This document shows positions 1-64,000 of a stretch of DNA of 64,000 bases, piece by piece (positions within the stretch are counted from its first letter, which is position 1; each line of letters opens with the position of its first letter). The notes under the pieces were generated by a model, which made no database searches, was not told the origin of the DNA, and was given only the letters and a program-made list of their open reading frames with translations. Source of the stretch: Candidatus Gygaella obscura. GTDB lineage: Bacteria > Omnitrophota > Gorgyraeia > Gygaellales > Gygaellaceae. The stretch is from contig JAVCCR010000003.1 of NCBI GenBank assembly GCA_030765485.1, positions 4,653-68,652 of the forward strand, in the 5' to 3' direction. A program made the translations under genes and the position numbers.

Positions 1-704
1 CAGACAGATTTTTGCATAGGGCATATCGATATGCGTGGGGGTGTGATAAACTTTCTGCGTTTGGAGGGATAGTTGGTTTTAACCGTAAGGTGGATTTTAA
101 TATAGCTAGGTTTATTTCTCGTAGTGGATTCTTAGAATGTATCATTGCGCCTGGTTTTGACAAGAAGGCACTGGACTTACTAACAAAAAAGAAAAATGTC
201 AGAATTATGCAGTTAAACCAAGAATATTTTTCTGTAAAAGATAAGGATTTTGATATGCGTAGTATTTTTGGTGTAGCCTTAGTGCAGGAAAAAGACAATT
301 TAGATACAATTAGAGATTCTTTAAAAGTGGTTACTAAGCATAAACCCACTAAGCATGAGATGGAAAGTCTTTTGTTTGCCTGGAAAGTAGTTAAACATAT
401 TAAGTCCAATGCGATCGTATTGGCTAAAGGAACTAAGACCGTTGGTATAGGAGCAGGACAGATGAGCAGGGTTGAGTCTGTGGATATCGCCTGTAAAAAG
501 GCTGGGAAAGCGAATACAAATAATTCTGTACTTGCTTCCGATGCATTTTTTCCAAAGGAAGATTCAATTAATAAATCTGCCCGTGCAGGAATAAAAGCGA
601 TAATTCAACCAGGCGGTTCAATTGCCGATGAGGATATAATAAAAGCCTGTAATAAGCATAAAATTGCTATGGTTTTTACCGGCATAAGACATTTTCGCCA
701 TTAA
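1..704 (+). CDS. purH: Bifunctional AICAR transformylase/IMP cyclohydrolase PurH, C-terminal fragment (5' end lies upstream of the window)
   Basis: The reading frame is open to the window edge. It ends in the characteristic PurH C-terminus (...IQPGGSI.DE..I.A.N.H.IAMVFTGIRHFRH) and carries the GAGQMSRV motif of the AICARFT domain. Confidence 0.8.
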   Translation, partial: DRFLHRAYRYAWGCDKLSAFGGIVGFNRKVDFNIARFISRSGFLECIIAPGFDKKALDLLTKKKNVRIMQLNQEYFSVKDKDFDMRSIFGVALVQEKDNLDTIRDSLKVVTKHKPTKHEMESLLFAWKVVKHIKSNAIVLAKGTKTVGIGAGQMSRVESVDIACKKAGKANTNNSVLASDAFFPKEDSINKSARAGIKAIIQPGGSIADEDIIKACNKHKIAMVFTGIRHFRH

Positions 705-722
705 GCATTTCTGCCGTTAATA

Positions 723-2039
723 ATGACCTACCAAGATTGCCTTTTGTATTTTAACTCGTTTATCAATTACGAAAAGATTATAGTTCGTAAAAAAGGCATG
801 CCTTACAGGTTAAACCGTTTTAAAGCTTTCTTGAAATTTTTAGACAATCCTCAGAATACTTTAAGGTGCGTGCATGTTGCCGGTTCAAAAGGTAAGGGTT
901 CGGTTTGTGCATTTACCGCTAATATTCTGAAAGAAGCAGGGTTTAAAGTTGGGTTTTATACCTCTCCGCATTTAACTGATATCAGAGAAAGAATAAGGAT
1001 ATTGACACCTTTTAATAAAGACAAGAGCAATGTTTTTAACGGGATAATAACCAAAAAAGAATTTGTTAGATTGATAGAGTTTCATAAGCCGAAGATTGAA
1101 GCATTTTGTAAGAATTCTGGCTATGGAAGGATTTCATTTTTCGAATTTATTACGGCTATTGCTTTTATTTATTTTAATAAAAAAAGAGTAGATTTCGCAG
1201 TTATTGAAACAGGGATGGGGGGAAGACTTGATGCAACCAATACAGTTAAGGCATTAGTTAATGTTATTACACCAATAAGTTATGAGCATATGTATGCCTT
1301 AGGCAATACTTTAAAGAAAATTGCAAAAGAAAAATCAGCTATAATAAAAAATAAATCTTCTGTCGTCTGTATTGATAAGCCAAAAGATGCGTTAGGAGTA
1401 ATCCGCCAAAGATGTAAAAAAGTAAAGGCAGAGTTATTTATTGTGAACAAAGATATATTATTTAAAGGCATGGAGAATAATTTTTTTATCAGTGGTATTC
1501 TTGGTAAGTATAATAAACTTAAGATTTCTCTTATTGGGGAACATCAGTTAGTTAATGCAAGCTTAGCCGTTGGGGCAGTAGAGTGCTTACAAAAAAAAGG
1601 TATTAATATTGAACTTGATAAGATAAAAAGGGGTTTATATAATACTATTTGGCCTGGTAGATGCGAAGTTATACAAAGAAGGCCTTTGGTTATTCTTGAC
1701 GGAGCCCAGAATGTTGCTTCAGTCAAAGCCTTGATTAAAACTGTCTTAGCAAGCTTTAAATTTAGCCGCATTATACTTGTTTTGGGCATTTCACAGGATA
1801 AAGATATCACTGGTATTTGTAATCAGCTGCGCAGGGTATCGGATAAGGTTATTCTTACTTGTGCAGATAATCCCAGGGCAACACAGCCAGAAAAACTTGC
1901 AAAATATTTCAGACAAAAAGATTTATTTATAACGTCTGATGTTAAAGAAGCACGTAGAAAAGCCATTAAGTTAGCACAAAAAGATGATTTAGTTTTAGTT
2001 ACTGGTTCATTATTCTTGATAGGTGAATATAGGCAATGA
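723..2039 (+). CDS. folC: Folylpolyglutamate synthase / dihydrofolate synthase
   Basis: 438 aa with the Mur-ligase-family P-loop HVAGSKGKGS and a YTSPHL motif; sits in a folate/purine context next to purH and folE. Confidence 0.8.
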   Translation: MTYQDCLLYFNSFINYEKIIVRKKGMPYRLNRFKAFLKFLDNPQNTLRCVHVAGSKGKGSVCAFTANILKEAGFKVGFYTSPHLTDIRERIRILTPFNKDKSNVFNGIITKKEFVRLIEFHKPKIEAFCKNSGYGRISFFEFITAIAFIYFNKKRVDFAVIETGMGGRLDATNTVKALVNVITPISYEHMYALGNTLKKIAKEKSAIIKNKSSVVCIDKPKDALGVIRQRCKKVKAELFIVNKDILFKGMENNFFISGILGKYNKLKISLIGEHQLVNASLAVGAVECLQKKGINIELDKIKRGLYNTIWPGRCEVIQRRPLVILDGAQNVASVKALIKTVLASFKFSRIILVLGISQDKDITGICNQLRRVSDKVILTCADNPRATQPEKLAKYFRQKDLFITSDVKEARRKAIKLAQKDDLVLVTGSLFLIGEYRQ

Positions 2040-3424
2040 AAAAAACCAAAGAGACTATAGCGGCAATTTCAACTTCAACTGCTGCAGCAGGTATTGGTAT
2101 TGTGCGTATTAGCGGTGAAGAAGCATTCGCTATCGCAGATAAGATATTTAAATCTGGTAAAAGATGTAAATTATCAAAGTTTAAGAGTCATACTATTAAT
2201 CACGGCTGGATTGTAGATAGAACAAAAAAACAAGACGAGCTTATTGATGAAGTTTTAGTTTCCAAGATGGATGCCCCGTTTACTTACACAAAAGAAAACA
2301 CAGTAGAAATTAATTGTCATGGTGGGATTGTCGGTTTGCGCAGAATACTTGAATTGACTCTTCAATATGGTTGCCGTTTAGCTGAACCAGGAGAATTTAC
2401 CAAAAGGGCGTTTTTAAACGGCAGGATTGACCTTACTCAGGCAGAGGCAGTAATTGATATTATTAAATCTAAGACAGATATTGCCTTAAAGTTTAGCAGC
2501 CAGCAGTTGAAAGGGGCACTTTCTAAGGAGGTTCGAAGTATAAGAAATATATTGCTTGAGGCTCTCGCATTCCTAGAGGCAGATATTGATTTTCCAGAAG
2601 AAGAAATTGGTAAACTGGATTACAACAGAATAGCTAAATTATTAAGAAAGGCTTTTATTAAAATTCAAGATATGATTAATTCTTCGAGAAAGGGCAAGAT
2701 TATCAGAGAAGGTATTCATGTGGTTATTTGCGGCAGGCCCAATGTGGGCAAGTCTTCATTACTTAATGCACTGTTAAAACAGGAACGTTGTATTGTAACG
2801 CATATTCCCGGGACAACCAGAGATACAATTGAAGAGATAATTGATATCAGGGGTATTCCTGTAAGGATAGTTGATACTGCGGGCATACTGGAATCAAAAG
2901 ACCTGGTAGAAAAAAAGGCAATTCAGCGTTCAAGAGAGCAGATTAATTCAGCCGATATTGTGATTTTGATGTTTGATGCGAATAGGAAGCTGTCAAAAGA
3001 TGATATTTTGTTAATGGGTAGACTTAAGAATAAAAATTGTCTAGCCGTGATTAACAAAGTTGATTTAAAAATAAATATTGATAAAAAGTTTATTAAGAAT
3101 GAATTTAACAATTTGATAGAGATTTCTGCAAGGAATTTTAAGAACATCCATATTTTAGAAGAAGCTATCGTCAGTTTTGTTTATGGGAGTAATAGAGATA
3201 GTGAAGAAAATATTCTTATTAGTAATAAAAGACATATAGAAAAAATCAGACAGTCTTTTATGTTGTTGCAAGATGCATCTATCTGGATAGTATCAGAAAA
3301 GAATCCTGAACTGGCGGCACAAAACATAAAAGATGCTTTAGGTTGTTTGGATGATATAATAGGAAAAAGATTTTCAGAAGAGTTGTTGGAGAGAATTTTT
3401 AGCGAGTTTTGCATAGGAAAGTAA
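2036..3424 (+). CDS. mnmE: tRNA modification GTPase MnmE (TrmE)
   Basis: 462 aa with the G-domain motifs GRPNVGKSS and DTAG, and the diagnostic C-terminal CIGK tetrapeptide. Its start overlaps the folC stop by 4 nt. Confidence 0.85.
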
Positions 3425-3438
3425 AGTCGAGGAGAACT

Positions 3439-3999
3439 ATGATACAAAAGAAAAAAATCGAGAAAGCGGTAAAGGAAATATTAAGCGCAATCGGGGAAAA
3501 CCCGAAAAGGAAAGATCTTTTAAAAACCCCTGAGCGCGTAGCGCAGATGTATGAAGAAATATTTTCTGGTATTAATAAAGATCCTAAAAAAGAATTAGAG
3601 GTTTTATTAGATCAAAAGCATGATGAGATAGTTCTTTTAAAAGGTATTCCTATATATTCGGTATGTGAGCATCATCTTTTACCTTTTTTCGGAAAAGCTA
3701 ATATCGCTTATATTCCTAAGCAGGGAAGAGTAACTGGACTTAGCAAACTTGCGCGTGTAGTTGATATATTATGTAAAAGACCTCAGATTCAGGAACGCTT
3801 GACTACACAGGTTGCTGATATAATTATGGAAAAACTTAAACCTCTGGGAGTAATGGTTGTTATTGAGGCAGAACATCTTTGTATGTCAATGAGAGGGGTA
3901 AAAAAACCTGGAACGTATACAGTTACCTCTGCCGTAAGGGGGGTTTTTAAGAAAAATGAGAAGACTCGTTTTGAAACACTTTCTTTAATCGGAAGATGA
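3439..3999 (+). CDS. folE: GTP cyclohydrolase I
   Basis: Conserved CEHHLLPF active-site motif and the FolE C-terminal fold. The start was placed at ATG 3439, which follows a GGAGAA Shine-Dalgarno, rather than the upstream in-frame ATG at 3409 that overlaps mnmE. Confidence 0.85.
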
Positions 4000-4388
4000 T
4001 TAAACGGATCATAGAACATAAACATATAAAGCCTATTTTAAAAAGTTTTGTTTTTGCTTTTAGCGGTTTAGCCCACATCTTTAAAAATCACCGTAATGCT
4101 CGTATTATTTTGTTTATCGGTATTTTGGTTTTAGCTGCAGGGGTATATTTGAAACTATCGACTATTGAGATGACGATAATTATTTTAGTCTGTGGTCTTG
4201 TATTGATCGGTGAGATATTTAATACCATGCTAGAAGATATTGTTGATTTGGTTACGGATAGTAAATTTCATCCTATTGCAAAGATAATTAAAGACATGGC
4301 TGCAGCTGCAGTTTTACTAGCGAGTTTCCTCAGTATATTAGTGGGGATATTGGTATTTTTTCCAAAGCTAAATTTATTATGGCGTTGA
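3996..4388 (+). CDS. dgkA: Diacylglycerol kinase / undecaprenol kinase family (DgkA-like), 3 TM
   Basis: 130 aa with three hydrophobic helices and the conserved motif E.FNT..E..VD...........AK.IKD.AAAAVL. Start overlaps the folE stop. Confidence 0.65.
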
Positions 4389-5917
4389 ATAAAAATATAA
4401 TTATTGCTTTCCTGGCAATTTTCATTTTGGGTTGGTTTGTTTATATAAATAATCTTGATAATAGTTTCGTATACGATGATTACCTGCTTGTGGTGGATAA
4501 CCCGGCAGTAAAATCTTTTAAATATCTACCCGATATCTTCAAGCATGACCTTTACTATTATGTAAGTGCCAGTAATTTCTACCGGCCGATAGTTTCTTTA
4601 AGTCTTATGTTTGATTTTGCCTTTTGGAAATATAATTTCCGAGGATACCATTTAACTAATAACCTGCTGCATATTTTAAATGTTTTACTTCTGTTTTTTT
4701 TAATCAGGAAAATATCAGGCAACGAAGCACTGAGTTTAATCACTGCAGTGCTTTTTATGGTCCATCCTTTGCATACCCAGGCAGTAACCTATATATCCGG
4801 TAGAGCAGATCTTCTTTATGTGTTCTTTGGTTTGCTTTCTTTAGGAATTTTTATCCACGCCTCTCAGTCTAAGTCTATATTGTTAACCTGCCTTTCTTGT
4901 TTCTGTTATATCCTATCTTTACTAAGTAAAGAAGTGGCTTTGGTTTTTCCTTTTTTAATCCTGATGATAATGTTTCTTTTTTATAAAGAATACCTCAGTT
5001 TTAGAAAATACGGCATTTTTTTGCTTATTGCCGCTTTTTATCTTTTGATGAGGATGACCTTATTGAAAGAGATACTGAATAACCCGCAGCCAGTATCTCT
5101 TGGTTTAGGAGTCAGGTTATTAAATATGCCTAAAGTGTTATTCGCTTACATTTTATTGCTTATTTTTCCTGTAGGTTTACATATTGATCGTACATTTGAT
5201 GTTAGTTTTTCTTTTTTTAAAAAAATAAATTTTAATTTATGGCCATTTTCTTTTCAAATAGAAAGAGTTGATTATCAACTTTTGTTTAGTTGGTTGATTT
5301 TGATTTTATTCATTGTGTTATTAATACGAATTGGTAAAAAAGAGAAGCTTATGTTATTTTCTAGCCTTTGGTTTTTTATTGCTTTTTTACCTCTTTCGGG
5401 CATACTTGCTTTAAATGCTTTAATTGCTGAACACTGGATATATTTGCCTAGTGTAGGTTTTTTTCTGATCATAGCGGCTTTAGTTTACAGGTTAAACTCT
5501 ACGTATTTTCTAAGATATTTTTCATTGGTTGTTTTTTGTACGATTGTTTTAAGTTATTCTTTGTTGACCATAAAGCGCAACAGGGATTGGAAGGATGAGA
5601 TCGCTCTTTACACCAGCACCTTATTTTCTCTTAACGGTAAAGGCAGTCCCAGATTATATTATAATTTAGGATGCGCTTATCTTGATAGAGGTATGGTAAA
5701 TAAGGCAATCACACAATATAAAAAAGCTATTTCCCTAAGGCCTAAAAGAAAACTGCTTTATTACTATAGTTTATCTTTGGCTTATCTGGTAAAGAAGGAT
5801 TATAATAATGTAAGAGAAGCCATCAAGAATATGTTAAATATACCTGCAGCCAATATCAATGAAGAGCGTTTATTAAATAAAGCAAAAGATATTTTAGAAA
5901 AAATAAAAGAGAAGTAA
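4379..5917 (+). CDS. Polytopic membrane protein with C-terminal TPR repeats (TMTC/PMT-like glycosyltransferase-family architecture)
   Basis: 512 aa with about 9-10 hydrophobic helices and a C-terminal TPR-like region (YYNLGCAYLDRGMVNKAITQYKKAISLRP). Overlaps the dgkA end. Confidence 0.5.
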   Translation: MALNKNIIIAFLAIFILGWFVYINNLDNSFVYDDYLLVVDNPAVKSFKYLPDIFKHDLYYYVSASNFYRPIVSLSLMFDFAFWKYNFRGYHLTNNLLHILNVLLLFFLIRKISGNEALSLITAVLFMVHPLHTQAVTYISGRADLLYVFFGLLSLGIFIHASQSKSILLTCLSCFCYILSLLSKEVALVFPFLILMIMFLFYKEYLSFRKYGIFLLIAAFYLLMRMTLLKEILNNPQPVSLGLGVRLLNMPKVLFAYILLLIFPVGLHIDRTFDVSFSFFKKINFNLWPFSFQIERVDYQLLFSWLILILFIVLLIRIGKKEKLMLFSSLWFFIAFLPLSGILALNALIAEHWIYLPSVGFFLIIAALVYRLNSTYFLRYFSLVVFCTIVLSYSLLTIKRNRDWKDEIALYTSTLFSLNGKGSPRLYYNLGCAYLDRGMVNKAITQYKKAISLRPKRKLLYYYSLSLAYLVKKDYNNVREAIKNMLNIPAANINEERLLNKAKDILEKIKEK

Positions 5918-6393
5918 TGAAAAAACTATATATTGTGTTTTTATTGATATTTTTATGCGGCTGTGCGGCTTATAAGTATGAATTGAGTCAAAAAAAATAC
6001 GATAAAGGTTTTATCGTCAGGCGTCATGGGTTGCTGATTCCTGAATACACAATTGATGATCAGCAAAAAGCCCCGAAACAAAAACAGCTTGCGCAGATGC
6101 GTTTTAAAAGACGAAAGGTTATAGTAAGTTATTATTATAAACAAATGGGACTTATATATAATGATGCTATGACGCGCACAGCTGATTTTGGTAATATGAT
6201 GACTGGTATATTTAGACTTCCTGGGGCAGTTAAAGAAAATAAAAAGTATGAAACAGACGAAGAGTACAGAAAACATTCTGATAAGGAGTTGGCAGAAGAA
6301 GAAACAGCGGTTATAGCAAAAAGACAAAGTCTAAGGGAGCAATTGGCTGAATATATAAAACGAGATATAGAATTTGAGAAGAGCTTAGAATAA
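5917..6393 (+). CDS. Putative lipoprotein, unknown function
   Basis: Signal peptide ending in LCGC (lipobox-like) followed by a charged, Lys/Glu-rich body; no recognisable catalytic motif. Confidence 0.35.
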   Translation: MKKLYIVFLLIFLCGCAAYKYELSQKKYDKGFIVRRHGLLIPEYTIDDQQKAPKQKQLAQMRFKRRKVIVSYYYKQMGLIYNDAMTRTADFGNMMTGIFRLPGAVKENKKYETDEEYRKHSDKELAEEETAVIAKRQSLREQLAEYIKRDIEFEKSLE

Positions 6394-6490
6394 TTGATAT
6401 TCTTTGATAGACGTATTAGTTGAACAAGCGTTTATAAAAAGATATACTTAGTAATAGATTTTCCAGAAATTTATCCTACAAGGAGGGGTT

Positions 6491-7417
6491 ATGGACAATT
6501 CTTTAATTAAGGCGTTGTTGGATAATATTGAAAAAGTCATTGTCGGCAAGACCGAAAAGATAAAGCTGTTGATAACCGGCTTACTTACTAACAGTCATGT
6601 TTTAATAGAAGATGTCCCTGGTCTTGGTAAAACTATGCTTGCTTTATCTTTATCAAAATCAGTCTCGGGAAAATTCAAAAGGATTCAGTTTACGCCCGAT
6701 TTATTGCCGTCAGATGTCACAGGAGGCTATGTATATAATCCCAAGACAGGAGAGTTTGATTTTAGAGAAGGTCCGATATTTGCTAATATTGTTTTAGCTG
6801 ATGAAATCAACAGAACTACCCCTAGAACCCAGTCGGCACTTTTAGAGTGTATGCAGGAGTATAAGGTTACAATTGACGGCAATACCTTTACTCTTTCGAA
6901 CCCTTTTATGGTTATAGCTACCCAAAATCCCATTGAATACCAGGGAACATATCCTTTGCCTGAGGCGCAGGTGGATAGATTCATGATGAAGATTAATATG
7001 GGGTATCCTACCGAGGAAGAAGAAGTAAAAGTCATCTCAGAGCAAAAACAGGTTCATCCTGTGGAAACGCTTGATGCGGTCATGGGTTTGGAGCATATCG
7101 CTAAGCTTCAGGAAGAAGTAAGAAAGGTACAAGTAATGCCAAATATCTTAAATTATATCGTTAAGATAGTTGCATTAACTAGAAAAAGAGACGATATCAA
7201 AGTAGGTGCAAGCCCTAGGGCTTCGATTTCTCTTATGAAAGCAAGTTGTGCCTGGGCTTTTATTGAAGGCAGAGACTACGTTATTCCGGATGATATCAAT
7301 AAGCTGGCTATATGGACATTAAAGCATAGGATTAGCTTGGAGCCAAAGTCTCTTATAGTAGGCAAAACCGCGGAGATAGTAATCTCGGAGATCCTTAAAG
7401 AAATACCCATTCCTTAG
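6491..7417 (+). CDS. MoxR-family AAA+ ATPase
   Basis: 308 aa with Walker A GLGKT, Walker B LADEINR and sensor regions; preceded by an AAGGAGG SD. Typical size and motifs for MoxR. Confidence 0.85.
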   Translation: MDNSLIKALLDNIEKVIVGKTEKIKLLITGLLTNSHVLIEDVPGLGKTMLALSLSKSVSGKFKRIQFTPDLLPSDVTGGYVYNPKTGEFDFREGPIFANIVLADEINRTTPRTQSALLECMQEYKVTIDGNTFTLSNPFMVIATQNPIEYQGTYPLPEAQVDRFMMKINMGYPTEEEEVKVISEQKQVHPVETLDAVMGLEHIAKLQEEVRKVQVMPNILNYIVKIVALTRKRDDIKVGASPRASISLMKASCAWAFIEGRDYVIPDDINKLAIWTLKHRISLEPKSLIVGKTAEIVISEILKEIPIP

Positions 7418-7421
7418 GTCC

Positions 7422-8666
7422 ATGCTTAAGACATTCATTAAGAAATGGGTATTTATTTTTGTTCTGCTTGTATTTAGCTTTATCGGTTCTTTAAAGAGTC
7501 ATATAGTTTTTTTTAATATTTTCTTCTGGATCCTTTTATCAATAATATCATTGGAATTGCTCTGCGTAGTGGTGGTTTTTTTTGCTGCTAGATTTAGTTT
7601 TAAAAGAATCCTTCCGTATAAGAGCGTAGAGGACGAAGAAATCACCATAAAAACAGAGGTTAAAAACCGCTCGTTTTTGCCTTGTTTTAACCTTGTTTTG
7701 GAAGATTTCGTCTACTGCGCGGCTCCTTCAAGGCAAAAGCATACTATTATTTTCGAATATATTGGCCCAAAAAAGAAAGTCGATTTAGTTTATCGGTGTT
7801 TTTGTTATAAAAGAGGTAGATATAATATTGGTCCTTTAAAGATATTCTTTTTTGGTCCGTTTGGTTTGGCTTTTTTCAAAAGAAAATATGATGTATTCTC
7901 AGAGATTTACGTATATCCGAAAACTTTCTCTATTCAGAAAATAGGACCTTTGACTAAAGGGATTGCTCCTTGGTTTGGAATTGAAACTAGTCGTGTAAGT
8001 GGAGACGACGACGAGTTTTTTGGTGTCCGGGAGTATAAAAGCGGAGATCCAATTAAGCGAATTCATTGGGCAAGCACAGCAAAAAAAAATAAGCTTATAG
8101 TTAAGGAATTTCAGAGACAGAGTTTTTATCGGGCCAGTATAATTTTTAATCTAGAAAAGGATACAAATTTTGGCGCGGGTAGGGAAAAAGTAGCTGAATA
8201 CATGATAAAACTTGCCGCTTCCATTGCTAAATATTTTACTATGAATGGCGTTTCGTTTGAGATCATCTCGCATATAGGGGAAATGGTACATATTCCTTTC
8301 AATAAGGGAGAAAGCCATCTTGAAGAAGTTATGAAGTTTTTTACAGTGGCTGAAGCGCAGAGTGCGGTAAGTCTACGTGAAATATTTGAAGAATTCTCCA
8401 GGCGTCTGCCTAGCGAATCCAGCATGATTGCCATAATGCAGGACACAGATTGGGAATGTTTTCCTGCGATGATGTCTTTACGTGTAAGAAATATCTCGCT
8501 TTTACCGATAGTTCTCGTTTCTTCGAGCTTTATGGATAAAAAAGATTCCTATAAAAGCGCGCACGAAATAAAATTAAACGTATCCAAGGCTATTGATTTT
8601 GTTCCGATTTTTGTTTCTTGCGGGGATAATCTCGAAGAGCTGTTTTTGTCTTCTAATATAAAATGA
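7422..8666 (+). CDS. DUF58-domain protein (vWA-like partner of MoxR) with N-terminal TM helices
   Basis: Carries the DUF58 signature GV(R)EY.SGDP.KRIHWAST.K...L.VKEF. Lies 4 nt downstream of moxR, the canonical MoxR-DUF58 pairing. Confidence 0.75.
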   Translation: MLKTFIKKWVFIFVLLVFSFIGSLKSHIVFFNIFFWILLSIISLELLCVVVVFFAARFSFKRILPYKSVEDEEITIKTEVKNRSFLPCFNLVLEDFVYCAAPSRQKHTIIFEYIGPKKKVDLVYRCFCYKRGRYNIGPLKIFFFGPFGLAFFKRKYDVFSEIYVYPKTFSIQKIGPLTKGIAPWFGIETSRVSGDDDEFFGVREYKSGDPIKRIHWASTAKKNKLIVKEFQRQSFYRASIIFNLEKDTNFGAGREKVAEYMIKLAASIAKYFTMNGVSFEIISHIGEMVHIPFNKGESHLEEVMKFFTVAEAQSAVSLREIFEEFSRRLPSESSMIAIMQDTDWECFPAMMSLRVRNISLLPIVLVSSSFMDKKDSYKSAHEIKLNVSKAIDFVPIFVSCGDNLEELFLSSNIK

Positions 8667-11494
8667 CGAAAAATAAGAAAATCATTAAGATAGAGTCTTT
8701 GCTTACCTGTTTTCTTCTTTGTGTTAATATTCTTCTTCTCTGGCAGGTACTTTCTCCAAATTCATTCTACTTTTTATGTATAATTATCGCAGGTTTTTTC
8801 TTTAGTAGCTATCTCCAACAGCGTGCGGGTAAGGTTTTGAATATTATAGTGAATCTATCGGTACTTGCTGTTTTTGTATTCCTTGTCATCTCCGTAATGA
8901 ACTCCTCATTTATATATAAAGATGTTGTTGAAATTTTTGTTAAAAAGATATTCTTGATTTTGATTATTTTTTCATTTGCTTCATCATTGGTAGGGTATCT
9001 ATCCTATATACAAGTCTTGAGCGCCTGCGTATTAATTGCTCACGCACTTTTTATTAGCAGCTATACACTTATGGTATTTTCTTTTGTTATTGTCTATTTG
9101 CTGATTTGGGTTTTGATTATGAGAGTAAAACTATATGGATATTTTTGCGATTCCGAGGAAATCAAGGGTAAAAAATATTATTCTTTGTTGATGTCGGTAT
9201 TATTTCTTGCGATCGCCCTTGCTTTAGCATGGGTATTATTAATTAGGTTTCCTATAGGAAAATTCGATAATTTTGCTTTATTGCTTCATCCTAATGAAGC
9301 AGTTAAGGCTGAGTTTCTTGCAACAGAAAGCGAAAAGGAATTTTCACAATTAGAAGAAGAGTTAGTGGAGAAAGTAGTGAAGTTTATCTCCGAATCAAAC
9401 TATGGAACTATCGGGGATAAAGAGTTAAGCTTGGCTTTATTTAATAAGCTTACCAATCAATCTGTCACTTCTTTAGAAGTCCTCCAGGCAGAAGACGGGC
9501 TTATAGATATGCTAAAAAGAATTGGCCCCGGCATTGAAAAGGGGAAGGATAATTTAGAATTGATTCTAAAGCAATATCTGAAATCAAAATTAAATTTAAA
9601 TCTGAGTAGCCATTCGAAAAGCATGATGAACAGATTCAATATGAACCCGCTTGACGTATTAGATAAGTTACTTAACATGAATCGTGTTAACAGGCTTAAT
9701 TCCAGTCGTTCGTTGGGAGAGCTTCTAAAAAACAATGAGAAACTGATGAATGAAATCGAGAGTAAACAGATCAATTTACAGGAGGCGAGTAAAATAGAAG
9801 ATTCGATTGATGACTTTAGGGATAGTAAGCTCGAAGAGCTTTATAGAAAGAAAAAAGAAGAATTAGAGACTGCTCTTGATGAATTAAAGGGTGAAAAATT
9901 CAAATTAGAATCTTTAGTCCCTCAGCAGAAAAGCCTAATAGAAGAAAAGATGCCGATAAAGCCAGATGGTAAGTTGGAAGACTTAGAGTTCGCCATTAAA
10001 AGTTTTCAAGATCTGCTGGATAGGGTAGATCAGGCGCTTAAGTTGGATGATTTTAAGGGTATTGAAAAGGTAATTAAAGAAAAAGAAGAAAGGAATACAG
10101 CTGCGCTCAAGCAGTACTTAGAAAATTTTATTGAGCTTTCCGATATCAAGCTATCTATTGTCAACGAACACATAAAAGCAGTAATAGATGAAAAATTACA
10201 TAATTCTGATATGCCAGAGTATTTTCAAAATGAAATCAACCATTCTTTAGGGAAGCTGATTTTAGTTTCTGAGGGTAAGCAGTTTAAACGCCAAACGCTG
10301 GAAACAAGTGAAAAACTCGAAAACAATAAGACCGATGCCGAAAAAGAAATAAAACAGTTGATAGTAGGTAAAGCATTTATTTTATCTAAAAGCAGTAGAA
10401 GAGAGCTTAAAAACAGTTTCAAGGAAAACCTCTCCGGGCAGGTGTCTAATCAATCTGTTAATGATTTAGTAAGATCTGTTGATCAGCTTGAGAGTATCAA
10501 TAACTTGAATATATTGTCTCAGCGCATAGAACAGCTTAATGATTATTTAAGTCAGCTAAGCAGCAAAGGACAATTATTGAAAAAAACCGAAGAAGAACAA
10601 AAGGATATTTTGGACAATCTTTATGATGTGTTATCAGCAAGAATTATTTCACAAAAGGATATTGTAGATACAGGGATAAGAGATGTTGCTAAAAAACAAG
10701 ATTCATTCGAACGACTATTAGAAGAAGACACGATGGAAAGTAGCATTAGGGATTTTCTGAAAGATATTAAAATGGAAATAGATACTGCAGATAAATTTTT
10801 AGAGATAGAAATGCTATTAGAACGGATTGATAAACTTAGTGATATTACTAAGAATAAACTCAAGGAAGAGCATTTAAATACAATACAGCAAAATCTTATA
10901 CAGAGAACGCAGATACAGAAAGCTTTTATAAGACAGAATATTAAGACTCAATTGCAGGAAAAGCTGGATTTATTGAGAAAGTTAAATCCCGAGAGCGCTA
11001 AGATAGTAGGTAAATTAAAAGATAAGTTAGAAGAAAGCAGGACAGATGAACAGTTGAATAAGATACTTAGCGACATTAATTATCAAATAGAGCAAATCTC
11101 TGAATACGGACAGAATTTGCATTTGTTAGAAGCTGAAGATGAAGATTTATTAGAAAATCAAGTTGATGGATTTAGTGATGGGTTTGGGGATAGGGAATTA
11201 GCAGTTGTGCCTTCGAGTCTTGTTATGTCTATTGATTCTAGTGTGCAACCAAAAGCTTTTTTTATTTCCGGTAATATGTTTGTGACTGATGTTACGGAAA
11301 AATGTCAATGGATTTCGGCTAGTCCCGATATAGCATGGATAGATGAAAAAGGTATTCTTCACGCGATTAAGAAAGGTTCAGTTCGAATAAGAGCAAGGTT
11401 TAGAAGCGGTGTCAGTCCGGTAATAAATGTATTAGTTGTTGATAAAATGTTGTCGTCTGTAGAGTACTCTATAGAAAGAGAAATTGCTAAATAG
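8663..11494 (+). CDS. Large membrane protein: N-terminal ~6-7 TM (TgpA/DUF3488-like), ~600-aa coiled coil, C-terminal Big_2 Ig-like domain
   Basis: 943 aa. Six to seven hydrophobic helices in the first ~200 aa are followed by a long heptad-rich E/K/L/N/Q region and a C-terminal ~80 aa Big_2-like segment (…GSVRIRARF.SGVSPVINVLVVD). No transglutaminase Cys motif was found. Start overlaps the DUF58 gene stop. Confidence 0.6.
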   Translation: MTKNKKIIKIESLLTCFLLCVNILLLWQVLSPNSFYFLCIIIAGFFFSSYLQQRAGKVLNIIVNLSVLAVFVFLVISVMNSSFIYKDVVEIFVKKIFLILIIFSFASSLVGYLSYIQVLSACVLIAHALFISSYTLMVFSFVIVYLLIWVLIMRVKLYGYFCDSEEIKGKKYYSLLMSVLFLAIALALAWVLLIRFPIGKFDNFALLLHPNEAVKAEFLATESEKEFSQLEEELVEKVVKFISESNYGTIGDKELSLALFNKLTNQSVTSLEVLQAEDGLIDMLKRIGPGIEKGKDNLELILKQYLKSKLNLNLSSHSKSMMNRFNMNPLDVLDKLLNMNRVNRLNSSRSLGELLKNNEKLMNEIESKQINLQEASKIEDSIDDFRDSKLEELYRKKKEELETALDELKGEKFKLESLVPQQKSLIEEKMPIKPDGKLEDLEFAIKSFQDLLDRVDQALKLDDFKGIEKVIKEKEERNTAALKQYLENFIELSDIKLSIVNEHIKAVIDEKLHNSDMPEYFQNEINHSLGKLILVSEGKQFKRQTLETSEKLENNKTDAEKEIKQLIVGKAFILSKSSRRELKNSFKENLSGQVSNQSVNDLVRSVDQLESINNLNILSQRIEQLNDYLSQLSSKGQLLKKTEEEQKDILDNLYDVLSARIISQKDIVDTGIRDVAKKQDSFERLLEEDTMESSIRDFLKDIKMEIDTADKFLEIEMLLERIDKLSDITKNKLKEEHLNTIQQNLIQRTQIQKAFIRQNIKTQLQEKLDLLRKLNPESAKIVGKLKDKLEESRTDEQLNKILSDINYQIEQISEYGQNLHLLEAEDEDLLENQVDGFSDGFGDRELAVVPSSLVMSIDSSVQPKAFFISGNMFVTDVTEKCQWISASPDIAWIDEKGILHAIKKGSVRIRARFRSGVSPVINVLVVDKMLSSVEYSIEREIAK

Positions 11495-11500
11495 TCCTAA

Positions 11501-13660
11501 ATGAGAAGAGCTAAATTTCTAATAGTTTCGGTTTTGTTATTTCTAATTTGTCTTTGCGCTTCTGCACAGTCGGATTATGAGATAGAAAATACTTCTTCAG
11601 GGAAGGTGGTTGTTGGTTTGACGCAGGCTCAAGCCTTGGATAAGTTTGGAAATCCGGATTCCGTTAAGGGGAATGTTTGGTATTACGGGCTGGATAATCC
11701 TTTTTATGTTTATTTTGAGAATCCGGTTTATCTTTATCCGGAAAAAATTGTTGTTGCTCTTGGTTCACCTATAGAGCTAAAGGTTTTGTTGAATAGGTTT
11801 GATGAAGGGGTAATTGATGTTACCCAGGATTGCGAATTTATTGTAAGCGATACGGAAGCACTGATTATTGATGCAAAAAACGTAATATTTCCTCAAAGGG
11901 CAGGGAATTACCAGATATTTGCAAAGCATAAGAAGCTAATAACAAATATATGTACAGTTAAAGTAGAGGCAACCCGGGAAGTACAAAAAAATATAGCTCT
12001 TCAACAGATAGTGATTTTTCCCTATAATCCACAGATTGTCGAAAATCAAAGAGTTCAATTTTCCGCATTCGGTGTTTTTCAGAATAACGATCAAAAGAAA
12101 GTATATATAGAAGATATATCCAGTCGGGCAAGTTTTATGTTGAAAGATAAAGAAAAAATTATAAATCTAAAAAACAGGTTCGTTACATTCCCTACGGAAG
12201 GCAAATATGAACTCTTCTGTAGCTACCGGGATACTGTAAGCGATCCTAATGAGATTATAGTTTATGGCGATGAAGAATCTCCAGGCGCAAGAGATGACCT
12301 AAAACAAATTATTGCTTTTCCTGAATATGTTGTTGTCAGACCAGATTACTTATTGGAATTCAAGGCATTTGCGAGCTATATGGATAATAATTTTGACGAT
12401 GTTACCTATAGAACAGATTGGTTTGTGAAAGATAAGGATATTGTTTCTATCATAGATAAAGGTAAATTCCTGACCAAGAGACCCGGCATTACAGAAATTA
12501 TCGCGACTAAGAATCAGAAAGAAAGTCTACCATTGAAGATTGTTGTTACTCGTAAGGATGAAGTGACAATGCTGCCAGTCAGTAAAAAGGAGACCTCGGC
12601 AAGTCTAGAAGAATTGTTGCAGGAAACTAGAAGAGATATAGAGGGTTTTAAAGAAGATATTTCTTTGGAAGGAAGAAAGCTGCTTGCTGTAAAATTATCT
12701 AAAGATTATCTTGAGTTGGGCTTAGGACAGGAATTTGAGGTTAAGGCAACAGCAGTTTATGATGATAACAAGGAAGAAGACGTGACTTTTCTCGGGAAAT
12801 GGTCTAGCTCTCAAGAGAAAATTGCCTCTATAACAAAGGGAAGAATAAAAGCTTTAAAAACAGGAAGCACATTGGTTAATTGTGAATATCAAAACGTAAG
12901 AAGTTCGTCATTGGCAGTAAATGTTGATAAGGAAAAGCTGATTTCTATATCTTTGAAACCTCAGGTTATCGAGCTTGAGATGACTGAAACTATACCGCTA
13001 ACTGCAGAAGGTTTTTACAGTGATGATTCCAAACGTGATATCACCGCACTTGTAGATTGGCATGTAGAGAACAAAGGGCTAGTTACTGTTTTTGGAGAAG
13101 GCAAACTTTTACCCAGAGCTTCAGGTAACACAACTTTATTCGCGCAATATCTAGATGTTAAAAGTTTATCTATTTCGATATCAATAAGATATGGTTTGAA
13201 GTGGATTATTTGGCAGATTGCCAAACTTATAATGGTTTTAATTGGACTTAGTCTGATTATATTTATAATAATGTATATTTCAAGAGAAGCACAGAAAGCA
13301 AAATTATTAATTCTTATGGATAGAGACCCCAGACAATTTGTAATAAAGCTGTATGAAAACATAAGTCGGTTGCTTCAGCTTGTGGGTTCACGTCCTCTAA
13401 AAGGAGATGCCTATTTGGCATTTGCTGTGCAAGTCCAGAATAAATATCAGATAAAAGATAATTGTTTTTTGAGCATAGTGGAGATTTTTGAGAAGGCGAA
13501 GTTTAGTAGCTACGATATCTCAAAAGAGCGGGCGGAAACTGTTTTAAATGCCTACAATTTATTTTTGTTTTCTTTGTTAGCAAGGCTTAATAAACTAGAA
13601 AAAGCAATTCTGAATGCTAAGGCTGTTTATTTTAGGACTATTCTTCAGCTAAGAAAATAG
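11501..13660 (+). CDS. Secreted/membrane-anchored protein with ~5 Big_2 Ig-like repeats, one TM helix and a C-terminal DUF4129-like cytoplasmic domain
   Basis: 719 aa. Has a signal peptide (LFLICLCASAQS), repeated ~90-aa units with Big_2-type periodicity, a TM segment (WIIWQIAKLIMVLIGLSLIIFIIMYI) and a C-terminal domain resembling DUF4129 (…IVEIFEKAKFSSYDISKE…). Lies 6 nt after the upstream gene. Confidence 0.6.
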   Translation: MRRAKFLIVSVLLFLICLCASAQSDYEIENTSSGKVVVGLTQAQALDKFGNPDSVKGNVWYYGLDNPFYVYFENPVYLYPEKIVVALGSPIELKVLLNRFDEGVIDVTQDCEFIVSDTEALIIDAKNVIFPQRAGNYQIFAKHKKLITNICTVKVEATREVQKNIALQQIVIFPYNPQIVENQRVQFSAFGVFQNNDQKKVYIEDISSRASFMLKDKEKIINLKNRFVTFPTEGKYELFCSYRDTVSDPNEIIVYGDEESPGARDDLKQIIAFPEYVVVRPDYLLEFKAFASYMDNNFDDVTYRTDWFVKDKDIVSIIDKGKFLTKRPGITEIIATKNQKESLPLKIVVTRKDEVTMLPVSKKETSASLEELLQETRRDIEGFKEDISLEGRKLLAVKLSKDYLELGLGQEFEVKATAVYDDNKEEDVTFLGKWSSSQEKIASITKGRIKALKTGSTLVNCEYQNVRSSSLAVNVDKEKLISISLKPQVIELEMTETIPLTAEGFYSDDSKRDITALVDWHVENKGLVTVFGEGKLLPRASGNTTLFAQYLDVKSLSISISIRYGLKWIIWQIAKLIMVLIGLSLIIFIIMYISREAQKAKLLILMDRDPRQFVIKLYENISRLLQLVGSRPLKGDAYLAFAVQVQNKYQIKDNCFLSIVEIFEKAKFSSYDISKERAETVLNAYNLFLFSLLARLNKLEKAILNAKAVYFRTILQLRK

Positions 13661-13661
13661 T

Positions 13662-14123
13662 TTAATTGCCTTGCGATTTGTCGATCAAGGCGTTGATTCT
13701 TGAAATAAGCGGCCAGAATTTATCAGTCTGTCTTATGTCAATATGGTCTTTTTTCTCTCCCTTGATGACCGCATCAAGTTCTCTTAAAATCCTATCAAAA
13801 GAACCGATTAATTTATGTGTTTGTTTATACACAACCAAAAGAATCAAGGCAATTGAACCCGGGGCGAGGAATAAAAGAACAATACTTACCTGTTCTGCGA
13901 TTATAATTGGGTCTATATTAAAAGGCAGGATGAAATCTTCGCCGATTACAGAAAATACCAAAAAATAAAGACACAGGCTTACAATTAAGGTAGGCAGTAG
14001 GGCAACAAGGAAAATTAAATTTAAGATGTCTTTTTGGAACTGGTTTGCATAGAATGTTTTTCTTCTCTCTGTATTTTTAGCCATTTTTTTATTCCCCTTT
14101 TTAAAATTGTTTATAGTCATCAT
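13662..14123 (-). CDS. Small 2-TM membrane protein with HAMP-like C-terminal segment (paralog of the 33375-33764 gene)
   Basis: 153 aa with a basic N-terminus, two hydrophobic helices, then ...G.F.RI...LD..I.GEKK....IRQ.D....L...IN.LID. Shares this pattern with ORF 33375..33764. The true start may be the internal Met (MAKNTERRK). Confidence 0.45.
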   Translation of the reverse strand: MMTINNFKKGNKKMAKNTERRKTFYANQFQKDILNLIFLVALLPTLIVSLCLYFLVFSVIGEDFILPFNIDPIIIAEQVSIVLLFLAPGSIALILLVVYKQTHKLIGSFDRILRELDAVIKGEKKDHIDIRQTDKFWPLISRINALIDKSQGN

Positions 14124-14166
14124 TTTATGCTAAAAGTTATCTATGGTCAAACATTTTAATCAGCAC

Positions 14167-14195
14167 TTGACAAAAGAGTTGTAACAGGTTATACT
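14167..14195 (+). promoter_or_regulatory. Sigma70-type promoter of the marR-tolC-RND operon
   Basis: TTGACA at 14167-14172, a 17-nt spacer, and TATACT at 14190-14195, about 45 nt upstream of the marR ATG. Confidence 0.5.
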
Positions 14196-14207
14196 TTGGT
14201 TGGTGAA

Positions 14208-14226
14208 TAGTTAAGAACATTAACTA
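14208..14226 (+). promoter_or_regulatory. Candidate MarR operator: perfect 7-bp inverted repeat
   Basis: TAGTTAA-gaaca-TTAACTA lies between the -10 box and the RBS (AGGAGG at about 14229), the classic position for MarR autoregulation. Confidence 0.4.
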
Positions 14227-14241
14227 TTAGGAGGTTTAAAT

Positions 14242-14700
14242 ATGAGAGACAAACAGATTAATAGTTTTGCGGATAAGATGTGTGAGGTCATTCCTGATAT
14301 TGCTCGGGAGGTTGCCAAAAGAGAAGCCAAAAGTATTCTTCATACCAAGGTCAGTATTTCCCAGCTGTTTTTACTGGAGCTGTTGGTTAAAACCGGAGAT
14401 ATGCCTATGTCCAAGATTGCCAGGGAAATGGGATTATCTCTTCCGGCAATAACAGGTATTACTGATAAACTGGTAAGGGATAATTTTGTGATAAGACTAT
14501 CTAGTCCTAAGGACAGGAGAGTAATCCTTATAAGGGTTACACTAAAAGGGAAAGAAGCAGTTGAGAAAATAAACAATATTAGAAGAAAATTTATATTTAA
14601 TAGTTTCGCTAAGCTAACGGCCAAAGAAAGAAACACTTATCTTGCGATAATTACAAAATTGCGCAATGTTTTAAAAGACAAAAGCGATAAGGAAAAATGA
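14242..14700 (+). CDS. MarR-family transcriptional regulator
   Basis: 152 aa with the winged-HTH pattern of MarR (…SISQLFLLELL…MSKIAREMGLSLPAITGITDKLVRDNFV…DRRVILIRVTLKGKEAVEKI). Confidence 0.8.
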   Translation: MRDKQINSFADKMCEVIPDIAREVAKREAKSILHTKVSISQLFLLELLVKTGDMPMSKIAREMGLSLPAITGITDKLVRDNFVIRLSSPKDRRVILIRVTLKGKEAVEKINNIRRKFIFNSFAKLTAKERNTYLAIITKLRNVLKDKSDKEK

Positions 14701-16172
14701 AAAATAAGACTGTATTTATTATTGTTGGGTTATTGTTGATATGCAATATTTCTTTTAGTGAGGAAGCTGTTATAGAAAAAATTTTATTTGAGCTTTCCTT
14801 AGCTGATGTCTCAAGAATTGCCATAGAAAATAATCTGGATATTCAGATAGCAAAGTACGATGCCTATATTAAAAGAACTGATGATTTAAGCAGTCGCTCG
14901 ATATATGATACGATTTTTAGTGCTTCGGCATCTTACAAAAATGATGAATTGGCTTCTTCAAGTTCTTTGGCTGCTGGCAAAACTACAACGCGTGATTATG
15001 GCGTAGGGGTTTCTAAAAAAACATCTACAGGAACTACAATAGGAGTAGATTTAGAAAACCAGCGTGTAGACACCGATTCTAGTCTCGTAAGCATAAACCC
15101 CAGCAATGAAGCAAGTGCAAAATTTTCCCTGAAACAAGAATTGGGTAAGAATTTTTTTGGCTTAAAAGATAGATCAGATATAAAAATTACCAAGTTTGAA
15201 ATTCTTAATTCCGATTATACTTCTTTGGATAAAATCGAAGATGTGTTATTGTCCGTTCAGAAAGCCTATTGGAAACTGGCTTATCTTTATGAAGAGCTTG
15301 AGGTAAGGAAAGATATGCTTAAAAAAGCAAAGAAGCTAATGACTATCTATGATGATAAGTATACATTGGGGTTAGTGGAAGATCCTGATTTATTTGCTGC
15401 CCGGGCCAATGTATTATCAAGAAAGAACGAACTTAATATAACAAAAAAACAACTTGAGCTTGCCAATAGTAATTTATTGTTAAGGCTCAATGAAGAAAAT
15501 GAAGCCTTGGATGTATTGACTAAAGATAAAATAAAATTTAAAGTTTGTGATGTTGATTTGAATGAATCTTTAGAGCAGGCAGTTTTACATAGAAGGGATT
15601 ATGCACGGGGAAAAAACAATATAAAGGCAAAAAACATTAATCTGGTAATGAAAAAGAACAATCTTTGGCCTGAGATAGATTTAAGCGCAAGTTTGGCTAA
15701 AAACGGAATTGATAGTTCTTATAGCGAAGCCTTATCTTCAATTAACAAATCAGACAATAAAGAATTTTATGTCGGTCTTACGATAAAGATTCCTTTTGAG
15801 AATTCAAACGCCCGAGCCCAGCTTAGCAAGGCCCGTTTAGAAAAAGCAAAATATTTGGCTTCTTTGAAACAGATAGAACGAAAGATTTTAATAGAGATAA
15901 ATGATAAAATAACAATTTTGAATTCTCTTTTAAATCAAGTTGATACCAGCGTCAGCATTGTTGACTTGCAGCAGCAAAAGCTTGCGGCCGAAGAAGATAG
16001 ATTTAATGTAGGTAGATCTTCCAGTGATATTTTAATCAGGTATCAGGAGGATTTGCTTAACGCAAGGTTATCTTTAGTTGGTTATATTTACGAATATGAA
16101 TTAGCAAAAATAGATTTATTAAAGAGCGAAGGTGTTTTATTAAATGAGTATGTAAAAGGCGAAGTATTATGA
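14697..16172 (+). CDS. TolC-family outer-membrane efflux protein
   Basis: 491 aa with a signal peptide and two repeated OEP halves of coiled-coil/beta pattern. Overlaps marR by 4 nt. Confidence 0.75.
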   Translation: MKNKTVFIIVGLLLICNISFSEEAVIEKILFELSLADVSRIAIENNLDIQIAKYDAYIKRTDDLSSRSIYDTIFSASASYKNDELASSSSLAAGKTTTRDYGVGVSKKTSTGTTIGVDLENQRVDTDSSLVSINPSNEASAKFSLKQELGKNFFGLKDRSDIKITKFEILNSDYTSLDKIEDVLLSVQKAYWKLAYLYEELEVRKDMLKKAKKLMTIYDDKYTLGLVEDPDLFAARANVLSRKNELNITKKQLELANSNLLLRLNEENEALDVLTKDKIKFKVCDVDLNESLEQAVLHRRDYARGKNNIKAKNINLVMKKNNLWPEIDLSASLAKNGIDSSYSEALSSINKSDNKEFYVGLTIKIPFENSNARAQLSKARLEKAKYLASLKQIERKILIEINDKITILNSLLNQVDTSVSIVDLQQQKLAAEEDRFNVGRSSSDILIRYQEDLLNARLSLVGYIYEYELAKIDLLKSEGVLLNEYVKGEVL

Positions 16173-19100
16173 AAATTATCGAATTCAGTGTAAAACATTC
16201 TTTGTTTGTTAATTTATTGTCCGCTCTCATTTTGATAGCTGGGGTTATTTCTATGTTTCAGTTGCGGCGTGAGGCATTTCCAGAGGTGTCTTTTGATATT
16301 GTTACTGTTGAAACAATTTATAGAGGAGCTTCGGCTGATGAAGTGGAAAAGTTAGTTACATCACCGTTAGAAAAAGAGCTTAAAAATGTTGATGATATCG
16401 ATGAGTTGAGTTCTTCTTCAAGGGAAGGTTATTCTTCGATTGCCTTGGAGCTTAATCCAGATTTAAATAAAAATGAAGTGATGAAAGTAGTTAATGATAT
16501 TCAAAAAGCAATAGACAGAGTAACAGATTTGCCTGATGGTGTAGATGATAAACCTTTGGTTACCGAGATAACCTCTCACGATATGCCCGCAATTAAGATT
16601 GCATTAAGCGGTAAACTCCTTGAAGCTCAGCTACGGGATTTAGCAGATAGACTTGAGGATAAAATTGAAAATATAGAAGGAGTTTCTAGTATAAGAAAGA
16701 CTGGTTGGCGAGATGAAGAATATTGGGTGGAGCCGGATATTCATAAGATGAAGGAATATCATGTTTCTATTGAGGAGATTATGCAGGCGCTTTCGAAAAG
16801 AAACGTCACCATTCCCGCAGGAAAATTACGTCTTAATGGACAGGAATTTATAATTAAGACAACAGGCGAATTTACCACAAAAGAGGATATTGAAAATGCT
16901 GTCATAAGGGCAAATGATCTTGGTAATTGGCTGCGAGTAAAGGATTTGGCAAATGTGCGTTATACATTTGAGGAGGAAAGCATTATTCATAAGACGTTAG
17001 GAACGCGCTCTATTACATTGGTAGTGCTTAAAAGAGAAAAAGGCGATGCAATCAAGATGGTTGCAAAAATAAAAGATGTTATCGAGGAGTTTAAGAAAGA
17101 TGTTCCTAAAGAACTTAAGATTTCTACACCTTATGATTTGTCCTACTATATTGAAAGAAGACTGAACGTATTAAAGAATAATGGAGCGATAGCTATAGTT
17201 CTCGTAGTTGTGGTTTTATTTTTATTTCTGCATCCTATGGCCGCACTTTTTACTTCTTTAGGTATACCCATTGCTATGCTGGCAACATTTTGGTACATGA
17301 ATTCTGTTGGCTTGAGTATTAATATGATTAGTATGTTTGGTTTAATCGTTGTTTTAGGTATGGTTGTTGATGATGGTATTATTATAAGCGAGAATGTATA
17401 TCGCTATTTCGAAAAGGGGATGTCGGCAGAAGAGGCTGCTATAAAGGGGGCAAATGAAGTTATGGCGCCGGTATTTGCCACAGTCATGACAACCTTTGCT
17501 GCCTTCAGTCCGCTTTTATTCATGTCTGGTTTAATCGGCAAGTTCGTTAAGCAGATTCCTCTGGTGGTAATTATTGCTTTAAGCGCTTCTTTGATTGAAG
17601 CATTTATAATCCTACCGAGCCATCTGGCTGGTTTTGTTAGAGCGAAAAAAGATCAAACAGAAGGTAGAATTACTAAAATAGGTAAGGCAATATTTAAAAG
17701 AGTAGCATATATTTATAATAAAATATTACTGAAGGCGCTTAATCATCGCTATAAATTCAGCATTGCTATTTTTATTATTTTTGTCGCCAGTATGGGTTAT
17801 GCCAAGTTTTTTATGCCTTTTTTGCTTTTTGGCTCTAAGGGCGTGGAACAGTTTCATATAAGGGCTGAAGCAAAACCAGGGATATCTTTATATAAGATGG
17901 AGGAATTGTTGCTCCCGGTTGAGGAATTGGTGGATAAGATGCCAAAAGAACACCTGGATTCCTATGAAACTTTGGTTGGTTCGATAACAGAGGAAAGAGG
18001 ATTTGACCCTAATGCCAAACAGGCCAGTAATGTTGCCCAGATTGAGGTGTATCTTACTCCTGCTCAACACCGGAAGGAGACGGCAAAGCAGATTATGGAT
18101 AGTATGCGTGATGATTTATCAAAGCTTAAAAATACCTTGCCGGAATTAGACAAGCTTTATTTTAAGGATTTTAAAGATGGTCCTCCTACGGGAAAGGCAA
18201 TCGATTTAAGGATTAGGGGAGATGAGTTTGATATTTTAAGAAATATTGCTGAAGAGATAAAAGATTATTTATATACATTAAAAGGAGTAAAGGATATTGA
18301 TGATAGCTACGATACAGGAAAAAGAGAATTACGTGTTATTATTGATGAGCAAAAGGCTGCCCAGGCATTCTTGACAATAGGAGAGGTTGCAACAAGTCTG
18401 CGTAATTCTTTTGAAGGAGGCATAGCTACAGAAATAACCCGTTCAAAGGCAGAGGAAAAAATAAAGGTTTTGGTTAGGCTCGCAGAAAAACAAAGGGATA
18501 AGAAGAGTGTATTTAACGAATTAGTAATTGTAAATAAATACAACAATTTAGTTCCTTTAAATTCTATTGCTACAATAGAAGAAGGTTGGGGCTTGACCTC
18601 CATAGAGCACTATGAAGGAGATCGCATTATAGCTGTAAGCGCAAGCGTGGATAATAAAAAGATGACTTCTAAAAAAGCAAATGATTTATTAAGACATAAA
18701 TTTAAGGATATCTCTAATCGTTATCCTGGTTATAGTATTAAGTATGCAGGTGAGGAGCAGGATAATATCGAGTCTATGCGTAGCCTTATTCAGGCTTTCG
18801 GTATTGCGTTTTTATTGATATTTTTGATTTTGGCAACTATTTTTAATTCTCTCATTCAGCCATTTGTGGTTATGCTTACGATTCCATTTGGTCTGGTGGG
18901 TGTAATCTTTGCTTTAAGCATTCATAATGAACCGATAAGTTTTCTGGCGATCATGGGAATTATTGGTTTATGCGGAGTTGTAGTTAATGATTCCATAATA
19001 TTTGTCGATTTTATCAATAAACTCAGAAAACAAGGTATTCAAAGGAGAGATTCTATAGTCCAGGCCGGTGCTTTAAGACTTAGACCGGTTATGCTTACTA

Positions 19101-19309
19101 CAATAACCACGGTTCTTGGCTTAAGTACCGTTGCCTACGGTATAGGAGGGAAAGATCCGTTTTTAAAACCCATGGCTTTATCGATTTCCTGGGGGCTTTT
19201 ATTCGGTACAGTACTTACTCTTATAATAATGCCCTGTATTTATGCGATAATTGATGATATTACTGTAAAAGTTGTACATCACGCTACGGTACGCAAGAAT
19301 CATAATTAA
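16169..19309 (+). CDS. RND-family efflux permease (AcrB/HAE1-like)
   Basis: 1046 aa with 12 TM helices in a 1+5+1+5 arrangement, two large periplasmic loops and typical AcrB motifs (…MFGLIVVLGMVVDDGII…). Overlaps tolC by 4 nt. Confidence 0.85.
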   Translation: MKIIEFSVKHSLFVNLLSALILIAGVISMFQLRREAFPEVSFDIVTVETIYRGASADEVEKLVTSPLEKELKNVDDIDELSSSSREGYSSIALELNPDLNKNEVMKVVNDIQKAIDRVTDLPDGVDDKPLVTEITSHDMPAIKIALSGKLLEAQLRDLADRLEDKIENIEGVSSIRKTGWRDEEYWVEPDIHKMKEYHVSIEEIMQALSKRNVTIPAGKLRLNGQEFIIKTTGEFTTKEDIENAVIRANDLGNWLRVKDLANVRYTFEEESIIHKTLGTRSITLVVLKREKGDAIKMVAKIKDVIEEFKKDVPKELKISTPYDLSYYIERRLNVLKNNGAIAIVLVVVVLFLFLHPMAALFTSLGIPIAMLATFWYMNSVGLSINMISMFGLIVVLGMVVDDGIIISENVYRYFEKGMSAEEAAIKGANEVMAPVFATVMTTFAAFSPLLFMSGLIGKFVKQIPLVVIIALSASLIEAFIILPSHLAGFVRAKKDQTEGRITKIGKAIFKRVAYIYNKILLKALNHRYKFSIAIFIIFVASMGYAKFFMPFLLFGSKGVEQFHIRAEAKPGISLYKMEELLLPVEELVDKMPKEHLDSYETLVGSITEERGFDPNAKQASNVAQIEVYLTPAQHRKETAKQIMDSMRDDLSKLKNTLPELDKLYFKDFKDGPPTGKAIDLRIRGDEFDILRNIAEEIKDYLYTLKGVKDIDDSYDTGKRELRVIIDEQKAAQAFLTIGEVATSLRNSFEGGIATEITRSKAEEKIKVLVRLAEKQRDKKSVFNELVIVNKYNNLVPLNSIATIEEGWGLTSIEHYEGDRIIAVSASVDNKKMTSKKANDLLRHKFKDISNRYPGYSIKYAGEEQDNIESMRSLIQAFGIAFLLIFLILATIFNSLIQPFVVMLTIPFGLVGVIFALSIHNEPISFLAIMGIIGLCGVVVNDSIIFVDFINKLRKQGIQRRDSIVQAGALRLRPVMLTTITTVLGLSTVAYGIGGKDPFLKPMALSISWGLLFGTVLTLIIMPCIYAIIDDITVKVVHHATVRKNHN

Positions 19310-19462
19310 TAATTTAACCAGGGCCATATCCTTATTATTTCCAAGAAGATATAAGGAAATTGTTCCTTTAGATTTAGCCGGTTATTAAATATTTAAAAAT
19401 CTTGCTTTTTTATTCTAGCTATATTATAATTTAGGTTAATTATTAATCAAGAAAGAATCGAT

Positions 19463-19912
19463 ATGGATGAATTTTTTAGAGAGGTTTCGCTTAATAAGAT
19501 TTTAATTGTTACTTTGATCAGCTGGATAATTGCCCAGACAATTAAGGTAATTATTGGTATCATCAGGGAGAAAAGATTTAATTTTCTTTGGTTTATTGGT
19601 ACTGGTGGCATGCCTTCAAGTCATGCTGCAGGCGCATCTGCTTTAGCGACAAGTGTTGGTATAGAATGTGGGTTTAATTCTGTATTTTTTGCTTTGGCGG
19701 CAATGTTTGCTCTTGTTACTATGTTTGATGCTCAAGGTGTAAGGCATTCTACAGGAAAACAGGCTCAGATTTTGAATAGAATGATGGCCGATATATATTT
19801 TAAGAAAAGGATTCAGGAAGATAGGCTTAAAGAGTTGATTGGCCATACTCCTATACAGGTTTTTGTAGGAGGTCTTCTAGGTATGTTCATCTCAATTTTA
19901 TTTTTCAAATAA
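19463..19912 (+). CDS. Divergent PAP2-family membrane protein (DUF212 / acid phosphatase/vanadium-haloperoxidase-related)
   Basis: 149 aa with the DUF212 hallmark GGMPSSHAA…FD.QGVRH.TGKQAQ.LN. Confidence 0.6.
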   Translation: MDEFFREVSLNKILIVTLISWIIAQTIKVIIGIIREKRFNFLWFIGTGGMPSSHAAGASALATSVGIECGFNSVFFALAAMFALVTMFDAQGVRHSTGKQAQILNRMMADIYFKKRIQEDRLKELIGHTPIQVFVGGLLGMFISILFFK

Positions 19913-19930
19913 ATTTAGACAGGAGCATTT

Positions 19931-20752
19931 ATGCGTAATAGAACCATGCGTATTGCTGTTATTGTTGCAGCAGCAATAACTTTATTTGCAATCTTTAGGA
20001 TCGCTAGAAGCAAGAAATCTTCCATTGGTTCTACCAAGACAGGTTCTGCGGAAATCTCTGCGCTTATATCGCAGGCGCAAGACTATAAAAATAATTCACA
20101 ATTTACCAAGGCGCAGGATTTATACACCCAGCTCATAGATACACATTCTGACAGTCTAGATATTATCAATTGGCAGGAGGAGCTGGAAAGTTTGAATTTA
20201 GAGATGTTATTTTCTGGTAGGATTATACCCGGGAGTATTCATTACGCTGTAGAAAAAGGAGATTCTTTGTATAAGATAGCTAAAAAACACAATACAACAG
20301 TAGAGCTTATTAAAAAAAGCAATAATTTAACCAGTAACCGTATATATGCTGGACAGAGGTTAAAGGTGTGGACATTACCTTTTAATATTCTGGTAGATAA
20401 ATCTCAGAATGTTTTATTATTGAAAACAAAAGATACAGTTTTTAAAACATACAATGTAGCAACAGGAGAGGACAATTCTACCCCTGTGGGGATTTTTAAA
20501 ATAAAGGATAAATTGGTGAATCCGGTTTGGTATAATGAAGGAAAAGCGATTTTACCAGAGGATCCGGCAAATATACTTGGTACCCGCTGGTTAGGCTTTG
20601 ATAAGGCTCCGCGTTATGGAATTCATGGTACATCTCAGCCTGGAAGTATTGGTAAACAGGCTACAAAGGGATGTGTAAGGATGCATAACAGGGAAGTAGA
20701 ACAGTTATTTACTATAGTTCCTGAGGGAACAGAGGTAACAATAATAGATTGA
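19931..20752 (+). CDS. LysM-domain L,D-transpeptidase (YkuD family)
   Basis: LysM motif (YAVEKGDSLYKIAKKHNTTVELIKKSN…) followed by the YkuD catalytic region GIHGTSQPGSIGKQATKGCVRM (His…Cys). Confidence 0.75.
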   Translation: MRNRTMRIAVIVAAAITLFAIFRIARSKKSSIGSTKTGSAEISALISQAQDYKNNSQFTKAQDLYTQLIDTHSDSLDIINWQEELESLNLEMLFSGRIIPGSIHYAVEKGDSLYKIAKKHNTTVELIKKSNNLTSNRIYAGQRLKVWTLPFNILVDKSQNVLLLKTKDTVFKTYNVATGEDNSTPVGIFKIKDKLVNPVWYNEGKAILPEDPANILGTRWLGFDKAPRYGIHGTSQPGSIGKQATKGCVRMHNREVEQLFTIVPEGTEVTIID

Positions 20753-20753
20753 T

Positions 20754-21719
20754 ATGAGCGGACTTGATTTTGAAAAACCAATTCTGGAATTAGAAAAAAA
20801 GATTGATGAACTGAGGAATTTTACAAGCGATAAGAAAATTAATCTTGCTTCTGAAATAAACCGTCTTGAGGAAAAATTAACCAGGCTTAAAAAAGATACC
20901 TACCGCAATATTACTCCCTGGCAGCGCGTACAGATTGCCAGACACCCGCAGCGACTTTACACCACTGATTACATAAATACGATAATGAAGAATTTTATTG
21001 AGTTGCATGGAGATCGTTTATTTGCCGACGATAAGGCTTTAATCGGAGGGTTGGCAACATTAGATGATAGAAAAGTTGTTGTTATGGGTCATCAAAAAGG
21101 ACGTGAAACCAAAGAAAGTATTATGCGTAATTTCGGTTGTGCTCATCCTGAAGGATACCGCAAGGCCTTAAGGTTGATGTATATGGCGCAGAAATTTAAT
21201 CTTCCGATTATTGTTTTTATCGATACCCCCGGAGCATATCCTGGTATTGGTGCTGAAGAAAGAGGTCAGGCGCAGGCAATAGCTTCTAATCTTATGGAGA
21301 TGGTAGAGATAAAAGTACCTATAATCGTTACTGTAATCGGTGAAGGCGGTTCAGGCGGCGCTTTAGGTGTGGGTATAGGAGATAAGATTTTGGTGTTGGA
21401 GAATTCTTATTATTCGGTTATTTCTCCTGAGGGGTGTGCAGCAATTCTTTGGAAAAGCAGCACCAAAGCGCCAGAGGCAGCTGATGCATTAAAGCTTACC
21501 GCAGAAGATTTACTAAAATTTAAGATTATTGATGAGATTGTACCCGAACCTTTAGGTGGAGTGCATAGGGATCCGCAGAAGATGTGTCAGACGCTTAAAG
21601 AAGCTATCATCAGGAATCTAAATTCTTTATCCGACTTATCTACAAAACAAATTCTGGATAGAAGATATAATAAGTTCAGAAAAATCGGCGACATAACTGA
21701 AAACGTACAAGATGCTTAA
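20754..21719 (+). CDS. accA: Acetyl-CoA carboxylase carboxyltransferase alpha subunit
   Basis: 321 aa with the conserved AccA core (…FIDTPGAYPGIGAEERGQAQAIA…GEGGSGGALG…). Confidence 0.85.
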   Translation: MSGLDFEKPILELEKKIDELRNFTSDKKINLASEINRLEEKLTRLKKDTYRNITPWQRVQIARHPQRLYTTDYINTIMKNFIELHGDRLFADDKALIGGLATLDDRKVVVMGHQKGRETKESIMRNFGCAHPEGYRKALRLMYMAQKFNLPIIVFIDTPGAYPGIGAEERGQAQAIASNLMEMVEIKVPIIVTVIGEGGSGGALGVGIGDKILVLENSYYSVISPEGCAAILWKSSTKAPEAADALKLTAEDLLKFKIIDEIVPEPLGGVHRDPQKMCQTLKEAIIRNLNSLSDLSTKQILDRRYNKFRKIGDITENVQDA

Positions 21720-22236
21720 TCAAGAGTTTATCATTTTAGGCCTGTTAAAGTCCGGTCCTCGCCATGGTTATGAAATCAAAAAAGAGCTAAAAGAAGTAGT
21801 TGGTTTATTTGCTACCATAACCAATAAGTCTATATATTATCCTTTAAAACAGATGGAAAAAGCAAAGGTGGTGAAAAAGAATATTTCTCGTGAGGGCTCT
21901 CGTCCTGAGAAATACACGTATACAATTACAGAGCAAGGAGAAAGAAGGTTTAAGGATCTTTTGTATAAGAATATCTCACGGCTTGAGCGGCCATTTTTCG
22001 ACATTGATATGTGTCTCTATTTTCTTCCCTTTTTGTCAAAAACTGAAGTTGTTAAAAGATTAAAGGTAAGGCTGAGGCTGCTTTCCAAGATAGAAAATTG
22101 GCTTAAGAAACAAGCTGGGCAAAAAGAAAAATACTACCCGCATCTTTCAGCAATAATCGAGCATAATCTTGATTTGATCATTTCTGAAACAGGTTTTACC
22201 AAAAAGCTAGTTAATAGATTAAGTAAGAATAAGTAG
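21712..22236 (+). CDS. PadR-family transcriptional regulator
   Basis: N-terminal PadR winged helix (ILGLLKSGPRHGYEIKKEL…YYPLKQMEKAKVV). Overlaps the accA stop. Confidence 0.7.
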   Translation: MLNQEFIILGLLKSGPRHGYEIKKELKEVVGLFATITNKSIYYPLKQMEKAKVVKKNISREGSRPEKYTYTITEQGERRFKDLLYKNISRLERPFFDIDMCLYFLPFLSKTEVVKRLKVRLRLLSKIENWLKKQAGQKEKYYPHLSAIIEHNLDLIISETGFTKKLVNRLSKNK

Positions 22237-22302
22237 ATAGATAAGTTTAAAATCACATAACCATTTAAAATCATTATAGTTTGGGGTTTGAATTAAAAAA
22301 AC

Positions 22303-22330
22303 TTGAAGATTTTTATTTTCCTTATATAAT
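22303..22330 (+). promoter_or_regulatory. Sigma70-type promoter of the 22367-33310 operon
   Basis: TTGAAG at 22303-22308, a 16-nt spacer, and a perfect TATAAT at 22325-22330. Confidence 0.45.
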
Positions 22331-22358
22331 AAAATTTAACTAATAAAATTTAATTAAT
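22331..22358 (+). repeat. Tandem 14-bp direct repeat (AAAATTTAACTAAT / AAAATTTAATTAAT) immediately downstream of the -10 box; candidate operator
   Basis: Two adjacent copies matching at 13 of 14 positions, located between the promoter and the ATG at 22367. Confidence 0.4.
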
Positions 22359-22366
22359 AAGATTCA

Positions 22367-23863
22367 ATGGACATAGCAAAACTTTTACAGGAATCAACAG
22401 ATAAGTATAAAGATAAGCCGGCAATATTTTTTAAGGGCAAAGAAATTACTTTTATTGAGTTAAGGGATAATGTGTTTAAGCTGACAAATGCCCTAGGCTC
22501 TTTAGGCCTAAAAAAACATGATAAGGTTGCTATATATCTTCCTAATTGTCCACAGTATATCTATACCTATTTGGCTATTTGGTGTAGTTGCGCCACGGCA
22601 GTACCGTTAGATTTTATGCTTACCGAAGAGGAGCTTATATCTTGTATAGACCACTCAGAAGCTAAAATTATTATTGCAAAGAAAAAGTCTAGGGTGTCTT
22701 TTTCTGATATAAAAAATAAATGTAAGTTGCTTCAAGAAGTAGTTCTTTTAGACGAGGGTGAAGAATTTGTCAATTTCAATATACTTTTAAATAATGTAAA
22801 AGAAGATTATCCTAAGGCTGAATGCAGTGATAAAGACTACTCTATAATTTTCTATACCTCCGGAACAACCGGGAAACCTAAAGGGGTTTTGATAAATTAT
22901 GCTCAGATAGCAGCACCGGCTATGGGGATGAAACATTTCGTGGGGCTTAATGATAAAGATATTGCGCTTTGTGCGATTCCTTTATCTCATTTGGGCGGGT
23001 TGGTGTTTTTGCAGTCAATAATCTTTTTAGGAACAACTGTTGTGTTGATGGAACGTTTTATGCCGGTTGAATTTTTAAAAAATATTACCGAGTATAAAGT
23101 AACCTGTTTTTGGATAGTGCCATCGATGTATTATGCGATTTTACAGCTTAAGGAATTTGAAAGTTATGATTTATCAAGTCTTCAATGGGTGGTTTCTTTT
23201 GGTGCGCCGAGCTCTGCAGAACAATTGAGGCGTTTTCACAAATATTGCCCGCAGGCTGAGTTTGTCAATGGTTGGGGAATGACTGAAACTAATGCGCCAA
23301 GCGTGGTGATTCCAAAAGGTAGTAAAAAGCTAGAAAGCGTTGGGCTTCCTGCTCCTTGGGTTGAACTTAAGATATTAGATAGCAATAATAAGGAAGTTAA
23401 AAAAACAGAAGTAGGAGAAATTGTTGTCAAAGGATGGGTGGTTACCGATGGCTATTATAAGGATGATGAGCTTACTAAACAGACCAAGCGTAATGGTTGG
23501 TTTTATACAGGAGATCTGGGTAGACTTGATACTGAAGGTTACCTGTATATATGTGGCCGCAAGAAAGAGATGATTAAAGTAGGAGGAGAAATAGTTTTTG
23601 AACCTGAGGTTGAGGCTGCTTTACATAAACATCCTGCTGTTAGCGAAGTGGCTGTAATTGGGGTGAAAGACAAATTAAGGACAGAGGTGCCTAAGGCCTT
23701 TATTGTTTTAAAAGAAGATACGCAGTTTGCAGAAGAAGAAATAGTATTTTTTCTAAAAAAGCATCTGGCCCATTTTAAGATTCCGCATTATTTTGAAGTT
23801 TTGGATACTCTTCCCAAGACCAGATCAGGTAAAGTTGATAAAAAAGTTTTAAGAGACAGATAA
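22367..23863 (+). CDS. AMP-dependent synthetase/ligase (acyl-CoA synthetase family)
   Basis: 498 aa with the AMP-binding motif YTSGTTGKPKGV, a GWGMTET motif, and the conserved C-terminal Lys of this family. Confidence 0.75.
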   Translation: MDIAKLLQESTDKYKDKPAIFFKGKEITFIELRDNVFKLTNALGSLGLKKHDKVAIYLPNCPQYIYTYLAIWCSCATAVPLDFMLTEEELISCIDHSEAKIIIAKKKSRVSFSDIKNKCKLLQEVVLLDEGEEFVNFNILLNNVKEDYPKAECSDKDYSIIFYTSGTTGKPKGVLINYAQIAAPAMGMKHFVGLNDKDIALCAIPLSHLGGLVFLQSIIFLGTTVVLMERFMPVEFLKNITEYKVTCFWIVPSMYYAILQLKEFESYDLSSLQWVVSFGAPSSAEQLRRFHKYCPQAEFVNGWGMTETNAPSVVIPKGSKKLESVGLPAPWVELKILDSNNKEVKKTEVGEIVVKGWVVTDGYYKDDELTKQTKRNGWFYTGDLGRLDTEGYLYICGRKKEMIKVGGEIVFEPEVEAALHKHPAVSEVAVIGVKDKLRTEVPKAFIVLKEDTQFAEEEIVFFLKKHLAHFKIPHYFEVLDTLPKTRSGKVDKKVLRDR

Positions 23864-23877
23864 AAGAGGGTTTAGCT

Positions 23878-24624
23878 ATGATGCAAAGAGAAATTCATAT
23901 TAGTTCTAAAGATTTATTGAGTCAAATCCAGTTTAAATCAAAACCTATGGCTGATATTGCTTTAGTCAGCGGTCAGATTCACCGAGTAGAGTTTTGTCTG
24001 CAGCTATTGACCGAGGTAAAAGAGAATTTTAGTACTATGGGATATACTTTTTGGACCGGAAAATATAAAGGTCGAAGTATTACTGTTGGTAATGCCGGTC
24101 TCTATGCACCAGATACGGCATTAGTGACACAGTTATTGATAGAAGCAGGGATAAATTCTTTTATTCGTATCGGTAGCTGCGGTGCTTTGACAAAGGATAT
24201 ACAGATAGCTGATTTTGTTATTGCTGATAAAGCTTTAAGAGGAGACGGCGTTACTAATTATTATGTTAAGAGTGATTTTATTCCTAAGTCTACGCCTGAG
24301 TTAAACAGCCGGTTAGCTGAAGCAATTATCTCCAAAGGAAAAAAGTTACATCAAGGTATGGTTTGGACAACAGATGCATTATTAAAAGAAACTCCTGAAT
24401 TTGTGAATCCGGCAATTACTAAAGGCGCAATAGCAGTAGATATGGTTACGAGCGCTTTTTTAACACTATGTTCTTTATATAATAAAACTTCAGCTGCGGT
24501 AATGGTGGTAAGCGATAATCTTATTACTGGTGAAGTTGATTTTACTTCGCCTGCGGTTATGGAATCGGAAAAAATAATGTTGGCTTCTAGTTTAGACGTA
24601 GCAGCGCAATTAGGAAATAGTTAA
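23878..24624 (+). CDS. Nucleoside phosphorylase, PNP/UDP family 1 (DeoD/Udp/MTA-phosphorylase-like); candidate MTA/5'-deoxyadenosine phosphorylase
   Basis: 248 aa with the NP-I family pattern (…GNAGLYAPDTA…IRIGSCGAL…). Sits directly upstream of an MtnA-family gene. Confidence 0.65.
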   Translation: MMQREIHISSKDLLSQIQFKSKPMADIALVSGQIHRVEFCLQLLTEVKENFSTMGYTFWTGKYKGRSITVGNAGLYAPDTALVTQLLIEAGINSFIRIGSCGALTKDIQIADFVIADKALRGDGVTNYYVKSDFIPKSTPELNSRLAEAIISKGKKLHQGMVWTTDALLKETPEFVNPAITKGAIAVDMVTSAFLTLCSLYNKTSAAVMVVSDNLITGEVDFTSPAVMESEKIMLASSLDVAAQLGNS

Positions 24625-25533
24625 ATGACTGAATCAATACTTGCATTACCGGTTAGGTTTAAAGGAAATTATATAGAGGTTTTAGATGAGACGCTCCTTC
24701 CTTTTAATGAAAAGTATATACGGGTAGATACATTAGAGTATGCTTTATCGGTTTTAGGTTCTATGAAAACAAGAGCAATGGGTCAGGTGCTTTTATTTTT
24801 TTACTCTTGTGTGCTTTTTGAAAAGAACAATTCAATTGATGAAATTGCAGGTAAATTCAAAGATATACGGCCTACATTTGATTTTATTCTTTTAGCGGAT
24901 CTAGTGAAAAAGGCTCTTGCAAAAGAAAAGAGCATAAAAAGCGCGGTAGAAAGTTTTATAAATGGTTTTCAAGATGCAAGACATAAAAGAGCTAAATCAT
25001 TAGCGTCGATATTGCCTGATGATGCGCGTGTTCTTACAATATGTAATGTTAATTCCGAGCTTATCTATCTGGCTGAGGAAATGCACAAGTTAAATAAGAA
25101 GATATTTTTTTATGTCTGTGAAACACGGCCATATCTTCAGGGAACGCGGCTTACTTTTTGGGAATTAAGAAAACGAGGTATTTCTTGTAAATTGATCTGT
25201 ATATCTCAATCTGCCAGTCTTATGCAGGAAGGTTCAATTAGTACAGTTATTACCGGAGCAGACAGATCCAGCACGAGAGGTGCAGTGATAAACAAAATCG
25301 GTACATATAGCCTGGCAATACTTGCCAAACATTTTAATATTGCTTTTTATCCTTTGGTGCAGTATGCGAAGGATATTGATATAGACGCAATTAAAATCGA
25401 AGAAAGAGCAAAGAGTGAAGTGTTTATGTTTTTAAAAGGGGATTTTGCCCACATGGATGCGCTTTACCCCGCGTTTGACGTTGTAGAAAAAGAATTGATT
25501 ACAAAAAACATAGATTTAACCAAATTAAACTAA
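24625..25533 (+). CDS. eIF-2B alpha/beta/delta-family protein, MtnA-like (methylthioribose-1-P / 5-deoxyribose-1-P isomerase family)
   Basis: 302 aa with eIF2B/MtnA family patterns (LDETLLP…, YVCETRPYLQGTRLT.WEL, VITGADRSS..GAVINKIGTYSLAILAKHFNIAFY). Starts 1 nt after the phosphorylase stop. Confidence 0.65.
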   Translation: MTESILALPVRFKGNYIEVLDETLLPFNEKYIRVDTLEYALSVLGSMKTRAMGQVLLFFYSCVLFEKNNSIDEIAGKFKDIRPTFDFILLADLVKKALAKEKSIKSAVESFINGFQDARHKRAKSLASILPDDARVLTICNVNSELIYLAEEMHKLNKKIFFYVCETRPYLQGTRLTFWELRKRGISCKLICISQSASLMQEGSISTVITGADRSSTRGAVINKIGTYSLAILAKHFNIAFYPLVQYAKDIDIDAIKIEERAKSEVFMFLKGDFAHMDALYPAFDVVEKELITKNIDLTKLN

Positions 25534-25545
25534 TTATAAGGAGAA

Positions 25546-27009
25546 ATGATGAAACTATTATTTTTAAATCCGCCAATCGGTTCATGGGTTTATTGGGGTA
25601 AACATAGAGCTATTAATGTTGCCCATGCTCAACTTACTGCTTGTATCAGAGAGTGGGTTAAAGAAGTAGATATTTCAGTTATTGACTGTCGTGCTTCGGA
25701 ATTGAAAGAAGAACAGATGATAGATAAAATTAAACAGATTTCACCCGATGTTATCTATATGGGCGATGCTTATCAGATGACTGGGACTGTTGCCATATTG
25801 CCGCTTTATCAAAAGGCTGCAAAACTTATTAAGAAGAACTTTCCCAATGTAAAAATCTGCGTAGGAGGTTTTTATATTGCAGCAAATTATGCAGAAATCT
25901 CAAAAGAAAGCCCTGATTTTGATTTTATTATTTCCGGAGAAGTAGACCTGACCTTGACCGAGCTAATACAGGCTTTAAAGAATAACGAGAAAGATTTTTC
26001 TAAAATCAAAGGCCTGCTTTATCGGGATAACGGTTCTTTTAAGACAAACGAGTACCGTGAGCTGATTAAAGATTTGGATACGCTTCCTATGCCGGCGTAT
26101 GATTTGTTTCCGATGGATAAATATATTGGTTATGGTTCAATGCCGTTTTATCAGGAGATTTTTACTGCCAGAGGCTGTCCTTTTGGCTGCGGCATGTGTA
26201 TAGATTGGGTTATAGTTGACCCAAGAGGTAACTGCGACTGGCAGCAGCATAGGTTTAAGTCTGCAGCCAGAGTCGTAGATGAGATGGAGCTACTTTTAAC
26301 TAAATACGGCAAAAAATATATCCATATATTCGATTTGAATTTTAACCCTGTTAGACGGCGCGTGGAAGAGTTCTTAAAAGAAATGCAGAAGAGAAAACTT
26401 CCCATAAAATATGCCTTTTTAGGCAATGCCCATTCCTTTGTTAGAGATAAGGATTTACTGAAAGATTTACGCGATACAGGGTTTGTCTGCGGTATATTCG
26501 GTCTTGAAGTGGAAGATGCTGAGACTCTGAAGAAAATCAAAAAAGGCATTACGGTGCAAAACGTGCATGAGGTTACCCAGTTATTTAGGGAATTAGGGAT
26601 TATGTCTACGATTACCTGGATGATTGGTTTTCCTGATGATGATGAAACTAAGATAAAAAGGCGTTTTGCAGTCTTAGATGAGATTGATCCTGATGTCTCA
26701 TCGCTTCAAATGATGCTTCCTGTTCCGGGTATACCTTTGTACGATGAATTTTCTCCATACGTGGAAGAGCATGATTTGATGAAGTGGGATTTTCATCATC
26801 CTATAGTTAGGACCAAGCATCTTACGCGCCAGCAGTTGGGTCAGTTAGCCGAATGGGCAAACAGAGAGTTTTACACTAAGAAAAACCGTATTCAGCGCAT
26901 CTTGGAAAGCAAGACCTTACATGAATATCCTAAGAATATATTCAAAAGTTATATGTTTAACTTAGAGAAATTCGCTAACGCAGCAACTAAAGAAGAGATT
27001 ATTATTTGA
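25546..27009 (+). CDS. Cobalamin (B12)-binding radical SAM enzyme
   Basis: 487 aa. N-terminal Rossmann-like B12-binding domain (…VIYMGDAYQMTGT…ICVGGFY…), then the radical SAM cluster motif CPFGCGMC (CxxxCxxC), then a C-terminal extension of the DUF4070 type. Confidence 0.8.
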   Translation: MMKLLFLNPPIGSWVYWGKHRAINVAHAQLTACIREWVKEVDISVIDCRASELKEEQMIDKIKQISPDVIYMGDAYQMTGTVAILPLYQKAAKLIKKNFPNVKICVGGFYIAANYAEISKESPDFDFIISGEVDLTLTELIQALKNNEKDFSKIKGLLYRDNGSFKTNEYRELIKDLDTLPMPAYDLFPMDKYIGYGSMPFYQEIFTARGCPFGCGMCIDWVIVDPRGNCDWQQHRFKSAARVVDEMELLLTKYGKKYIHIFDLNFNPVRRRVEEFLKEMQKRKLPIKYAFLGNAHSFVRDKDLLKDLRDTGFVCGIFGLEVEDAETLKKIKKGITVQNVHEVTQLFRELGIMSTITWMIGFPDDDETKIKRRFAVLDEIDPDVSSLQMMLPVPGIPLYDEFSPYVEEHDLMKWDFHHPIVRTKHLTRQQLGQLAEWANREFYTKKNRIQRILESKTLHEYPKNIFKSYMFNLEKFANAATKEEIII

Positions 27010-27028
27010 TTTTAAGAAAGTTACGCAT

Positions 27029-27520
27029 TTGAAAATCGATAATTTAAAAGAATCCATATTGGTTTGGGGCACATTATCCGATGAGGCGCTTATGTATTTA
27101 AAACAGCCCCAGAAAGATAACGCCTTAAACGTTATCGTTGCTGAGAATAGGCCATTTCTTTTAGGGATAAAATATAATGTCCTTAAGCTAAACAAGGAAA
27201 ATATTCCTTTTGTGTATTGTACGGATAACATGCTGGGGTTTTTATTTTATAGAAAGAAAATCTCTCAGGTGGTTATCTGCTATAAGAAAAAAGAAAAAAA
27301 GTCTCTGTTGGCAGATTCAGGAAGTCTTTTTGCTGTATTATTAGCAAAATTGCACAATGTAAAAGTTAGAGCTTTCCCGCAGGGAAATTTGGATTATTCA
27401 ACTTTAGATAAAAACAGCGCCACGCTTGATGGTAAAGCAATGCTTTTAGATGAGGATAAAGACTTTGTACAAGAAACAAAGGATGAATTAATAAAAGAGG
27501 AGTTTTATGAACATAACTGA
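27029..27520 (+). CDS. Degenerate MtnA/eIF2B-family paralog (C-terminal-half fragment lacking the GADR catalytic segment); possible pseudo-enzyme or gene remnant
   Basis: 163 aa with a TTG start. Retains family-like segments (…VAENRPFLLG…IPFVYCTDNMLGFLF…VVICYKK…LFAVLLAKLHNVKV.AF), but the GADR…NKIGTY core is replaced. Confidence 0.4.
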   Translation: MKIDNLKESILVWGTLSDEALMYLKQPQKDNALNVIVAENRPFLLGIKYNVLKLNKENIPFVYCTDNMLGFLFYRKKISQVVICYKKKEKKSLLADSGSLFAVLLAKLHNVKVRAFPQGNLDYSTLDKNSATLDGKAMLLDEDKDFVQETKDELIKEEFYEHN

Positions 27521-28496
27521 GCTTAAGAAACAGATAATCTATTGGGCTAGGCTTTTAAACGAGAGAGGTTTTGTTACAGCAAGAAGCGGTAATATTTCCT
27601 GTAGGTTAGAGGATAAGATTCTTATGACTAGTCACGATTCTTATTTAGGACAGTTAGAAGAGGATGAGATTGTTTTACTGGATTCAAAAGGAGCGATTAT
27701 AGAAGGAGAAAAAGAACCCACCAGCGAAAAGCCGCTTCATCTGGGGATTATGGAACATATTGATGAGGCAAAAGTGATTATACACGCACACAGCCCATTT
27801 ACCACTGCGTATTTTCATTATTTTAAAAAACTGGATATTTTTTCTTTTGAGGCTAAGTTTTATTTAGGAGAGATTAAGGTTATTCCGCAGTCTGGGCCTA
27901 CGGTTACAGATATAAATCCGGTAATTGAAGAGTTGATGAATAATAATATTGTTGTTTTAGGCAATCACGGCGTAGTTGCAATCGGTAAGGATTTTAAAAG
28001 TGCATTTAGTTTGGTCGAGCTTCTAGAAGAACAGTCCAAGATAAATTTGATGTTTTCTGGCAAGACTAAGGATTCTCCTTGCGTTGAAGAAGATAAACAA
28101 CAGATAGAGCATGTAGAAAAATCCTATTTCATGTTTTCACAGGAGCATATTCAAACAATAAAAGATATTATAAATAATGATACGCAGGCACAAGAGTTGG
28201 GTAAAAAGCATGATTTGACTTGTTCGCTTTGTGTTAAGGATATTGATGCCAAACAAGCAGTTTGTTTTTATTACCAGCAAGGCAAAATTACTAATACTGA
28301 TAATAATCCAGAAGCCGAATTTATTATTGCCGGTTCAACAGACATATTAAAGAAGATCTTTAACTGTAAAATTGACCCCTTTGTAGCTGTTACACAAGGT
28401 AAAGTTAAAACCAAAGGTGATATTAATAAAATCAGCCAATGGTATCCGGCACTTACTAGGACATTTAAACTTTGGGAACAGGTAAAAGTGGTTTAG
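27507..28496 (+). CDS. Class II aldolase/adducin-domain protein (Ald2/MtnB-like) fused to a C-terminal SCP2-like lipid-binding domain
   Basis: The N-terminal ~200 aa show the class II aldolase pattern (…VTARSGNIS…, Zn ligands in IIHAHSP…, …GNHGVVAIG). The C-terminal ~110 aa resemble SCP2 (…FIIAGSTDILKKIF.CKIDPFVAVTQGKVKTKGDINKI…). Overlaps the upstream ORF by 14 nt. Confidence 0.7.
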   Translation: MNITELKKQIIYWARLLNERGFVTARSGNISCRLEDKILMTSHDSYLGQLEEDEIVLLDSKGAIIEGEKEPTSEKPLHLGIMEHIDEAKVIIHAHSPFTTAYFHYFKKLDIFSFEAKFYLGEIKVIPQSGPTVTDINPVIEELMNNNIVVLGNHGVVAIGKDFKSAFSLVELLEEQSKINLMFSGKTKDSPCVEEDKQQIEHVEKSYFMFSQEHIQTIKDIINNDTQAQELGKKHDLTCSLCVKDIDAKQAVCFYYQQGKITNTDNNPEAEFIIAGSTDILKKIFNCKIDPFVAVTQGKVKTKGDINKISQWYPALTRTFKLWEQVKVV

Positions 28497-28540
28497 CGGT
28501 ATTTTAAGATTAATTTATTTACTGCAGGAATATATAAATA

Positions 28541-30892
28541 ATGAAAATTCTCGCCATAAGGTTTGCCCGGTTTATTATTAAATTCAGGCTTGTTTTTTTG
28601 GTTGCTTTTACTCTTATTTCAATATTTTTTTTTCAGGTTATAAAAGATATTACGTTTCAGACTGATATCGATGATTTTTATCCGCAGAAGCATCCCTTTG
28701 TTACTGTTCAGAATAAGCTCACCCAGGTTTTTGGTGGGATAAATCAGGTTTCCATTGCCCTAAAAGTAAAAGAAGGCGATATCTTAAATAGTGATACGCT
28801 TGAGAAGGTAATCCGTATTACCAATGAGCTGTATCTTATGGATGGGATAAACCTCGGACGGGTTACTTCTTTATCTGCCCGTAAGATAAAACACATCAAG
28901 GCAACAGAAGACGGGTTTTCCATTGACCGCGTATTAAGACAAGTGCCAAAAGATGAGCTGGAGATGATGGCATTACGAGATAGGATTGTTTTAAGTCCCA
29001 ATGTCTATATCCGTATGGTTTCGCAGGATTTTCAAAGTACGCTTATTCAGGCAGATTTTCAAAAAGGGGTGTCTTCAAAATATATCTTTGATAAGCTGCA
29101 GCAAATAAAACTTCAGGAAGAAAACGCCAATACGCAGATATTTTTAGCCGGTAGACCCATCCTTGAAGGTTGGCTTAATACATATCTGCCTAAGATGTTA
29201 AAGATACTTCTTTTGACTCTTTTGGTGGTTTCACTTATATTGTTTTTTACGTTTCGTTCCAAAAGAGGCGTATTCTTGCCGCTATTAGATTCATCTATGG
29301 CTACATTATGGGGTTTGGGAATGATGAAGCTTTTTGGCTTCAGGCTTGATCCAACAACAATACTGGTTCCATTTTTGATCCTGGCTTTAGGTATCAGCCA
29401 TTCGATTCATTTTATGAAGCATTATTATGAGGAGATGAAGCAAGAAAATAGAAAATCCAAGCATGCTGTACGCAGAACTCTGGAGGTATTATTTGTTCCG
29501 GCAATCACCGCAGTTATTACAGATGGGTTTGGTTTTTTAAGTTTGGCTTTTATTCCTTTAGATACTATTCGCAGTATGGCTCTGGCTGCAGGTTTTGGAA
29601 TTTTTAGCAATTTTCTTACTTCATTTATTTTTACGCCCTGTCTGATTTCTTATATGAAACCTCCCAAGGTGCTTGAGGTAGCCCGCGAAGAAGAACATCT
29701 TTTGATTGATAAACTCTTGTCACGGGTGGCGAATATTTCAACGCATAAGAGAACACGCGTGGTGTTAAGTTTAGTGTTTATATCAATCGTGGCCGTATCT
29801 TTATTTGGAATAAACAAGATTGTCGTTGGAGATAACTCTTTTGGCTCAAGCCATCTTTATCCCAACAGCCCCTATAATAAAAGTGACAAGTTTATAAATG
29901 ATAATTTCGGAGGCACTAATTCCTATTATGTGTTAGTTGACGGCCAAACAGAGGATAGCCTTATTGATTTAGATGCGCTTAAAAAAATCGATTCCCTCCA
30001 GCATTATATACTAAAGAATGTAAAAGAAGCAGGATACGCGGTATCTGTTTCTGATTATGTAAAGGGGTTAAACTTTGCTATGTTTTCCGGTGATAGAAAC
30101 TATTATAGGCTTCCGGAAAAAAGTCAAACCGTTGCTGAATATCTATTTCTTTATGAGATCTCGACTTATCCTGGAGATTTTGAACCAGTGATAACCGCTG
30201 ATTACTCCAAGGCGAATATAAAGTTTGATCTTAAAGACCATAGGCCTTCGACAATAGATAATGTTATTGCTAAGACAAGGCAGTGGATAGATGAGAATAT
30301 GTCTAAAGATGATGTCTTAAAGTTTGAATATGCTGCTGGTGAAATTGGAATGTTGGCGGCAATAAATGATATTATTGCCAAAAGCATAATTCCCAGCATC
30401 ATTTTTATATCAGCTTTAATTTTCGTATATATTTCCTACATATTCGGTTCTGTCAGCGCAGGGTTATTGTTATTGGTGCCGCTACTATTTAGTATTTTAG
30501 TTGTATTCGGGCTTTTTGGTTTAACGGGTATGCCTTTAACAACCGAGACTTTATCTTTAGCAGCATTAAGCGAAGGCCTAGGGATAAATTATGGCATATA
30601 TGTTATCACGCGGCTTTTCCAGGAGGTTAGGCGCAGGAAGCACCCTTCTTATGAAGAGGCATTAAAGGTAACCCTAGTTACATCTGGTAAGGCTGTATTT
30701 TTTAGCGGAATGATTGTTTCAATTGGAATTTTCGTGTGGCTGTTTTCTGATATCCGTCTGCAGGCAAGACTGGGAGTAACTTTAGGAGTTACTTTAATTA
30801 TAAACATGATAGCTGCACTTGTGATTCTACCTTTATTAATATTACTGGTGAAGCCGAAGTTTATTTTTGATATAGAAAAGTTTAAGTATTAA
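28541..30892 (+). CDS. MMPL/RND-superfamily exporter (HpnN-like, sterol-sensing-domain type)
   Basis: 783 aa with two blocks of about six TM helices, each preceded by a soluble periplasmic domain, and an SSD-like block (…FLILALGISHSIHFM…). Confidence 0.75.
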   Translation: MKILAIRFARFIIKFRLVFLVAFTLISIFFFQVIKDITFQTDIDDFYPQKHPFVTVQNKLTQVFGGINQVSIALKVKEGDILNSDTLEKVIRITNELYLMDGINLGRVTSLSARKIKHIKATEDGFSIDRVLRQVPKDELEMMALRDRIVLSPNVYIRMVSQDFQSTLIQADFQKGVSSKYIFDKLQQIKLQEENANTQIFLAGRPILEGWLNTYLPKMLKILLLTLLVVSLILFFTFRSKRGVFLPLLDSSMATLWGLGMMKLFGFRLDPTTILVPFLILALGISHSIHFMKHYYEEMKQENRKSKHAVRRTLEVLFVPAITAVITDGFGFLSLAFIPLDTIRSMALAAGFGIFSNFLTSFIFTPCLISYMKPPKVLEVAREEEHLLIDKLLSRVANISTHKRTRVVLSLVFISIVAVSLFGINKIVVGDNSFGSSHLYPNSPYNKSDKFINDNFGGTNSYYVLVDGQTEDSLIDLDALKKIDSLQHYILKNVKEAGYAVSVSDYVKGLNFAMFSGDRNYYRLPEKSQTVAEYLFLYEISTYPGDFEPVITADYSKANIKFDLKDHRPSTIDNVIAKTRQWIDENMSKDDVLKFEYAAGEIGMLAAINDIIAKSIIPSIIFISALIFVYISYIFGSVSAGLLLLVPLLFSILVVFGLFGLTGMPLTTETLSLAALSEGLGINYGIYVITRLFQEVRRRKHPSYEEALKVTLVTSGKAVFFSGMIVSIGIFVWLFSDIRLQARLGVTLGVTLIINMIAALVILPLLILLVKPKFIFDIEKFKY

Positions 30893-30908
30893 AAAACAGG
30901 AGGGGAGC

Positions 30909-31805
30909 ATGAGGAGTTTGTTGATGAAGAGTTTGTTGTTAGTGTGTTGTGTTTTTGTTTTTGTTGTTAATGGTTTTGCTATGGAGTTTAAGCAGCATGA
31001 GGTTTATAAGATCACTGATGGTATGAACGCAGAAGAAATCATAGGGGTGTCTACTTTTAATAAATATACCAAGTTTGCCTATGATTATGAGTCAACCGGA
31101 TATGTCCACCTGATTGAAAAAAGCGGGGCAAAGAGACAAAGAACTTTTTTACGCCGCAGGATTATTTTGGGGGATAAGTTAGCCAAAATTGATTATAAGG
31201 ATGTTACCAGTTTCACTGCTCCCACATCAGTTAAGGGTTTAGGTATTTTAAGTTGGACCTATATGACCTATGGGCAGGATTCGGATCAGTGGTTATGGAT
31301 CCCATCACTTAAGAAAATTCGTAAGGTTTCAGCTGCTCAAGGTGATGATTCTTTTATGGGTTCAGATTTTACCACAGAAGAAGTCACCACAAGAAAAGTA
31401 GAGGATGAGACCTACAAATTATTAAGGCAAGAAAAGTTCACCGGCTATACATCAAGTTTTAATGGTAAAATCTATTATAAGGATGCAGATTGTTTTGTTA
31501 TAGAGGCAACTCCTGTAAGAGATCCTTGGTATTATTCTAAAAGAATCGTCTGGGTGGAAAAAACTACAGGTGGCGATATCTATGAAGAGATTTATGACGC
31601 TAATGGCAGGAAATATAAATATATCCTTAAAGAATACCAGATTAAAGACGTTAATGGACGCGACTATTCAGTGCAGACGCATCTTGAGGTAGAGGACCTG
31701 CGTTCGAATCACAAGACTGTCATTGAAATAAAGGGTATCAAGTTTGATCAGGGTCTAAAAGAGAGTGACTTTAGTGAAAGAATCCTGCAGAGGTCAAAAT
31801 GGTAA
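30909..31805 (+). CDS. LolA-like outer-membrane lipoprotein-sorting-family protein
   Basis: 298 aa with a signal peptide and a beta-rich body typical of the LolA-like proteins commonly encoded next to MMPL exporters. Confidence 0.55.
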   Translation: MRSLLMKSLLLVCCVFVFVVNGFAMEFKQHEVYKITDGMNAEEIIGVSTFNKYTKFAYDYESTGYVHLIEKSGAKRQRTFLRRRIILGDKLAKIDYKDVTSFTAPTSVKGLGILSWTYMTYGQDSDQWLWIPSLKKIRKVSAAQGDDSFMGSDFTTEEVTTRKVEDETYKLLRQEKFTGYTSSFNGKIYYKDADCFVIEATPVRDPWYYSKRIVWVEKTTGGDIYEEIYDANGRKYKYILKEYQIKDVNGRDYSVQTHLEVEDLRSNHKTVIEIKGIKFDQGLKESDFSERILQRSKW

Positions 31806-31819
31806 TAAAAGGAGTAAGT

Positions 31820-33310
31820 ATGAGGAAGAAAATTGTTTTATTTATAATCTTAGTGTTTGTGGTTTTGGGTGTAACCATGAATAGTTATGCTCAAATGGAT
31901 CAGGCGTTTGTCTATGAAGCATTGCGCAAAGTCTTGCCTTTTGAAAAACTAGAGATGGCCGGGTACTTAAAAAACGAGACATCTCTTAAGATGGCGCATG
32001 GCATGGATGAATTTATGAAGTTTAAGAATATTGTTAACTTGCAGGCTAATTACAATATTAAAGATAATGTTGATTTTTTTACCACGATTAGGTGGTTCCA
32101 TGATGGAGTCTATAGTCTGGAAGAGTCTAGATATACATCGATTGATTCCAAGGAGAAAAATCGGAAACTCAAATTCCCTGAGAAGATGCTTTGGTTAAGG
32201 GATTGCTTTGTGGATATCTATACAGATAGATTGGATATCCGTGCCGGTAAACAGCAGGTTGTCTGGGGTACAGCAGATGGGATCAGAATATTAGATATGA
32301 TCAATCCTTTAGATTACAGCGAGTGGACTTTGCCGAATTACTCTGATATCAGGATTCCTTTATGGATGCTTAATATTGAAGGTGAACTTTTAGCAGACGG
32401 ACATTTGCAGGTTTTATTGATTCCTGATTATCAGGCTAATTATTACGGCCCGGTAGGAGGTCCGTTTACCTTAAGGACGGTGGAATTGGGCGCAAAAAGC
32501 CTTAATGCTTTGCCGCCATTTGTTACTACAACAACAATAAGTGAGCGTCCTAAGCGCAATTTTGAGAATACAAAGCTAGGGCTTCGCTGGCGTAATGTTA
32601 TTGGCGCAGGTTACGCTCAGGGGTTAGAATACACGCTTAATTATTATCACGGTTATGATTTTGCATCTGCAGCCTATACTGCAGTAAAAATTGTTCCCGG
32701 AGGATACTTTAAGTTGACCCGTAGAGCAGAGGGAATTGATGTCTTTGGCGGAACGTTTTCTAAAACTGTTACAAACGGTGCGTTTGGTATTCCTGCACTT
32801 TTTAAGGGTTGGACTGTAAGAGGCGAGTATGCCTGGATTACGCATGGAGCAATGAATTATGGAACTGATGCCAATATCGTAGGTACTGTAGATGTGGATC
32901 AGTTTAATTATGTTTTAGGTTTTGATAAGAATTTTTGGACCAATTGGCTTTTTAGTTTTCAGTTTATCCAGATGAACGCTAAGGAAACTGAGGAGTTCAA
33001 TAAGGATTCCTACGTTTTATTAAATGGCGCTACCCGTGGTTCATTAGGAGATCAGGAAACAACCCTAAGTCTTAAAATTTCAACTGATTTTATGCATGAG
33101 AGAGTCAAGCCGGAAGTTTTAATTCTTCATACGGTCGGCAGTGAGAAATCCGACCGAGATTGGAGGATAAGCCCGAAAGTCAGTTTTGAAATCAATGACC
33201 GCTGGCAAATAGCGGCCGGAGCGCATATCTTTGAGGGAGAGGAACAGCTTTTAAGCGGTCAGTTTGATAAAAACGACCAGGTATTCTTTGAGACAAAGTA
33301 TAGTTTCTAA
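31820..33310 (+). CDS. Putative outer-membrane beta-barrel protein (DUF1302-like)
   Basis: Signal peptide, alternating amphipathic beta pattern rich in aromatics and Gly, and a C-terminal ...YSF. Start placed at the ATG following the AAGGAG SD; the ORF extends to 31799 in frame and overlaps the upstream gene. Confidence 0.45.
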   Translation: MRKKIVLFIILVFVVLGVTMNSYAQMDQAFVYEALRKVLPFEKLEMAGYLKNETSLKMAHGMDEFMKFKNIVNLQANYNIKDNVDFFTTIRWFHDGVYSLEESRYTSIDSKEKNRKLKFPEKMLWLRDCFVDIYTDRLDIRAGKQQVVWGTADGIRILDMINPLDYSEWTLPNYSDIRIPLWMLNIEGELLADGHLQVLLIPDYQANYYGPVGGPFTLRTVELGAKSLNALPPFVTTTTISERPKRNFENTKLGLRWRNVIGAGYAQGLEYTLNYYHGYDFASAAYTAVKIVPGGYFKLTRRAEGIDVFGGTFSKTVTNGAFGIPALFKGWTVRGEYAWITHGAMNYGTDANIVGTVDVDQFNYVLGFDKNFWTNWLFSFQFIQMNAKETEEFNKDSYVLLNGATRGSLGDQETTLSLKISTDFMHERVKPEVLILHTVGSEKSDRDWRISPKVSFEINDRWQIAAGAHIFEGEEQLLSGQFDKNDQVFFETKYSF

Positions 33311-33320
33311 ATAGATAAAC

Positions 33321-33359
33321 AAAAAAAGACCCCGCCTATTAATTTAAGCGGGGTTTTTT
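33321..33359. terminator. Bidirectional rho-independent terminator
   Basis: A7-ACCCCGC-(12 nt loop)-GCGGGGT-T6, sitting between convergent genes that end at 33310 and 33375. Confidence 0.6.
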
Positions 33360-33374
33360 GTTATTCGAGAGTTT

Positions 33375-33764
33375 TTAAATTTTGTTTGAATCTAAGACAG
33401 TGTTAATTTTTTCTGCCAGGCCTTTAAGGTGGTCTCTTTTGCGCAGTTTTACTCTTACGGATTTATCCCCATCAATAAATTTATTTAAATCCTCTTCAAT
33501 ACGAAATAGCGCTCCAAAGGTTCTGTTGGACATAACAATAATAAAATAAACCAGTATTACAAATATAATCATATATCCTGATAGAAACCCCAGGTAAAAA
33601 CTCCTGATGAATTTTACCGGGTCCTTGGTGAAAAAATGAGCGTTGTTAAGCATGCTCCAGAAATACCAGTGGGTTATTCCAGCTGCTAAGATTATCAAGG
33701 CGATAACTATTAAGACATATTTAAGCTGTAGTCCGTTAATGATGTATTTGCTTCTTTTGCTCAT
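33375..33764 (-). CDS. Small 2-TM membrane protein with HAMP-like C-terminal segment (paralog of the 13662-14123 gene)
   Basis: 129 aa with a basic N-terminus, two hydrophobic helices, then …FGALFRIEEDLNKFIDGDK…KLRKRDHLKGLAEKINTVLD, sharing the pattern of ORF 13662..14123. Confidence 0.45.
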   Translation of the reverse strand: MSKRSKYIINGLQLKYVLIVIALIILAAGITHWYFWSMLNNAHFFTKDPVKFIRSFYLGFLSGYMIIFVILVYFIIVMSNRTFGALFRIEEDLNKFIDGDKSVRVKLRKRDHLKGLAEKINTVLDSNKI

Positions 33765-33787
33765 GACTAACTCCTTTTTTAATTATG

Positions 33788-33870
33788 TGCCGAAGGTGGG
33801 AGTTGAACCCACACGAGGTTACCCTCATCGGTTTTTGAGACCGACGTGTATGCCATTCCACCACTTCGGC
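33788..33870 (-). tRNA. tRNA-Leu (anticodon CAA), type II with long variable arm
   Basis: The reverse complement reads GCCGAAGTGGTGGAATGGCATACACGTCGGTCTCAAAAACCGATGAGGGTAACCTCGTGTGGGTTCAACTCCCACCTTCGGCA. It has a 7-bp acceptor stem, a CTCAAAA anticodon loop and a GGTTCAACTCC T-arm, and closely matches E. coli tRNA-Leu(CAA). The CCA end is not encoded. Confidence 0.85.
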
Positions 33871-33875
33871 AAAAC

Positions 33876-34625
33876 TTACTTCTTGTCCTTACCCATAAAA
33901 ACCTTCATGAGTTCTAAAGGTAATGGGAAAATTATCGTTGATGTCTTTTCTGATGAAATCTCCACAAGAGTTTGTAAATATCTCATCTGCAAAGCTATGG
34001 GTTGCTTGGCTACGTTTTCGGCTGCAGCAACGAGCTTTTCTGAAGCCTGGTATTCGGCTTCTGCACCAATTATCTTTGCTCTACGTTCACGTTCTGCCTC
34101 AGCTTGTTTGGCCATGGCCCGCTGCATTTCTTGAGGAAGGTCAACGTGTTTGATTTCTACATTGGAAACTTTTACTCCCCAGGGGTCAGTTGCCCTATCG
34201 ATTATTTCCTGTAACTGGTTATTTATTTTTTCCCGTTCTGATAAAAGTTCATCTAATTGCACTTGGCCGACAATGCTTCTTAAAGAGGTTTGCGCCATTT
34301 GAGAGGTGGCAAACATAAAATCTTCAACTTCCGTTATAGCCTTGTTGGGATCAATTACCCTAAAATACACAACAGCATTTACTTTAACCGAAACGTTATC
34401 CCTAGTAATTATATCCTGAGAAGGAACATCTAAGGTGATAATTCTTAAACTTATACGCACAGCCTTATCTAGAGGGATAAAGACAAATATAATTCCCGGG
34501 CCTTTAGGAACTGAAACAAGCCGTCCTAAGCGAAATATTACTGCTCGCTCGTACTCTTTTAAAATCTTAATGCAGTTTGATAGGTACAAAACTACAAAGA
34601 CTAGAATCATTATGGAAAAAGGCAT
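33876..34625 (-). CDS. SPFH/band-7 (stomatin-like) membrane protein
   Basis: 249 aa with an N-terminal TM helix, an SPFH core (…[21 protein letters not shown]…) and a C-terminal coiled coil ([17 protein letters not shown]). Confidence 0.8.
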
Positions 34626-34626
34626 T

Positions 34627-35958
34627 TTAGGCTCCTTTGGTTATTTTGAGTTTTAATCCTTCAACAGCGATTATCTTTACAGCATCGTTTTTCTTAATCG
34701 GTTTTTTATCAAGCGTATATGCATTCCAGATTTCACCGTGACAGAGAACTTTGCCGGTTTTATTTATATTACTTATTGCCGTTGCTTTTTCATTTAAGAG
34801 ACCTTCTTTACCGGTAGTGATTTTCTTGCGGTATGTTTTTACTGCGTTAAATACTAAAAGAACAGCAATTGAGCCTGTAGCAACAGCAAAAGGTATTATT
34901 ATTTTAACTGAAATCCTTAAAAATTCAAATGGAGATTTTATAAGCATTATCGAGCCAAAACTTAAAGCGACAATACCACCTAAAGTTAATAGCCCGAATG
35001 TAGGTGTAAAGGCCTCAGCAATAAATAGTATTATTGATAAAACTATGAGTAAAATCCCGGTGTAATCTATGGGTAAGGCTTGAAAGGAATAAAAGGAAAG
35101 CAGTATACAGATTGCTCCGGCAATCCCAGGGAAACCTATCCCCGGGTGTGAGAACTCAAATATCAAGCCAATAACCCCTAACAGCATGAGGATATAGGCG
35201 ATATTCGGATTAGTTACTGAATTTAATATTCTTTCCTGGAAGGTAAGAGGTATCTCCACAATAGAAGCATCTTTGGTATTTAAGATAATAGTTTTTTCAT
35301 TTAGTATAATCTTTTTATTGTTTAACTTTTGTTTTAGCTCATCAAAATCTGAAGCGATAAAATCAATTACCTTGTTTCTTAAGGCTTGTGTTTCCGTGCT
35401 GGAGATGCTTTTTTTAACTGCATCCTGCGCCCAGCGCTGGTTGCGCTTACGAAGTTTTGCAATTGTAGTAACCCAGGCTAAGGTATCATTTAATACCTTT
35501 TCGCTAAGGATATCTTTTTCAGACTTACTTTTATCTTCTTCGGTCTTTTTTACAGAGGGAGCGATGCCGATATTTAATGGGTGAGCTGAACCCATATTAG
35601 TTGATGGCGCCATAACCGCCACATGAGAGGCTAAGGTAATAAAAACCCCGGCACTGCCTGCACGCGCACCACTTGGTGAGACATAAACAACAATCGGGAT
35701 TTTAGAGTTAAGTATTGTTTTTACAATGTCACGCGTTGAATCCAATAACCCGCCGGGAGTATCAAGTTCAATAATAAGGCAACTTGCCTTATTATCAATA
35801 GACTCATCGATTGCTCGGGCAATAAAATCCTTAACCACAGGGCCAATGATGTAGTTATCTATCCTGATGAGGTTGATTTGGCTAGGTTCTTGCGCAAAAC
35901 AAGAGCAGGAAAGGATAAAAAAACCAATAAATAAACTGAAAATAAGTTTTTTAATCAT
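34627..35958 (-). CDS. NfeD-like membrane-bound ClpP-class serine protease (stomatin operon partner)
   Basis: 443 aa with a signal peptide, a ClpP-like domain (…[11 protein letters not shown]…GSAGVFI…), multiple TM helices and a C-terminal OB-fold. Ends 1 nt before the stomatin start. Confidence 0.75.
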
Positions 35959-36065
35959 AACTTCAGTATATTGTATAGGTAAAAAAGTAACTAGTCAATA
36001 CAAAACCGCCCTTAAAAATATGCTTTAAAACTAAGCATTTTTATGATAATATAACCAATACATTT

Positions 36066-36141
<76 letters not shown>

Positions 36142-36151
36142 ATAGGTCAAT

Positions 36152-36190
36152 TCAGCGCTGTTTAGACAACTAGGCAGCGCTGAGTTTATT
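36152..36190 (+). terminator. Rho-independent terminator after tRNA-Ala
   Basis: 9-bp stem TCAGCGCTG / CAGCGCTGA with a 14-nt loop, followed by the T-rich GTTTATTGTT. Confidence 0.45.
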
Positions 36191-36941
36191 GTTAGGGGGA
36201 AAAAAAGAAATGAAGGTTGTTTTATATTGGGTAATTATTGCTTGTTTTGTTTTTGGAGCTTTCGGTTGTGCTATGAATATTGCTAGTATTCGTAAATACG
36301 GATTACCCACAGATTATAAATCCGAGATAGAAGATATTTTGAGGCATTTTAAACAAAATTTTCCTTTATCTTATGATTACTCCGTTGAGATTTTATCAGA
36401 GAAAGAAATGAGTGAAATGGTAAAATCTGGCTCTCCCCATATAAAACAAATTTCCCCTACAGAAAACCCGGTTATTTATCTCGATGATTTATTTGTGAAG
36501 TATTTATATAATGATCCAAATGGTTACGTTTATAGAAAATTGTATCTTGTTTGTGTTTTAGCTCATGAAATATGTCATATAGAATACAATTTAGCAGATA
36601 ATCCTATAACTATCCATTTGCAAGTAGATTATAAAGCCATTGATATGATAAAGAAGTTTGGAATTGAATGGTTTGAATATAGTTGGGCTTTGGCTTCGGC
36701 AGAGTCTTATATGGACATTAGAAGAACTGGTGGTGAATGGCAAAATCTATTATTAACGATGTTTAAAGGCGGAGTAGCAGTTACAACAGGATTATTTTAT
36801 CAAGAAAATGATTTATTTCAAAGAGCGATAATGATAAATGATAATCTGGGGAGAATGGATAAAGGTTGGTTAGGAAAAAGGGGTAGGAGATGGAGAAAAT
36901 TTATAGATAATAAAGAAATTTGGGATTTTCCTGATGATTAG
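36189..36941 (+). CDS. Hypothetical secreted/lipoprotein with HExxH motif (putative zinc metallopeptidase)
   Basis: Signal peptide with a lipobox-like GAFGC, and HEICH embedded in LVCVLAHEICHIEYN. The likely true start is the ATG at 36210 (MKVVLYW…). No other recognisable domains. Confidence 0.4.
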   Translation: MLGGKKEMKVVLYWVIIACFVFGAFGCAMNIASIRKYGLPTDYKSEIEDILRHFKQNFPLSYDYSVEILSEKEMSEMVKSGSPHIKQISPTENPVIYLDDLFVKYLYNDPNGYVYRKLYLVCVLAHEICHIEYNLADNPITIHLQVDYKAIDMIKKFGIEWFEYSWALASAESYMDIRRTGGEWQNLLLTMFKGGVAVTTGLFYQENDLFQRAIMINDNLGRMDKGWLGKRGRRWRKFIDNKEIWDFPDD

Positions 36942-37014
36942 TATTGCAAATAATTATAACGTATAATAATGAGTGTATTTCGAGAGTTGATGGCTTATAT
37001 ATTAGGAGTAGTAA

Positions 37015-37407
37015 ATGGATAATTGCTTAGAAGTTTGTCAAAAAGTTATAGATAGAATTAATAAAGAAAAACCGAATTTTGAGTTTATCATAGAAAAAAG
37101 GTCTTACAATAGCGAAGATCACAGAAAAGCGGTTGAGGTATGTTCGTATGAATTATTAAAAAAAGAAATAGTAAAGTTAAAAAAAATAAGCAAATTTAAT
37201 AATGATGTATCTGAAGTGCTAGACATTATCAATAAAAAAGAGCCAGATTTATTACTTAATCGATTGAATGAATTGGAAAAAAAAATAAACAAATATTTAG
37301 TCAGTTTAAAAAAACCTAAAGAAGAGATATTCTTTCTTAAGCCTAATTTCTACGGTATTGGCATGGATGTTAAAACTTTTTTTAAAAGAATATTTAATAA
37401 ATTCTAG
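37015..37407 (+). CDS. Hypothetical Lys/Glu-rich coiled-coil protein
   Basis: A 130-aa ORF that is not overlapped by other genes; very basic and helical, with no recognisable motif. Confidence 0.3.
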   Translation: MDNCLEVCQKVIDRINKEKPNFEFIIEKRSYNSEDHRKAVEVCSYELLKKEIVKLKKISKFNNDVSEVLDIINKKEPDLLLNRLNELEKKINKYLVSLKKPKEEIFFLKPNFYGIGMDVKTFFKRIFNKF

Positions 37408-37473
37408 CTATCTGTAGTTACGTTTCATCAAAAACCCTTCACTTTTTAACATTTACTGATACAATAACTTATT

Positions 37474-39870
37474 ATGGACTATAAACCAAACACAATAGAG
37501 CCTAAATGGCAAAAATACTGGCAGGATAACGCCTGTTTTAAAGCCAGTATGGATTCATCCCGCAAAAAATTCTACTGTCTGGAGATGTTTCCTTATCCAT
37601 CAGGCAAGATTCACATGGGCCATGTGCGCAATTACACCATTGGCGATGTGTATTCTAGATTTAAAAGTCTTAACGGCTTTAATGTCATGCATCCTATGGG
37701 TTTTGATGCCTTTGGTCAACCTGCTGAAAATGCTGCTATAAAGCATAATACCAAGCCTGATACCTGGACGCATAAATGTATTGATGCAATGAAAGAAGAA
37801 CTTAAAAAAATGGGCCTTTCCTATGATTGGGATAGGGAAGTTTCAACCTGTGATGATACCTACTATAAGTGGAACCAGTGGATATTCTTAAAGATGTTGG
37901 AAAAAGGCCTTGCTTATAAAAAGGCTTCTAGTGTTAACTGGTGCCCGTCTTGTGAGACAACCTTAGCCAATGAAGAGGTTATTGACGGAGGCTGCTGGAG
38001 GTGTCATACGGAAGTTATTCAAAAAGACTTAGATCAGTGGTATTTAAAAATAACTGATTATAAAGAAAGACTTTTAGAAGACTTGGCTCAGTTAAAAGAG
38101 TGGCCTTCACGAGTTGTTACCATGCAGACCAATTGGATCGGTAAAAGTAAGGGCGTTGAGATATTCTTTAAAGTTAAGGATAAAGATATCACCATTCCTG
38201 TATTTACCACAAGAGTGGATACTATCTTTGGTGCAACTTATATTGTCTTAGCGGCAGAACACCCCTTAACAAAAGAGTTGATAAAAGGTAAGCCTGAGGA
38301 AAAAAAATCATTAGAATTTATCCAAAATACAACTGCCAAAAGCTCTACAGTGAGAGGTAAAGAAGATATTAAAAAAGAAGGTGTTTTTACCGGGAGTTAT
38401 GCCATTAATCCGGTTAACAATGAAACAATCCCGATTTGGATTGCTGATTATGTATTAATGGAATACGGTACTGGTGCGATTATGGCAGTACCCACCCATG
38501 ACGAAAGAGACTTTTTATTCGCTAAAGAACACAACCTTCCAATGCGAGTGGTTATAAAACCAAAAGACAAAGATTTAGATGTAAAAACTATGCAGGAAGC
38601 TTATACACTTAATGGCGTGCAGGTTAATTCTGGAGAATTTGATGGAATAGATAATGAGACCGCAAAAGAAAAAATCGCTTCCTGGATGGAAGATAAAGAA
38701 ATCGGCAAGATCAAAGAACACTGGAGATTAAGGGATTGGCTGATTTCCCGGCAAAGATATTGGGGAACACCGATTCCGGTTATCTATTGTGATAACTGCG
38801 GTATTGTGCCCGTGCCTTTAAAGGATTTGCCGGTGGCACTTCCTAAGGATGCGCCATTTACCGGAGAAGGCGGAAGTCCATTAGCTAAGGTAGCGGAATT
38901 TGTTAATACAACATGTCCCAAATGCAAGAGGAAATCCCGTCGGGAAACTGACACCATGGCCACTTTCTTTGATTCCAGTTGGTATTTTTTAAGGTTTACT
39001 TCAGTTGACTGCGAAGATTTACCTTTTGATAAGCTTGAGGCTAAGTACTGGATGAATGTAGACCAATATATTGGCGGGATAGAGCATGCGATACTGCATT
39101 TATTATACTCTCGATTTTTTACCAAGTTTTTTAAGGATATTGGTTTAGTGGATTTTGATGAGCCGTTTAATAGACTTCTCACTCAAGGCATGGTGTTAAA
39201 AGACGCTGAGGTAATGAGCAAATCTAAAGGCAATGTGGTTGATCCGGATTCAGTGATAAAAAAATACGGCGCAGATAGTCTAAGATTATTTATTCTTTTT
39301 GCTGCACCACCGGAGGTGGAACTGGAGTGGGATGACCGGGCCATTGAAGGAGCGTTTAAATTCCTAAACCGCGTATGGAGGATTAAAGATAATTTAACTG
39401 AAAAATTAGATGCCAATACTGAAAAAGCCCTGCATAAGGCAATCCAGAAAGTAACCCAGGACTATGAAAGCTTTAAATTCAATACGGCAATCGCATCACT
39501 TATGGAGCTGGTGAACGTAATTTATAAAACCGGTATTGATAAAGATGGTTTTTTAAAGCTTTTAGTTTTATTAAGCCCGATTGCACCGCATATGACCGAA
39601 GAGCTTAATTCTATTCTTGGTGAAAAAGACTCTATACTAAAAAGCCCCTGGCCAAAGTTTGACGTGAGAAAAATAAAAGAAGATAAAATCAATATCGTTA
39701 TCCAGGTCAATGGTAAGGTAAGAGCGAATATTGAAGTAGATTCTTCTATTGTCCAGGATGATTTAAAACAAATTGCCCTGGCTGATGCAAATGTCATTAA
39801 GTGGAGTCAAGGTAAACCCGCAAAGAAAATAATCGTTGTACCAGGTAGACTTGTCAATATCGTTGTTTAA
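37474..39870 (+). CDS. leuS: Leucyl-tRNA synthetase
   Basis: 798 aa with the HMGH (HIGH-class) motif in PYPSGKIHMGHVRNY, VMSKSKGN (KMSKS), and the CP1 editing and zinc-binding Cys clusters. Confidence 0.9.
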   Translation: MDYKPNTIEPKWQKYWQDNACFKASMDSSRKKFYCLEMFPYPSGKIHMGHVRNYTIGDVYSRFKSLNGFNVMHPMGFDAFGQPAENAAIKHNTKPDTWTHKCIDAMKEELKKMGLSYDWDREVSTCDDTYYKWNQWIFLKMLEKGLAYKKASSVNWCPSCETTLANEEVIDGGCWRCHTEVIQKDLDQWYLKITDYKERLLEDLAQLKEWPSRVVTMQTNWIGKSKGVEIFFKVKDKDITIPVFTTRVDTIFGATYIVLAAEHPLTKELIKGKPEEKKSLEFIQNTTAKSSTVRGKEDIKKEGVFTGSYAINPVNNETIPIWIADYVLMEYGTGAIMAVPTHDERDFLFAKEHNLPMRVVIKPKDKDLDVKTMQEAYTLNGVQVNSGEFDGIDNETAKEKIASWMEDKEIGKIKEHWRLRDWLISRQRYWGTPIPVIYCDNCGIVPVPLKDLPVALPKDAPFTGEGGSPLAKVAEFVNTTCPKCKRKSRRETDTMATFFDSSWYFLRFTSVDCEDLPFDKLEAKYWMNVDQYIGGIEHAILHLLYSRFFTKFFKDIGLVDFDEPFNRLLTQGMVLKDAEVMSKSKGNVVDPDSVIKKYGADSLRLFILFAAPPEVELEWDDRAIEGAFKFLNRVWRIKDNLTEKLDANTEKALHKAIQKVTQDYESFKFNTAIASLMELVNVIYKTGIDKDGFLKLLVLLSPIAPHMTEELNSILGEKDSILKSPWPKFDVRKIKEDKINIVIQVNGKVRANIEVDSSIVQDDLKQIALADANVIKWSQGKPAKKIIVVPGRLVNIVV

Positions 39871-39875
39871 GCGCT

Positions 39876-40223
39876 ATGCTTAGCCTAAAAAAAGAACAGA
39901 AAATATTTTTAATAACTGTAGTTATAGTTATTGCTGCTTTTCTGGCAATAAGTTTTTTGATTAAAAGAAAAAGATTTACCTGCCCTTTAGCCAGCCTTGT
40001 AAAAGCTAAACTTAACTCAAGTCAGACTAAACCGATCAATATCAATAAAGCCACTAGCCAAGAGCTCAGCTCAATTAAAGGCATAGGAAGTGTTTTGGCT
40101 TCCCGCATCATCGATTATATAAACACCAAAGGAAGCTTTGAATCAATTGAAGAGTTAAAAGAAGTAAAAGGTATTGGTGAATACAAATTCAACCAGATAA
40201 AAGATGAAGTCTTTATTGAATAG
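39876..40223 (+). CDS. comEA: ComEA-family competence protein (helix-hairpin-helix DNA-binding)
   Basis: N-terminal TM helix plus a C-terminal HhH pair (ININKATSQELSSIKGIGSVLASRIIDY…ELKEVKGIGEYKFNQIKD). Confidence 0.75.
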   Translation: MLSLKKEQKIFLITVVIVIAAFLAISFLIKRKRFTCPLASLVKAKLNSSQTKPININKATSQELSSIKGIGSVLASRIIDYINTKGSFESIEELKEVKGIGEYKFNQIKDEVFIE

Positions 40224-41664
40224 GATTTTTACAGCAATTAATATGCGCGCTGCACCAATTGTATTAGTGTGTTTATTGTTATCTGCTGGTATTGTGTTTG
40301 AGAAGGTTTTTGTTTGGCCATTTTTGCTGCTGTTTGCTTTATTGATCTTAATTTTATTAATAAACGTATCGTTTCTGCAGAAAGATTTTTCCACCAACAC
40401 AATCTATCTACTATTTTTTATTCTTGGAGCAATGTTGGTTGCTAACGCAAACACCTTAGCCAATAACCATATCATCAATACGCCGTTTGTATTCAGCCAG
40501 GAGGTTTTAGTTGATGGTGTGGTTATCGATGACCCGAAAGAAAGCAAAAAAAGAACCAGTTTTACCTTAAAGGCAGAAAACGTTTATTTTAAAAAGGATT
40601 TACCTATTGTAGTTACGGGCAACCTGTTAGTGCATTTATATAAAAATGAAGATGTTTTTTATGGTGACAGGCTTTTGATCAAGGGGAAAGTTTCCAAGGC
40701 GTATAATTTTAGTCAGGGTTTTGACTACCGGGAATTTTTAGCCAGTAAGGGTATATACGGCTTGTTTTTTGTCTCCGGAGATGATTTTTTCAGTAAAAAA
40801 GAGAACTTAATACTGAATCCAGTTAAACACCTGGCATATAAACTGCGCAATGATATCAGAAATATTTTTAACCGTAGTCTTAAACCTGCTTATGCAGCAG
40901 CGTATAATACGATTCTTTTAGGTGACAGCAAGAACCTTCCCAAGCTATTTAGGGATAATTTTGTAAAAACCGGCACTGCGCATGTCTTAGCAGTTAGCGG
41001 TTTGCATGTAGGGATAATCTCTTTGCTATTATTTTTTGTCTTAAGGCTGGTTAGGATTCCTAAAAAAGCAATTTATTGTATTATGATTTTTACTTTAATC
41101 GGATATTGTTTTGTTACGGGTTTAAGGATTTCAGTGATAAGAGCCACAGTCATGGCAGTAGTTGTTTTAATTGGGTTTTTAAAGCAGAAACAGCTGAATA
41201 TCTACAATTCTTTAAGCCTGGCTGCGATTATCATCCTGGTGATGAATCCAAATGAGATATTTAATGTCGGGTTTCAGCTGTCGTTTACCAGTGTCTTTGC
41301 CATTGTTACATTAGTGCCTTTGTTGGAGAGGGCAATCAGCTTTTATGAATGGCCAAAGTTATTTAAAAACCTTTTCTTTAAGCCGGCATTTGCCTCATTC
41401 TCTGCCTGGATTGCTACTATGCCTATAGTCGCAAGCCACTTTGGTATTATCAGCCTGGTAAGTGTTGCAGCAAACCTGGTAATAGTTCCCTTTATGGTAG
41501 TTGTTTTATCATCGGGGTTGTTGTTAGTGCTTGTTAAGACTATCTTACCTATATTTAGTACACAACTAGTTGCAATAAGCAGCTTCACAATTCATATTCT
41601 TTTTGCCATAACATCCGTTTTTGCTAAAATTCCCTTTAGTTTTATCCTGATTGGTAATCATTGA
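40204..41664 (+). CDS. comEC: ComEC/Rec2-family DNA internalisation channel (DUF4131 + Competence domain; no metallo-beta-lactamase domain)
   Basis: 486 aa with an N-terminal DUF4131-like segment and the polytopic Competence domain (…GTAHVLAVSGLHVGII…). Overlaps comEA by 20 nt. Confidence 0.7.
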   Translation: MKSLLNRIFTAINMRAAPIVLVCLLLSAGIVFEKVFVWPFLLLFALLILILLINVSFLQKDFSTNTIYLLFFILGAMLVANANTLANNHIINTPFVFSQEVLVDGVVIDDPKESKKRTSFTLKAENVYFKKDLPIVVTGNLLVHLYKNEDVFYGDRLLIKGKVSKAYNFSQGFDYREFLASKGIYGLFFVSGDDFFSKKENLILNPVKHLAYKLRNDIRNIFNRSLKPAYAAAYNTILLGDSKNLPKLFRDNFVKTGTAHVLAVSGLHVGIISLLLFFVLRLVRIPKKAIYCIMIFTLIGYCFVTGLRISVIRATVMAVVVLIGFLKQKQLNIYNSLSLAAIIILVMNPNEIFNVGFQLSFTSVFAIVTLVPLLERAISFYEWPKLFKNLFFKPAFASFSAWIATMPIVASHFGIISLVSVAANLVIVPFMVVVLSSGLLLVLVKTILPIFSTQLVAISSFTIHILFAITSVFAKIPFSFILIGNH

Positions 41665-41696
41665 CAATTAAGCTATACTATGATAAATTTAGCGTT

Positions 41697-42638
41697 ATGA
41701 AAAAGATACTAATTATATTATTTTTAATGAGTTTTGTATTTGTCAGTAATGGCTATTCTTTTTGGATCTGGACACCAAAAAGTGGCAAATGGGTAAATCC
41801 TAAATACAGCGTAAAGCAAAATCCCAAGGAGCATTTTGATTATGCCATGGGGTTTTATAACAAAAAAAGCTTGAAACGTGCCATTGCTGAGTTTAGGCGT
41901 TTGATTAAAAACTATTCTGATGCCTATGAGGCAGCTGAGGCGCAGTTTTATATTGGTAAATCCTTTGAAGGCCTGAGGAAGGATTATGAAGCCTATAAGG
42001 CCTACCAGCTTGTTATAGATAAATATCCGTTTAATAAGCGCCATGAGGAGATTATTAGGATAGAATATGATATTGCTGAGAGGTTTATTTCCAACAGAGA
42101 TAAAAGTAAATTCCTCGGGCTAAATTTTCAATTGGAAGATCCGGCAGTGGAGATTTTTAAGAAAATCGAAGAAAACTCTCCTTATAGCAAGCTAGCGGCA
42201 AAATCGATCTATCGCTTGGGTGTTTATTTAAAGGCGAAAGAGCTCTTTATAGAGGGCCAGAAGGAGTTTGAGAATTTATTGGATAAGTATCCTAACAGTG
42301 AATGGGTGGAACCGGCAAGATTCCAGCTGGCAGAATGTTTGGCTTTGATTTCACCGGAGGCTGAATACAGTCAGAATATCACCCAAGAAGCAAGAGAAAA
42401 GTTTGAGGATTTTGCTCAGGAACATCCCGAGGCTATTTTAGGAGAATCAGCGAGAATAAAGGTAAGGGAGTTAAAAGAAAAGGAAGCCGAAAGCAATTTT
42501 ATCATCGCGCAGTTCTACGAAAAACAGAAAGATTTTGAATCTGCCAAGATTTACTATAATTACGTTATTGATAATTATCCTGAAAGTGATTTTGTAGTCA
42601 AGGCGCTCGAGGGTATAAAAGAGATTGATAAAAAATAA
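41697..42638 (+). CDS. TPR-repeat protein, BamD/YfiO-like
   Basis: Signal peptide then repeated TPR-like helices (…AEAQFYIGKSFEGL…YKAYQLVIDKYP…; …AQFYEKQKDFESAKIYYNYVIDNYPESDF). Start taken at the internal ATG following a hydrophobic leader. Confidence 0.45.
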   Translation: MKKILIILFLMSFVFVSNGYSFWIWTPKSGKWVNPKYSVKQNPKEHFDYAMGFYNKKSLKRAIAEFRRLIKNYSDAYEAAEAQFYIGKSFEGLRKDYEAYKAYQLVIDKYPFNKRHEEIIRIEYDIAERFISNRDKSKFLGLNFQLEDPAVEIFKKIEENSPYSKLAAKSIYRLGVYLKAKELFIEGQKEFENLLDKYPNSEWVEPARFQLAECLALISPEAEYSQNITQEAREKFEDFAQEHPEAILGESARIKVRELKEKEAESNFIIAQFYEKQKDFESAKIYYNYVIDNYPESDFVVKALEGIKEIDKK

Positions 42639-42653
42639 TACGGAGAAGAAACG

Positions 42654-43208
42654 ATGAGATTATTTAAAGGTATTGTTCTGGCTCTGGCAGTTGTTTTTAT
42701 GGCGGTTAATTTAAGCGCCTGCGGTTACAGCGCTTCAGGGGCTAATCTTCCTGCGGGGATAAAAACAATACATGTCTCACCTTTTAAAAATAGAATAGAT
42801 ATCACCTCTGAAGTTACCACGTTTAATAGATACAGAAGCTACCGGCCGCTTTTAGAGGTAGACATCAGGAATTCTGTAATAGACAGGTTTCTTTTAGACG
42901 GGGCCTTGAAAATAGATAACAGCGAAAACGCCGATTGGATTCTAGAAGGCGAGCTGGTTGAGTTTAGAAAAGATGCTTTAAAGTACGGCTCTGATGATGA
43001 GACAGTAAGGGAATACAGGATTAATATAGTAGTTAATCTTTCTTTGTTTGATAGGGAAGGAAGGATTATCTGGGGTGAGCCCGGTTTTACCGGAGATACC
43101 ACTTATTTTACGCAAGGTGCCAATGCAAAAAGCGAAGTTACTGCAATTGACGATGCCTTAACTGATCTGGCAAGACGCATAGTGGAAAGAGTTGTAGAAG
43201 ATTGGTAA
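42654..43208 (+). CDS. lptE: LptE-like LPS-assembly lipoprotein
   Basis: 184 aa with signal peptide and lipobox LSAC-G. The size and the leuS…lptE…holA synteny match the conserved E. coli arrangement. Confidence 0.5.
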   Translation: MRLFKGIVLALAVVFMAVNLSACGYSASGANLPAGIKTIHVSPFKNRIDITSEVTTFNRYRSYRPLLEVDIRNSVIDRFLLDGALKIDNSENADWILEGELVEFRKDALKYGSDDETVREYRINIVVNLSLFDREGRIIWGEPGFTGDTTYFTQGANAKSEVTAIDDALTDLARRIVERVVEDW

Positions 43209-43211
43209 AGT

Positions 43212-43856
43212 ATGAACTTTCTTATTCACGGTGATAATCCTGATTTTATAGATTCTCAGATCGATAACATAAAAAACCACTACTGTAAAAAGGCCACAGT
43301 AGATTTTAATTTTCATACGCTTTACGCCGATGATATCCGCAGCAAAAAGATTTTAGAAGAACGCCTTTGTCAGTTTCCTTTAAACGCAAAAAAAAGAGTT
43401 TTAGTTGTAAGAAAAGTTGAGCAGTTAAAAAGCCCGATTAAGGATTTTTTAAAAAGCTATCTGGAAAATCCCTATAAGCATGTAGTGTTGGTTCTCGAAA
43501 GCAGTCAGACTCCTGATAAGAAAAATGCATTTTTTAATGCAATTGCCAAAAACGTCAAAATCGCCCATGATAAGAAAAGCTTTAGTTTTGATAATTTTGA
43601 CTTATTTCGTGCCATTGAGAAAAGTGAACCTGTGCGTGCTTTAAAAGTACTTAATTTTTTATTGGGGAAGTCAAAACCGGTTCAGGTCTTGGCAGCTATG
43701 GCAGGTTATTTTGCCAAAAGGCCTCCGGCAAGGGATAAAGAGCTTAAGCATTACTTAGAATATATGCATGATGCAGATAAAAGAATAAAAACCACCTCTG
43801 TTGATCCTAAGTTTGTTTTGGAAAGATTAGTATTAAGAATGTGTTTTATTAAGTAA
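43212..43856 (+). CDS. holA: DNA polymerase III delta-subunit-like protein (HolA-like, short)
   Basis: 214 aa. The N-terminal region resembles the HolA clamp-loader fold (…RVLVVRKVEQLKSPIKDFLKSYLENPYKHVVLVLES…) and sits after the lptE-like gene. It is shorter than canonical HolA. Confidence 0.45.
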   Translation: MNFLIHGDNPDFIDSQIDNIKNHYCKKATVDFNFHTLYADDIRSKKILEERLCQFPLNAKKRVLVVRKVEQLKSPIKDFLKSYLENPYKHVVLVLESSQTPDKKNAFFNAIAKNVKIAHDKKSFSFDNFDLFRAIEKSEPVRALKVLNFLLGKSKPVQVLAAMAGYFAKRPPARDKELKHYLEYMHDADKRIKTTSVDPKFVLERLVLRMCFIK

Positions 43857-44099
43857 CAGTTGTAGCCTGGTGGATTTACGCGTAGCGGTATTTTTGGGAA
43901 TTATGTTCTTTTTGGCAGCTTTGGTTAGTTGAGAGGTTATCTTAGGAAGCATCTTTTTAGCCTCAGCTACTTTTTTTTCGTCAATCAACTTTCGGAATTG
44001 TTTTATTGATTTTTTGAACTGATTCTTTATTCTTACGTTATGAACATTGCGTTTTTTGCTTTTTCGTAATTCTTTTAAAGCTGAATATCTTTGTGGCAT
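43833..44099 (-). CDS. rpsT: 30S ribosomal protein S20
   Basis: 88 aa, highly basic (…SALKELRKSKKRNVHNVRIKNQFKKSIK…), typical of bS20. Its 3' end overlaps the holA-like 3' end by 24 nt in a convergent arrangement. Confidence 0.8.
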   Translation of the reverse strand: MPQRYSALKELRKSKKRNVHNVRIKNQFKKSIKQFRKLIDEKKVAEAKKMLPKITSQLTKAAKKNIIPKNTATRKSTRLQLLLNKTHS

Positions 44100-44147
44100 A
44101 AGTATTTTTCCTTTCTAAGGTGTTAAATATAACAGAAACTTTTTTAT

Positions 44148-45710
44148 ATGTCAACCAATAAATCTATTCTTTTCTCAGCCTCAAGCATTACTTTGGGAAC
44201 TGTTATTTCGCGTATTTTCGGCTTTTTCCGCGATATTATGCTTGCCGGTTACCTAGGTACAGGTATTTTTGCACAGGCGTTTGTGGTTGCTTTTAGGATT
44301 CCTAATCTTTTGAGGACTCTTTTTGGCGAGGGCCTTGTAAATGCAGTATTTGTACCGGTTTTTTCAGGATATCTGGAAAAAGGGGAAACCGCGCAGTTCT
44401 GGAAATTAAGCACCTCGCTTTTTAAAAGAATAACCTTGATTCTTTTTTTTGCAGTTAGTCTAGGTGCTTTTGTCATGCCTTTTGTAGTGCGGTTTATCGC
44501 TCCCGGATTTATTCAGGATCCGGAGAAGCTTCGTGTAACCATAGAGCTTTCTCGCCTGATGTTTCCTTATATTCTGCTTATATCGGTGGCAGTATATTTA
44601 TCCAGTATTCTTAATAGCCATAAGATGTTTTTCTTACCGGCAATCAACCCCGCTGTTTTAAACATTGTTATAATTGTTACGCTTGTTTTATTTTCTTCGC
44701 AGATAAAGACAAATATTATGCCTTTGGGTATTGCGGTTTTAGTTGCTGGATTAATGCAAATCGTTATACTTGTACCTTCGCTTTTCAAAAAAGGCTTTAA
44801 GGTCCAGTTTTTAATGACTACAGATAAAGATGAGAATCTGGCCTTAGAAAAGAAAAAGATTCTTAAGCTTTCCATGCCTAGGGTGTTTAGTTCTGCTGTT
44901 TATCAGATAAGCGTTTTTGTGGATACAATTTTAGCTTCATTAGCTTCTATAGTAGGTGAAGGTGCAATTGCGGCAATCTACTATGCTAATAGGATTATTC
45001 AGTTTCCTCTGGCTGTATTCAGTTTTGCCATAACTACCGCTGCTTTACCTACTCTTTCGCGCCAGGCATCCACAGCGGATTTAAGCAGTTTTAGGAAAAC
45101 AGTTTCTTTTAGCTTAGAAAATATCATGTTTATTCTTATGCCCATAAGCGTATTTCTGCTTGTTTTATCAGAGCCGATAATTCAGATTATTTTTCAAAGA
45201 GGTGAGTTTGGTCAATATTCAACGCTTATAACCAGCAGGGTTTTATTCTTTTATTCTTTTGGATTGTTATTTTTTGGAGCCAGCCGAATGCTTTCGGCGA
45301 GTTTCTATGCCCTGCAGGATACATTTACTCCTTTAAAAAGCGCAGTTATCAGCCTGGTGGTAAATATTATACTTGATTTGACCCTGATGTTTCCTTTGGG
45401 TGTGGGAGGGCTTGCTCTAGCAAGCGCTGTTGCTTCTTTTGTAAATGCAGCTATTCTGTTTAAAATATTAGATAAAAGGCTTGGGTTTAAAATGGGTAGT
45501 TTCTTGATGAGAGAGTTTATAAAGATAAGTTTTGCAAGTGTGATTTTAGGATTTGTGCTTAAATATGTCTGGTCAAGTTTTGTAGGGATAAATCAGTTTT
45601 TGCTGCTTGCGCTTGTTATGTTTATAGGCGTAGTCAGCTTTTTGCTTTTTAGTTTAATATTTAAGGTTGACGTTGCAAAAAGATTCATGGCATGGATAAG
45701 AAAAAGATAA
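44148..45710 (+). CDS. murJ: Lipid II flippase MurJ (MviN)
   Basis: 520 aa with about 14 TM helices and the MurJ N-terminal signature (…TLGTVISRIFGFFRDIMLAGYLGTG…AFRIPNLLR.LFGEG…). It is divergent from rpsT, as in many bacteria. Confidence 0.85.
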   Translation: MSTNKSILFSASSITLGTVISRIFGFFRDIMLAGYLGTGIFAQAFVVAFRIPNLLRTLFGEGLVNAVFVPVFSGYLEKGETAQFWKLSTSLFKRITLILFFAVSLGAFVMPFVVRFIAPGFIQDPEKLRVTIELSRLMFPYILLISVAVYLSSILNSHKMFFLPAINPAVLNIVIIVTLVLFSSQIKTNIMPLGIAVLVAGLMQIVILVPSLFKKGFKVQFLMTTDKDENLALEKKKILKLSMPRVFSSAVYQISVFVDTILASLASIVGEGAIAAIYYANRIIQFPLAVFSFAITTAALPTLSRQASTADLSSFRKTVSFSLENIMFILMPISVFLLVLSEPIIQIIFQRGEFGQYSTLITSRVLFFYSFGLLFFGASRMLSASFYALQDTFTPLKSAVISLVVNIILDLTLMFPLGVGGLALASAVASFVNAAILFKILDKRLGFKMGSFLMREFIKISFASVILGFVLKYVWSSFVGINQFLLLALVMFIGVVSFLLFSLIFKVDVAKRFMAWIRKR

Positions 45711-46924
45711 AATCCCTCCCCGTTTGTCCTGGTGTATATTTGATGAAGGATGTTAAATCACAGATCATATATATCGGTAAGGCAAAGAATTTAAAAAAAA
45801 GAGTAAGCCAGTATTTCAGGAAGTCGTCCGCATTAGATTTTAAAACCGCTAAGATGGTTGAGCGGGTTCGAGATTTTGATTTTCTTGTTAGCCCCACAGA
45901 GGACCAGGCCTTGATTCTCGAGGCCAGGCTTATCCGTCAACACAGGCCGTATTATAATATTGAGCTTAGAGATGATAAAAGTTTTCCTTTTGTAATGATC
46001 ACGAAAGATAGGTTTCCGCGTGTTTTTATTGTGCGCCCGAAAGAGAAAAAGGAAGCTTTTTACTACGGTCCGTTTACCAATGTAGGGTTATTGCGCAGTG
46101 TATTAAAACAGATTAGAAGAATTTTTAGTTTTTGTACCTGTAAAAACCCCAAGACAAGCTGTCTGTATTCAAAGATTGGTCTTTGTCCTGGCCCAGATAT
46201 TAAAGGTAAGGCCTTAGCAGGCTATAGGCGTAATATCAACAATCTTAAACTTTTTTTAGAGGGTAAAAACGATAAACTGTTTGTAAGTTTGAACCAACAG
46301 ATGCTGGCAGCTTCCAAAAGAAAGAACTTTGAGTCGGCAGCCAAAATTAGAGATCAGATAAAGTCGTTCAGTAATCTTACTCAGCAAAAAGATATCACTG
46401 TTTTAGAACATCTTAAAAGCGTTCTTGGGCTTAAAAAGATTCCTTTTCGTATTGAGGCATTCGATATCTCTAATATATCAGGTGCTCTGGCAACAGGCGG
46501 TATGGTAAGTTTTTTAAACGGCTTGAGCGATAAAGCCAATTATAGAAAATTCAGGATAAAAAGCATTTCTACAATTGATGATTATGCAATGTTAAAAGAG
46601 GTATTGCTGCGCCGCTACAGGAGGGTTTTATCTGAGGCTTTGCCTTTGCCTGATTTGATTATTATAGATGGAGGAAAAGGACAGTTGTCTTGCGCGAAAA
46701 AAGTGATGCGGGAATTAAAGCTTGATATTGATTTGATCTCTCTTGCCAAGAAAGAGGAAGAGATCTTTATCCCAAGTAAGAAAAATCCAATAGCTTTGCC
46801 TTTTTCCTCAGATGCCCTGCAGTTTTTAAGACGGGTTCGCGATGAAGTACATAGATTTGCTATTGACTATCACAGGCTTTTAAGGAAAAAGAATCTTATC
46901 AATGAAAAAAACAAAAGAAAATAG
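45692..46924 (+). CDS. UvrC-like excinuclease lacking the C-terminal (HhH)2 domain
   Basis: 410 aa with GIY-YIG (PGVYLM…IYIGKAKNLKKRVSQYF), a Cys cluster, a UVR domain, and the RNase-H-like endonuclease domain ending in …IIIDGGKGQL…. No helix-hairpin-helix tail. Confidence 0.7.
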   Translation: MDKKKIKSLPVCPGVYLMKDVKSQIIYIGKAKNLKKRVSQYFRKSSALDFKTAKMVERVRDFDFLVSPTEDQALILEARLIRQHRPYYNIELRDDKSFPFVMITKDRFPRVFIVRPKEKKEAFYYGPFTNVGLLRSVLKQIRRIFSFCTCKNPKTSCLYSKIGLCPGPDIKGKALAGYRRNINNLKLFLEGKNDKLFVSLNQQMLAASKRKNFESAAKIRDQIKSFSNLTQQKDITVLEHLKSVLGLKKIPFRIEAFDISNISGALATGGMVSFLNGLSDKANYRKFRIKSISTIDDYAMLKEVLLRRYRRVLSEALPLPDLIIIDGGKGQLSCAKKVMRELKLDIDLISLAKKEEEIFIPSKKNPIALPFSSDALQFLRRVRDEVHRFAIDYHRLLRKKNLINEKNKRK

Positions 46925-47195
46925 ACTTAGCAGTTTTGATTGGAAGGTATTTAAGGTAGTTTCAGAAATTCCCTTGGGAGAAGTTAAAACATACAAATGG
47001 GTTGCTAAAAGAATCAATCATCCCGAGTCAGCGCGTGCAGTGGGTAATAGTCTGAAGAAGAATCCCTGGCCTGTTGTGATACCGTGTCATCGGGTAATAC
47101 ATTCAGACAGCTCCCTTGGCGGGTATTCTCAGGGCAAAAGAATGAAGAAAAAATTATTAGATTTAGAGAGAAAAATCAAAGATTTGATGTTATAA
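46902..47195 (+). CDS. ogt: Methylated-DNA-protein-cysteine methyltransferase, DNA-binding/active-site domain only (Ogt/MGMT family)
   Basis: 97 aa with the active-site motif IPCHRVI and the preceding HTH (…TYKWVAKRINHPESARAVGNSL…). Overlaps the end of the UvrC-like gene by 23 nt. Confidence 0.7.
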   Translation: MKKTKENRLSSFDWKVFKVVSEIPLGEVKTYKWVAKRINHPESARAVGNSLKKNPWPVVIPCHRVIHSDSSLGGYSQGKRMKKKLLDLERKIKDLML

Positions 47196-47241
47196 TAAAA
47201 TTTATTGTTATAGGTTTAGGCTGTAGTTTAAGGAGAATATA

Positions 47242-48324
47242 ATGGATATAAAGAAATACCTTGATCAGATGGTAGAAAAGAACGCATCGGATTTATTTAT
47301 CAGAGTCGGCGGTCCTGTGAGAATGCGTATTGCCGGAAGAATCTTTGCCATAGATACGAAAGTTCTGGAGTTGGCGGATGTAAAACAGGCAATAAGTGAC
47401 TTGACTACTCCTGAGCAGCTCAATACCTTAGAGACCAAGCGTGATGTTGATTTTGCCATAACTATGTATGTGCGCGAGTTCGACAGGCGTTTCCGCGCAA
47501 GTATCTTTCATCAGCGTAATACCCCGGCAATCGTAATAAGACTTATCCGGCATAAGATAGATACATTTAAGGAGCTTTTGCTTCCTTCGAAGGTGTTGAC
47601 TGATCTTTCTCTTGAGTCACGTGGAATGATACTTTTTACCGGTACTACAGGAAGCGGTAAGTCTACTGCTTTAGCAAGTATGATTGAATATATCAATAAT
47701 AATTGCCAGAAACATATACTTACCTTGGAAGAGCCGATAGAGTTTGTGTTTAGAGATAAGGTTTCAATTATAAACCAGAGAGAGCTAGGTATGGATGTTT
47801 CAGATTATTCTACGGCTTTAAGGGCGTTTACCTTGCAAAGTCCGGATGTTATCTTTATTGGTAATATTCGTGACCAGGAGACGATGTTTGCGGCAGTGAA
47901 TGCAGCTGAAACTGGCGTATTGGTTTTAAGTACTCTGCATACTGTAAATGCAATGCAGACGATCGAGCGTATCATTAATTTTTTCCCTCCGTATCAGCAT
48001 AGCGAGATAAGGATGCAGTTGTCGCTTTTACTTAAAGGGGTAATTTCTTTAAGGCTTGCACCGACAACTGACGGTACCAAAAGAGTTCCTGCCTGTGAGG
48101 TGATGGTTAATACCCCTACAGTTTCAAGATTGATCCGCGAAGGAAAAACCTGGGAGATACCTCAGTATATTGAGCAAGGCGAACTTTTTGGTATGCAGAC
48201 ATTTAACCAGTCTTTGGCAAAACTGGTAAAGGAAGGTTCTATCACAGAGGAAGTGGCATGTGATTTTTCTGACAATAAGGATGAGTTTTATTTAATGTTA
48301 AAAGGGATCAAGAAAGGACACTAG
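47242..48324 (+). CDS. pilT: PilT/PilU-family type IV pilus retraction ATPase
   Basis: 360 aa with Walker A GTTGSGKST, and Asp-box and His-box regions typical of PilT. Confidence 0.8.
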   Translation: MDIKKYLDQMVEKNASDLFIRVGGPVRMRIAGRIFAIDTKVLELADVKQAISDLTTPEQLNTLETKRDVDFAITMYVREFDRRFRASIFHQRNTPAIVIRLIRHKIDTFKELLLPSKVLTDLSLESRGMILFTGTTGSGKSTALASMIEYINNNCQKHILTLEEPIEFVFRDKVSIINQRELGMDVSDYSTALRAFTLQSPDVIFIGNIRDQETMFAAVNAAETGVLVLSTLHTVNAMQTIERIINFFPPYQHSEIRMQLSLLLKGVISLRLAPTTDGTKRVPACEVMVNTPTVSRLIREGKTWEIPQYIEQGELFGMQTFNQSLAKLVKEGSITEEVACDFSDNKDEFYLMLKGIKKGH

Positions 48325-48328
48325 TTTA

Positions 48329-49436
48329 ATGCTTGAGCAGATAAGAAGGAACATTGAAATTTTAAAAGAGAAATTGGATTATCTACGAGGTTATCTTTGA
48401 GATAGACAAAAAGAATATACGTCTAGATCAGTTGAATAGCTTGATTTCCATACCTAATTTTTTTAAGGACGAAAGCAATTCTAAAAAAGTCCTTAGTGAA
48501 TTGAAGCGTTTAAAGACAATAGTCAATCCTTGGCTCGAAGCCAATAATGAATTCATCGAGCTAAATGAATTACTAGAGATAGTCGAGGAAAAAGATGACA
48601 AGGCTCTTCACGAGCTGGAGAAAGATTCGTTTGCTCTTTTAGAAAAAATTGAGAAATTGGATTTTAATCTGCTTTTCTGTGGGGAGTTTGATGCTAATAA
48701 TACTATCCTTAGTATTAATGCTGGAGCTGGCGGAACCGAATCCTGCGATTGGGTAAGCATGCTTCTGAGGATGTATGTCAGGTTTGCGGAAAGAAAAGGG
48801 TTTAAGACAAAAGTAATTGATTTATTAGAAGGTGAAGAAGCAGGCATTAAGAATGTTACGATTTTTATAAACGGAGTTAATTCCTTCGGGTTCTTAAAGG
48901 CAGAACGGGGAGTGCATCGTTTGGTAAGGATTTCACCGTTTGATTCCAATAAAAGAAGGCATACTTCTTTTGCCTCAGTTGATGTTATTCCTGAGATTGA
49001 AGATAATATTGAAGTTGTCTTGGATGAAAAGGATTTAAAGGTAGATGTTTATCGCGCTTCCGGCAAGGGGGGGCAGGGGGTAAACACTACGGATTCGGCA
49101 GTACGTATAACGCATCTACCCACAGGGATTGTGGTTACTTGTCAGAACGAAAGGTCTCAGTTTCAAAATAAACAGAATGCTTTAAAGGTGCTGCGTGCGC
49201 GCATCTATGAGAAGATGCAGCTTGAACAAGAGGCAAAGCTGCAGAAACAGGGAAGCGATAAAAGAAAGATTGAATGGGGCAGTCAGATTCGCTCTTACGT
49301 AATACATCCTTATAGTATGGTAAAGGATCACCGCACTAAGTTTGAGACATCTAATGTCCAGGCAGTAATGGATGGTGATTTGGAAGGATTTATTTTTACT
49401 TTTTTAAAACAGCAAAAAAATATAAATAATGATTAA
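48329..49436 (+). CDS. prfB: Peptide chain release factor 2, with programmed +1 ribosomal frameshift at 48395-48400
   Basis: The frame-0 leader MLEQIRRNIEILKEKLDYLRGYL ends at CTT TGA G and is preceded by an SD-like AGGT. The +1 frame continues (EIDKKN…) into the 334-aa ORF, which carries GGQ (…GKGGQGVNTTDSAVRITH…) and an SPF-region equivalent. The conserved …LRGYL motif matches E. coli RF2. Confidence 0.85.
48395..48400 (+). other. prfB autoregulatory +1 frameshift site (CTT TGA G)
   Basis: Leu codon followed by an in-frame UGA, with an internal SD-like element (AGGT) a few nt upstream; this is the canonical RF2 recoding signal. Confidence 0.8.
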
Positions 49437-52269
49437 ATTTTTGGCTAATAAGATAATCGGTACGCAGAATCAGCGAGAGCTTAAGCGCTATGGGGAGATT
49501 GTTATTAAGATAAATGCCCTGGAGGAAAAGATTTCAGTTTTATCAGATGAACAGCTGCGCAATAAAACCGAAGAATTTAAATCAATTATTGGGAATAATT
49601 TTAAAAGTTTGGATTTAAAGATTGCTAATCTCGAGCGTGAGTTTGAGGAATCCAGCCCGCAGGAACGCCAAAAAATAAAAGTGCAGCTTAAGACAATGCG
49701 CAGCCAGGTTTTTGATAGTATTTTACCTGAGGCCTTTGCTGTAGTAAGAGAGGTGGCTAAGCGAAAAATTCATATGCGTCATTTTGATGTGCAGCTTATG
49801 GGAGGCTTGGTTTTGCATGAAGGCAAGATTGCGGAAATGGTTACTGGTGAAGGAAAAACCCTTGTTGCTACCTTGTCGGCTTACTTGAATGCCCTTTTAG
49901 GCAAAGGCGTGCATATAGTAACGGTAAATGATTACTTGGCAAGAAGAGACCGTGATTGGATGGGTCCGGTTTTTGAGGCCCTAGGTCTTACTATTGGCGT
50001 AATACAGCATGATATGCCTGCGGATGAGAGAAAACTCGCCTATGGCTGCGATATTGTATACGGCACGAATAATGAATTCGGTTTTGATTATCTTAGGGAC
50101 AATATGGTAATAGATAAACGTGAAATGGTGCAAAGATCATTTTATTATGCCATTGTCGATGAGGTTGATTCCATTTTAATCGATGAGGCGCGTACTCCTT
50201 TGATAATTTCAGGTCCTACAGAAGCAAGTACGGATATTTATTTTAAAGCCAAAGATATTGCTTCTACATTAAAGGGAAAGCGTGTTACTCAAAAAGAGGA
50301 AATAGATGCTAAATATGCAGGAAGAGATCTTTATGAAGGCGTTGATTATATAGCAGATGAAAAGGCAAATACAGTTTCTCTTTCTGATGAAGCTGAGGCA
50401 AAGGTATCTTCGATGTTCGGGATAAGCTCAATTCATGATATCGATACCATAGAATATCGTCACCAGATAATGGCAGCTTTAAAGGCCAAGGAATTCTTTC
50501 AGTGCGATGTGGATTATGTGGTAAAAAACGGTCAGGTTATTATTGTGGATGAGTTTACCGGCCGCCTTATGCCTGGAAGGCGCTGGTCCGATGGCCTGCA
50601 TCAGGCAATAGAGGCAAAAGAAGGTTTAAAAATAGAAAAAGAAAACCAGACCCTGGCTACGATAACTCTACAGAATTATTTTCGTATGTATGAGAAGCTT
50701 TCTGGTATGACCGGAACAGCTTTTACCGAAGCAGGAGAGTTTAAGCATATATATGATTTGGATGTTATTGTTGTTCCTACAAATCAGCCTTTAATCAGAG
50801 CGAATTATCCTGATGCAGTATATAAAAGTGAAAAAGAAAAGTTCGAAGCTGTAGTGGAAGAAATCGTCCAGCTTTATAATGCTGGCCGTCCAGTGCTTGT
50901 CGGTACAATCTCTATTGAAAAGTCAGAATTTATAGCAGCCATGCTTACGCAAAGAGGCATTACGCATAATATTCTTAATGCTAAATATCATGAGCGTGAA
51001 GCTTATATTATTGCTCAGGCAGGAAGATTTAAGGCTGTGACTATTGCTACTAATATGGCAGGAAGAGGTACGGATATTTTATTAGGTGGTAATGCTGAGT
51101 TTATGGCCAAGGCAATAGTAGAGCAATCCGGAATATCTATTGATGATGTTTCGTTTGAAAAGGTTTACAAAGAAAAGTTAAAAGAACTTAAAATAACCAT
51201 AGATGAGGAACATCAAAAGGTAATTGAGGTTGGGGGCTTGCATATAATTGGAACAGAACGTCATGAAGCCAGAAGAATAGATAATCAGCTCAGGGGTCGT
51301 TCTGGACGCCAGGGTGATCCGGGTTCATCAAGGTTCTATGTAAGTCTGCAGGATGACCTTATGCGGCTTTTTGGTTCTGACAGGCTGGTCGGTCTTATGG
51401 ATAAGCTGGGTTTAGAAGATGGCCAGGTTATTGAGCATCCTTGGGTAACAAGGTCTATAGAAATGGCTCAAAGAAGAGTTGAAGGACATAATTTTGAAAT
51501 CAGAAAACACCTTTTGGAATATGATAACGTCATGAACAAGCAGCGTGAGATTATTTACCATCAGAGGAAAATGGTCTTAGGCGGTACCAATATAAAAGAA
51601 CAGATTGCAGAATTTAGAAACGAATGTTTAGATACAGAGTTTAATTGTCTTGCTAGTGAAGAAACGCAAGATTCGGTTTCTCAGGAAAAAATTGCAAATT
51701 GGCTTTCTTTGGAATTTAATATCGCTATTGATGCCAATATTTTTAAAGGTTTGAATAAAGATCAGCAGAAAGAAAGAATCAAGAAGCTGATGGACGATGC
51801 CTATATTGAGAAGGAAAAGCTTTTAGGCGAAGACGCAAGGTTTTTAGAGAGAATGATTATGTTGCAGATAATAGACAGTAAATGGAAGGATCATCTTTAT
51901 GCTATGGATTATCTGCGTGAGGGCATAGGGCTGCGTAGTTACGGACAAAAAGACCCCTTGATAGAATATCAGAGGGAGGCATTTAACGGTTTTCAGGAAA
52001 TGATCTATTCAATTAAGCGTGAAATTATCCAGACTTTGTTTAAGGTTAATCGGGCAAAAGAGAAAAGGATAAAAAGCGTTTTTGAGCGTATTAACCAGCA
52101 GTTTGTTCATGAGCAGGTATCAGGTCTTGTTAATCCAAAACAAGACAGTCCCAAGCCAGAGAAAAAAAAATCTTCTGAGACTTTCAAAAGGTCTTCCAAA
52201 AAGGTCGGTAGGAACGATCCTTGTCCCTGTGGTTCTGGTAAAAAATATAAAAAATGCTGCGGAAAGTAG
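49429..52269 (+). CDS. secA: Preprotein translocase ATPase SecA
   Basis: 946 aa with DEAD-like motor motifs (…MVTGEGKTLVA…, …DEVDSILIDEARTPLIISG…) and a C-terminal zinc-binding tail (CPCGSGKKYKKCCGK). Overlaps prfB by 8 nt. Confidence 0.9.
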   Translation: MIKFLANKIIGTQNQRELKRYGEIVIKINALEEKISVLSDEQLRNKTEEFKSIIGNNFKSLDLKIANLEREFEESSPQERQKIKVQLKTMRSQVFDSILPEAFAVVREVAKRKIHMRHFDVQLMGGLVLHEGKIAEMVTGEGKTLVATLSAYLNALLGKGVHIVTVNDYLARRDRDWMGPVFEALGLTIGVIQHDMPADERKLAYGCDIVYGTNNEFGFDYLRDNMVIDKREMVQRSFYYAIVDEVDSILIDEARTPLIISGPTEASTDIYFKAKDIASTLKGKRVTQKEEIDAKYAGRDLYEGVDYIADEKANTVSLSDEAEAKVSSMFGISSIHDIDTIEYRHQIMAALKAKEFFQCDVDYVVKNGQVIIVDEFTGRLMPGRRWSDGLHQAIEAKEGLKIEKENQTLATITLQNYFRMYEKLSGMTGTAFTEAGEFKHIYDLDVIVVPTNQPLIRANYPDAVYKSEKEKFEAVVEEIVQLYNAGRPVLVGTISIEKSEFIAAMLTQRGITHNILNAKYHEREAYIIAQAGRFKAVTIATNMAGRGTDILLGGNAEFMAKAIVEQSGISIDDVSFEKVYKEKLKELKITIDEEHQKVIEVGGLHIIGTERHEARRIDNQLRGRSGRQGDPGSSRFYVSLQDDLMRLFGSDRLVGLMDKLGLEDGQVIEHPWVTRSIEMAQRRVEGHNFEIRKHLLEYDNVMNKQREIIYHQRKMVLGGTNIKEQIAEFRNECLDTEFNCLASEETQDSVSQEKIANWLSLEFNIAIDANIFKGLNKDQQKERIKKLMDDAYIEKEKLLGEDARFLERMIMLQIIDSKWKDHLYAMDYLREGIGLRSYGQKDPLIEYQREAFNGFQEMIYSIKREIIQTLFKVNRAKEKRIKSVFERINQQFVHEQVSGLVNPKQDSPKPEKKKSSETFKRSSKKVGRNDPCPCGSGKKYKKCCGK

Positions 52270-53792
52270 ATTTGTTCAAAAAAATCTTATTTTCTTCTAT
52301 TTCAGGAGTTCTTTTAGCGTTATCTTTTCCAAAAACTGAAATATCCCTTTTTGCCTGGGTGGCTTTCATTCCTTTGTTTTTTATATTCGAAGCAAATAAA
52401 GCTAAACAAAATATTTCATTTGGTTTTTTGACTGGGTTTGTATTTTGGTTTATTACGATATATTGGCTTAAATACGTTACCTGGTTTGGTTTGATAGTTT
52501 TATGTATCTATCTTGCACTTTATTTTTCTCTATTCAGTTTTCTTGCCTCTTTGATCTTAAAATCAAAAAAATCAGCGTTATTTCTTATTCCGGCTATTTG
52601 GGTTGTACTGGAATTTATCAGGGCTAATATTTTTAGCGGATTCGGTTGGGCGCTTTTAGGTTACAGCCAGTACAAAAATATTTTTATTATTCAGTTTGCT
52701 GACTTATTCGGTAGTTTCGCAGTTTCCTTTTTGGTGATGTTGGTAAATGTGTTTATTTTTCTTCTTGTTAAAGGAATTGTTTTAAAAAAGGCTTTTATTC
52801 CCAGGAAGCAAATCGCTTTAGTGTTGATATTGTTTGTTTTGGTTATAAGTTACGCCGCATTTAAGTTAGAGAGCAAAAAAAGTAATAGTTTTTATAGGCT
52901 CGGTATTATCCAGGGTAATATCGCTCAGGATAAGAAATGGGATTCAACGTTATCAGGGGAAATATTTGCAAAGTATAAACGGTTGACTCTAAAGGCAGAT
53001 AATGATGATCTTGATTTGATAATTTGGCCTGAGACCGCACTTTCCTTTTATTTAAATTTTGAGGAAAATAATATTGATAAGGTAAAAAAGTTAATGGCGG
53101 GTTTTAAAAAACCGATTTTAGCAGGCGCTATTGTATATAAACATGATGATTTTTATAACAGCGCCTTGCTTTTTAATACTCGTAAGTTAGAAAGATACGA
53201 TAAGATGCATCTTGTACCATTTGGTGAATATATACCATTTCGTAAAAGACTGCCTATTCTTGAGAATATAGTTAATATGGTTATGCCTATTGAGGATTTT
53301 AAATCCGGGAAGGATTACACTATTTTTGATGTAGGATTTAAATTTGGTGTGCTGATTTGTTTTGAAGATACTCTGGGTTATCTTTCTCGTAATCTTGTCA
53401 AATGCGGCGCTCAGGTTCTAGTGAATATAACCAATGATGCCTGGTTTATGGATTCTTCAAGTCCATATCAGCATCTGCAGGCCTCGGTTTTTAGGGCTAT
53501 TGAGAATAGGACGCCATTAGTCAGATGCGCCAATACTGGGGTTAGTTGTTTTATTGATAAAAACGGAATGATTGGCTCGATTGTAAAAGACAAACAGGGC
53601 AAAATGATTTTTGTTGATGGATTTATGTCTGATGATGTTAGGATAGATAAAAAACAAAGCCTCACATTTTATAACAGATACCCGTTTCTATTTATTGGGT
53701 TCTGCGTTTTGCTAATTATTTATAATTTTATTTTGTTTAGCTTAAGTTATAATAGGAGGGATGGCCATGGAAATAAAGGTAATAAAGATTAA
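52254..53792 (+). CDS. lnt: Apolipoprotein N-acyltransferase
   Basis: 512 aa with an N-terminal polytopic membrane domain plus a CN-hydrolase domain (…GVLICFEDT…, catalytic Glu/Lys/Cys pattern). Confidence 0.8.
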   Translation: MLRKVDLFKKILFSSISGVLLALSFPKTEISLFAWVAFIPLFFIFEANKAKQNISFGFLTGFVFWFITIYWLKYVTWFGLIVLCIYLALYFSLFSFLASLILKSKKSALFLIPAIWVVLEFIRANIFSGFGWALLGYSQYKNIFIIQFADLFGSFAVSFLVMLVNVFIFLLVKGIVLKKAFIPRKQIALVLILFVLVISYAAFKLESKKSNSFYRLGIIQGNIAQDKKWDSTLSGEIFAKYKRLTLKADNDDLDLIIWPETALSFYLNFEENNIDKVKKLMAGFKKPILAGAIVYKHDDFYNSALLFNTRKLERYDKMHLVPFGEYIPFRKRLPILENIVNMVMPIEDFKSGKDYTIFDVGFKFGVLICFEDTLGYLSRNLVKCGAQVLVNITNDAWFMDSSSPYQHLQASVFRAIENRTPLVRCANTGVSCFIDKNGMIGSIVKDKQGKMIFVDGFMSDDVRIDKKQSLTFYNRYPFLFIGFCVLLIIYNFILFSLSYNRRDGHGNKGNKD

Positions 53793-54252
53793 AAAAAATG
53801 AAACTGATAATATTATAATCGGTCAGGCACATTTTATCAAAACAGTTGAAGATCTTTACGAGGTTTTAATTACTGCTATGGTGGATATAAAGTTTGGTCT
53901 TGCGTTTTCCGAGGCCTCTGGTGCGTGTTTGGTAAGAAGCGAAGGCAATGATAATGAATTGAAAAAACTTGCTGAGGAAAATGCTCTTAATGTAGGAGCA
54001 GGGCATGCTTTTTATATACTGCTTCGCGATGCATATCCGATAAATGTCCTTAATGCAGTAAAAAACACTCAGGAAGTATGTCGGGTATTTTGTGCAACGG
54101 CAAATCCTTTGGAGGTACTGGTGGCTGAGTCAAAATTAGGCCGCGGTATTGTAGGGGTAATCGACGGTTCAAGCCCTCGGTCAGTTGAAACGGAAGAAGA
54201 TATACGTTGGCGTAAGGATCTTTTGCGTAAAATCGGATATAAAAGAAGCTAA
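53761..54252 (+). CDS. Small conserved protein resembling the adenosine-specific-kinase family (COG1839-like)
   Basis: 163 aa with NVGAGHAFYIL and a C-terminal GVIDGSSP pattern, recalled by eye as the archaeal/bacterial adenosine-specific kinase family. The start overlaps the lnt 3' end by 32 nt. Confidence 0.4.
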   Translation: MAMEIKVIKIKKNETDNIIIGQAHFIKTVEDLYEVLITAMVDIKFGLAFSEASGACLVRSEGNDNELKKLAEENALNVGAGHAFYILLRDAYPINVLNAVKNTQEVCRVFCATANPLEVLVAESKLGRGIVGVIDGSSPRSVETEEDIRWRKDLLRKIGYKRS

Positions 54253-54259
54253 ATTTTCC

Positions 54260-54287
54260 TTGAAAACAGGTTTCAATTTGTTATAAT
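54260..54287 (+). promoter_or_regulatory. Sigma70-type promoter upstream of the lpxL-like gene
   Basis: TTGAAA at 54260-54265, a 16-nt spacer, and TATAAT at 54282-54287. Confidence 0.4.
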
Positions 54288-54307
54288 TCATATAATTTAG
54301 ATCAGAC

Positions 54308-55225
54308 ATGGCACTAAAACATAATTTAAGAGCATTCAGGAGAACTTTAGGGTATATTCTTTTAAAGAGTATATTCTGGGGGATATATTTTATTCCTTTT
54401 AACTGGCTTAAGGCCTTTGCCCGTATTTTAGCAAAATCAGGTTATTTTCTTTTTTCTAAGCATAGAAAACTTGCAATGCGTAGCCTTGACATTGCCTTTG
54501 AAGATAAGATCAATATCCAGGAAAAGAAAAAAATAGTCCAGGATTCCTTCCGCTATATGCTTGAAGGAGCGTTTGAGCTTCTTTATTGCGGAAGGCATTT
54601 AAAGTACGTAAAGCGTTTAGTGAGAGTAAGGGGAATTGAAAATCTTAATAATGCCTTGGCTAAAAAAAGAGGCGTAATAGCTGTAACTGCGCATTTTGGG
54701 AATTTTCCCGTTATGCAGTTTAAGCTTGCTTGCGAAGGTTATGAAATTAATTCCATAATCAGGCGCATGAGAGACCCCTTGGCAAATAAGTTTTTCTTAA
54801 AGAAGCGCAATGAATGGGGTGTTAAGACTATATATAAAGAACCGCGTACAGCCTGTGTTTCTAGCAGCATAAAATCACTAAAGAACAACGAGATACTTTT
54901 TATTCTCCTTGATCAGAATTTTGGCACAGGAGGGGTTTTTGTAAATTTTTTCAATAGAAAAGCCGCCACGGCAACAGGTCCGGTTATACTGGCCCAAAGG
55001 ACCAATGCGGTGATTCTGCCGATGTTTATCGTTCACGACCATACGGGAAAGCATGTTCTTTTGATAGATAAGGAAGTGGAGCTTATCAACACAGCAGATA
55101 AACAGGAAACAATCCAAACTAATACCCAGCGGTTAACGGATATTATTGAAAGCTATATTAGAAAATATCCTGCAGAATGGAGCTGGATCCATAGGCGTTG
55201 GAAGACGCAGCCAGAAAAGGTTTAA
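54308..55225 (+). CDS. Lipid A biosynthesis acyltransferase (LpxL/HtrB family lauroyl/myristoyl transferase)
   Basis: 305 aa with an N-terminal membrane anchor and the LPLAT fold, including the HFGNF version of the HX4D acyltransferase motif (…AVTAHFGNFPVM…). Confidence 0.7.
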   Translation: MALKHNLRAFRRTLGYILLKSIFWGIYFIPFNWLKAFARILAKSGYFLFSKHRKLAMRSLDIAFEDKINIQEKKKIVQDSFRYMLEGAFELLYCGRHLKYVKRLVRVRGIENLNNALAKKRGVIAVTAHFGNFPVMQFKLACEGYEINSIIRRMRDPLANKFFLKKRNEWGVKTIYKEPRTACVSSSIKSLKNNEILFILLDQNFGTGGVFVNFFNRKAATATGPVILAQRTNAVILPMFIVHDHTGKHVLLIDKEVELINTADKQETIQTNTQRLTDIIESYIRKYPAEWSWIHRRWKTQPEKV

Positions 55226-55227
55226 TA

Positions 55228-55410
55228 ATGATAAATTTGGTAGAAAAAATATTTAAACTACGACAAAACCATACTGGTGTACGTACAGAGATTTTTGGCG
55301 GGATGACTACTTTTTTTACCATGAGTTACATAGTTTTTGTTCAGCCTGCGCTGTTGTCTAAATGCGGTATGGATTTTGGTGCAGTTATGGCTGTAACCTG
55401 TATAGCTTAA
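55228..55410 (+). pseudogene. Remnant of a purine (guanine/hypoxanthine) permease gene (AzgA/PbuG-like N-terminal 60 codons only)
   Basis: MINLVEKIFKLRQNHTGVRTEIFGGMTTFFTMSYIVFVQPALLSKCGMDFGAVMAVTCIA closely matches the conserved N-terminus of NCS2/AzgA permeases but stops after about 60 codons, with no continuation in any frame. Confidence 0.5.
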
Positions 55411-55499
55411 GCTGTAGCGATTTTCTTGATGGCCTTTAAAGAAGCGCATTGGCTAATTTATTTATTCACAATTATATTTATAGCGAGGTACATATTATT

Positions 55500-56072
55500 A
55501 TGAAAGACTTAAATCCAGTTTTAGAAAAAGATCAATTGCTAGAGAAGGTTTTATTTAAGACAATAGCTGTTATTGCATTTGTTTTTTTGACAGCAATGGG
55601 TGCTTATATCAGGGTACCGTTATGGTTTACTCCAGTACCATTTACCTTGCAGACACTATTTGTTTTGCTTGGTGCATGTGTATTGGGAAAATATTTAGGT
55701 ACTTTTACTCAAGTTATCTATATTGCCTTGGGTGTTTTGGGTGCGCCGCTATTTACAAAAAGCGGTGCAGGTCTTTATTATTTTTTGGGTCCTACGGCAG
55801 GTTATCTTGCAGGGTTTTTATTGAGCAGTGTTTTTATAGGGGTGTTTTTAAAACCGCAGAAAAGCTTTAGGGAAATATTTTTTATTTTTAGCGCAGCAAG
55901 CCTGTTAATCTTGTTATGCGGAGCAGTGTGGCTGAAGATAATCTTTCGTTTAAATTACCTACAGACTTTTATTTTAGGGGTGATGCCATTTGTTATAGGT
56001 GATGCAATCAAGAGCCTAATAGCCAGCTTATTTTATATGAAGTTTAGATCCAGAATCAGCAGCCTTAATTAA
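55500..56072 (+). CDS. bioY: Biotin transporter BioY
   Basis: About 190 aa from the internal ATG (MKDLNP…), with 5-6 TM helices and the BioY pattern (…VPFTLQTLFVLLGACVLG…GAPLF…GPTAGYLAGF…). The ORF extends upstream to 55449. Confidence 0.75.
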   Translation: MKDLNPVLEKDQLLEKVLFKTIAVIAFVFLTAMGAYIRVPLWFTPVPFTLQTLFVLLGACVLGKYLGTFTQVIYIALGVLGAPLFTKSGAGLYYFLGPTAGYLAGFLLSSVFIGVFLKPQKSFREIFFIFSAASLLILLCGAVWLKIIFRLNYLQTFILGVMPFVIGDAIKSLIASLFYMKFRSRISSLN

Positions 56073-58269
56073 TTTTTTTGCGATTTAGATATAAGAGAGA
56101 ATAGATTTTAATTATTATAACTAGCATTATGCATTTTGGTATACCAATTATCGGTATAAGAAGCGTAGTGGTAAATGCTGCAGCAAAAAACCCTCCTAAT
56201 AGTTCAAAGGCATAAATCGTAGAGATATTACTTTTTGGTTTTATGGTTAGATAAATTTTATTTATAAGAGGGAACTCCCATCCGTGGATAATGCCGATTG
56301 AGCAGGCAATTACATACAGGGACAATTCATTTATCAAAATCTTAGTTTCAAACATTATCAGAATAGCCACTGCAATTAAAATAAATCCAGCTTCTAGCAG
56401 TTTGATTGTTGGGGATTCTTTAATTCTCTCAGCATTTCTGTAACAGTGAAGTGTTCCAAAGGAAAGCCCGGCCATAAAAGAAGTAGTAATGAGGATGATC
56501 TTAGAGTAAACCACCCCGAAGTATACCTGCATTGCGATTATAAGAGATAACACCAGAAGCATCTCAGAAAATGCCGTGCTTATAGCGATATATTCCAAGG
56601 TAAAACCTTTGCGCACTCTTTTAGTTATAAAACCAGAAGAAAGGATTATTACTAATAAAATAAAAATAGCATTAAAGTTAATTTTTTCTATTAATAAACT
56701 AATCGATCTTAACCCAGGGAATGATTTTGTGTTCCAAAGCAGCAGGTTGTCTAATACCAGACGTGGTTTTAGGTCTAAGTTTTTTGTTGTATTGTTTTTT
56801 TTCAAAGAGTGCCAGAACCACTCCTCGCGCGATTTATTTAAAAGTAAATTCAGGTGGCCAGTATCAATAAACGAGGTTTTTATTTCTCTCCTTTTTAACT
56901 TATCAAAAAGATAATCGGCATTAAGGTTAATTTTATAATCCGATGCTAGTATTATATTAGTCAGTCCCGGAACAACTTTTATATATCTAAAGCTATCGAT
57001 TAGTGTATTTAATAGATGAGTGTTTATATTTTTTAGTTCTGGGGAATAGCTTGATTCGCTGCCTTGACAGCTAAGTACCAAAAGAGAGTTTTTGTTGAGG
57101 TTATTTTTTAAAAGGGAGAAAAATTCTTGTGTATAGAAACGATTGATTTGGATGCTTGAAGATACAAGATAATTTATAAAAATAAGATCGTAATTTTGTA
57201 TAGAATTACGCATGTAGGCTCTGGGATCATTGATTTTTATGTTAACTTTTTTGTTTTGGAGTTCTTCTTTTGCGATTTTTTTAAAAGAATCGATTAGCAT
57301 TGGGTCTAATTCTACGTAGTCGATTTTTTCAACGTTATGTTTAAGGATTTCCTTTATGAGGCCGTAGTAATTACCGATGAGCAGAATATGTTTTGGTTGA
57401 TCGTGTTCAAGCAGCGCAAGATGAGAGAAGGTTTCATTAAATCTAGTATTATCGTATGGAATAGTAGCAGTTGGCTGGCCGTTTACAAATACTGTTTTCT
57501 GCTTATCCTTTAATCCCACACATATGTTTGCATATTCAGAGTTTTTATTTTCAGTTATTTCCAAGCCCTGAAAAAGATTAGAAAAAGTGCTTTCCGATAA
57601 ATTATTTATTCCGGATTTGGTTTTTAAGCTGATAACAATGATTGTAATTAAGAAAATAATAGTTAAGACGAATGTGAATCTTTTTTTGCTGCATTTTTGG
57701 TATTTTAAGGTAATTAATACAGCGCTGGTAAGGTTAATTAGTCCCAGGATAACGACTTGTTCGATGACTATTATTTGTGCAAACAGAAAGATAAAAAATA
57801 AAATTGTTCCAAGAATAACCCCAATTGCTTCAAAGGCATAGGCAAGAGAGACACCTTTATATTTTTGGTTTTTCTTTATTGCCAGGCTTGAACCAAGTTT
57901 AAAAATCCATCCGTCAATAATGCAGAAGGGGGCAAGAGCAATTGCGCTTACTATAATTATGCCAATAATTGAAAATGATTCCCCGGGAAGCTTATTGAAG
58001 ATTATACGTGAGTTTCTCAAAAAAACTATAGATAAAGAAGTGATTATGACGATAAGGCTTTGGAATAAAGAAAAAAAGAAATAATTGTTTGATAGTTTTT
58101 TTCTTGCAATTATTCCAGCTCCCAGTGACTGGAAAATTATCCAAGATGAAAAGATGATACCTATAGTAAGTTCATTTCCGGAGAATAGAACTAGAAGTTC
58201 TCTGATAAATATTGTTTGGATTATAACGGCCGTTAGGCCCTTTACTATTAAGGCAATAATTACTGGCAT
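56065..58269 (-). CDS. Polytopic membrane protein with spermidine/spermine-synthase-like (aminopropyltransferase-fold) domain
   Basis: 734 aa with more than 12 TM helices distributed N- and C-terminally, and a central soluble domain with the SpeE-like pattern (…KHILLIGNYYGLIKEILKH..VEKIDYVELDP…). Confidence 0.6.
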   Translation of the reverse strand: MPVIIALIVKGLTAVIIQTIFIRELLVLFSGNELTIGIIFSSWIIFQSLGAGIIARKKLSNNYFFFSLFQSLIVIITSLSIVFLRNSRIIFNKLPGESFSIIGIIIVSAIALAPFCIIDGWIFKLGSSLAIKKNQKYKGVSLAYAFEAIGVILGTILFFIFLFAQIIVIEQVVILGLINLTSAVLITLKYQKCSKKRFTFVLTIIFLITIIVISLKTKSGINNLSESTFSNLFQGLEITENKNSEYANICVGLKDKQKTVFVNGQPTATIPYDNTRFNETFSHLALLEHDQPKHILLIGNYYGLIKEILKHNVEKIDYVELDPMLIDSFKKIAKEELQNKKVNIKINDPRAYMRNSIQNYDLIFINYLVSSSIQINRFYTQEFFSLLKNNLNKNSLLVLSCQGSESSYSPELKNINTHLLNTLIDSFRYIKVVPGLTNIILASDYKINLNADYLFDKLKRREIKTSFIDTGHLNLLLNKSREEWFWHSLKKNNTTKNLDLKPRLVLDNLLLWNTKSFPGLRSISLLIEKINFNAIFILLVIILSSGFITKRVRKGFTLEYIAISTAFSEMLLVLSLIIAMQVYFGVVYSKIILITTSFMAGLSFGTLHCYRNAERIKESPTIKLLEAGFILIAVAILIMFETKILINELSLYVIACSIGIIHGWEFPLINKIYLTIKPKSNISTIYAFELLGGFFAAAFTTTLLIPIIGIPKCIMLVIIIKIYSLLYLNRKKIN

Positions 58270-58270
58270 T

Positions 58271-59011
58271 TTATAATAAGGTCATTGCCTTTACGGCCTC
58301 TAGATGTTTTTGGCTAAGACGATATAGGCCAAGTTTTATCCAGAAGTTGCTGTGATTTTCTTTAGGCGTTGAATCCAGTACCGTTCCTTCTACTGTAAAA
58401 GGCATGGTATGGGTGGGTAGTTTTAAATCCAGACTGATGATTTTGTTTTTTTCAAAAGTCTTGGTAGATTCAAATATGAGAATTGCTTGTGGGTTTTTTG
58501 ATTCAGGAACAGGTGCAGCCTCAATAAGCTCAATATCAGCTATACACCAATAAGGTATGCCGATTATGTTTTCTCCTAGGTTCTGTAGCATGATCAGGTA
58601 TTCTATAAAATTAAATAGTATTTTTTTGGTTTCTTCGTTAATTTCAACGAATTTCGTACCTAGCACATACTCACCGTCTTCTTCTTTTTTCCATATAGCT
58701 TTTACTTTTAGCTGGGTCTTATCATAACCTTTTACGCTGGGTACATATATCTGCATGGATATTTCTTTATCTATATCGATATCTTCTTTGCTGGAGAGCA
58801 GAAAACCGCCTTTACTGATGTTTTTTATTTTGATATGTCTAAATTCGTCTTTCTGGCTGAATCTAGCCAATAACCAGTAGGCTAAACGTTTATCTTTCCG
58901 GCGATCCTGATCTGTATTGGTTTGTTCAATCGATTTCATAGCATATAAATTAGCATAGTTACTTTCTATTAACAAGTAATTTATATAACTTTTCTTAACA
59001 TTTGTTCTCAA
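58271..59011 (-). CDS. PilZ-domain protein (c-di-GMP receptor)
   Basis: 246 aa with an RxxxR motif (RRKDKR) and a D/NxSxxG motif (NISKGG) in the N-terminal half. The stop/start junction with the downstream SpeE-like gene overlaps by 1 nt. Confidence 0.6.
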   Translation of the reverse strand: MRTNVKKSYINYLLIESNYANLYAMKSIEQTNTDQDRRKDKRLAYWLLARFSQKDEFRHIKIKNISKGGFLLSSKEDIDIDKEISMQIYVPSVKGYDKTQLKVKAIWKKEEDGEYVLGTKFVEINEETKKILFNFIEYLIMLQNLGENIIGIPYWCIADIELIEAAPVPESKNPQAILIFESTKTFEKNKIISLDLKLPTHTMPFTVEGTVLDSTPKENHSNFWIKLGLYRLSQKHLEAVKAMTLL

Positions 59012-59154
59012 GAGGCGCTAGAAACAGCTTTTATATCGAGATTGACAATAAAAATGCTTTGTGTTATAAATAAGCATATTCAAATTCAAAAAATGCATTT
59101 AATTACATGATTGAACCGAAGTAGTATCGTGTTTAATCTTTTTGGATAACAGAG

Positions 59155-60090
59155 ATGATTAATCCTATAAGAGTTTTTAAGCCCAGAATCGGCCTTGCGC
59201 TTGGAGGCGGAGGAGTAAGGGCATTTGCTCATATTGGTATACTAAAGGTATTGGAGGAAAATAAAGTTCCAATACATGCGCTTAGTGGTATCAGTATGGG
59301 TTCTATAATCGCAGCTATCTACGCATTAGGAATTCCGATTGATAAAATCGAGAAGAAGCTTTTGGATATTGCTGGGAGTAAAGCTATCTTGAGTCTGGAG
59401 AAGTTTTCTACAAGTTCAGAGATAGATGAAAAAAAACTAGTATTCCAGAAATTTGTTCGGATATTGAAGAATCTTTATCTTTGGAATGTGAGAGGTGCCA
59501 GGAAATGGCTGGTTAGGTTTGACAAAATTCTTCCTTTTGTGGAAAGCCTTATTGGGAATAAAACTTTTGCCGATACGAAGATTCCTTTTTACTGTGTTGC
59601 ATGTGACTTGGCTACGGGCGAAGAAGTTATTATCAATAAAGGCAAACTTATTGATGCAGTATTGGCGTCTTCTGCGCTTCCAGGAGTTTTTCCTCCGGTA
59701 AAGCTTGAAGGAAAGCTTTTAGTTGATGCGGGCATATTAGGTTCTATTCCTACGTGGGTGTTTGACAGAAAAGATGTGGATTTTGTTCTTGCTGCTAACG
59801 TGGGAGGCAATATTTACCATAAGGAATTTAATACAGGGTTGGATATATTATTCCAGGCAGATCTTATAACAAGCCACAAGCTGGATCAAGAAGTATTAAG
59901 ATATGCTGATTTTGTTATTGATCCGGCTGTACATGATGTGTTGTGGAGTGAGTTTTCTCAGGCAGGTTTTTGTATTGAACAGGGTAAGCTTGCTACTAAA
60001 CAGAATATGAGGTTTTTGAAAAAGACAATAAGAGGAAAATATATAAATCCGTTTTTTAATTCAAAGAAAAAAGTAGAGAAGTATACATAG
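59155..60090 (+). CDS. Patatin-like phospholipase
   Basis: Oxyanion-hole GGGGVRAF, a GxSxG nucleophile motif (GISMGS) and a DAG (VDAGIL) catalytic dyad motif. Confidence 0.8.
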   Translation: MINPIRVFKPRIGLALGGGGVRAFAHIGILKVLEENKVPIHALSGISMGSIIAAIYALGIPIDKIEKKLLDIAGSKAILSLEKFSTSSEIDEKKLVFQKFVRILKNLYLWNVRGARKWLVRFDKILPFVESLIGNKTFADTKIPFYCVACDLATGEEVIINKGKLIDAVLASSALPGVFPPVKLEGKLLVDAGILGSIPTWVFDRKDVDFVLAANVGGNIYHKEFNTGLDILFQADLITSHKLDQEVLRYADFVIDPAVHDVLWSEFSQAGFCIEQGKLATKQNMRFLKKTIRGKYINPFFNSKKKVEKYT

Positions 60091-60108
60091 TAAAGATAAG
60101 GAGAAGAT

Positions 60109-60195
60109 ATGAGTAAGCGTAAACGTAGAGCAAGGCTTTCTTGGAGAACAAAGAAGGCAAACCATGGAAAAAAGCCCTGTATGGGTAAAAATTAA
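60109..60195 (+). CDS. 28-codon highly basic small ORF with strong Shine-Dalgarno
   Basis: AAGGAG sits 7 nt upstream of the ATG. The product is MSKRKRRARLSWRTKKANHGKKPCMGKN. It lies in a 127-nt gap between the patatin gene and hldD. Confidence 0.25.
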   Translation: MSKRKRRARLSWRTKKANHGKKPCMGKN

Positions 60196-60217
60196 TTTTT
60201 AATCGGAAAGTAAATTT

Positions 60218-61129
60218 ATGAAAGCTTTAGTTACGGGAGGTGCTGGTTTTGTCGGTGCCAATATATGCGAACATCTTTTAGAACAGGGTATTAAGGTTGT
60301 CTGTCTAGATGATTTTCTGAAAGGAAGTGAAGAGAACATTCATGGCATGGATTTAGAACTGGTAAAGGGAAGTGTTGTCGATGAGGGTTTAATAAGAAGC
60401 CTTAAGGGCAAGGGGATTGATGTGATATTCCACGAGGCAGCAATTACTGATACTACTGTTATTGATGATGACTTAATGCTTAGAGTCAACGTGGAAGGAT
60501 TTAAATACGTTCTTGACTTGGCAAGAAATGAGAATTCTTCAGTTGTTTATGCATCTTCCGCGGCTGTTTATGGAGATTGTGCAGTTGCGATGAAGGAGAA
60601 TCAAAAGCCTAATCCGTTAAATATATATGGGGTTTCCAAGCTTAAAATGGATGAGATTTCACCTGTTTTTACTAAAGAGACCGGATTAAATGTTGTGGGT
60701 CTTCGTTATTTTAATGTTTACGGGCCAAAAGAAGACTTTAAGGCAAATGCAATGAGTATGATCCGTCAACTTGCCAACCAGATGTTAAAAGGTAATCCCC
60801 CCCGTATTTTTAAATGGGGAGAACAGGAAAGAGACTTTGTTTATGTAAAAGATGTTGTATTAGCGAATATAAAGGCATTTGAGGCAAAAACAAGCTGTAT
60901 TGTAAATGTAGGAACAGGAGTAAGAACAAATTTTAATCGCGTAATTGATATTTTAAACGATAACTTGAATATGGATTTTAAACCAGAATATTTCGATAAT
61001 CCCTACAGTTTTTATCAGAATCACACACAGGCTGATCTTGCACTGGCGCAAAGCTCTATAGACTTTAAGGCTGGTTTTTCCATTGAAGAAGGAATTAAGG
61101 ATTATATTTTGAAGCTTAAGAAGGTTTAA
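60218..61129 (+). CDS. hldD: ADP-L-glycero-D-manno-heptose 6-epimerase (SDR/NAD-epimerase family)
   Basis: 303 aa with GGAGFVG NAD-binding, ASSAAVYG, YGVSK, and RYFNVYGP.E..K..MASV-like regions closely paralleling E. coli HldD. Confidence 0.75.
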   Translation: MKALVTGGAGFVGANICEHLLEQGIKVVCLDDFLKGSEENIHGMDLELVKGSVVDEGLIRSLKGKGIDVIFHEAAITDTTVIDDDLMLRVNVEGFKYVLDLARNENSSVVYASSAAVYGDCAVAMKENQKPNPLNIYGVSKLKMDEISPVFTKETGLNVVGLRYFNVYGPKEDFKANAMSMIRQLANQMLKGNPPRIFKWGEQERDFVYVKDVVLANIKAFEAKTSCIVNVGTGVRTNFNRVIDILNDNLNMDFKPEYFDNPYSFYQNHTQADLALAQSSIDFKAGFSIEEGIKDYILKLKKV

Positions 61130-61146
61130 GTTCTCCACGGTTTAAA

Positions 61147-63186
61147 ATGCAGAAAATCGACTATAAGAATCAACTAAACGAAAAACAGTTTGAGGCTGTT
61201 ACTTCCTCTGATGGCGCATATCTGGTTATTGCCGGTGCGGGTTCCGGTAAGACACGCACCTTAGTCTATCGAGTGGCTTATCTAGTAGAAAAAGGTGTTG
61301 CTCCGGAACGGATTTTGCTGCTCACCTTTACACGCAGGGCTGCAGAGCAGATGCTTAGACGCGCCTCAGGGCTTTTGGATAATAGGTGCCAGCATGTTTC
61401 AGGAGGCACGTTTCATTCCTTTGCCAATTTTGTGCTGCGTAAATACGCGAAACTACTTGGGTTGGCCAATAACTATACAATTCTTGATGAGTCAGATGCC
61501 GAAGATGTTATCAATCTTTTAAGAACGCAGTTGGAGCTGAATAAGCAGGACAAACGTTTTCCTAGGAAAAAGGCGATTCTGGATATGATCTCTAAAAGTA
61601 TCAACAAGGTTGAACCTTTAAAAAAAGTAATTTACGATGAATACCCACAATTTTTAGAATGGGAAGATCAGATCAGTAAGATAAAACAGCTGTATAAAAA
61701 ATACAAATTTGAAAAATCCCTCCTTGATTACGATGACCTCTTAGTTTTTTTGAAAAAGCTTCTTATTGATTTTGAAGACGTAAGAGCCTCTCTAAGTAAT
61801 AAATACAAGTATATAATGGTTGATGAATATCAGGATACGAATAAACTTCAGGCTTTGATTGTCTCCCTTTTAGCCAGCATTCATAAAAACATTATGGTAG
61901 TAGGAGACGATTCACAGAGTATATATTCTTTTAGGGGAGCGAATTTTAAAAATATTATGGATTTTCCCAAGATTTTTCCTGATACAAAGGTTATAAGCTT
62001 AGAAGAAAATTACCGTTCAACCCAAACGATACTAAATCTTACCAATAATATTATCAGTATGGCTGAAGAAAGATTTAAGAAATTTCTATATACTAAAAAA
62101 GAAGGAGGAGCTTTACCTATATATGTAGATGCTGCGGATGAAAGTGCTCAGTCAAAATATATTGTTGATAAGATACTTGAGTTTCGAGAGCAGAATATCG
62201 AACTTTCCGATATGGCTGTATTATTTCGTTCTGGATGGCACTCCAATGATTTAGAGGTAGAACTTGCCAGTAGAAACATTCCTTTTATTAAATATGGAGG
62301 CAGGAAATTCGTTGAGGCCGCTCATATCAAAGATATACTTTCATATTTAAGGATAGTGCATAACGTAAAAGATGAAGTTAGTTGGCATAGATTGCTTTTA
62401 TTGTGTAAAGGCATTGGCCCTAAGTCCGCTGTTAAAATCATCAATGAGGTAGTAAAAAAAGATAATTATAGTAATATCGCTGTCAAACTGCTTGAAAAAA
62501 TAGACATAGCTAAGCTTTTTGAATTATTAACTGACATTAAAGATAAGGGTTATAGTTTGCTTGAACTTTTGGATTTGTTTTTAAAGTATTACCAGCCCCT
62601 TTTTAGGCAAAGGTATGATGATTTTAATAAACGTGTTAATGATCTGGATTCATTAAGGCGGATTGCTGCAAGGTACGAGTCTTTAGAGAAATTTTTAGCG
62701 GATATGGCCTTAGAGCCTCCTGAGCGTAGTATTGTTGAGAGAGCTTTAAAAAATAATGATGATTCAACACTTACGCTTTCTACGATTCATTCAGCCAAGG
62801 GCCTGGAATGGCATACGGTATTTATTATCTATGTAGCAGAAGGATATTTACCTAGCTATTTATCTTTGGATAATGATGATGCAATAGAAGAGGAACGTAG
62901 ACTTCTTTATGTTGCTTCAACCAGGGCCAAGGAAAACCTTTTTTTGATAAAACCTCAGATTGACCGCTCTCCGCAGAGTTTTTTTATGGAGGGTAAGACT
63001 GTGTTTACGCAGATATCACGTTTTATAGACACACCTAAAATATTTAAGGATTTGCTTGATTGCGAACCAGGCGTTGATTCTAAAGAAGAGGATAAAGAAT
63101 TTGCTTATGAGCTTGATTCAAATCAAACAAAGAACGACGATTTTTTCGATAACATTAAAGAGTATTTTAAGGATGATTTTATTTAA
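61147..63186 (+). CDS. UvrD/PcrA/Rep-family superfamily-1 DNA helicase
   Basis: 679 aa with Walker A GAGSGKTRTL, motif II VDEYQDTN, and motifs III-VI (…VGDDSQSIYSFRGA…, …TIHSAKGLEW…, …LLYVASTRAKENLF). Confidence 0.85.
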   Translation: MQKIDYKNQLNEKQFEAVTSSDGAYLVIAGAGSGKTRTLVYRVAYLVEKGVAPERILLLTFTRRAAEQMLRRASGLLDNRCQHVSGGTFHSFANFVLRKYAKLLGLANNYTILDESDAEDVINLLRTQLELNKQDKRFPRKKAILDMISKSINKVEPLKKVIYDEYPQFLEWEDQISKIKQLYKKYKFEKSLLDYDDLLVFLKKLLIDFEDVRASLSNKYKYIMVDEYQDTNKLQALIVSLLASIHKNIMVVGDDSQSIYSFRGANFKNIMDFPKIFPDTKVISLEENYRSTQTILNLTNNIISMAEERFKKFLYTKKEGGALPIYVDAADESAQSKYIVDKILEFREQNIELSDMAVLFRSGWHSNDLEVELASRNIPFIKYGGRKFVEAAHIKDILSYLRIVHNVKDEVSWHRLLLLCKGIGPKSAVKIINEVVKKDNYSNIAVKLLEKIDIAKLFELLTDIKDKGYSLLELLDLFLKYYQPLFRQRYDDFNKRVNDLDSLRRIAARYESLEKFLADMALEPPERSIVERALKNNDDSTLTLSTIHSAKGLEWHTVFIIYVAEGYLPSYLSLDNDDAIEEERRLLYVASTRAKENLFLIKPQIDRSPQSFFMEGKTVFTQISRFIDTPKIFKDLLDCEPGVDSKEEDKEFAYELDSNQTKNDDFFDNIKEYFKDDFI

Positions 63187-63192
63187 TAAAAT

Positions 63193-64000
63193 ATGCTTTC
63201 CATAGGTAACCTTAAATTAAAGTCTAATCTTATTCTTTCTCCTTTGGCTGGTATAAGCGATTTGCCTTTTCGTATGATTAACCGTAAATTCGGCTGTCAT
63301 CTTGCTTTTGTAGAGATGATCAATGTCCGTTCTTTAAGCCACAAGAGTAAAAAAACCAAAAGAATGCTCTCTACCTTAAAGGCCGATAGCCCTTTAGGGG
63401 TGCAGCTTTTGGGGTTTGAAGAAGATTTTATAAAAAAAGCAATAGATATATTGCAGTATTATAGATTTAATGTTTTGGATTTTAACTGTGCCTGCCCTGA
63501 AAAAAAAGTCGTACGCCGCGGTGAAGGAGCAGCTCTTTTAAAAGACCCAAAAAAGATACAAAGGATATTAAAGATTATGGTTAAACGAAGTAATCGGCCA
63601 GTGACTGTTAAAATAAGAATCGGTTTTAACAGCGAATCAGTGAATGCAAAAGAAGTGGCTCTTTGTGCCCAGGATGCAGGAGTAAAGGCTTTATTTATTC
63701 ATGGAAGAACGCGGGAACAGTTTTATAAGCCCGGAGTAGATTATGATACGATTAGAAGAGTAAAAGAAGCCTTGTCTATTCCTGTAATTGCAAGCGGGGA
63801 TATTTTTAGCGGCGCATTGGCTAAAAGAATGTTGGATGAGACCGGCTGTGATGGGTTGGCAGTTGCCAGGGGTAGCTTTGGGAATCCATGGATTTTTAAG
63901 GAGATTAAAGCATTTTTAAAGGGGAAATCAATTAAGAAACCGAATGCCAGACAGGTTTATAAGGTAATGCGACCACATTTTAAAAGCTGTGTTAAATTTT
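63193..64000 (+). CDS. tRNA-dihydrouridine synthase (Dus family), 3'-truncated by window end
   Basis: N-terminal Dus/TIM-barrel pattern (…LILSPLAGISDLPFR…, NCACP, …IRIG…) with the reading frame open to 64000. Confidence 0.8.
   Translation, partial: MLSIGNLKLKSNLILSPLAGISDLPFRMINRKFGCHLAFVEMINVRSLSHKSKKTKRMLSTLKADSPLGVQLLGFEEDFIKKAIDILQYYRFNVLDFNCACPEKKVVRRGEGAALLKDPKKIQRILKIMVKRSNRPVTVKIRIGFNSESVNAKEVALCAQDAGVKALFIHGRTREQFYKPGVDYDTIRRVKEALSIPVIASGDIFSGALAKRMLDETGCDGLAVARGSFGNPWIFKEIKAFLKGKSIKKPNARQVYKVMRPHFKSCVKF

Follow-up and report, generated by a model that had tools for sequence, protein, structure and literature searches.

The window, i.e. the whole stretch of DNA that we analysed, comprises 64,000 nucleotides of Candidatus Gygaella obscura (Omnitrophota; assembly GCA_030765485.1, contig JAVCCR010000003.1, positions 4,653-68,652, forward strand). 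At positions 27507-28496 of its forward strand it carries a gene encoding 329 amino acids plus stop, in which a class II aldolase domain (residues 9-180, positions 27531-28046) is joined by a linker (residues ~185-208, positions 28059-28130) to an SCP2 domain (residues ~209-329, positions 28131-28493). The reading frame of the gene starts with ATG, 4 nt downstream of the Shine-Dalgarno sequence GAGGAG, and contains no internal stop codon; the opposite strand is rich in stops. The encoded protein is identical with MDP8259496.1 of Ca. Gygaella obscura. The full-length AlphaFold2 model reached a pLDDT of 90.3 and a pTM of 0.85, and its sole disordered part is residues 188-199 of the linker (pLDDT <50), a segment of variable length and poor conservation with gappy alignment columns (195-225). 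The first-pass annotation had named an artefact of two separate genes as a possible objection. However, no stop separates the two domains, and both the window and more than 100 relatives encode them as one gene, which confirmed the fusion as a genuine single gene. Among the matches listed, at least 120 homologues (322-370 amino acids, 49-100% identity) carry it in a single reading frame, and more than 200 protein clusters share the architecture. The fusion is thus old and conserved. An SCP2-only protein of 127 amino acids on a 27-kb contig was considered as natural split gene but rejected as a frameshifted or degraded copy: tblastn located an aldolase domain just upstream in a different frame, and the adjoining Amidohydro_2 gene is also truncated. 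Similarly, a protein of 694 amino acids, in which a truncated radical SAM part precedes an aldolase starting at profile position 43, was treated as chimeric gene call or deletion and not as radical SAM-aldolase-SCP2 fusion. The expectation that the fusion is absent from characterised enzymes held up, as our literature search retrieved no paper naming 'class II aldolase' together with 'SCP2'. In the databases, relatives of the fusion are merely called 'class II aldolase/adducin family protein'.

For the N-terminal domain, Pfam returned Aldolase_II (PF00596) at residues 9-180 with E=1.1e-34 and 120 bits (gathering score 22.2), and in Foldseek its fold matched FucA and DrdA at a TM of about 0.83, and also YgbL at about 0.8. 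The zinc-site motifs described in the first-pass annotation are present at residues 90-100 (VIIHAHSPFTT) and 151-160 (LGNHGVVAIG). When residue conservation was judged on an alignment of 32 homologues, we found that N29, T72/S73/E74, H93, H95 and H154 were invariant. The three histidine metal ligands and the catalytic glutamate are present, with H93, H95, H154 and E74 aligning to FucA H92, H94, H155 and E73. In the phosphate site, N29 and T72/S73 are kept and FucA T43/G44 are represented by H43 (invariant) and D44. The aldehyde subsite is altered. FucA Y113 corresponds to F114, which is nearly invariant (>=90%) and adjoins an invariant E115, F131 corresponds to an invariant P131, and the linker and SCP2 domain take the place of FucA residues 187-215, among them F206 and Y209. 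DrdA retains the Tyr and the Phe of this subsite. According to FucA mutants, Y113', F131 and the C-terminal tail with F206'/Y209' reportedly line the aldehyde side. The closest solved sequence relative of the domain is DrdA, a 5-deoxyribulose-1-phosphate aldolase (6BTD, 81 bits). Equivalog models scored below their cut-offs (FucA_Meth 117 vs 250, ribulose-1-phosphate aldolase 59 vs 300), in a model collection (NCBIfam) that may lack DrdA/Ald2. The MtnB model (TIGR03328) reached 66 bits vs a cut-off of 137 and covers residues 14-116 only. Of the earlier label 'Ald2/MtnB-like', the first half can be maintained and the second cannot: by profile and residue comparison, the N-terminal half of the fusion is best described as FucA/DrdA/Ald2-like rather than MtnB-like.

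The C-terminal domain matched Pfam SCP2 (PF02036) at residues 220-310 with E=3.6e-6 and 27.7 bits (gathering score 21.3) and contains the motif FIIAGSTDILKKIFNCKIDPFVAVTQGKVKTKGDINKI at residues 272-309. Modelled alone, it reached a pLDDT of 93.3, and its best Foldseek match was the Thermus SCP2 protein 2cx7 (TM 0.81, rmsd 2.2 A). The C-domains of the alkylsulfatases PisA1/SdsA1, UbiJ-SCP2 and the SCP2-like domain of MFE-2 were also retrieved, and all 39 PDB matches at E<=1e-3 were SCP2 proteins or SCP2-like domains. Distant members of the fusion family likewise matched SCP2 or Alkyl_sulf_C. Hidden Markov model and predicted structure thus agree on the SCP2-like fold proposed in the first-pass annotation. 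In an exhaustive search of 1.84 billion representatives, only 70 relatives of this SCP2 subtype were detected, most of them with the same fusion, and a word-index search with the SCP2 domain only yielded nothing but fragments of the same family. The subtype is almost exclusive to the aldolase fusion.

The fusion gene is part of a gene cluster on the forward strand, the first gene of which encodes a PadR-family regulator (21712-22236, Pfam PadR E=1e-15). A PadR gene was also seen at three other loci. The 130-nt gap before the next gene holds a candidate sigma-70-like promoter (TTGAAG-16-TATAAT, 22303-22330, 10/12 matches), in scans whose promoter and terminator counts were at chance overall, the number of promoter sites not exceeding the shuffled expectation. 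There follows an AMP-forming acyl-CoA/acyl-AMP ligase of the FadD-like medium/long-chain type (22367-23863, AMP-binding E=1e-84), which scored 446 bits with the long-chain-fatty-acid-CoA ligase model PRK06187 (cut-off 476) vs 256 bits with acetate-CoA ligase (cut-off 729). The PNP_UDP_1 phosphorylase-like enzyme (23878-24624, Pfam E=5e-35) is of the hexameric DeoD/MTAP type. Its closest solved structure is the Sulfolobus MTA phosphorylase 1JDS (96 bits), and the active site of the family retains the Arg residues for phosphate and the Asp of SDN, the ribose motif E-M-E reading D-M-V-T. An MtnA-like sugar-1-phosphate isomerase of the IF-2B family (24625-25533, IF-2B E=3e-40) scored 149-160 bits with MtnA models, which is below the cut-offs, has MtnA 1T9K and 2YRF as closest solved structures and retains the catalytic Cys (TICN) and Asp (GADR). 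The B12-binding radical SAM enzyme (B12-rSAM, 25546-27009) combines Radical_SAM and B12-binding domains, with the CxxxCxxC motif in ARGCPFGCGMC. Its best characterised relatives are BchE (205 bits, cut-off 481), HpnJ (140 bits, cut-off 578) and methylases, and its closest solved structures are CysS and TokK (46-51 bits). Immediately before the fusion lies a truncated MtnA/IF-2B paralogue of 163 amino acids (sIF2B, 27029-27520, IF-2B E=6e-9, profile positions 108-212), which aligns to residues 181-264 of MtnA 1T9K, is devoid of the catalytic Asp motif and shares its last 14 nt with the start of the aldolase gene. Downstream, as the first-pass annotation had already pointed out, an MMPL gene is found. 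It encodes an HAE3-family RND transporter with a sterol-sensing-domain-like region (28541-30892, MMPL E=7e-36, Sterol-sensing E=7e-10, TIGR00921 HAE3 203 bits) and is followed by a periplasmic LolA-like/DUF1329 protein resembling AmeB (30909-31805, LolA_like E=4e-43, DUF1329 E=3e-11) and by an AmeA-like DUF1302 outer-membrane protein as last gene of the cluster (31799-33310, DUF1302 E=5e-24). A GC-rich hairpin with a T-run on the reverse strand (33329-33354, 10 pairs, 6 of them G-C, then CTTTTTTT) separates the cluster from a convergent downstream gene. The GC content is even along the whole window (0.34-0.39), and we therefore rejected a horizontal island. Control by a SAM or cobalamin riboswitch was also rejected, since Rfam gave no credible hit at 21000-34000 and detected only two tRNAs in the window.

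We next compared 50 fused loci, three loci of the synteny sample having entered it via the radical SAM gene; the counts and Fisher tests given here ignore kinship among loci. The usual cassette consists of B12-rSAM, MTAP-like phosphorylase, MtnA-like isomerase, the truncated and inactive sIF2B, aldolase-SCP2 and then usually an aldehyde dehydrogenase (ALDH), which is missing from the Gygaella window. The fusion gene was accompanied by sIF2B in 43 loci, by the MtnA-like isomerase in 43, by ALDH in 37, by the radical SAM gene in 36 and by the phosphorylase in 21, and sIF2B abuts or overlaps the aldolase gene in 38/40. A phosphorylase gene is lacking from about 40% of the operons, which would have to rely on a borrowed enzyme. 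Acyl-CoA ligases, a KS/CLF/ACP block and an AmeABD-type exporter are frequently attached to the cassette. As a free-standing unit of six genes (rSAM-PNP-MtnA-sIF2B-aldolase/SCP2-ALDH), it occurs in a metagenome-assembled genome (MAG) of Deferribacterota, and there are three further contexts: FadD-like ligase plus exporter; KS/CLF/ACP/KR/cyclases; and two adenylating enzymes plus carrier protein. The series of phosphorylase, isomerase, fuculose-type aldolase and ALDH is complete in L002, L006, L063, L065 and others. The cassette is best represented in the Omnitrophota (including Ca. Gygaella), a phylum that is almost entirely uncultured, and was also found in Ca. Desulfofervidus, Deferribacterota MAGs and Fibrobacterales MAGs. 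Ca. Desulfofervidus is a partner of methane-oxidising archaea. An Amidohydro_2 gene (with Aminotran_4 in some cases) was tried as a nucleosidase or adenosine deaminase standing in for the phosphorylase and rejected, its closest solved relatives being the decarboxylases ACMSD, LigW and IDCase; to judge from these relatives, a tailoring decarboxylase belonging to the KS/CLF/ACP block is the likelier assignment. We also rejected readings of the cluster in terms of hopanoids or ladderanes, all Hpn and ladderane radical SAM models scoring far below their cut-offs.

Seven aldolase relatives lacking SCP2 branch within the fused clade, and the radical SAM, MtnA-like, sIF2B and ALDH genes are all absent from their neighbourhood (Fisher p 1e-5 to 4e-4). 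These relatives have lost the SCP2 domain, which is thus retained exactly where the radical SAM cassette is. It co-varies with the radical SAM, isomerase and dehydrogenase genes and not with the MMPL exporter. The first-pass annotation had deduced a hydrophobic substrate or product from SCP2 and the downstream exporter. The gene context strengthens the hydrophobic part of this deduction, which is still an indirect one, but the co-variation ties SCP2 to the cassette and not to the exporter. The near-constant pairing with a B12 radical enzyme hints at an undescribed conversion of SAM/adenosyl ribose into a two-carbon piece of a hydrophobic molecule.

Our preferred reading, to which we assign a probability of about 0.4, is that the fusion enzyme cleaves a 5-substituted 5-deoxyribulose-1-phosphate, which stems from a SAM- or AdoCbl-derived adenosyl adduct, to DHAP and a hydrophobic aldehyde held by SCP2. 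Our data show the domain architecture, the conserved catalytic residues, the altered aldehyde subsite, the cassette and its co-variation with SCP2; we infer all substrates, the direction in which the pathway runs and, most of all, the radical SAM step. In the first step, B12-rSAM would attach the adenosyl group to a hydrophobic acceptor, forming a 5'-C-substituted 5'-deoxyadenosine. The MTAP-like phosphorylase would then strip off adenine to leave a 5-substituted 5-deoxyribose-1-phosphate, which the MtnA-like isomerase, probably with sIF2B, would convert to the ribulose-1-phosphate form. As fourth step, the fusion would work as a class II aldolase like DrdA, Ald2 and FucA, depend on a metal and release DHAP together with R-CH2-CHO, its SCP2 domain holding the hydrophobic group R and substituting for the mobile C-terminal tail that lines the aldehyde pocket in FucA. 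The ALDH adjacent in most relatives may oxidise the aldehyde to R-CH2-COOH and render the cleavage irreversible. Finally, the FadD-like ligase may activate the acid, and the product would be incorporated into an envelope lipid or polyketide, or be exported as one, via MMPL/LolA-like/DUF1302. On balance, a hydrophobic molecule would be lengthened by two carbons (carboxymethyl), for which one adenosyl group would be spent.

Two precedents bear on this sequence of steps. Synthesis of fluoroacetate from 5'-fluoro-5'-deoxyadenosine has established the logic of phosphorylase, isomerase, fuculose-type aldolase and ALDH (PMC3999930), and SinC of sinefungin biosynthesis, a B12-rSAM using adenosylcobalamin, C-adenosylates an sp3 carbon with arginine as acceptor (bioRxiv 10.64898/2026.05.21.726688). 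The aldol equilibrium favours condensation (PMC6079011), which fits with an adjoining ALDH of the oxidising, non-acylating type; the best NCBIfam matches of the cassette ALDH are indeed such enzymes (betaine-, aminobutyr- and phenylacetaldehyde dehydrogenases). An altered and conserved aldehyde subsite next to an invariant DHAP/metal half-site also counts for a hydrophobic aldehyde. A canonical MTAP is reported for most Omnitrophota of the class Gorgyraeia, and phosphorylase, MtnA-like protein and aldolase all score far below the NCBIfam cut-offs of the housekeeping equivalogs, which argues for the preferred reading. On the other hand, an NCBIfam profile search detected no similarity of the window radical SAM enzyme to HpnH and MqnE, which are known adenosylating enzymes, and no corrinoid adenosyltransferase gene was found among the conserved neighbours of fused loci; both count against adenosylation by this enzyme. 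Distant fused genes that are solitary (three loci), the ALDH-less window and the phosphorylase-less operons also speak against cleavage to a hydrophobic aldehyde. A wider proposal for the whole cassette, which we consider possible but rather unlikely, is an unrecognised 'radical C2-extension'. In this scheme, B12-rSAM would C-adenosylate a hydrophobic acceptor, such as a fatty acyl group or a polyketide, diverged DHAP-shunt enzymes would leave C5'-C4' as -CH2-CHO/-CH2-COOH, SCP2 and the inactive MtnA paralogue would be adaptations to the lipid tail, and the product would be an envelope lipid exported by HAE3/LolA-like/DUF1302.

The main rival is ordinary salvage of a by-product, which we consider only somewhat less likely than the preferred reading. 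Here, B12-rSAM would modify a lipid or polyketide and release 5'-deoxyadenosine, an inhibitor, and phosphorylase, MtnA-like protein, aldolase, ALDH and ligase would constitute a DHAP shunt within the cluster, leading to DHAP plus acetaldehyde, acetate and acetyl-CoA; SCP2 would leave the aldolase substrate unbound and instead tether the enzyme to B12-rSAM or present the lipid to it. The gene set is that of the known DHAP shunt or 5-deoxyribose salvage pathway (PMC6079011), and the relationships of the aldolase to DrdA and of the phosphorylase to an MTA phosphorylase point in the same direction. So do the solitary fused genes and one locus with phosphorylase and short aldolase as a plain pair. 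The Omnitrophota clusters L064 and L066 contain a PKS block, a decarboxylase-like gene and a radical SAM gene (45-46% identity) without isomerase, aldolase and ALDH, which salvage would predict and which counts against the preferred reading. In some operons an LsrF-like thiolase and a Zn-ADH are present, which could turn 5-deoxyribulose-1-phosphate directly into DHAP and acetyl-CoA. However, salvage offers no reason for a lipid domain on the aldolase instead of the radical SAM enzyme, nor for a remodelled aldehyde subsite, and the ligase is FadD-like and not acetate-CoA-ligase-like. In addition, five of the six genes of the free-standing cassette would serve by-product clearance only, and at L054, where the radical SAM gene is absent, phosphorylase and aldolase are encoded in one translationally coupled operon in which their genes overlap those of the ligase and the MMPL lipid exporter. 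We also know of no dedicated three-step salvage of 5'-deoxyadenosine within biosynthetic clusters, which we counted against this rival.

The same genes may also be read in the biosynthetic direction, which we regard as improbable. Ligase and an acyl-reducing dehydrogenase would make a fatty or polyketide aldehyde, which SCP2 would present to the aldolase for condensation with DHAP; isomerase and phosphorylase would then lead to a 5'-alkyl nucleoside or polyol lipid, to be tailored by B12-rSAM before export. The equilibrium of the aldol reaction and the tolerance of DrdA for many aldehydes (PMC6079011) are in line with this, gene order at two loci is equally collinear when read backwards, the ALDH shows weak LuxC-family matches, and natural C5'-extended adenosines such as sinefungin exist (bioRxiv 10.64898/2026.05.21.726688). 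However, the best matches of the ALDH are oxidising, non-acylating enzymes, neither a ligase nor another source of the aldehyde is part of the free-standing cassette, and both a synthetic role of the phosphorylase and a late role of B12-rSAM would be ad hoc. Least probable is that the N-terminal domain acts on an SCP2-bound hydrophobic substrate as decarboxylase (OtnC/NovR), dehydratase (MtnB) or epimerase (AraD), with different roles for MtnA and phosphorylase. In its favour, the second-best NCBIfam match of the domain is 3-oxo-tetronate-4-phosphate decarboxylase (103 bits), MtnB and AraD models also match, the fold is common to YgbL, TqaM and pyruvic oxime dioxygenase, and the equivalent of FucA Tyr113 is Phe. 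However, all these profile matches are far below cut-offs, MtnB aligns to half the domain only, the metal ligands and the Glu typical of DHAP aldolases do not vary, nor do N29 and T72/S73 of the phosphate site, and of the chemistries considered only aldol cleavage of a ketose-1-phosphate suits a context of phosphorylase, isomerase and ALDH.

If cleavage to a hydrophobic aldehyde is correct, the cassette would be a new means of forming a C-C bond at an unreactive carbon and of equipping a lipid or polyketide with a carboxyl handle of two carbons, the adenosyl group being used as disposable carbon donor. It would link C-adenosylation of the SinC type, DHAP shunt and trimming of the fluoroacetate type in one pathway, and would suggest that Omnitrophota make an undescribed envelope lipid or metabolite. 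The SCP2 domain offers an experimental handle, since a co-purifying ligand would name the substrate. Should salvage be correct, the cassette would still be a useful case of by-product salvage hard-wired to one radical SAM enzyme. Under either leading reading, the names that these proteins now bear ('class II aldolase/adducin family protein', 'L-fuculose-phosphate aldolase', 'anaerobic Mg-protoporphyrin cyclase') tell us little or are incorrect.

Among known systems, DrdA/Ald2 (6BTD), the 5-deoxyribulose-1-phosphate/5-methylthioribulose-1-phosphate aldolases of 5-deoxyribose salvage and the DHAP shunt (PMC6079011), share with the fusion the class II fold, the His3-Glu metal site, part of the phosphate site and the clustering with a phosphorylase and an MtnA-type isomerase. 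In contrast, identity is about 21-22%, the C-terminal helix and tail are replaced by 145 amino acids of linker plus SCP2, the aldehyde subsite has Phe and Pro vs Tyr and Phe, and the fusion gene is mostly found with the truncated MtnA paralogue (43/50) and usually with B12-rSAM and ALDH. E. coli FucA (1FUA) is 24% identical over residues 1-197, and its N29, S71/S72/E73 and H92/H94/H155 are matched. However, Y113, F131 and the F206/Y209 tail of its lactaldehyde pocket are changed or absent in the fusion, T43/G44 of its phosphate site differ, and there is no fucose-utilisation context. The fluoroacetate-type pathway (PMC3999930) resembles the cassette in four steps catalysed by the same enzyme families in the same order, which lead from a SAM-derived 5'-X-5'-deoxyadenosine to X-CH2-CHO and X-CH2-COOH. 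It differs in that no fluorinase/chlorinase (5'-halo-5'-deoxyadenosine synthase) was found among the window genes or conserved neighbours, B12-rSAM taking the first position, and in that the cassette aldolase carries SCP2 and the cassette is accompanied by genes for lipid ligase, exporter and PKS.

SinC and the cassette radical SAM enzyme, compared by class only, fall into one broad group of enzymes, which can join adenosine C5' to an unactivated carbon (bioRxiv 10.64898/2026.05.21.726688). The nucleoside of sinefungin is kept, whereas our proposal would degrade it, and the sin cluster encodes a corrinoid adenosyltransferase, which the fused operons do not. Exporter sets in which MMPL/HAE3, LolA-like/DUF1329 and DUF1302 proteins are encoded together are known from AmeABCD of Castellaniella (PMC6394551) and from DUF1302/DUF1329/RND sets of Pseudomonas; unlike AmeABCD, our cluster showed no AmeC/BNR-type fourth component and its exporter genes are interleaved with nucleoside-processing enzymes. 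The hopanoid system HpnH/HpnG/HpnJ/HpnN is alike in concept, as it involves lipid adenosylation by a radical SAM enzyme, removal of adenine by an enzyme of the PNP superfamily, a B12-rSAM and an HAE3 RND lipid exporter. However, window genes scored 38 vs 187 for HpnG, 140 vs 578 for HpnJ and 83 vs 752 for HpnN, HpnH was not matched and hopanoid biosynthesis has no isomerase or aldolase step. The alkylsulfatases SdsA1/PisA1, the SCP2-like domain of MFE-2 and UbiJ/UbiT share the SCP2 fold, which in these proteins serves to bring in or retain the hydrophobic substrate of the enzyme that it is fused to or cooperates with. In the fusion, by contrast, the partner is a sugar-phosphate aldolase.

The aldolase-SCP2 gene is a single open reading frame of 329 codons on the plus strand of the window (27507-28496), which starts with ATG, is preceded by a GAGGAG ribosome-binding site 4 nt 5' of the start codon and contains no internal stop codons. 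The strand opposite to it is stop-rich. An identical protein is deposited as MDP8259496.1 (Candidatus Gygaella obscura, Omnitrophota) and carries the sole annotation 'class II aldolase/adducin family protein'. The first-pass annotation had proposed that a class II aldolase (Ald2/MtnB-like) is fused here to an SCP2-like domain, and all motifs it quoted were found in this reading frame. Pfam matched both halves of the protein, assigning residues 9-180 to Aldolase_II (E=1.1e-34) and residues 220-310 to SCP2, the latter above its gathering score (27.7 vs 21.3 bits). AlphaFold2 modeling of the whole protein gave a pLDDT of 90.3 and a pTM of 0.85 with disorder restricted to residues 188-199, and this model resembled FucA (E. 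coli L-fuculose-1-phosphate aldolase), DrdA (5-deoxyribulose-1-phosphate aldolase) and YgbL at TM-scores of about 0.8. When the C-terminal domain was modeled by itself (pLDDT 93.3), its best structural match was Thermus SCP2 (2cx7; TM 0.81, rmsd 2.2 A), followed in order by the SCP2-like C-domains of the PisA1/SdsA1 alkylsulfatases, UbiJ-SCP2 and the SCP2-like domain of MFE-2. Thus, the C-terminus is SCP2 by HMM as well as by predicted fold, and a mis-joining of two genes is contradicted by the single stop-free frame and by relatives in which the domains are fused too.

A search of 5.8 billion proteins yielded 220 relatives. The best 120 of these were all 322-370 aa long with 49-100% full-length identity; apart from Ca. 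Desulfofervidus, nearly all of them stem from MAGs of Omnitrophota. When 32 of these relatives were aligned, both domains were strongly conserved and the linker (about residues 185-208) was gappy and variable in length. When the SCP2 domain alone was used as phmmer query in an exhaustive search of 1.84 billion representatives, just 70 proteins were retrieved; most of them measured about 320-340 aa with the domain placed at about 205-330, and the distant matches tested (24-28% identity) again combined Aldolase_II with SCP2 or Alkyl_sulf_C. Because the matches mostly share one architecture, this SCP2 subtype is almost confined to the aldolase fusion. In a low-resolution neighbor-joining tree of the aldolase domain, the deepest branches were all fused, seven SCP2-less relatives (191-209 aa; loci L047-L054) were scattered at several places within the fused clade, and DrdA fell outside this clade on a long branch. 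This topology indicates that the fusion is the ancestral state and that SCP2 was lost secondarily. The sole apparent natural split of aldolase and SCP2 (protein P0122) turned out to be a frameshifted copy. In the representative library, P0133 (694 aa) combines Radical_SAM_N2, a B12-binding domain, a truncated Radical_SAM, SCP2 and an Aldolase_II domain that begins at profile position 43. The radical SAM enzyme and the aldolase were probably joined here by a deletion or by a chimeric gene call. A very distant fused homologue (SCP2 part 24% identical) was found at L060 10001-12177 and L061 5356-7532, where a 409-aa AMP-binding enzyme overlaps it and genes for cobalamin/cobalt uptake and cobalamin biosynthesis (CobS, BtuFCD-like, CbiA, CbtAB) lie a few genes away.

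For the catalytic site, we aligned E. coli FucA (sequence identical to 1FUA) to residues 1-197 of aldolase-SCP2 (24% identity). FucA residues N29, S71/S72/E73, H92, H94 and H155 correspond to N29, T72/S73/E74, H93, H95 and H154, and N29, E74, H93, H95 and H154 are invariant in the 32-sequence alignment. In FucA, the aldehyde side of the pocket is shaped, according to mutant work, by Y113, F131 and the tail residues F206 and Y209. Here, F114 takes the place of Y113 and has an invariant E115 beside it, an invariant P131 stands at the position of F131, and the linker and SCP2 domain stand in place of FucA 187-215, the mobile tail that carries F206 and Y209; the family profile aligns with FucA 1-186 only. 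DrdA (6BTD), the best sequence match among solved structures (81 bits), retains both the Tyr and the Phe where aldolase-SCP2 has Phe and Pro. No curated equivalog model reached its cut-off with the protein, and the MtnB model covered half of the aldolase domain at 66 bits (cut-off 137). Since the metal ligands and the catalytic Glu are kept and the residues of the aldehyde side are changed, the DHAP half-site is predicted to be conserved and the aldehyde half rebuilt, with SCP2 located just where the aldehyde-capping tail belongs.

In the window, the gene belongs to a tightly packed one-strand operon (PadR, FadD-like AMP ligase, PNP_UDP_1, MtnA-like isomerase, B12-binding radical SAM enzyme, sIF2B, aldolase-SCP2, MMPL/HAE3, LolA-like/DUF1329, DUF1302; ligase to DUF1302 at 22367-33310), the last three members of which resemble AmeD/AmeB/AmeA, an exporter of hydrophobic compounds. 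The phosphorylase (23878-24624, +) is nearest to the hexameric Sulfolobus MTA phosphorylase. It and 21 homologues carry a conserved D-M-V-T where PNP/MTAP/MTAN have the ribose-binding E-M-E, and this family has lost the Arg of the neighboring subunit and retains the remaining phosphate Arg residues and the catalytic Asp. The isomerase is nearest to MtnA, with catalytic Cys and Asp retained. sIF2B (27029-27520, +) is an IF-2B fragment of 163 aa that corresponds to MtnA residues 181-264 without the Asp motif; such truncated MtnA/IF-2B paralogues, 147-183 aa long and conserved, occur also at L001 9543-10019, L002 9546-10004 and 40 further loci, and they possess the RP-x-L-x-G phosphate motif and lack the catalytic GADR Asp. 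The sIF2B gene abuts or overlaps the aldolase gene in 38 of 40 loci measured, and this near-constant translational coupling suggests that sIF2B serves the isomerase or the aldolase as a subunit without catalytic activity. For the radical SAM enzyme, BchE, HpnJ, CysS and TokK were distant relatives only.

The remainder of the window is an ordinary diderm chromosome of uniform GC (accA, leuS, secA, lnt, murJ and bamD-like genes). A MoxR-type AAA_3 ATPase, DUF58, a 943-aa ORF without Pfam match and a 719-aa Big_2-containing protein (6491-13660, +) look like a BatA-like/MoxR-associated operon with a big unannotated member. At 14242-19309 (+), genes for a MarR regulator, an outer-membrane efflux protein (OEP) and an AcrB-type RND pump overlap each other, and no periplasmic adaptor ORF of at least 100 aa was found between or beside them. 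Immediately 3' of the cluster, tRNA genes (33788-33870, -; 36066-36138, +) lie on either side of an SPFH/NfeD pair. Residues 276-398 of a 733-aa protein (56065-58269, -) form a spermine/spermidine synthase domain; as such synthases yield methylthioadenosine, this protein is a possible substrate source for a DHAP-shunt-like route.

To compare gene neighborhoods, we fetched 66 loci and sorted their ORFs with the window proteins as seeds and by all-against-all clustering. The fused gene was present in 50 non-redundant loci (three reached via the radical SAM enzyme; counts uncorrected for phylogeny), and its neighbors there included sIF2B and the MtnA-like isomerase (43 each), aldehyde dehydrogenase (ALDH; 37), radical SAM enzyme (36), PNP and an ACMSD-type Amidohydro_2 (21 each), exporter genes (20-22) and AMP ligase (16). 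None of the seven SCP2-less relatives adjoined radical SAM, MtnA, sIF2B or ALDH genes (p 1e-5 to 4e-4, kinship ignored); PNP, ligase and exporter frequencies did not differ between these seven and the 50 fused loci. The core is common to several cluster types, and cassette-bearing genomes include CP070807, CP070684 and CP070797. Type A, that of the window, comprises ligase, radical SAM enzyme, PNP, MtnA, sIF2B, aldolase-SCP2, (ALDH) and exporter. Type B starts with KS, a CLF-like KS (active-site Cys to Ser), ACP, cyclase, SRPBCC, MFS and KR and continues with radical SAM enzyme, Amidohydro_2, (Aminotran_4), MtnA, sIF2B, aldolase-SCP2 and ALDH, with an LsrF-type thiolase plus Zn-ADH and the exporter as occasional additions. 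This KS/CLF/ACP block, with a PF04199 cyclase, lies immediately 5' of the radical SAM gene in 12-17 Omnitrophota loci (for instance L004 1-5263; L033; L041; L064 307-8838; L066 1456-8990). In one Fibrobacterales cluster, the cassette follows a pair of adenylating enzymes and a carrier protein, and a Deferribacterota MAG (L065) has six bare genes (rSAM-PNP-MtnA-sIF2B-aldolase/SCP2-ALDH) in unrelated surroundings. Clusters with the KS/CLF/ACP block, Amidohydro_2 and a radical SAM enzyme (45-46% identity), from which isomerase, aldolase and ALDH are absent, occur in Ca. Velamenicoccus archaeovorus (CP019384) and in a related MAG. At L001 12836-14712, a DeoC-family protein above the LsrF thiolase cut-off (354 vs 297 bits) accompanies a Zn-dependent alcohol dehydrogenase, and such pairs lie 3' of the aldolase or ALDH in seven type-B operons (L001, L019, L021, L028, L031, L032, L040). 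A 5-deoxyribulose-1-P oxidized at C4 would be just the kind of substrate that LsrF uses, and an aldolase-independent route to DHAP and acyl-CoA could therefore run through this pair. L062 (LR991655.1, labeled Candidatus Methanoperedenaceae archaeon) contains at 6658-19461 a bacterial type-A operon including the LolA-like and DUF1302 outer-membrane components, with its MMPL and MtnA-like genes each in two pieces, which suggests mis-binning, horizontal transfer or decay.

We consider it probable (about 0.75) that, within the cassette, aldolase-SCP2 releases DHAP from a ribulose-1-phosphate that originates from a SAM or adenosyl nucleoside. The ALDH is best matched by models of non-acylating aldehyde dehydrogenases and, since the aldol equilibrium lies towards condensation, an adjoining oxidizing enzyme fits the cleavage direction. 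The more detailed scheme that we favor, though tentatively, is based on the lipid domain, the B12-dependent radical SAM enzyme and the attached genes, together with the precedent of SinC, a B12-dependent radical SAM enzyme that joins adenosine C5' of adenosylcobalamin to an unactivated arginine carbon (May 2026 preprint, bioRxiv 10.64898/2026.05.21.726688); the SinC work compared 13C-adenosyl-Cbl with 13C-SAM. The cassette enzyme would form a 5'-C-(hydrophobic)-adenosine, which PNP, MtnA-like isomerase and aldolase would trim to DHAP and R-CH2-CHO while the SCP2 domain grips R, and ALDH followed by the ligase would deliver the activated acid. The main rival, plain salvage of free 5'-deoxyadenosine released by the radical SAM enzyme, is somewhat less likely. 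It would be in line with two Omnitrophota clusters that have the KS/CLF/ACP block, a decarboxylase-like gene and the radical SAM enzyme but no isomerase, aldolase or ALDH, with solitary fused genes in distant lineages, with the lack of a corrinoid adenosyltransferase among the conserved neighbors and with a radical SAM enzyme dissimilar to HpnH and MqnE. However, salvage does not account well for a remodeled aldehyde subsite, for a lipid domain carried by the aldolase and not by the radical SAM enzyme, for a FadD-like ligase or for the retention of SCP2 only alongside the radical SAM cassette; moreover, PNP and aldolase of L054 are translationally coupled to ligase and exporter where the radical SAM gene is absent. 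Minor alternatives are that the enzyme works biosynthetically, as a condensing aldolase, or that its N-terminal domain performs a chemistry other than that of an aldolase.

In the literature searched, we found no paper that combines a class II aldolase with SCP2, and the Omnitrophota genome and BGC papers searched did not mention the cluster; one of them lists 'ladderane-like' antiSMASH calls. Database names for aldolase-SCP2 and the cassette proteins are generic or wrong throughout. None of the enzyme families is new, but we found no description of the architecture, of the inactive isomerase paralogue or of the cassette. The cassette may mark a new type of pathway, though this is less likely than not. 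The DHAP shunt (5-deoxyribose salvage) converts 5'-deoxyadenosine or MTA to DHAP and a small aldehyde, and the fluoroacetate pathway takes SAM-derived 5'-fluoro-5'-deoxyadenosine through the same steps to fluoroacetaldehyde and fluoroacetate. Both systems share with the cassette the series of phosphorylase, MtnA-type isomerase, fuculose-type aldolase and aldehyde dehydrogenase, but the cassette differs from both by a lipid-binding SCP2 domain on the aldehyde side, by the constant B12-dependent radical SAM enzyme and by its ligase, PKS-like and exporter genes.
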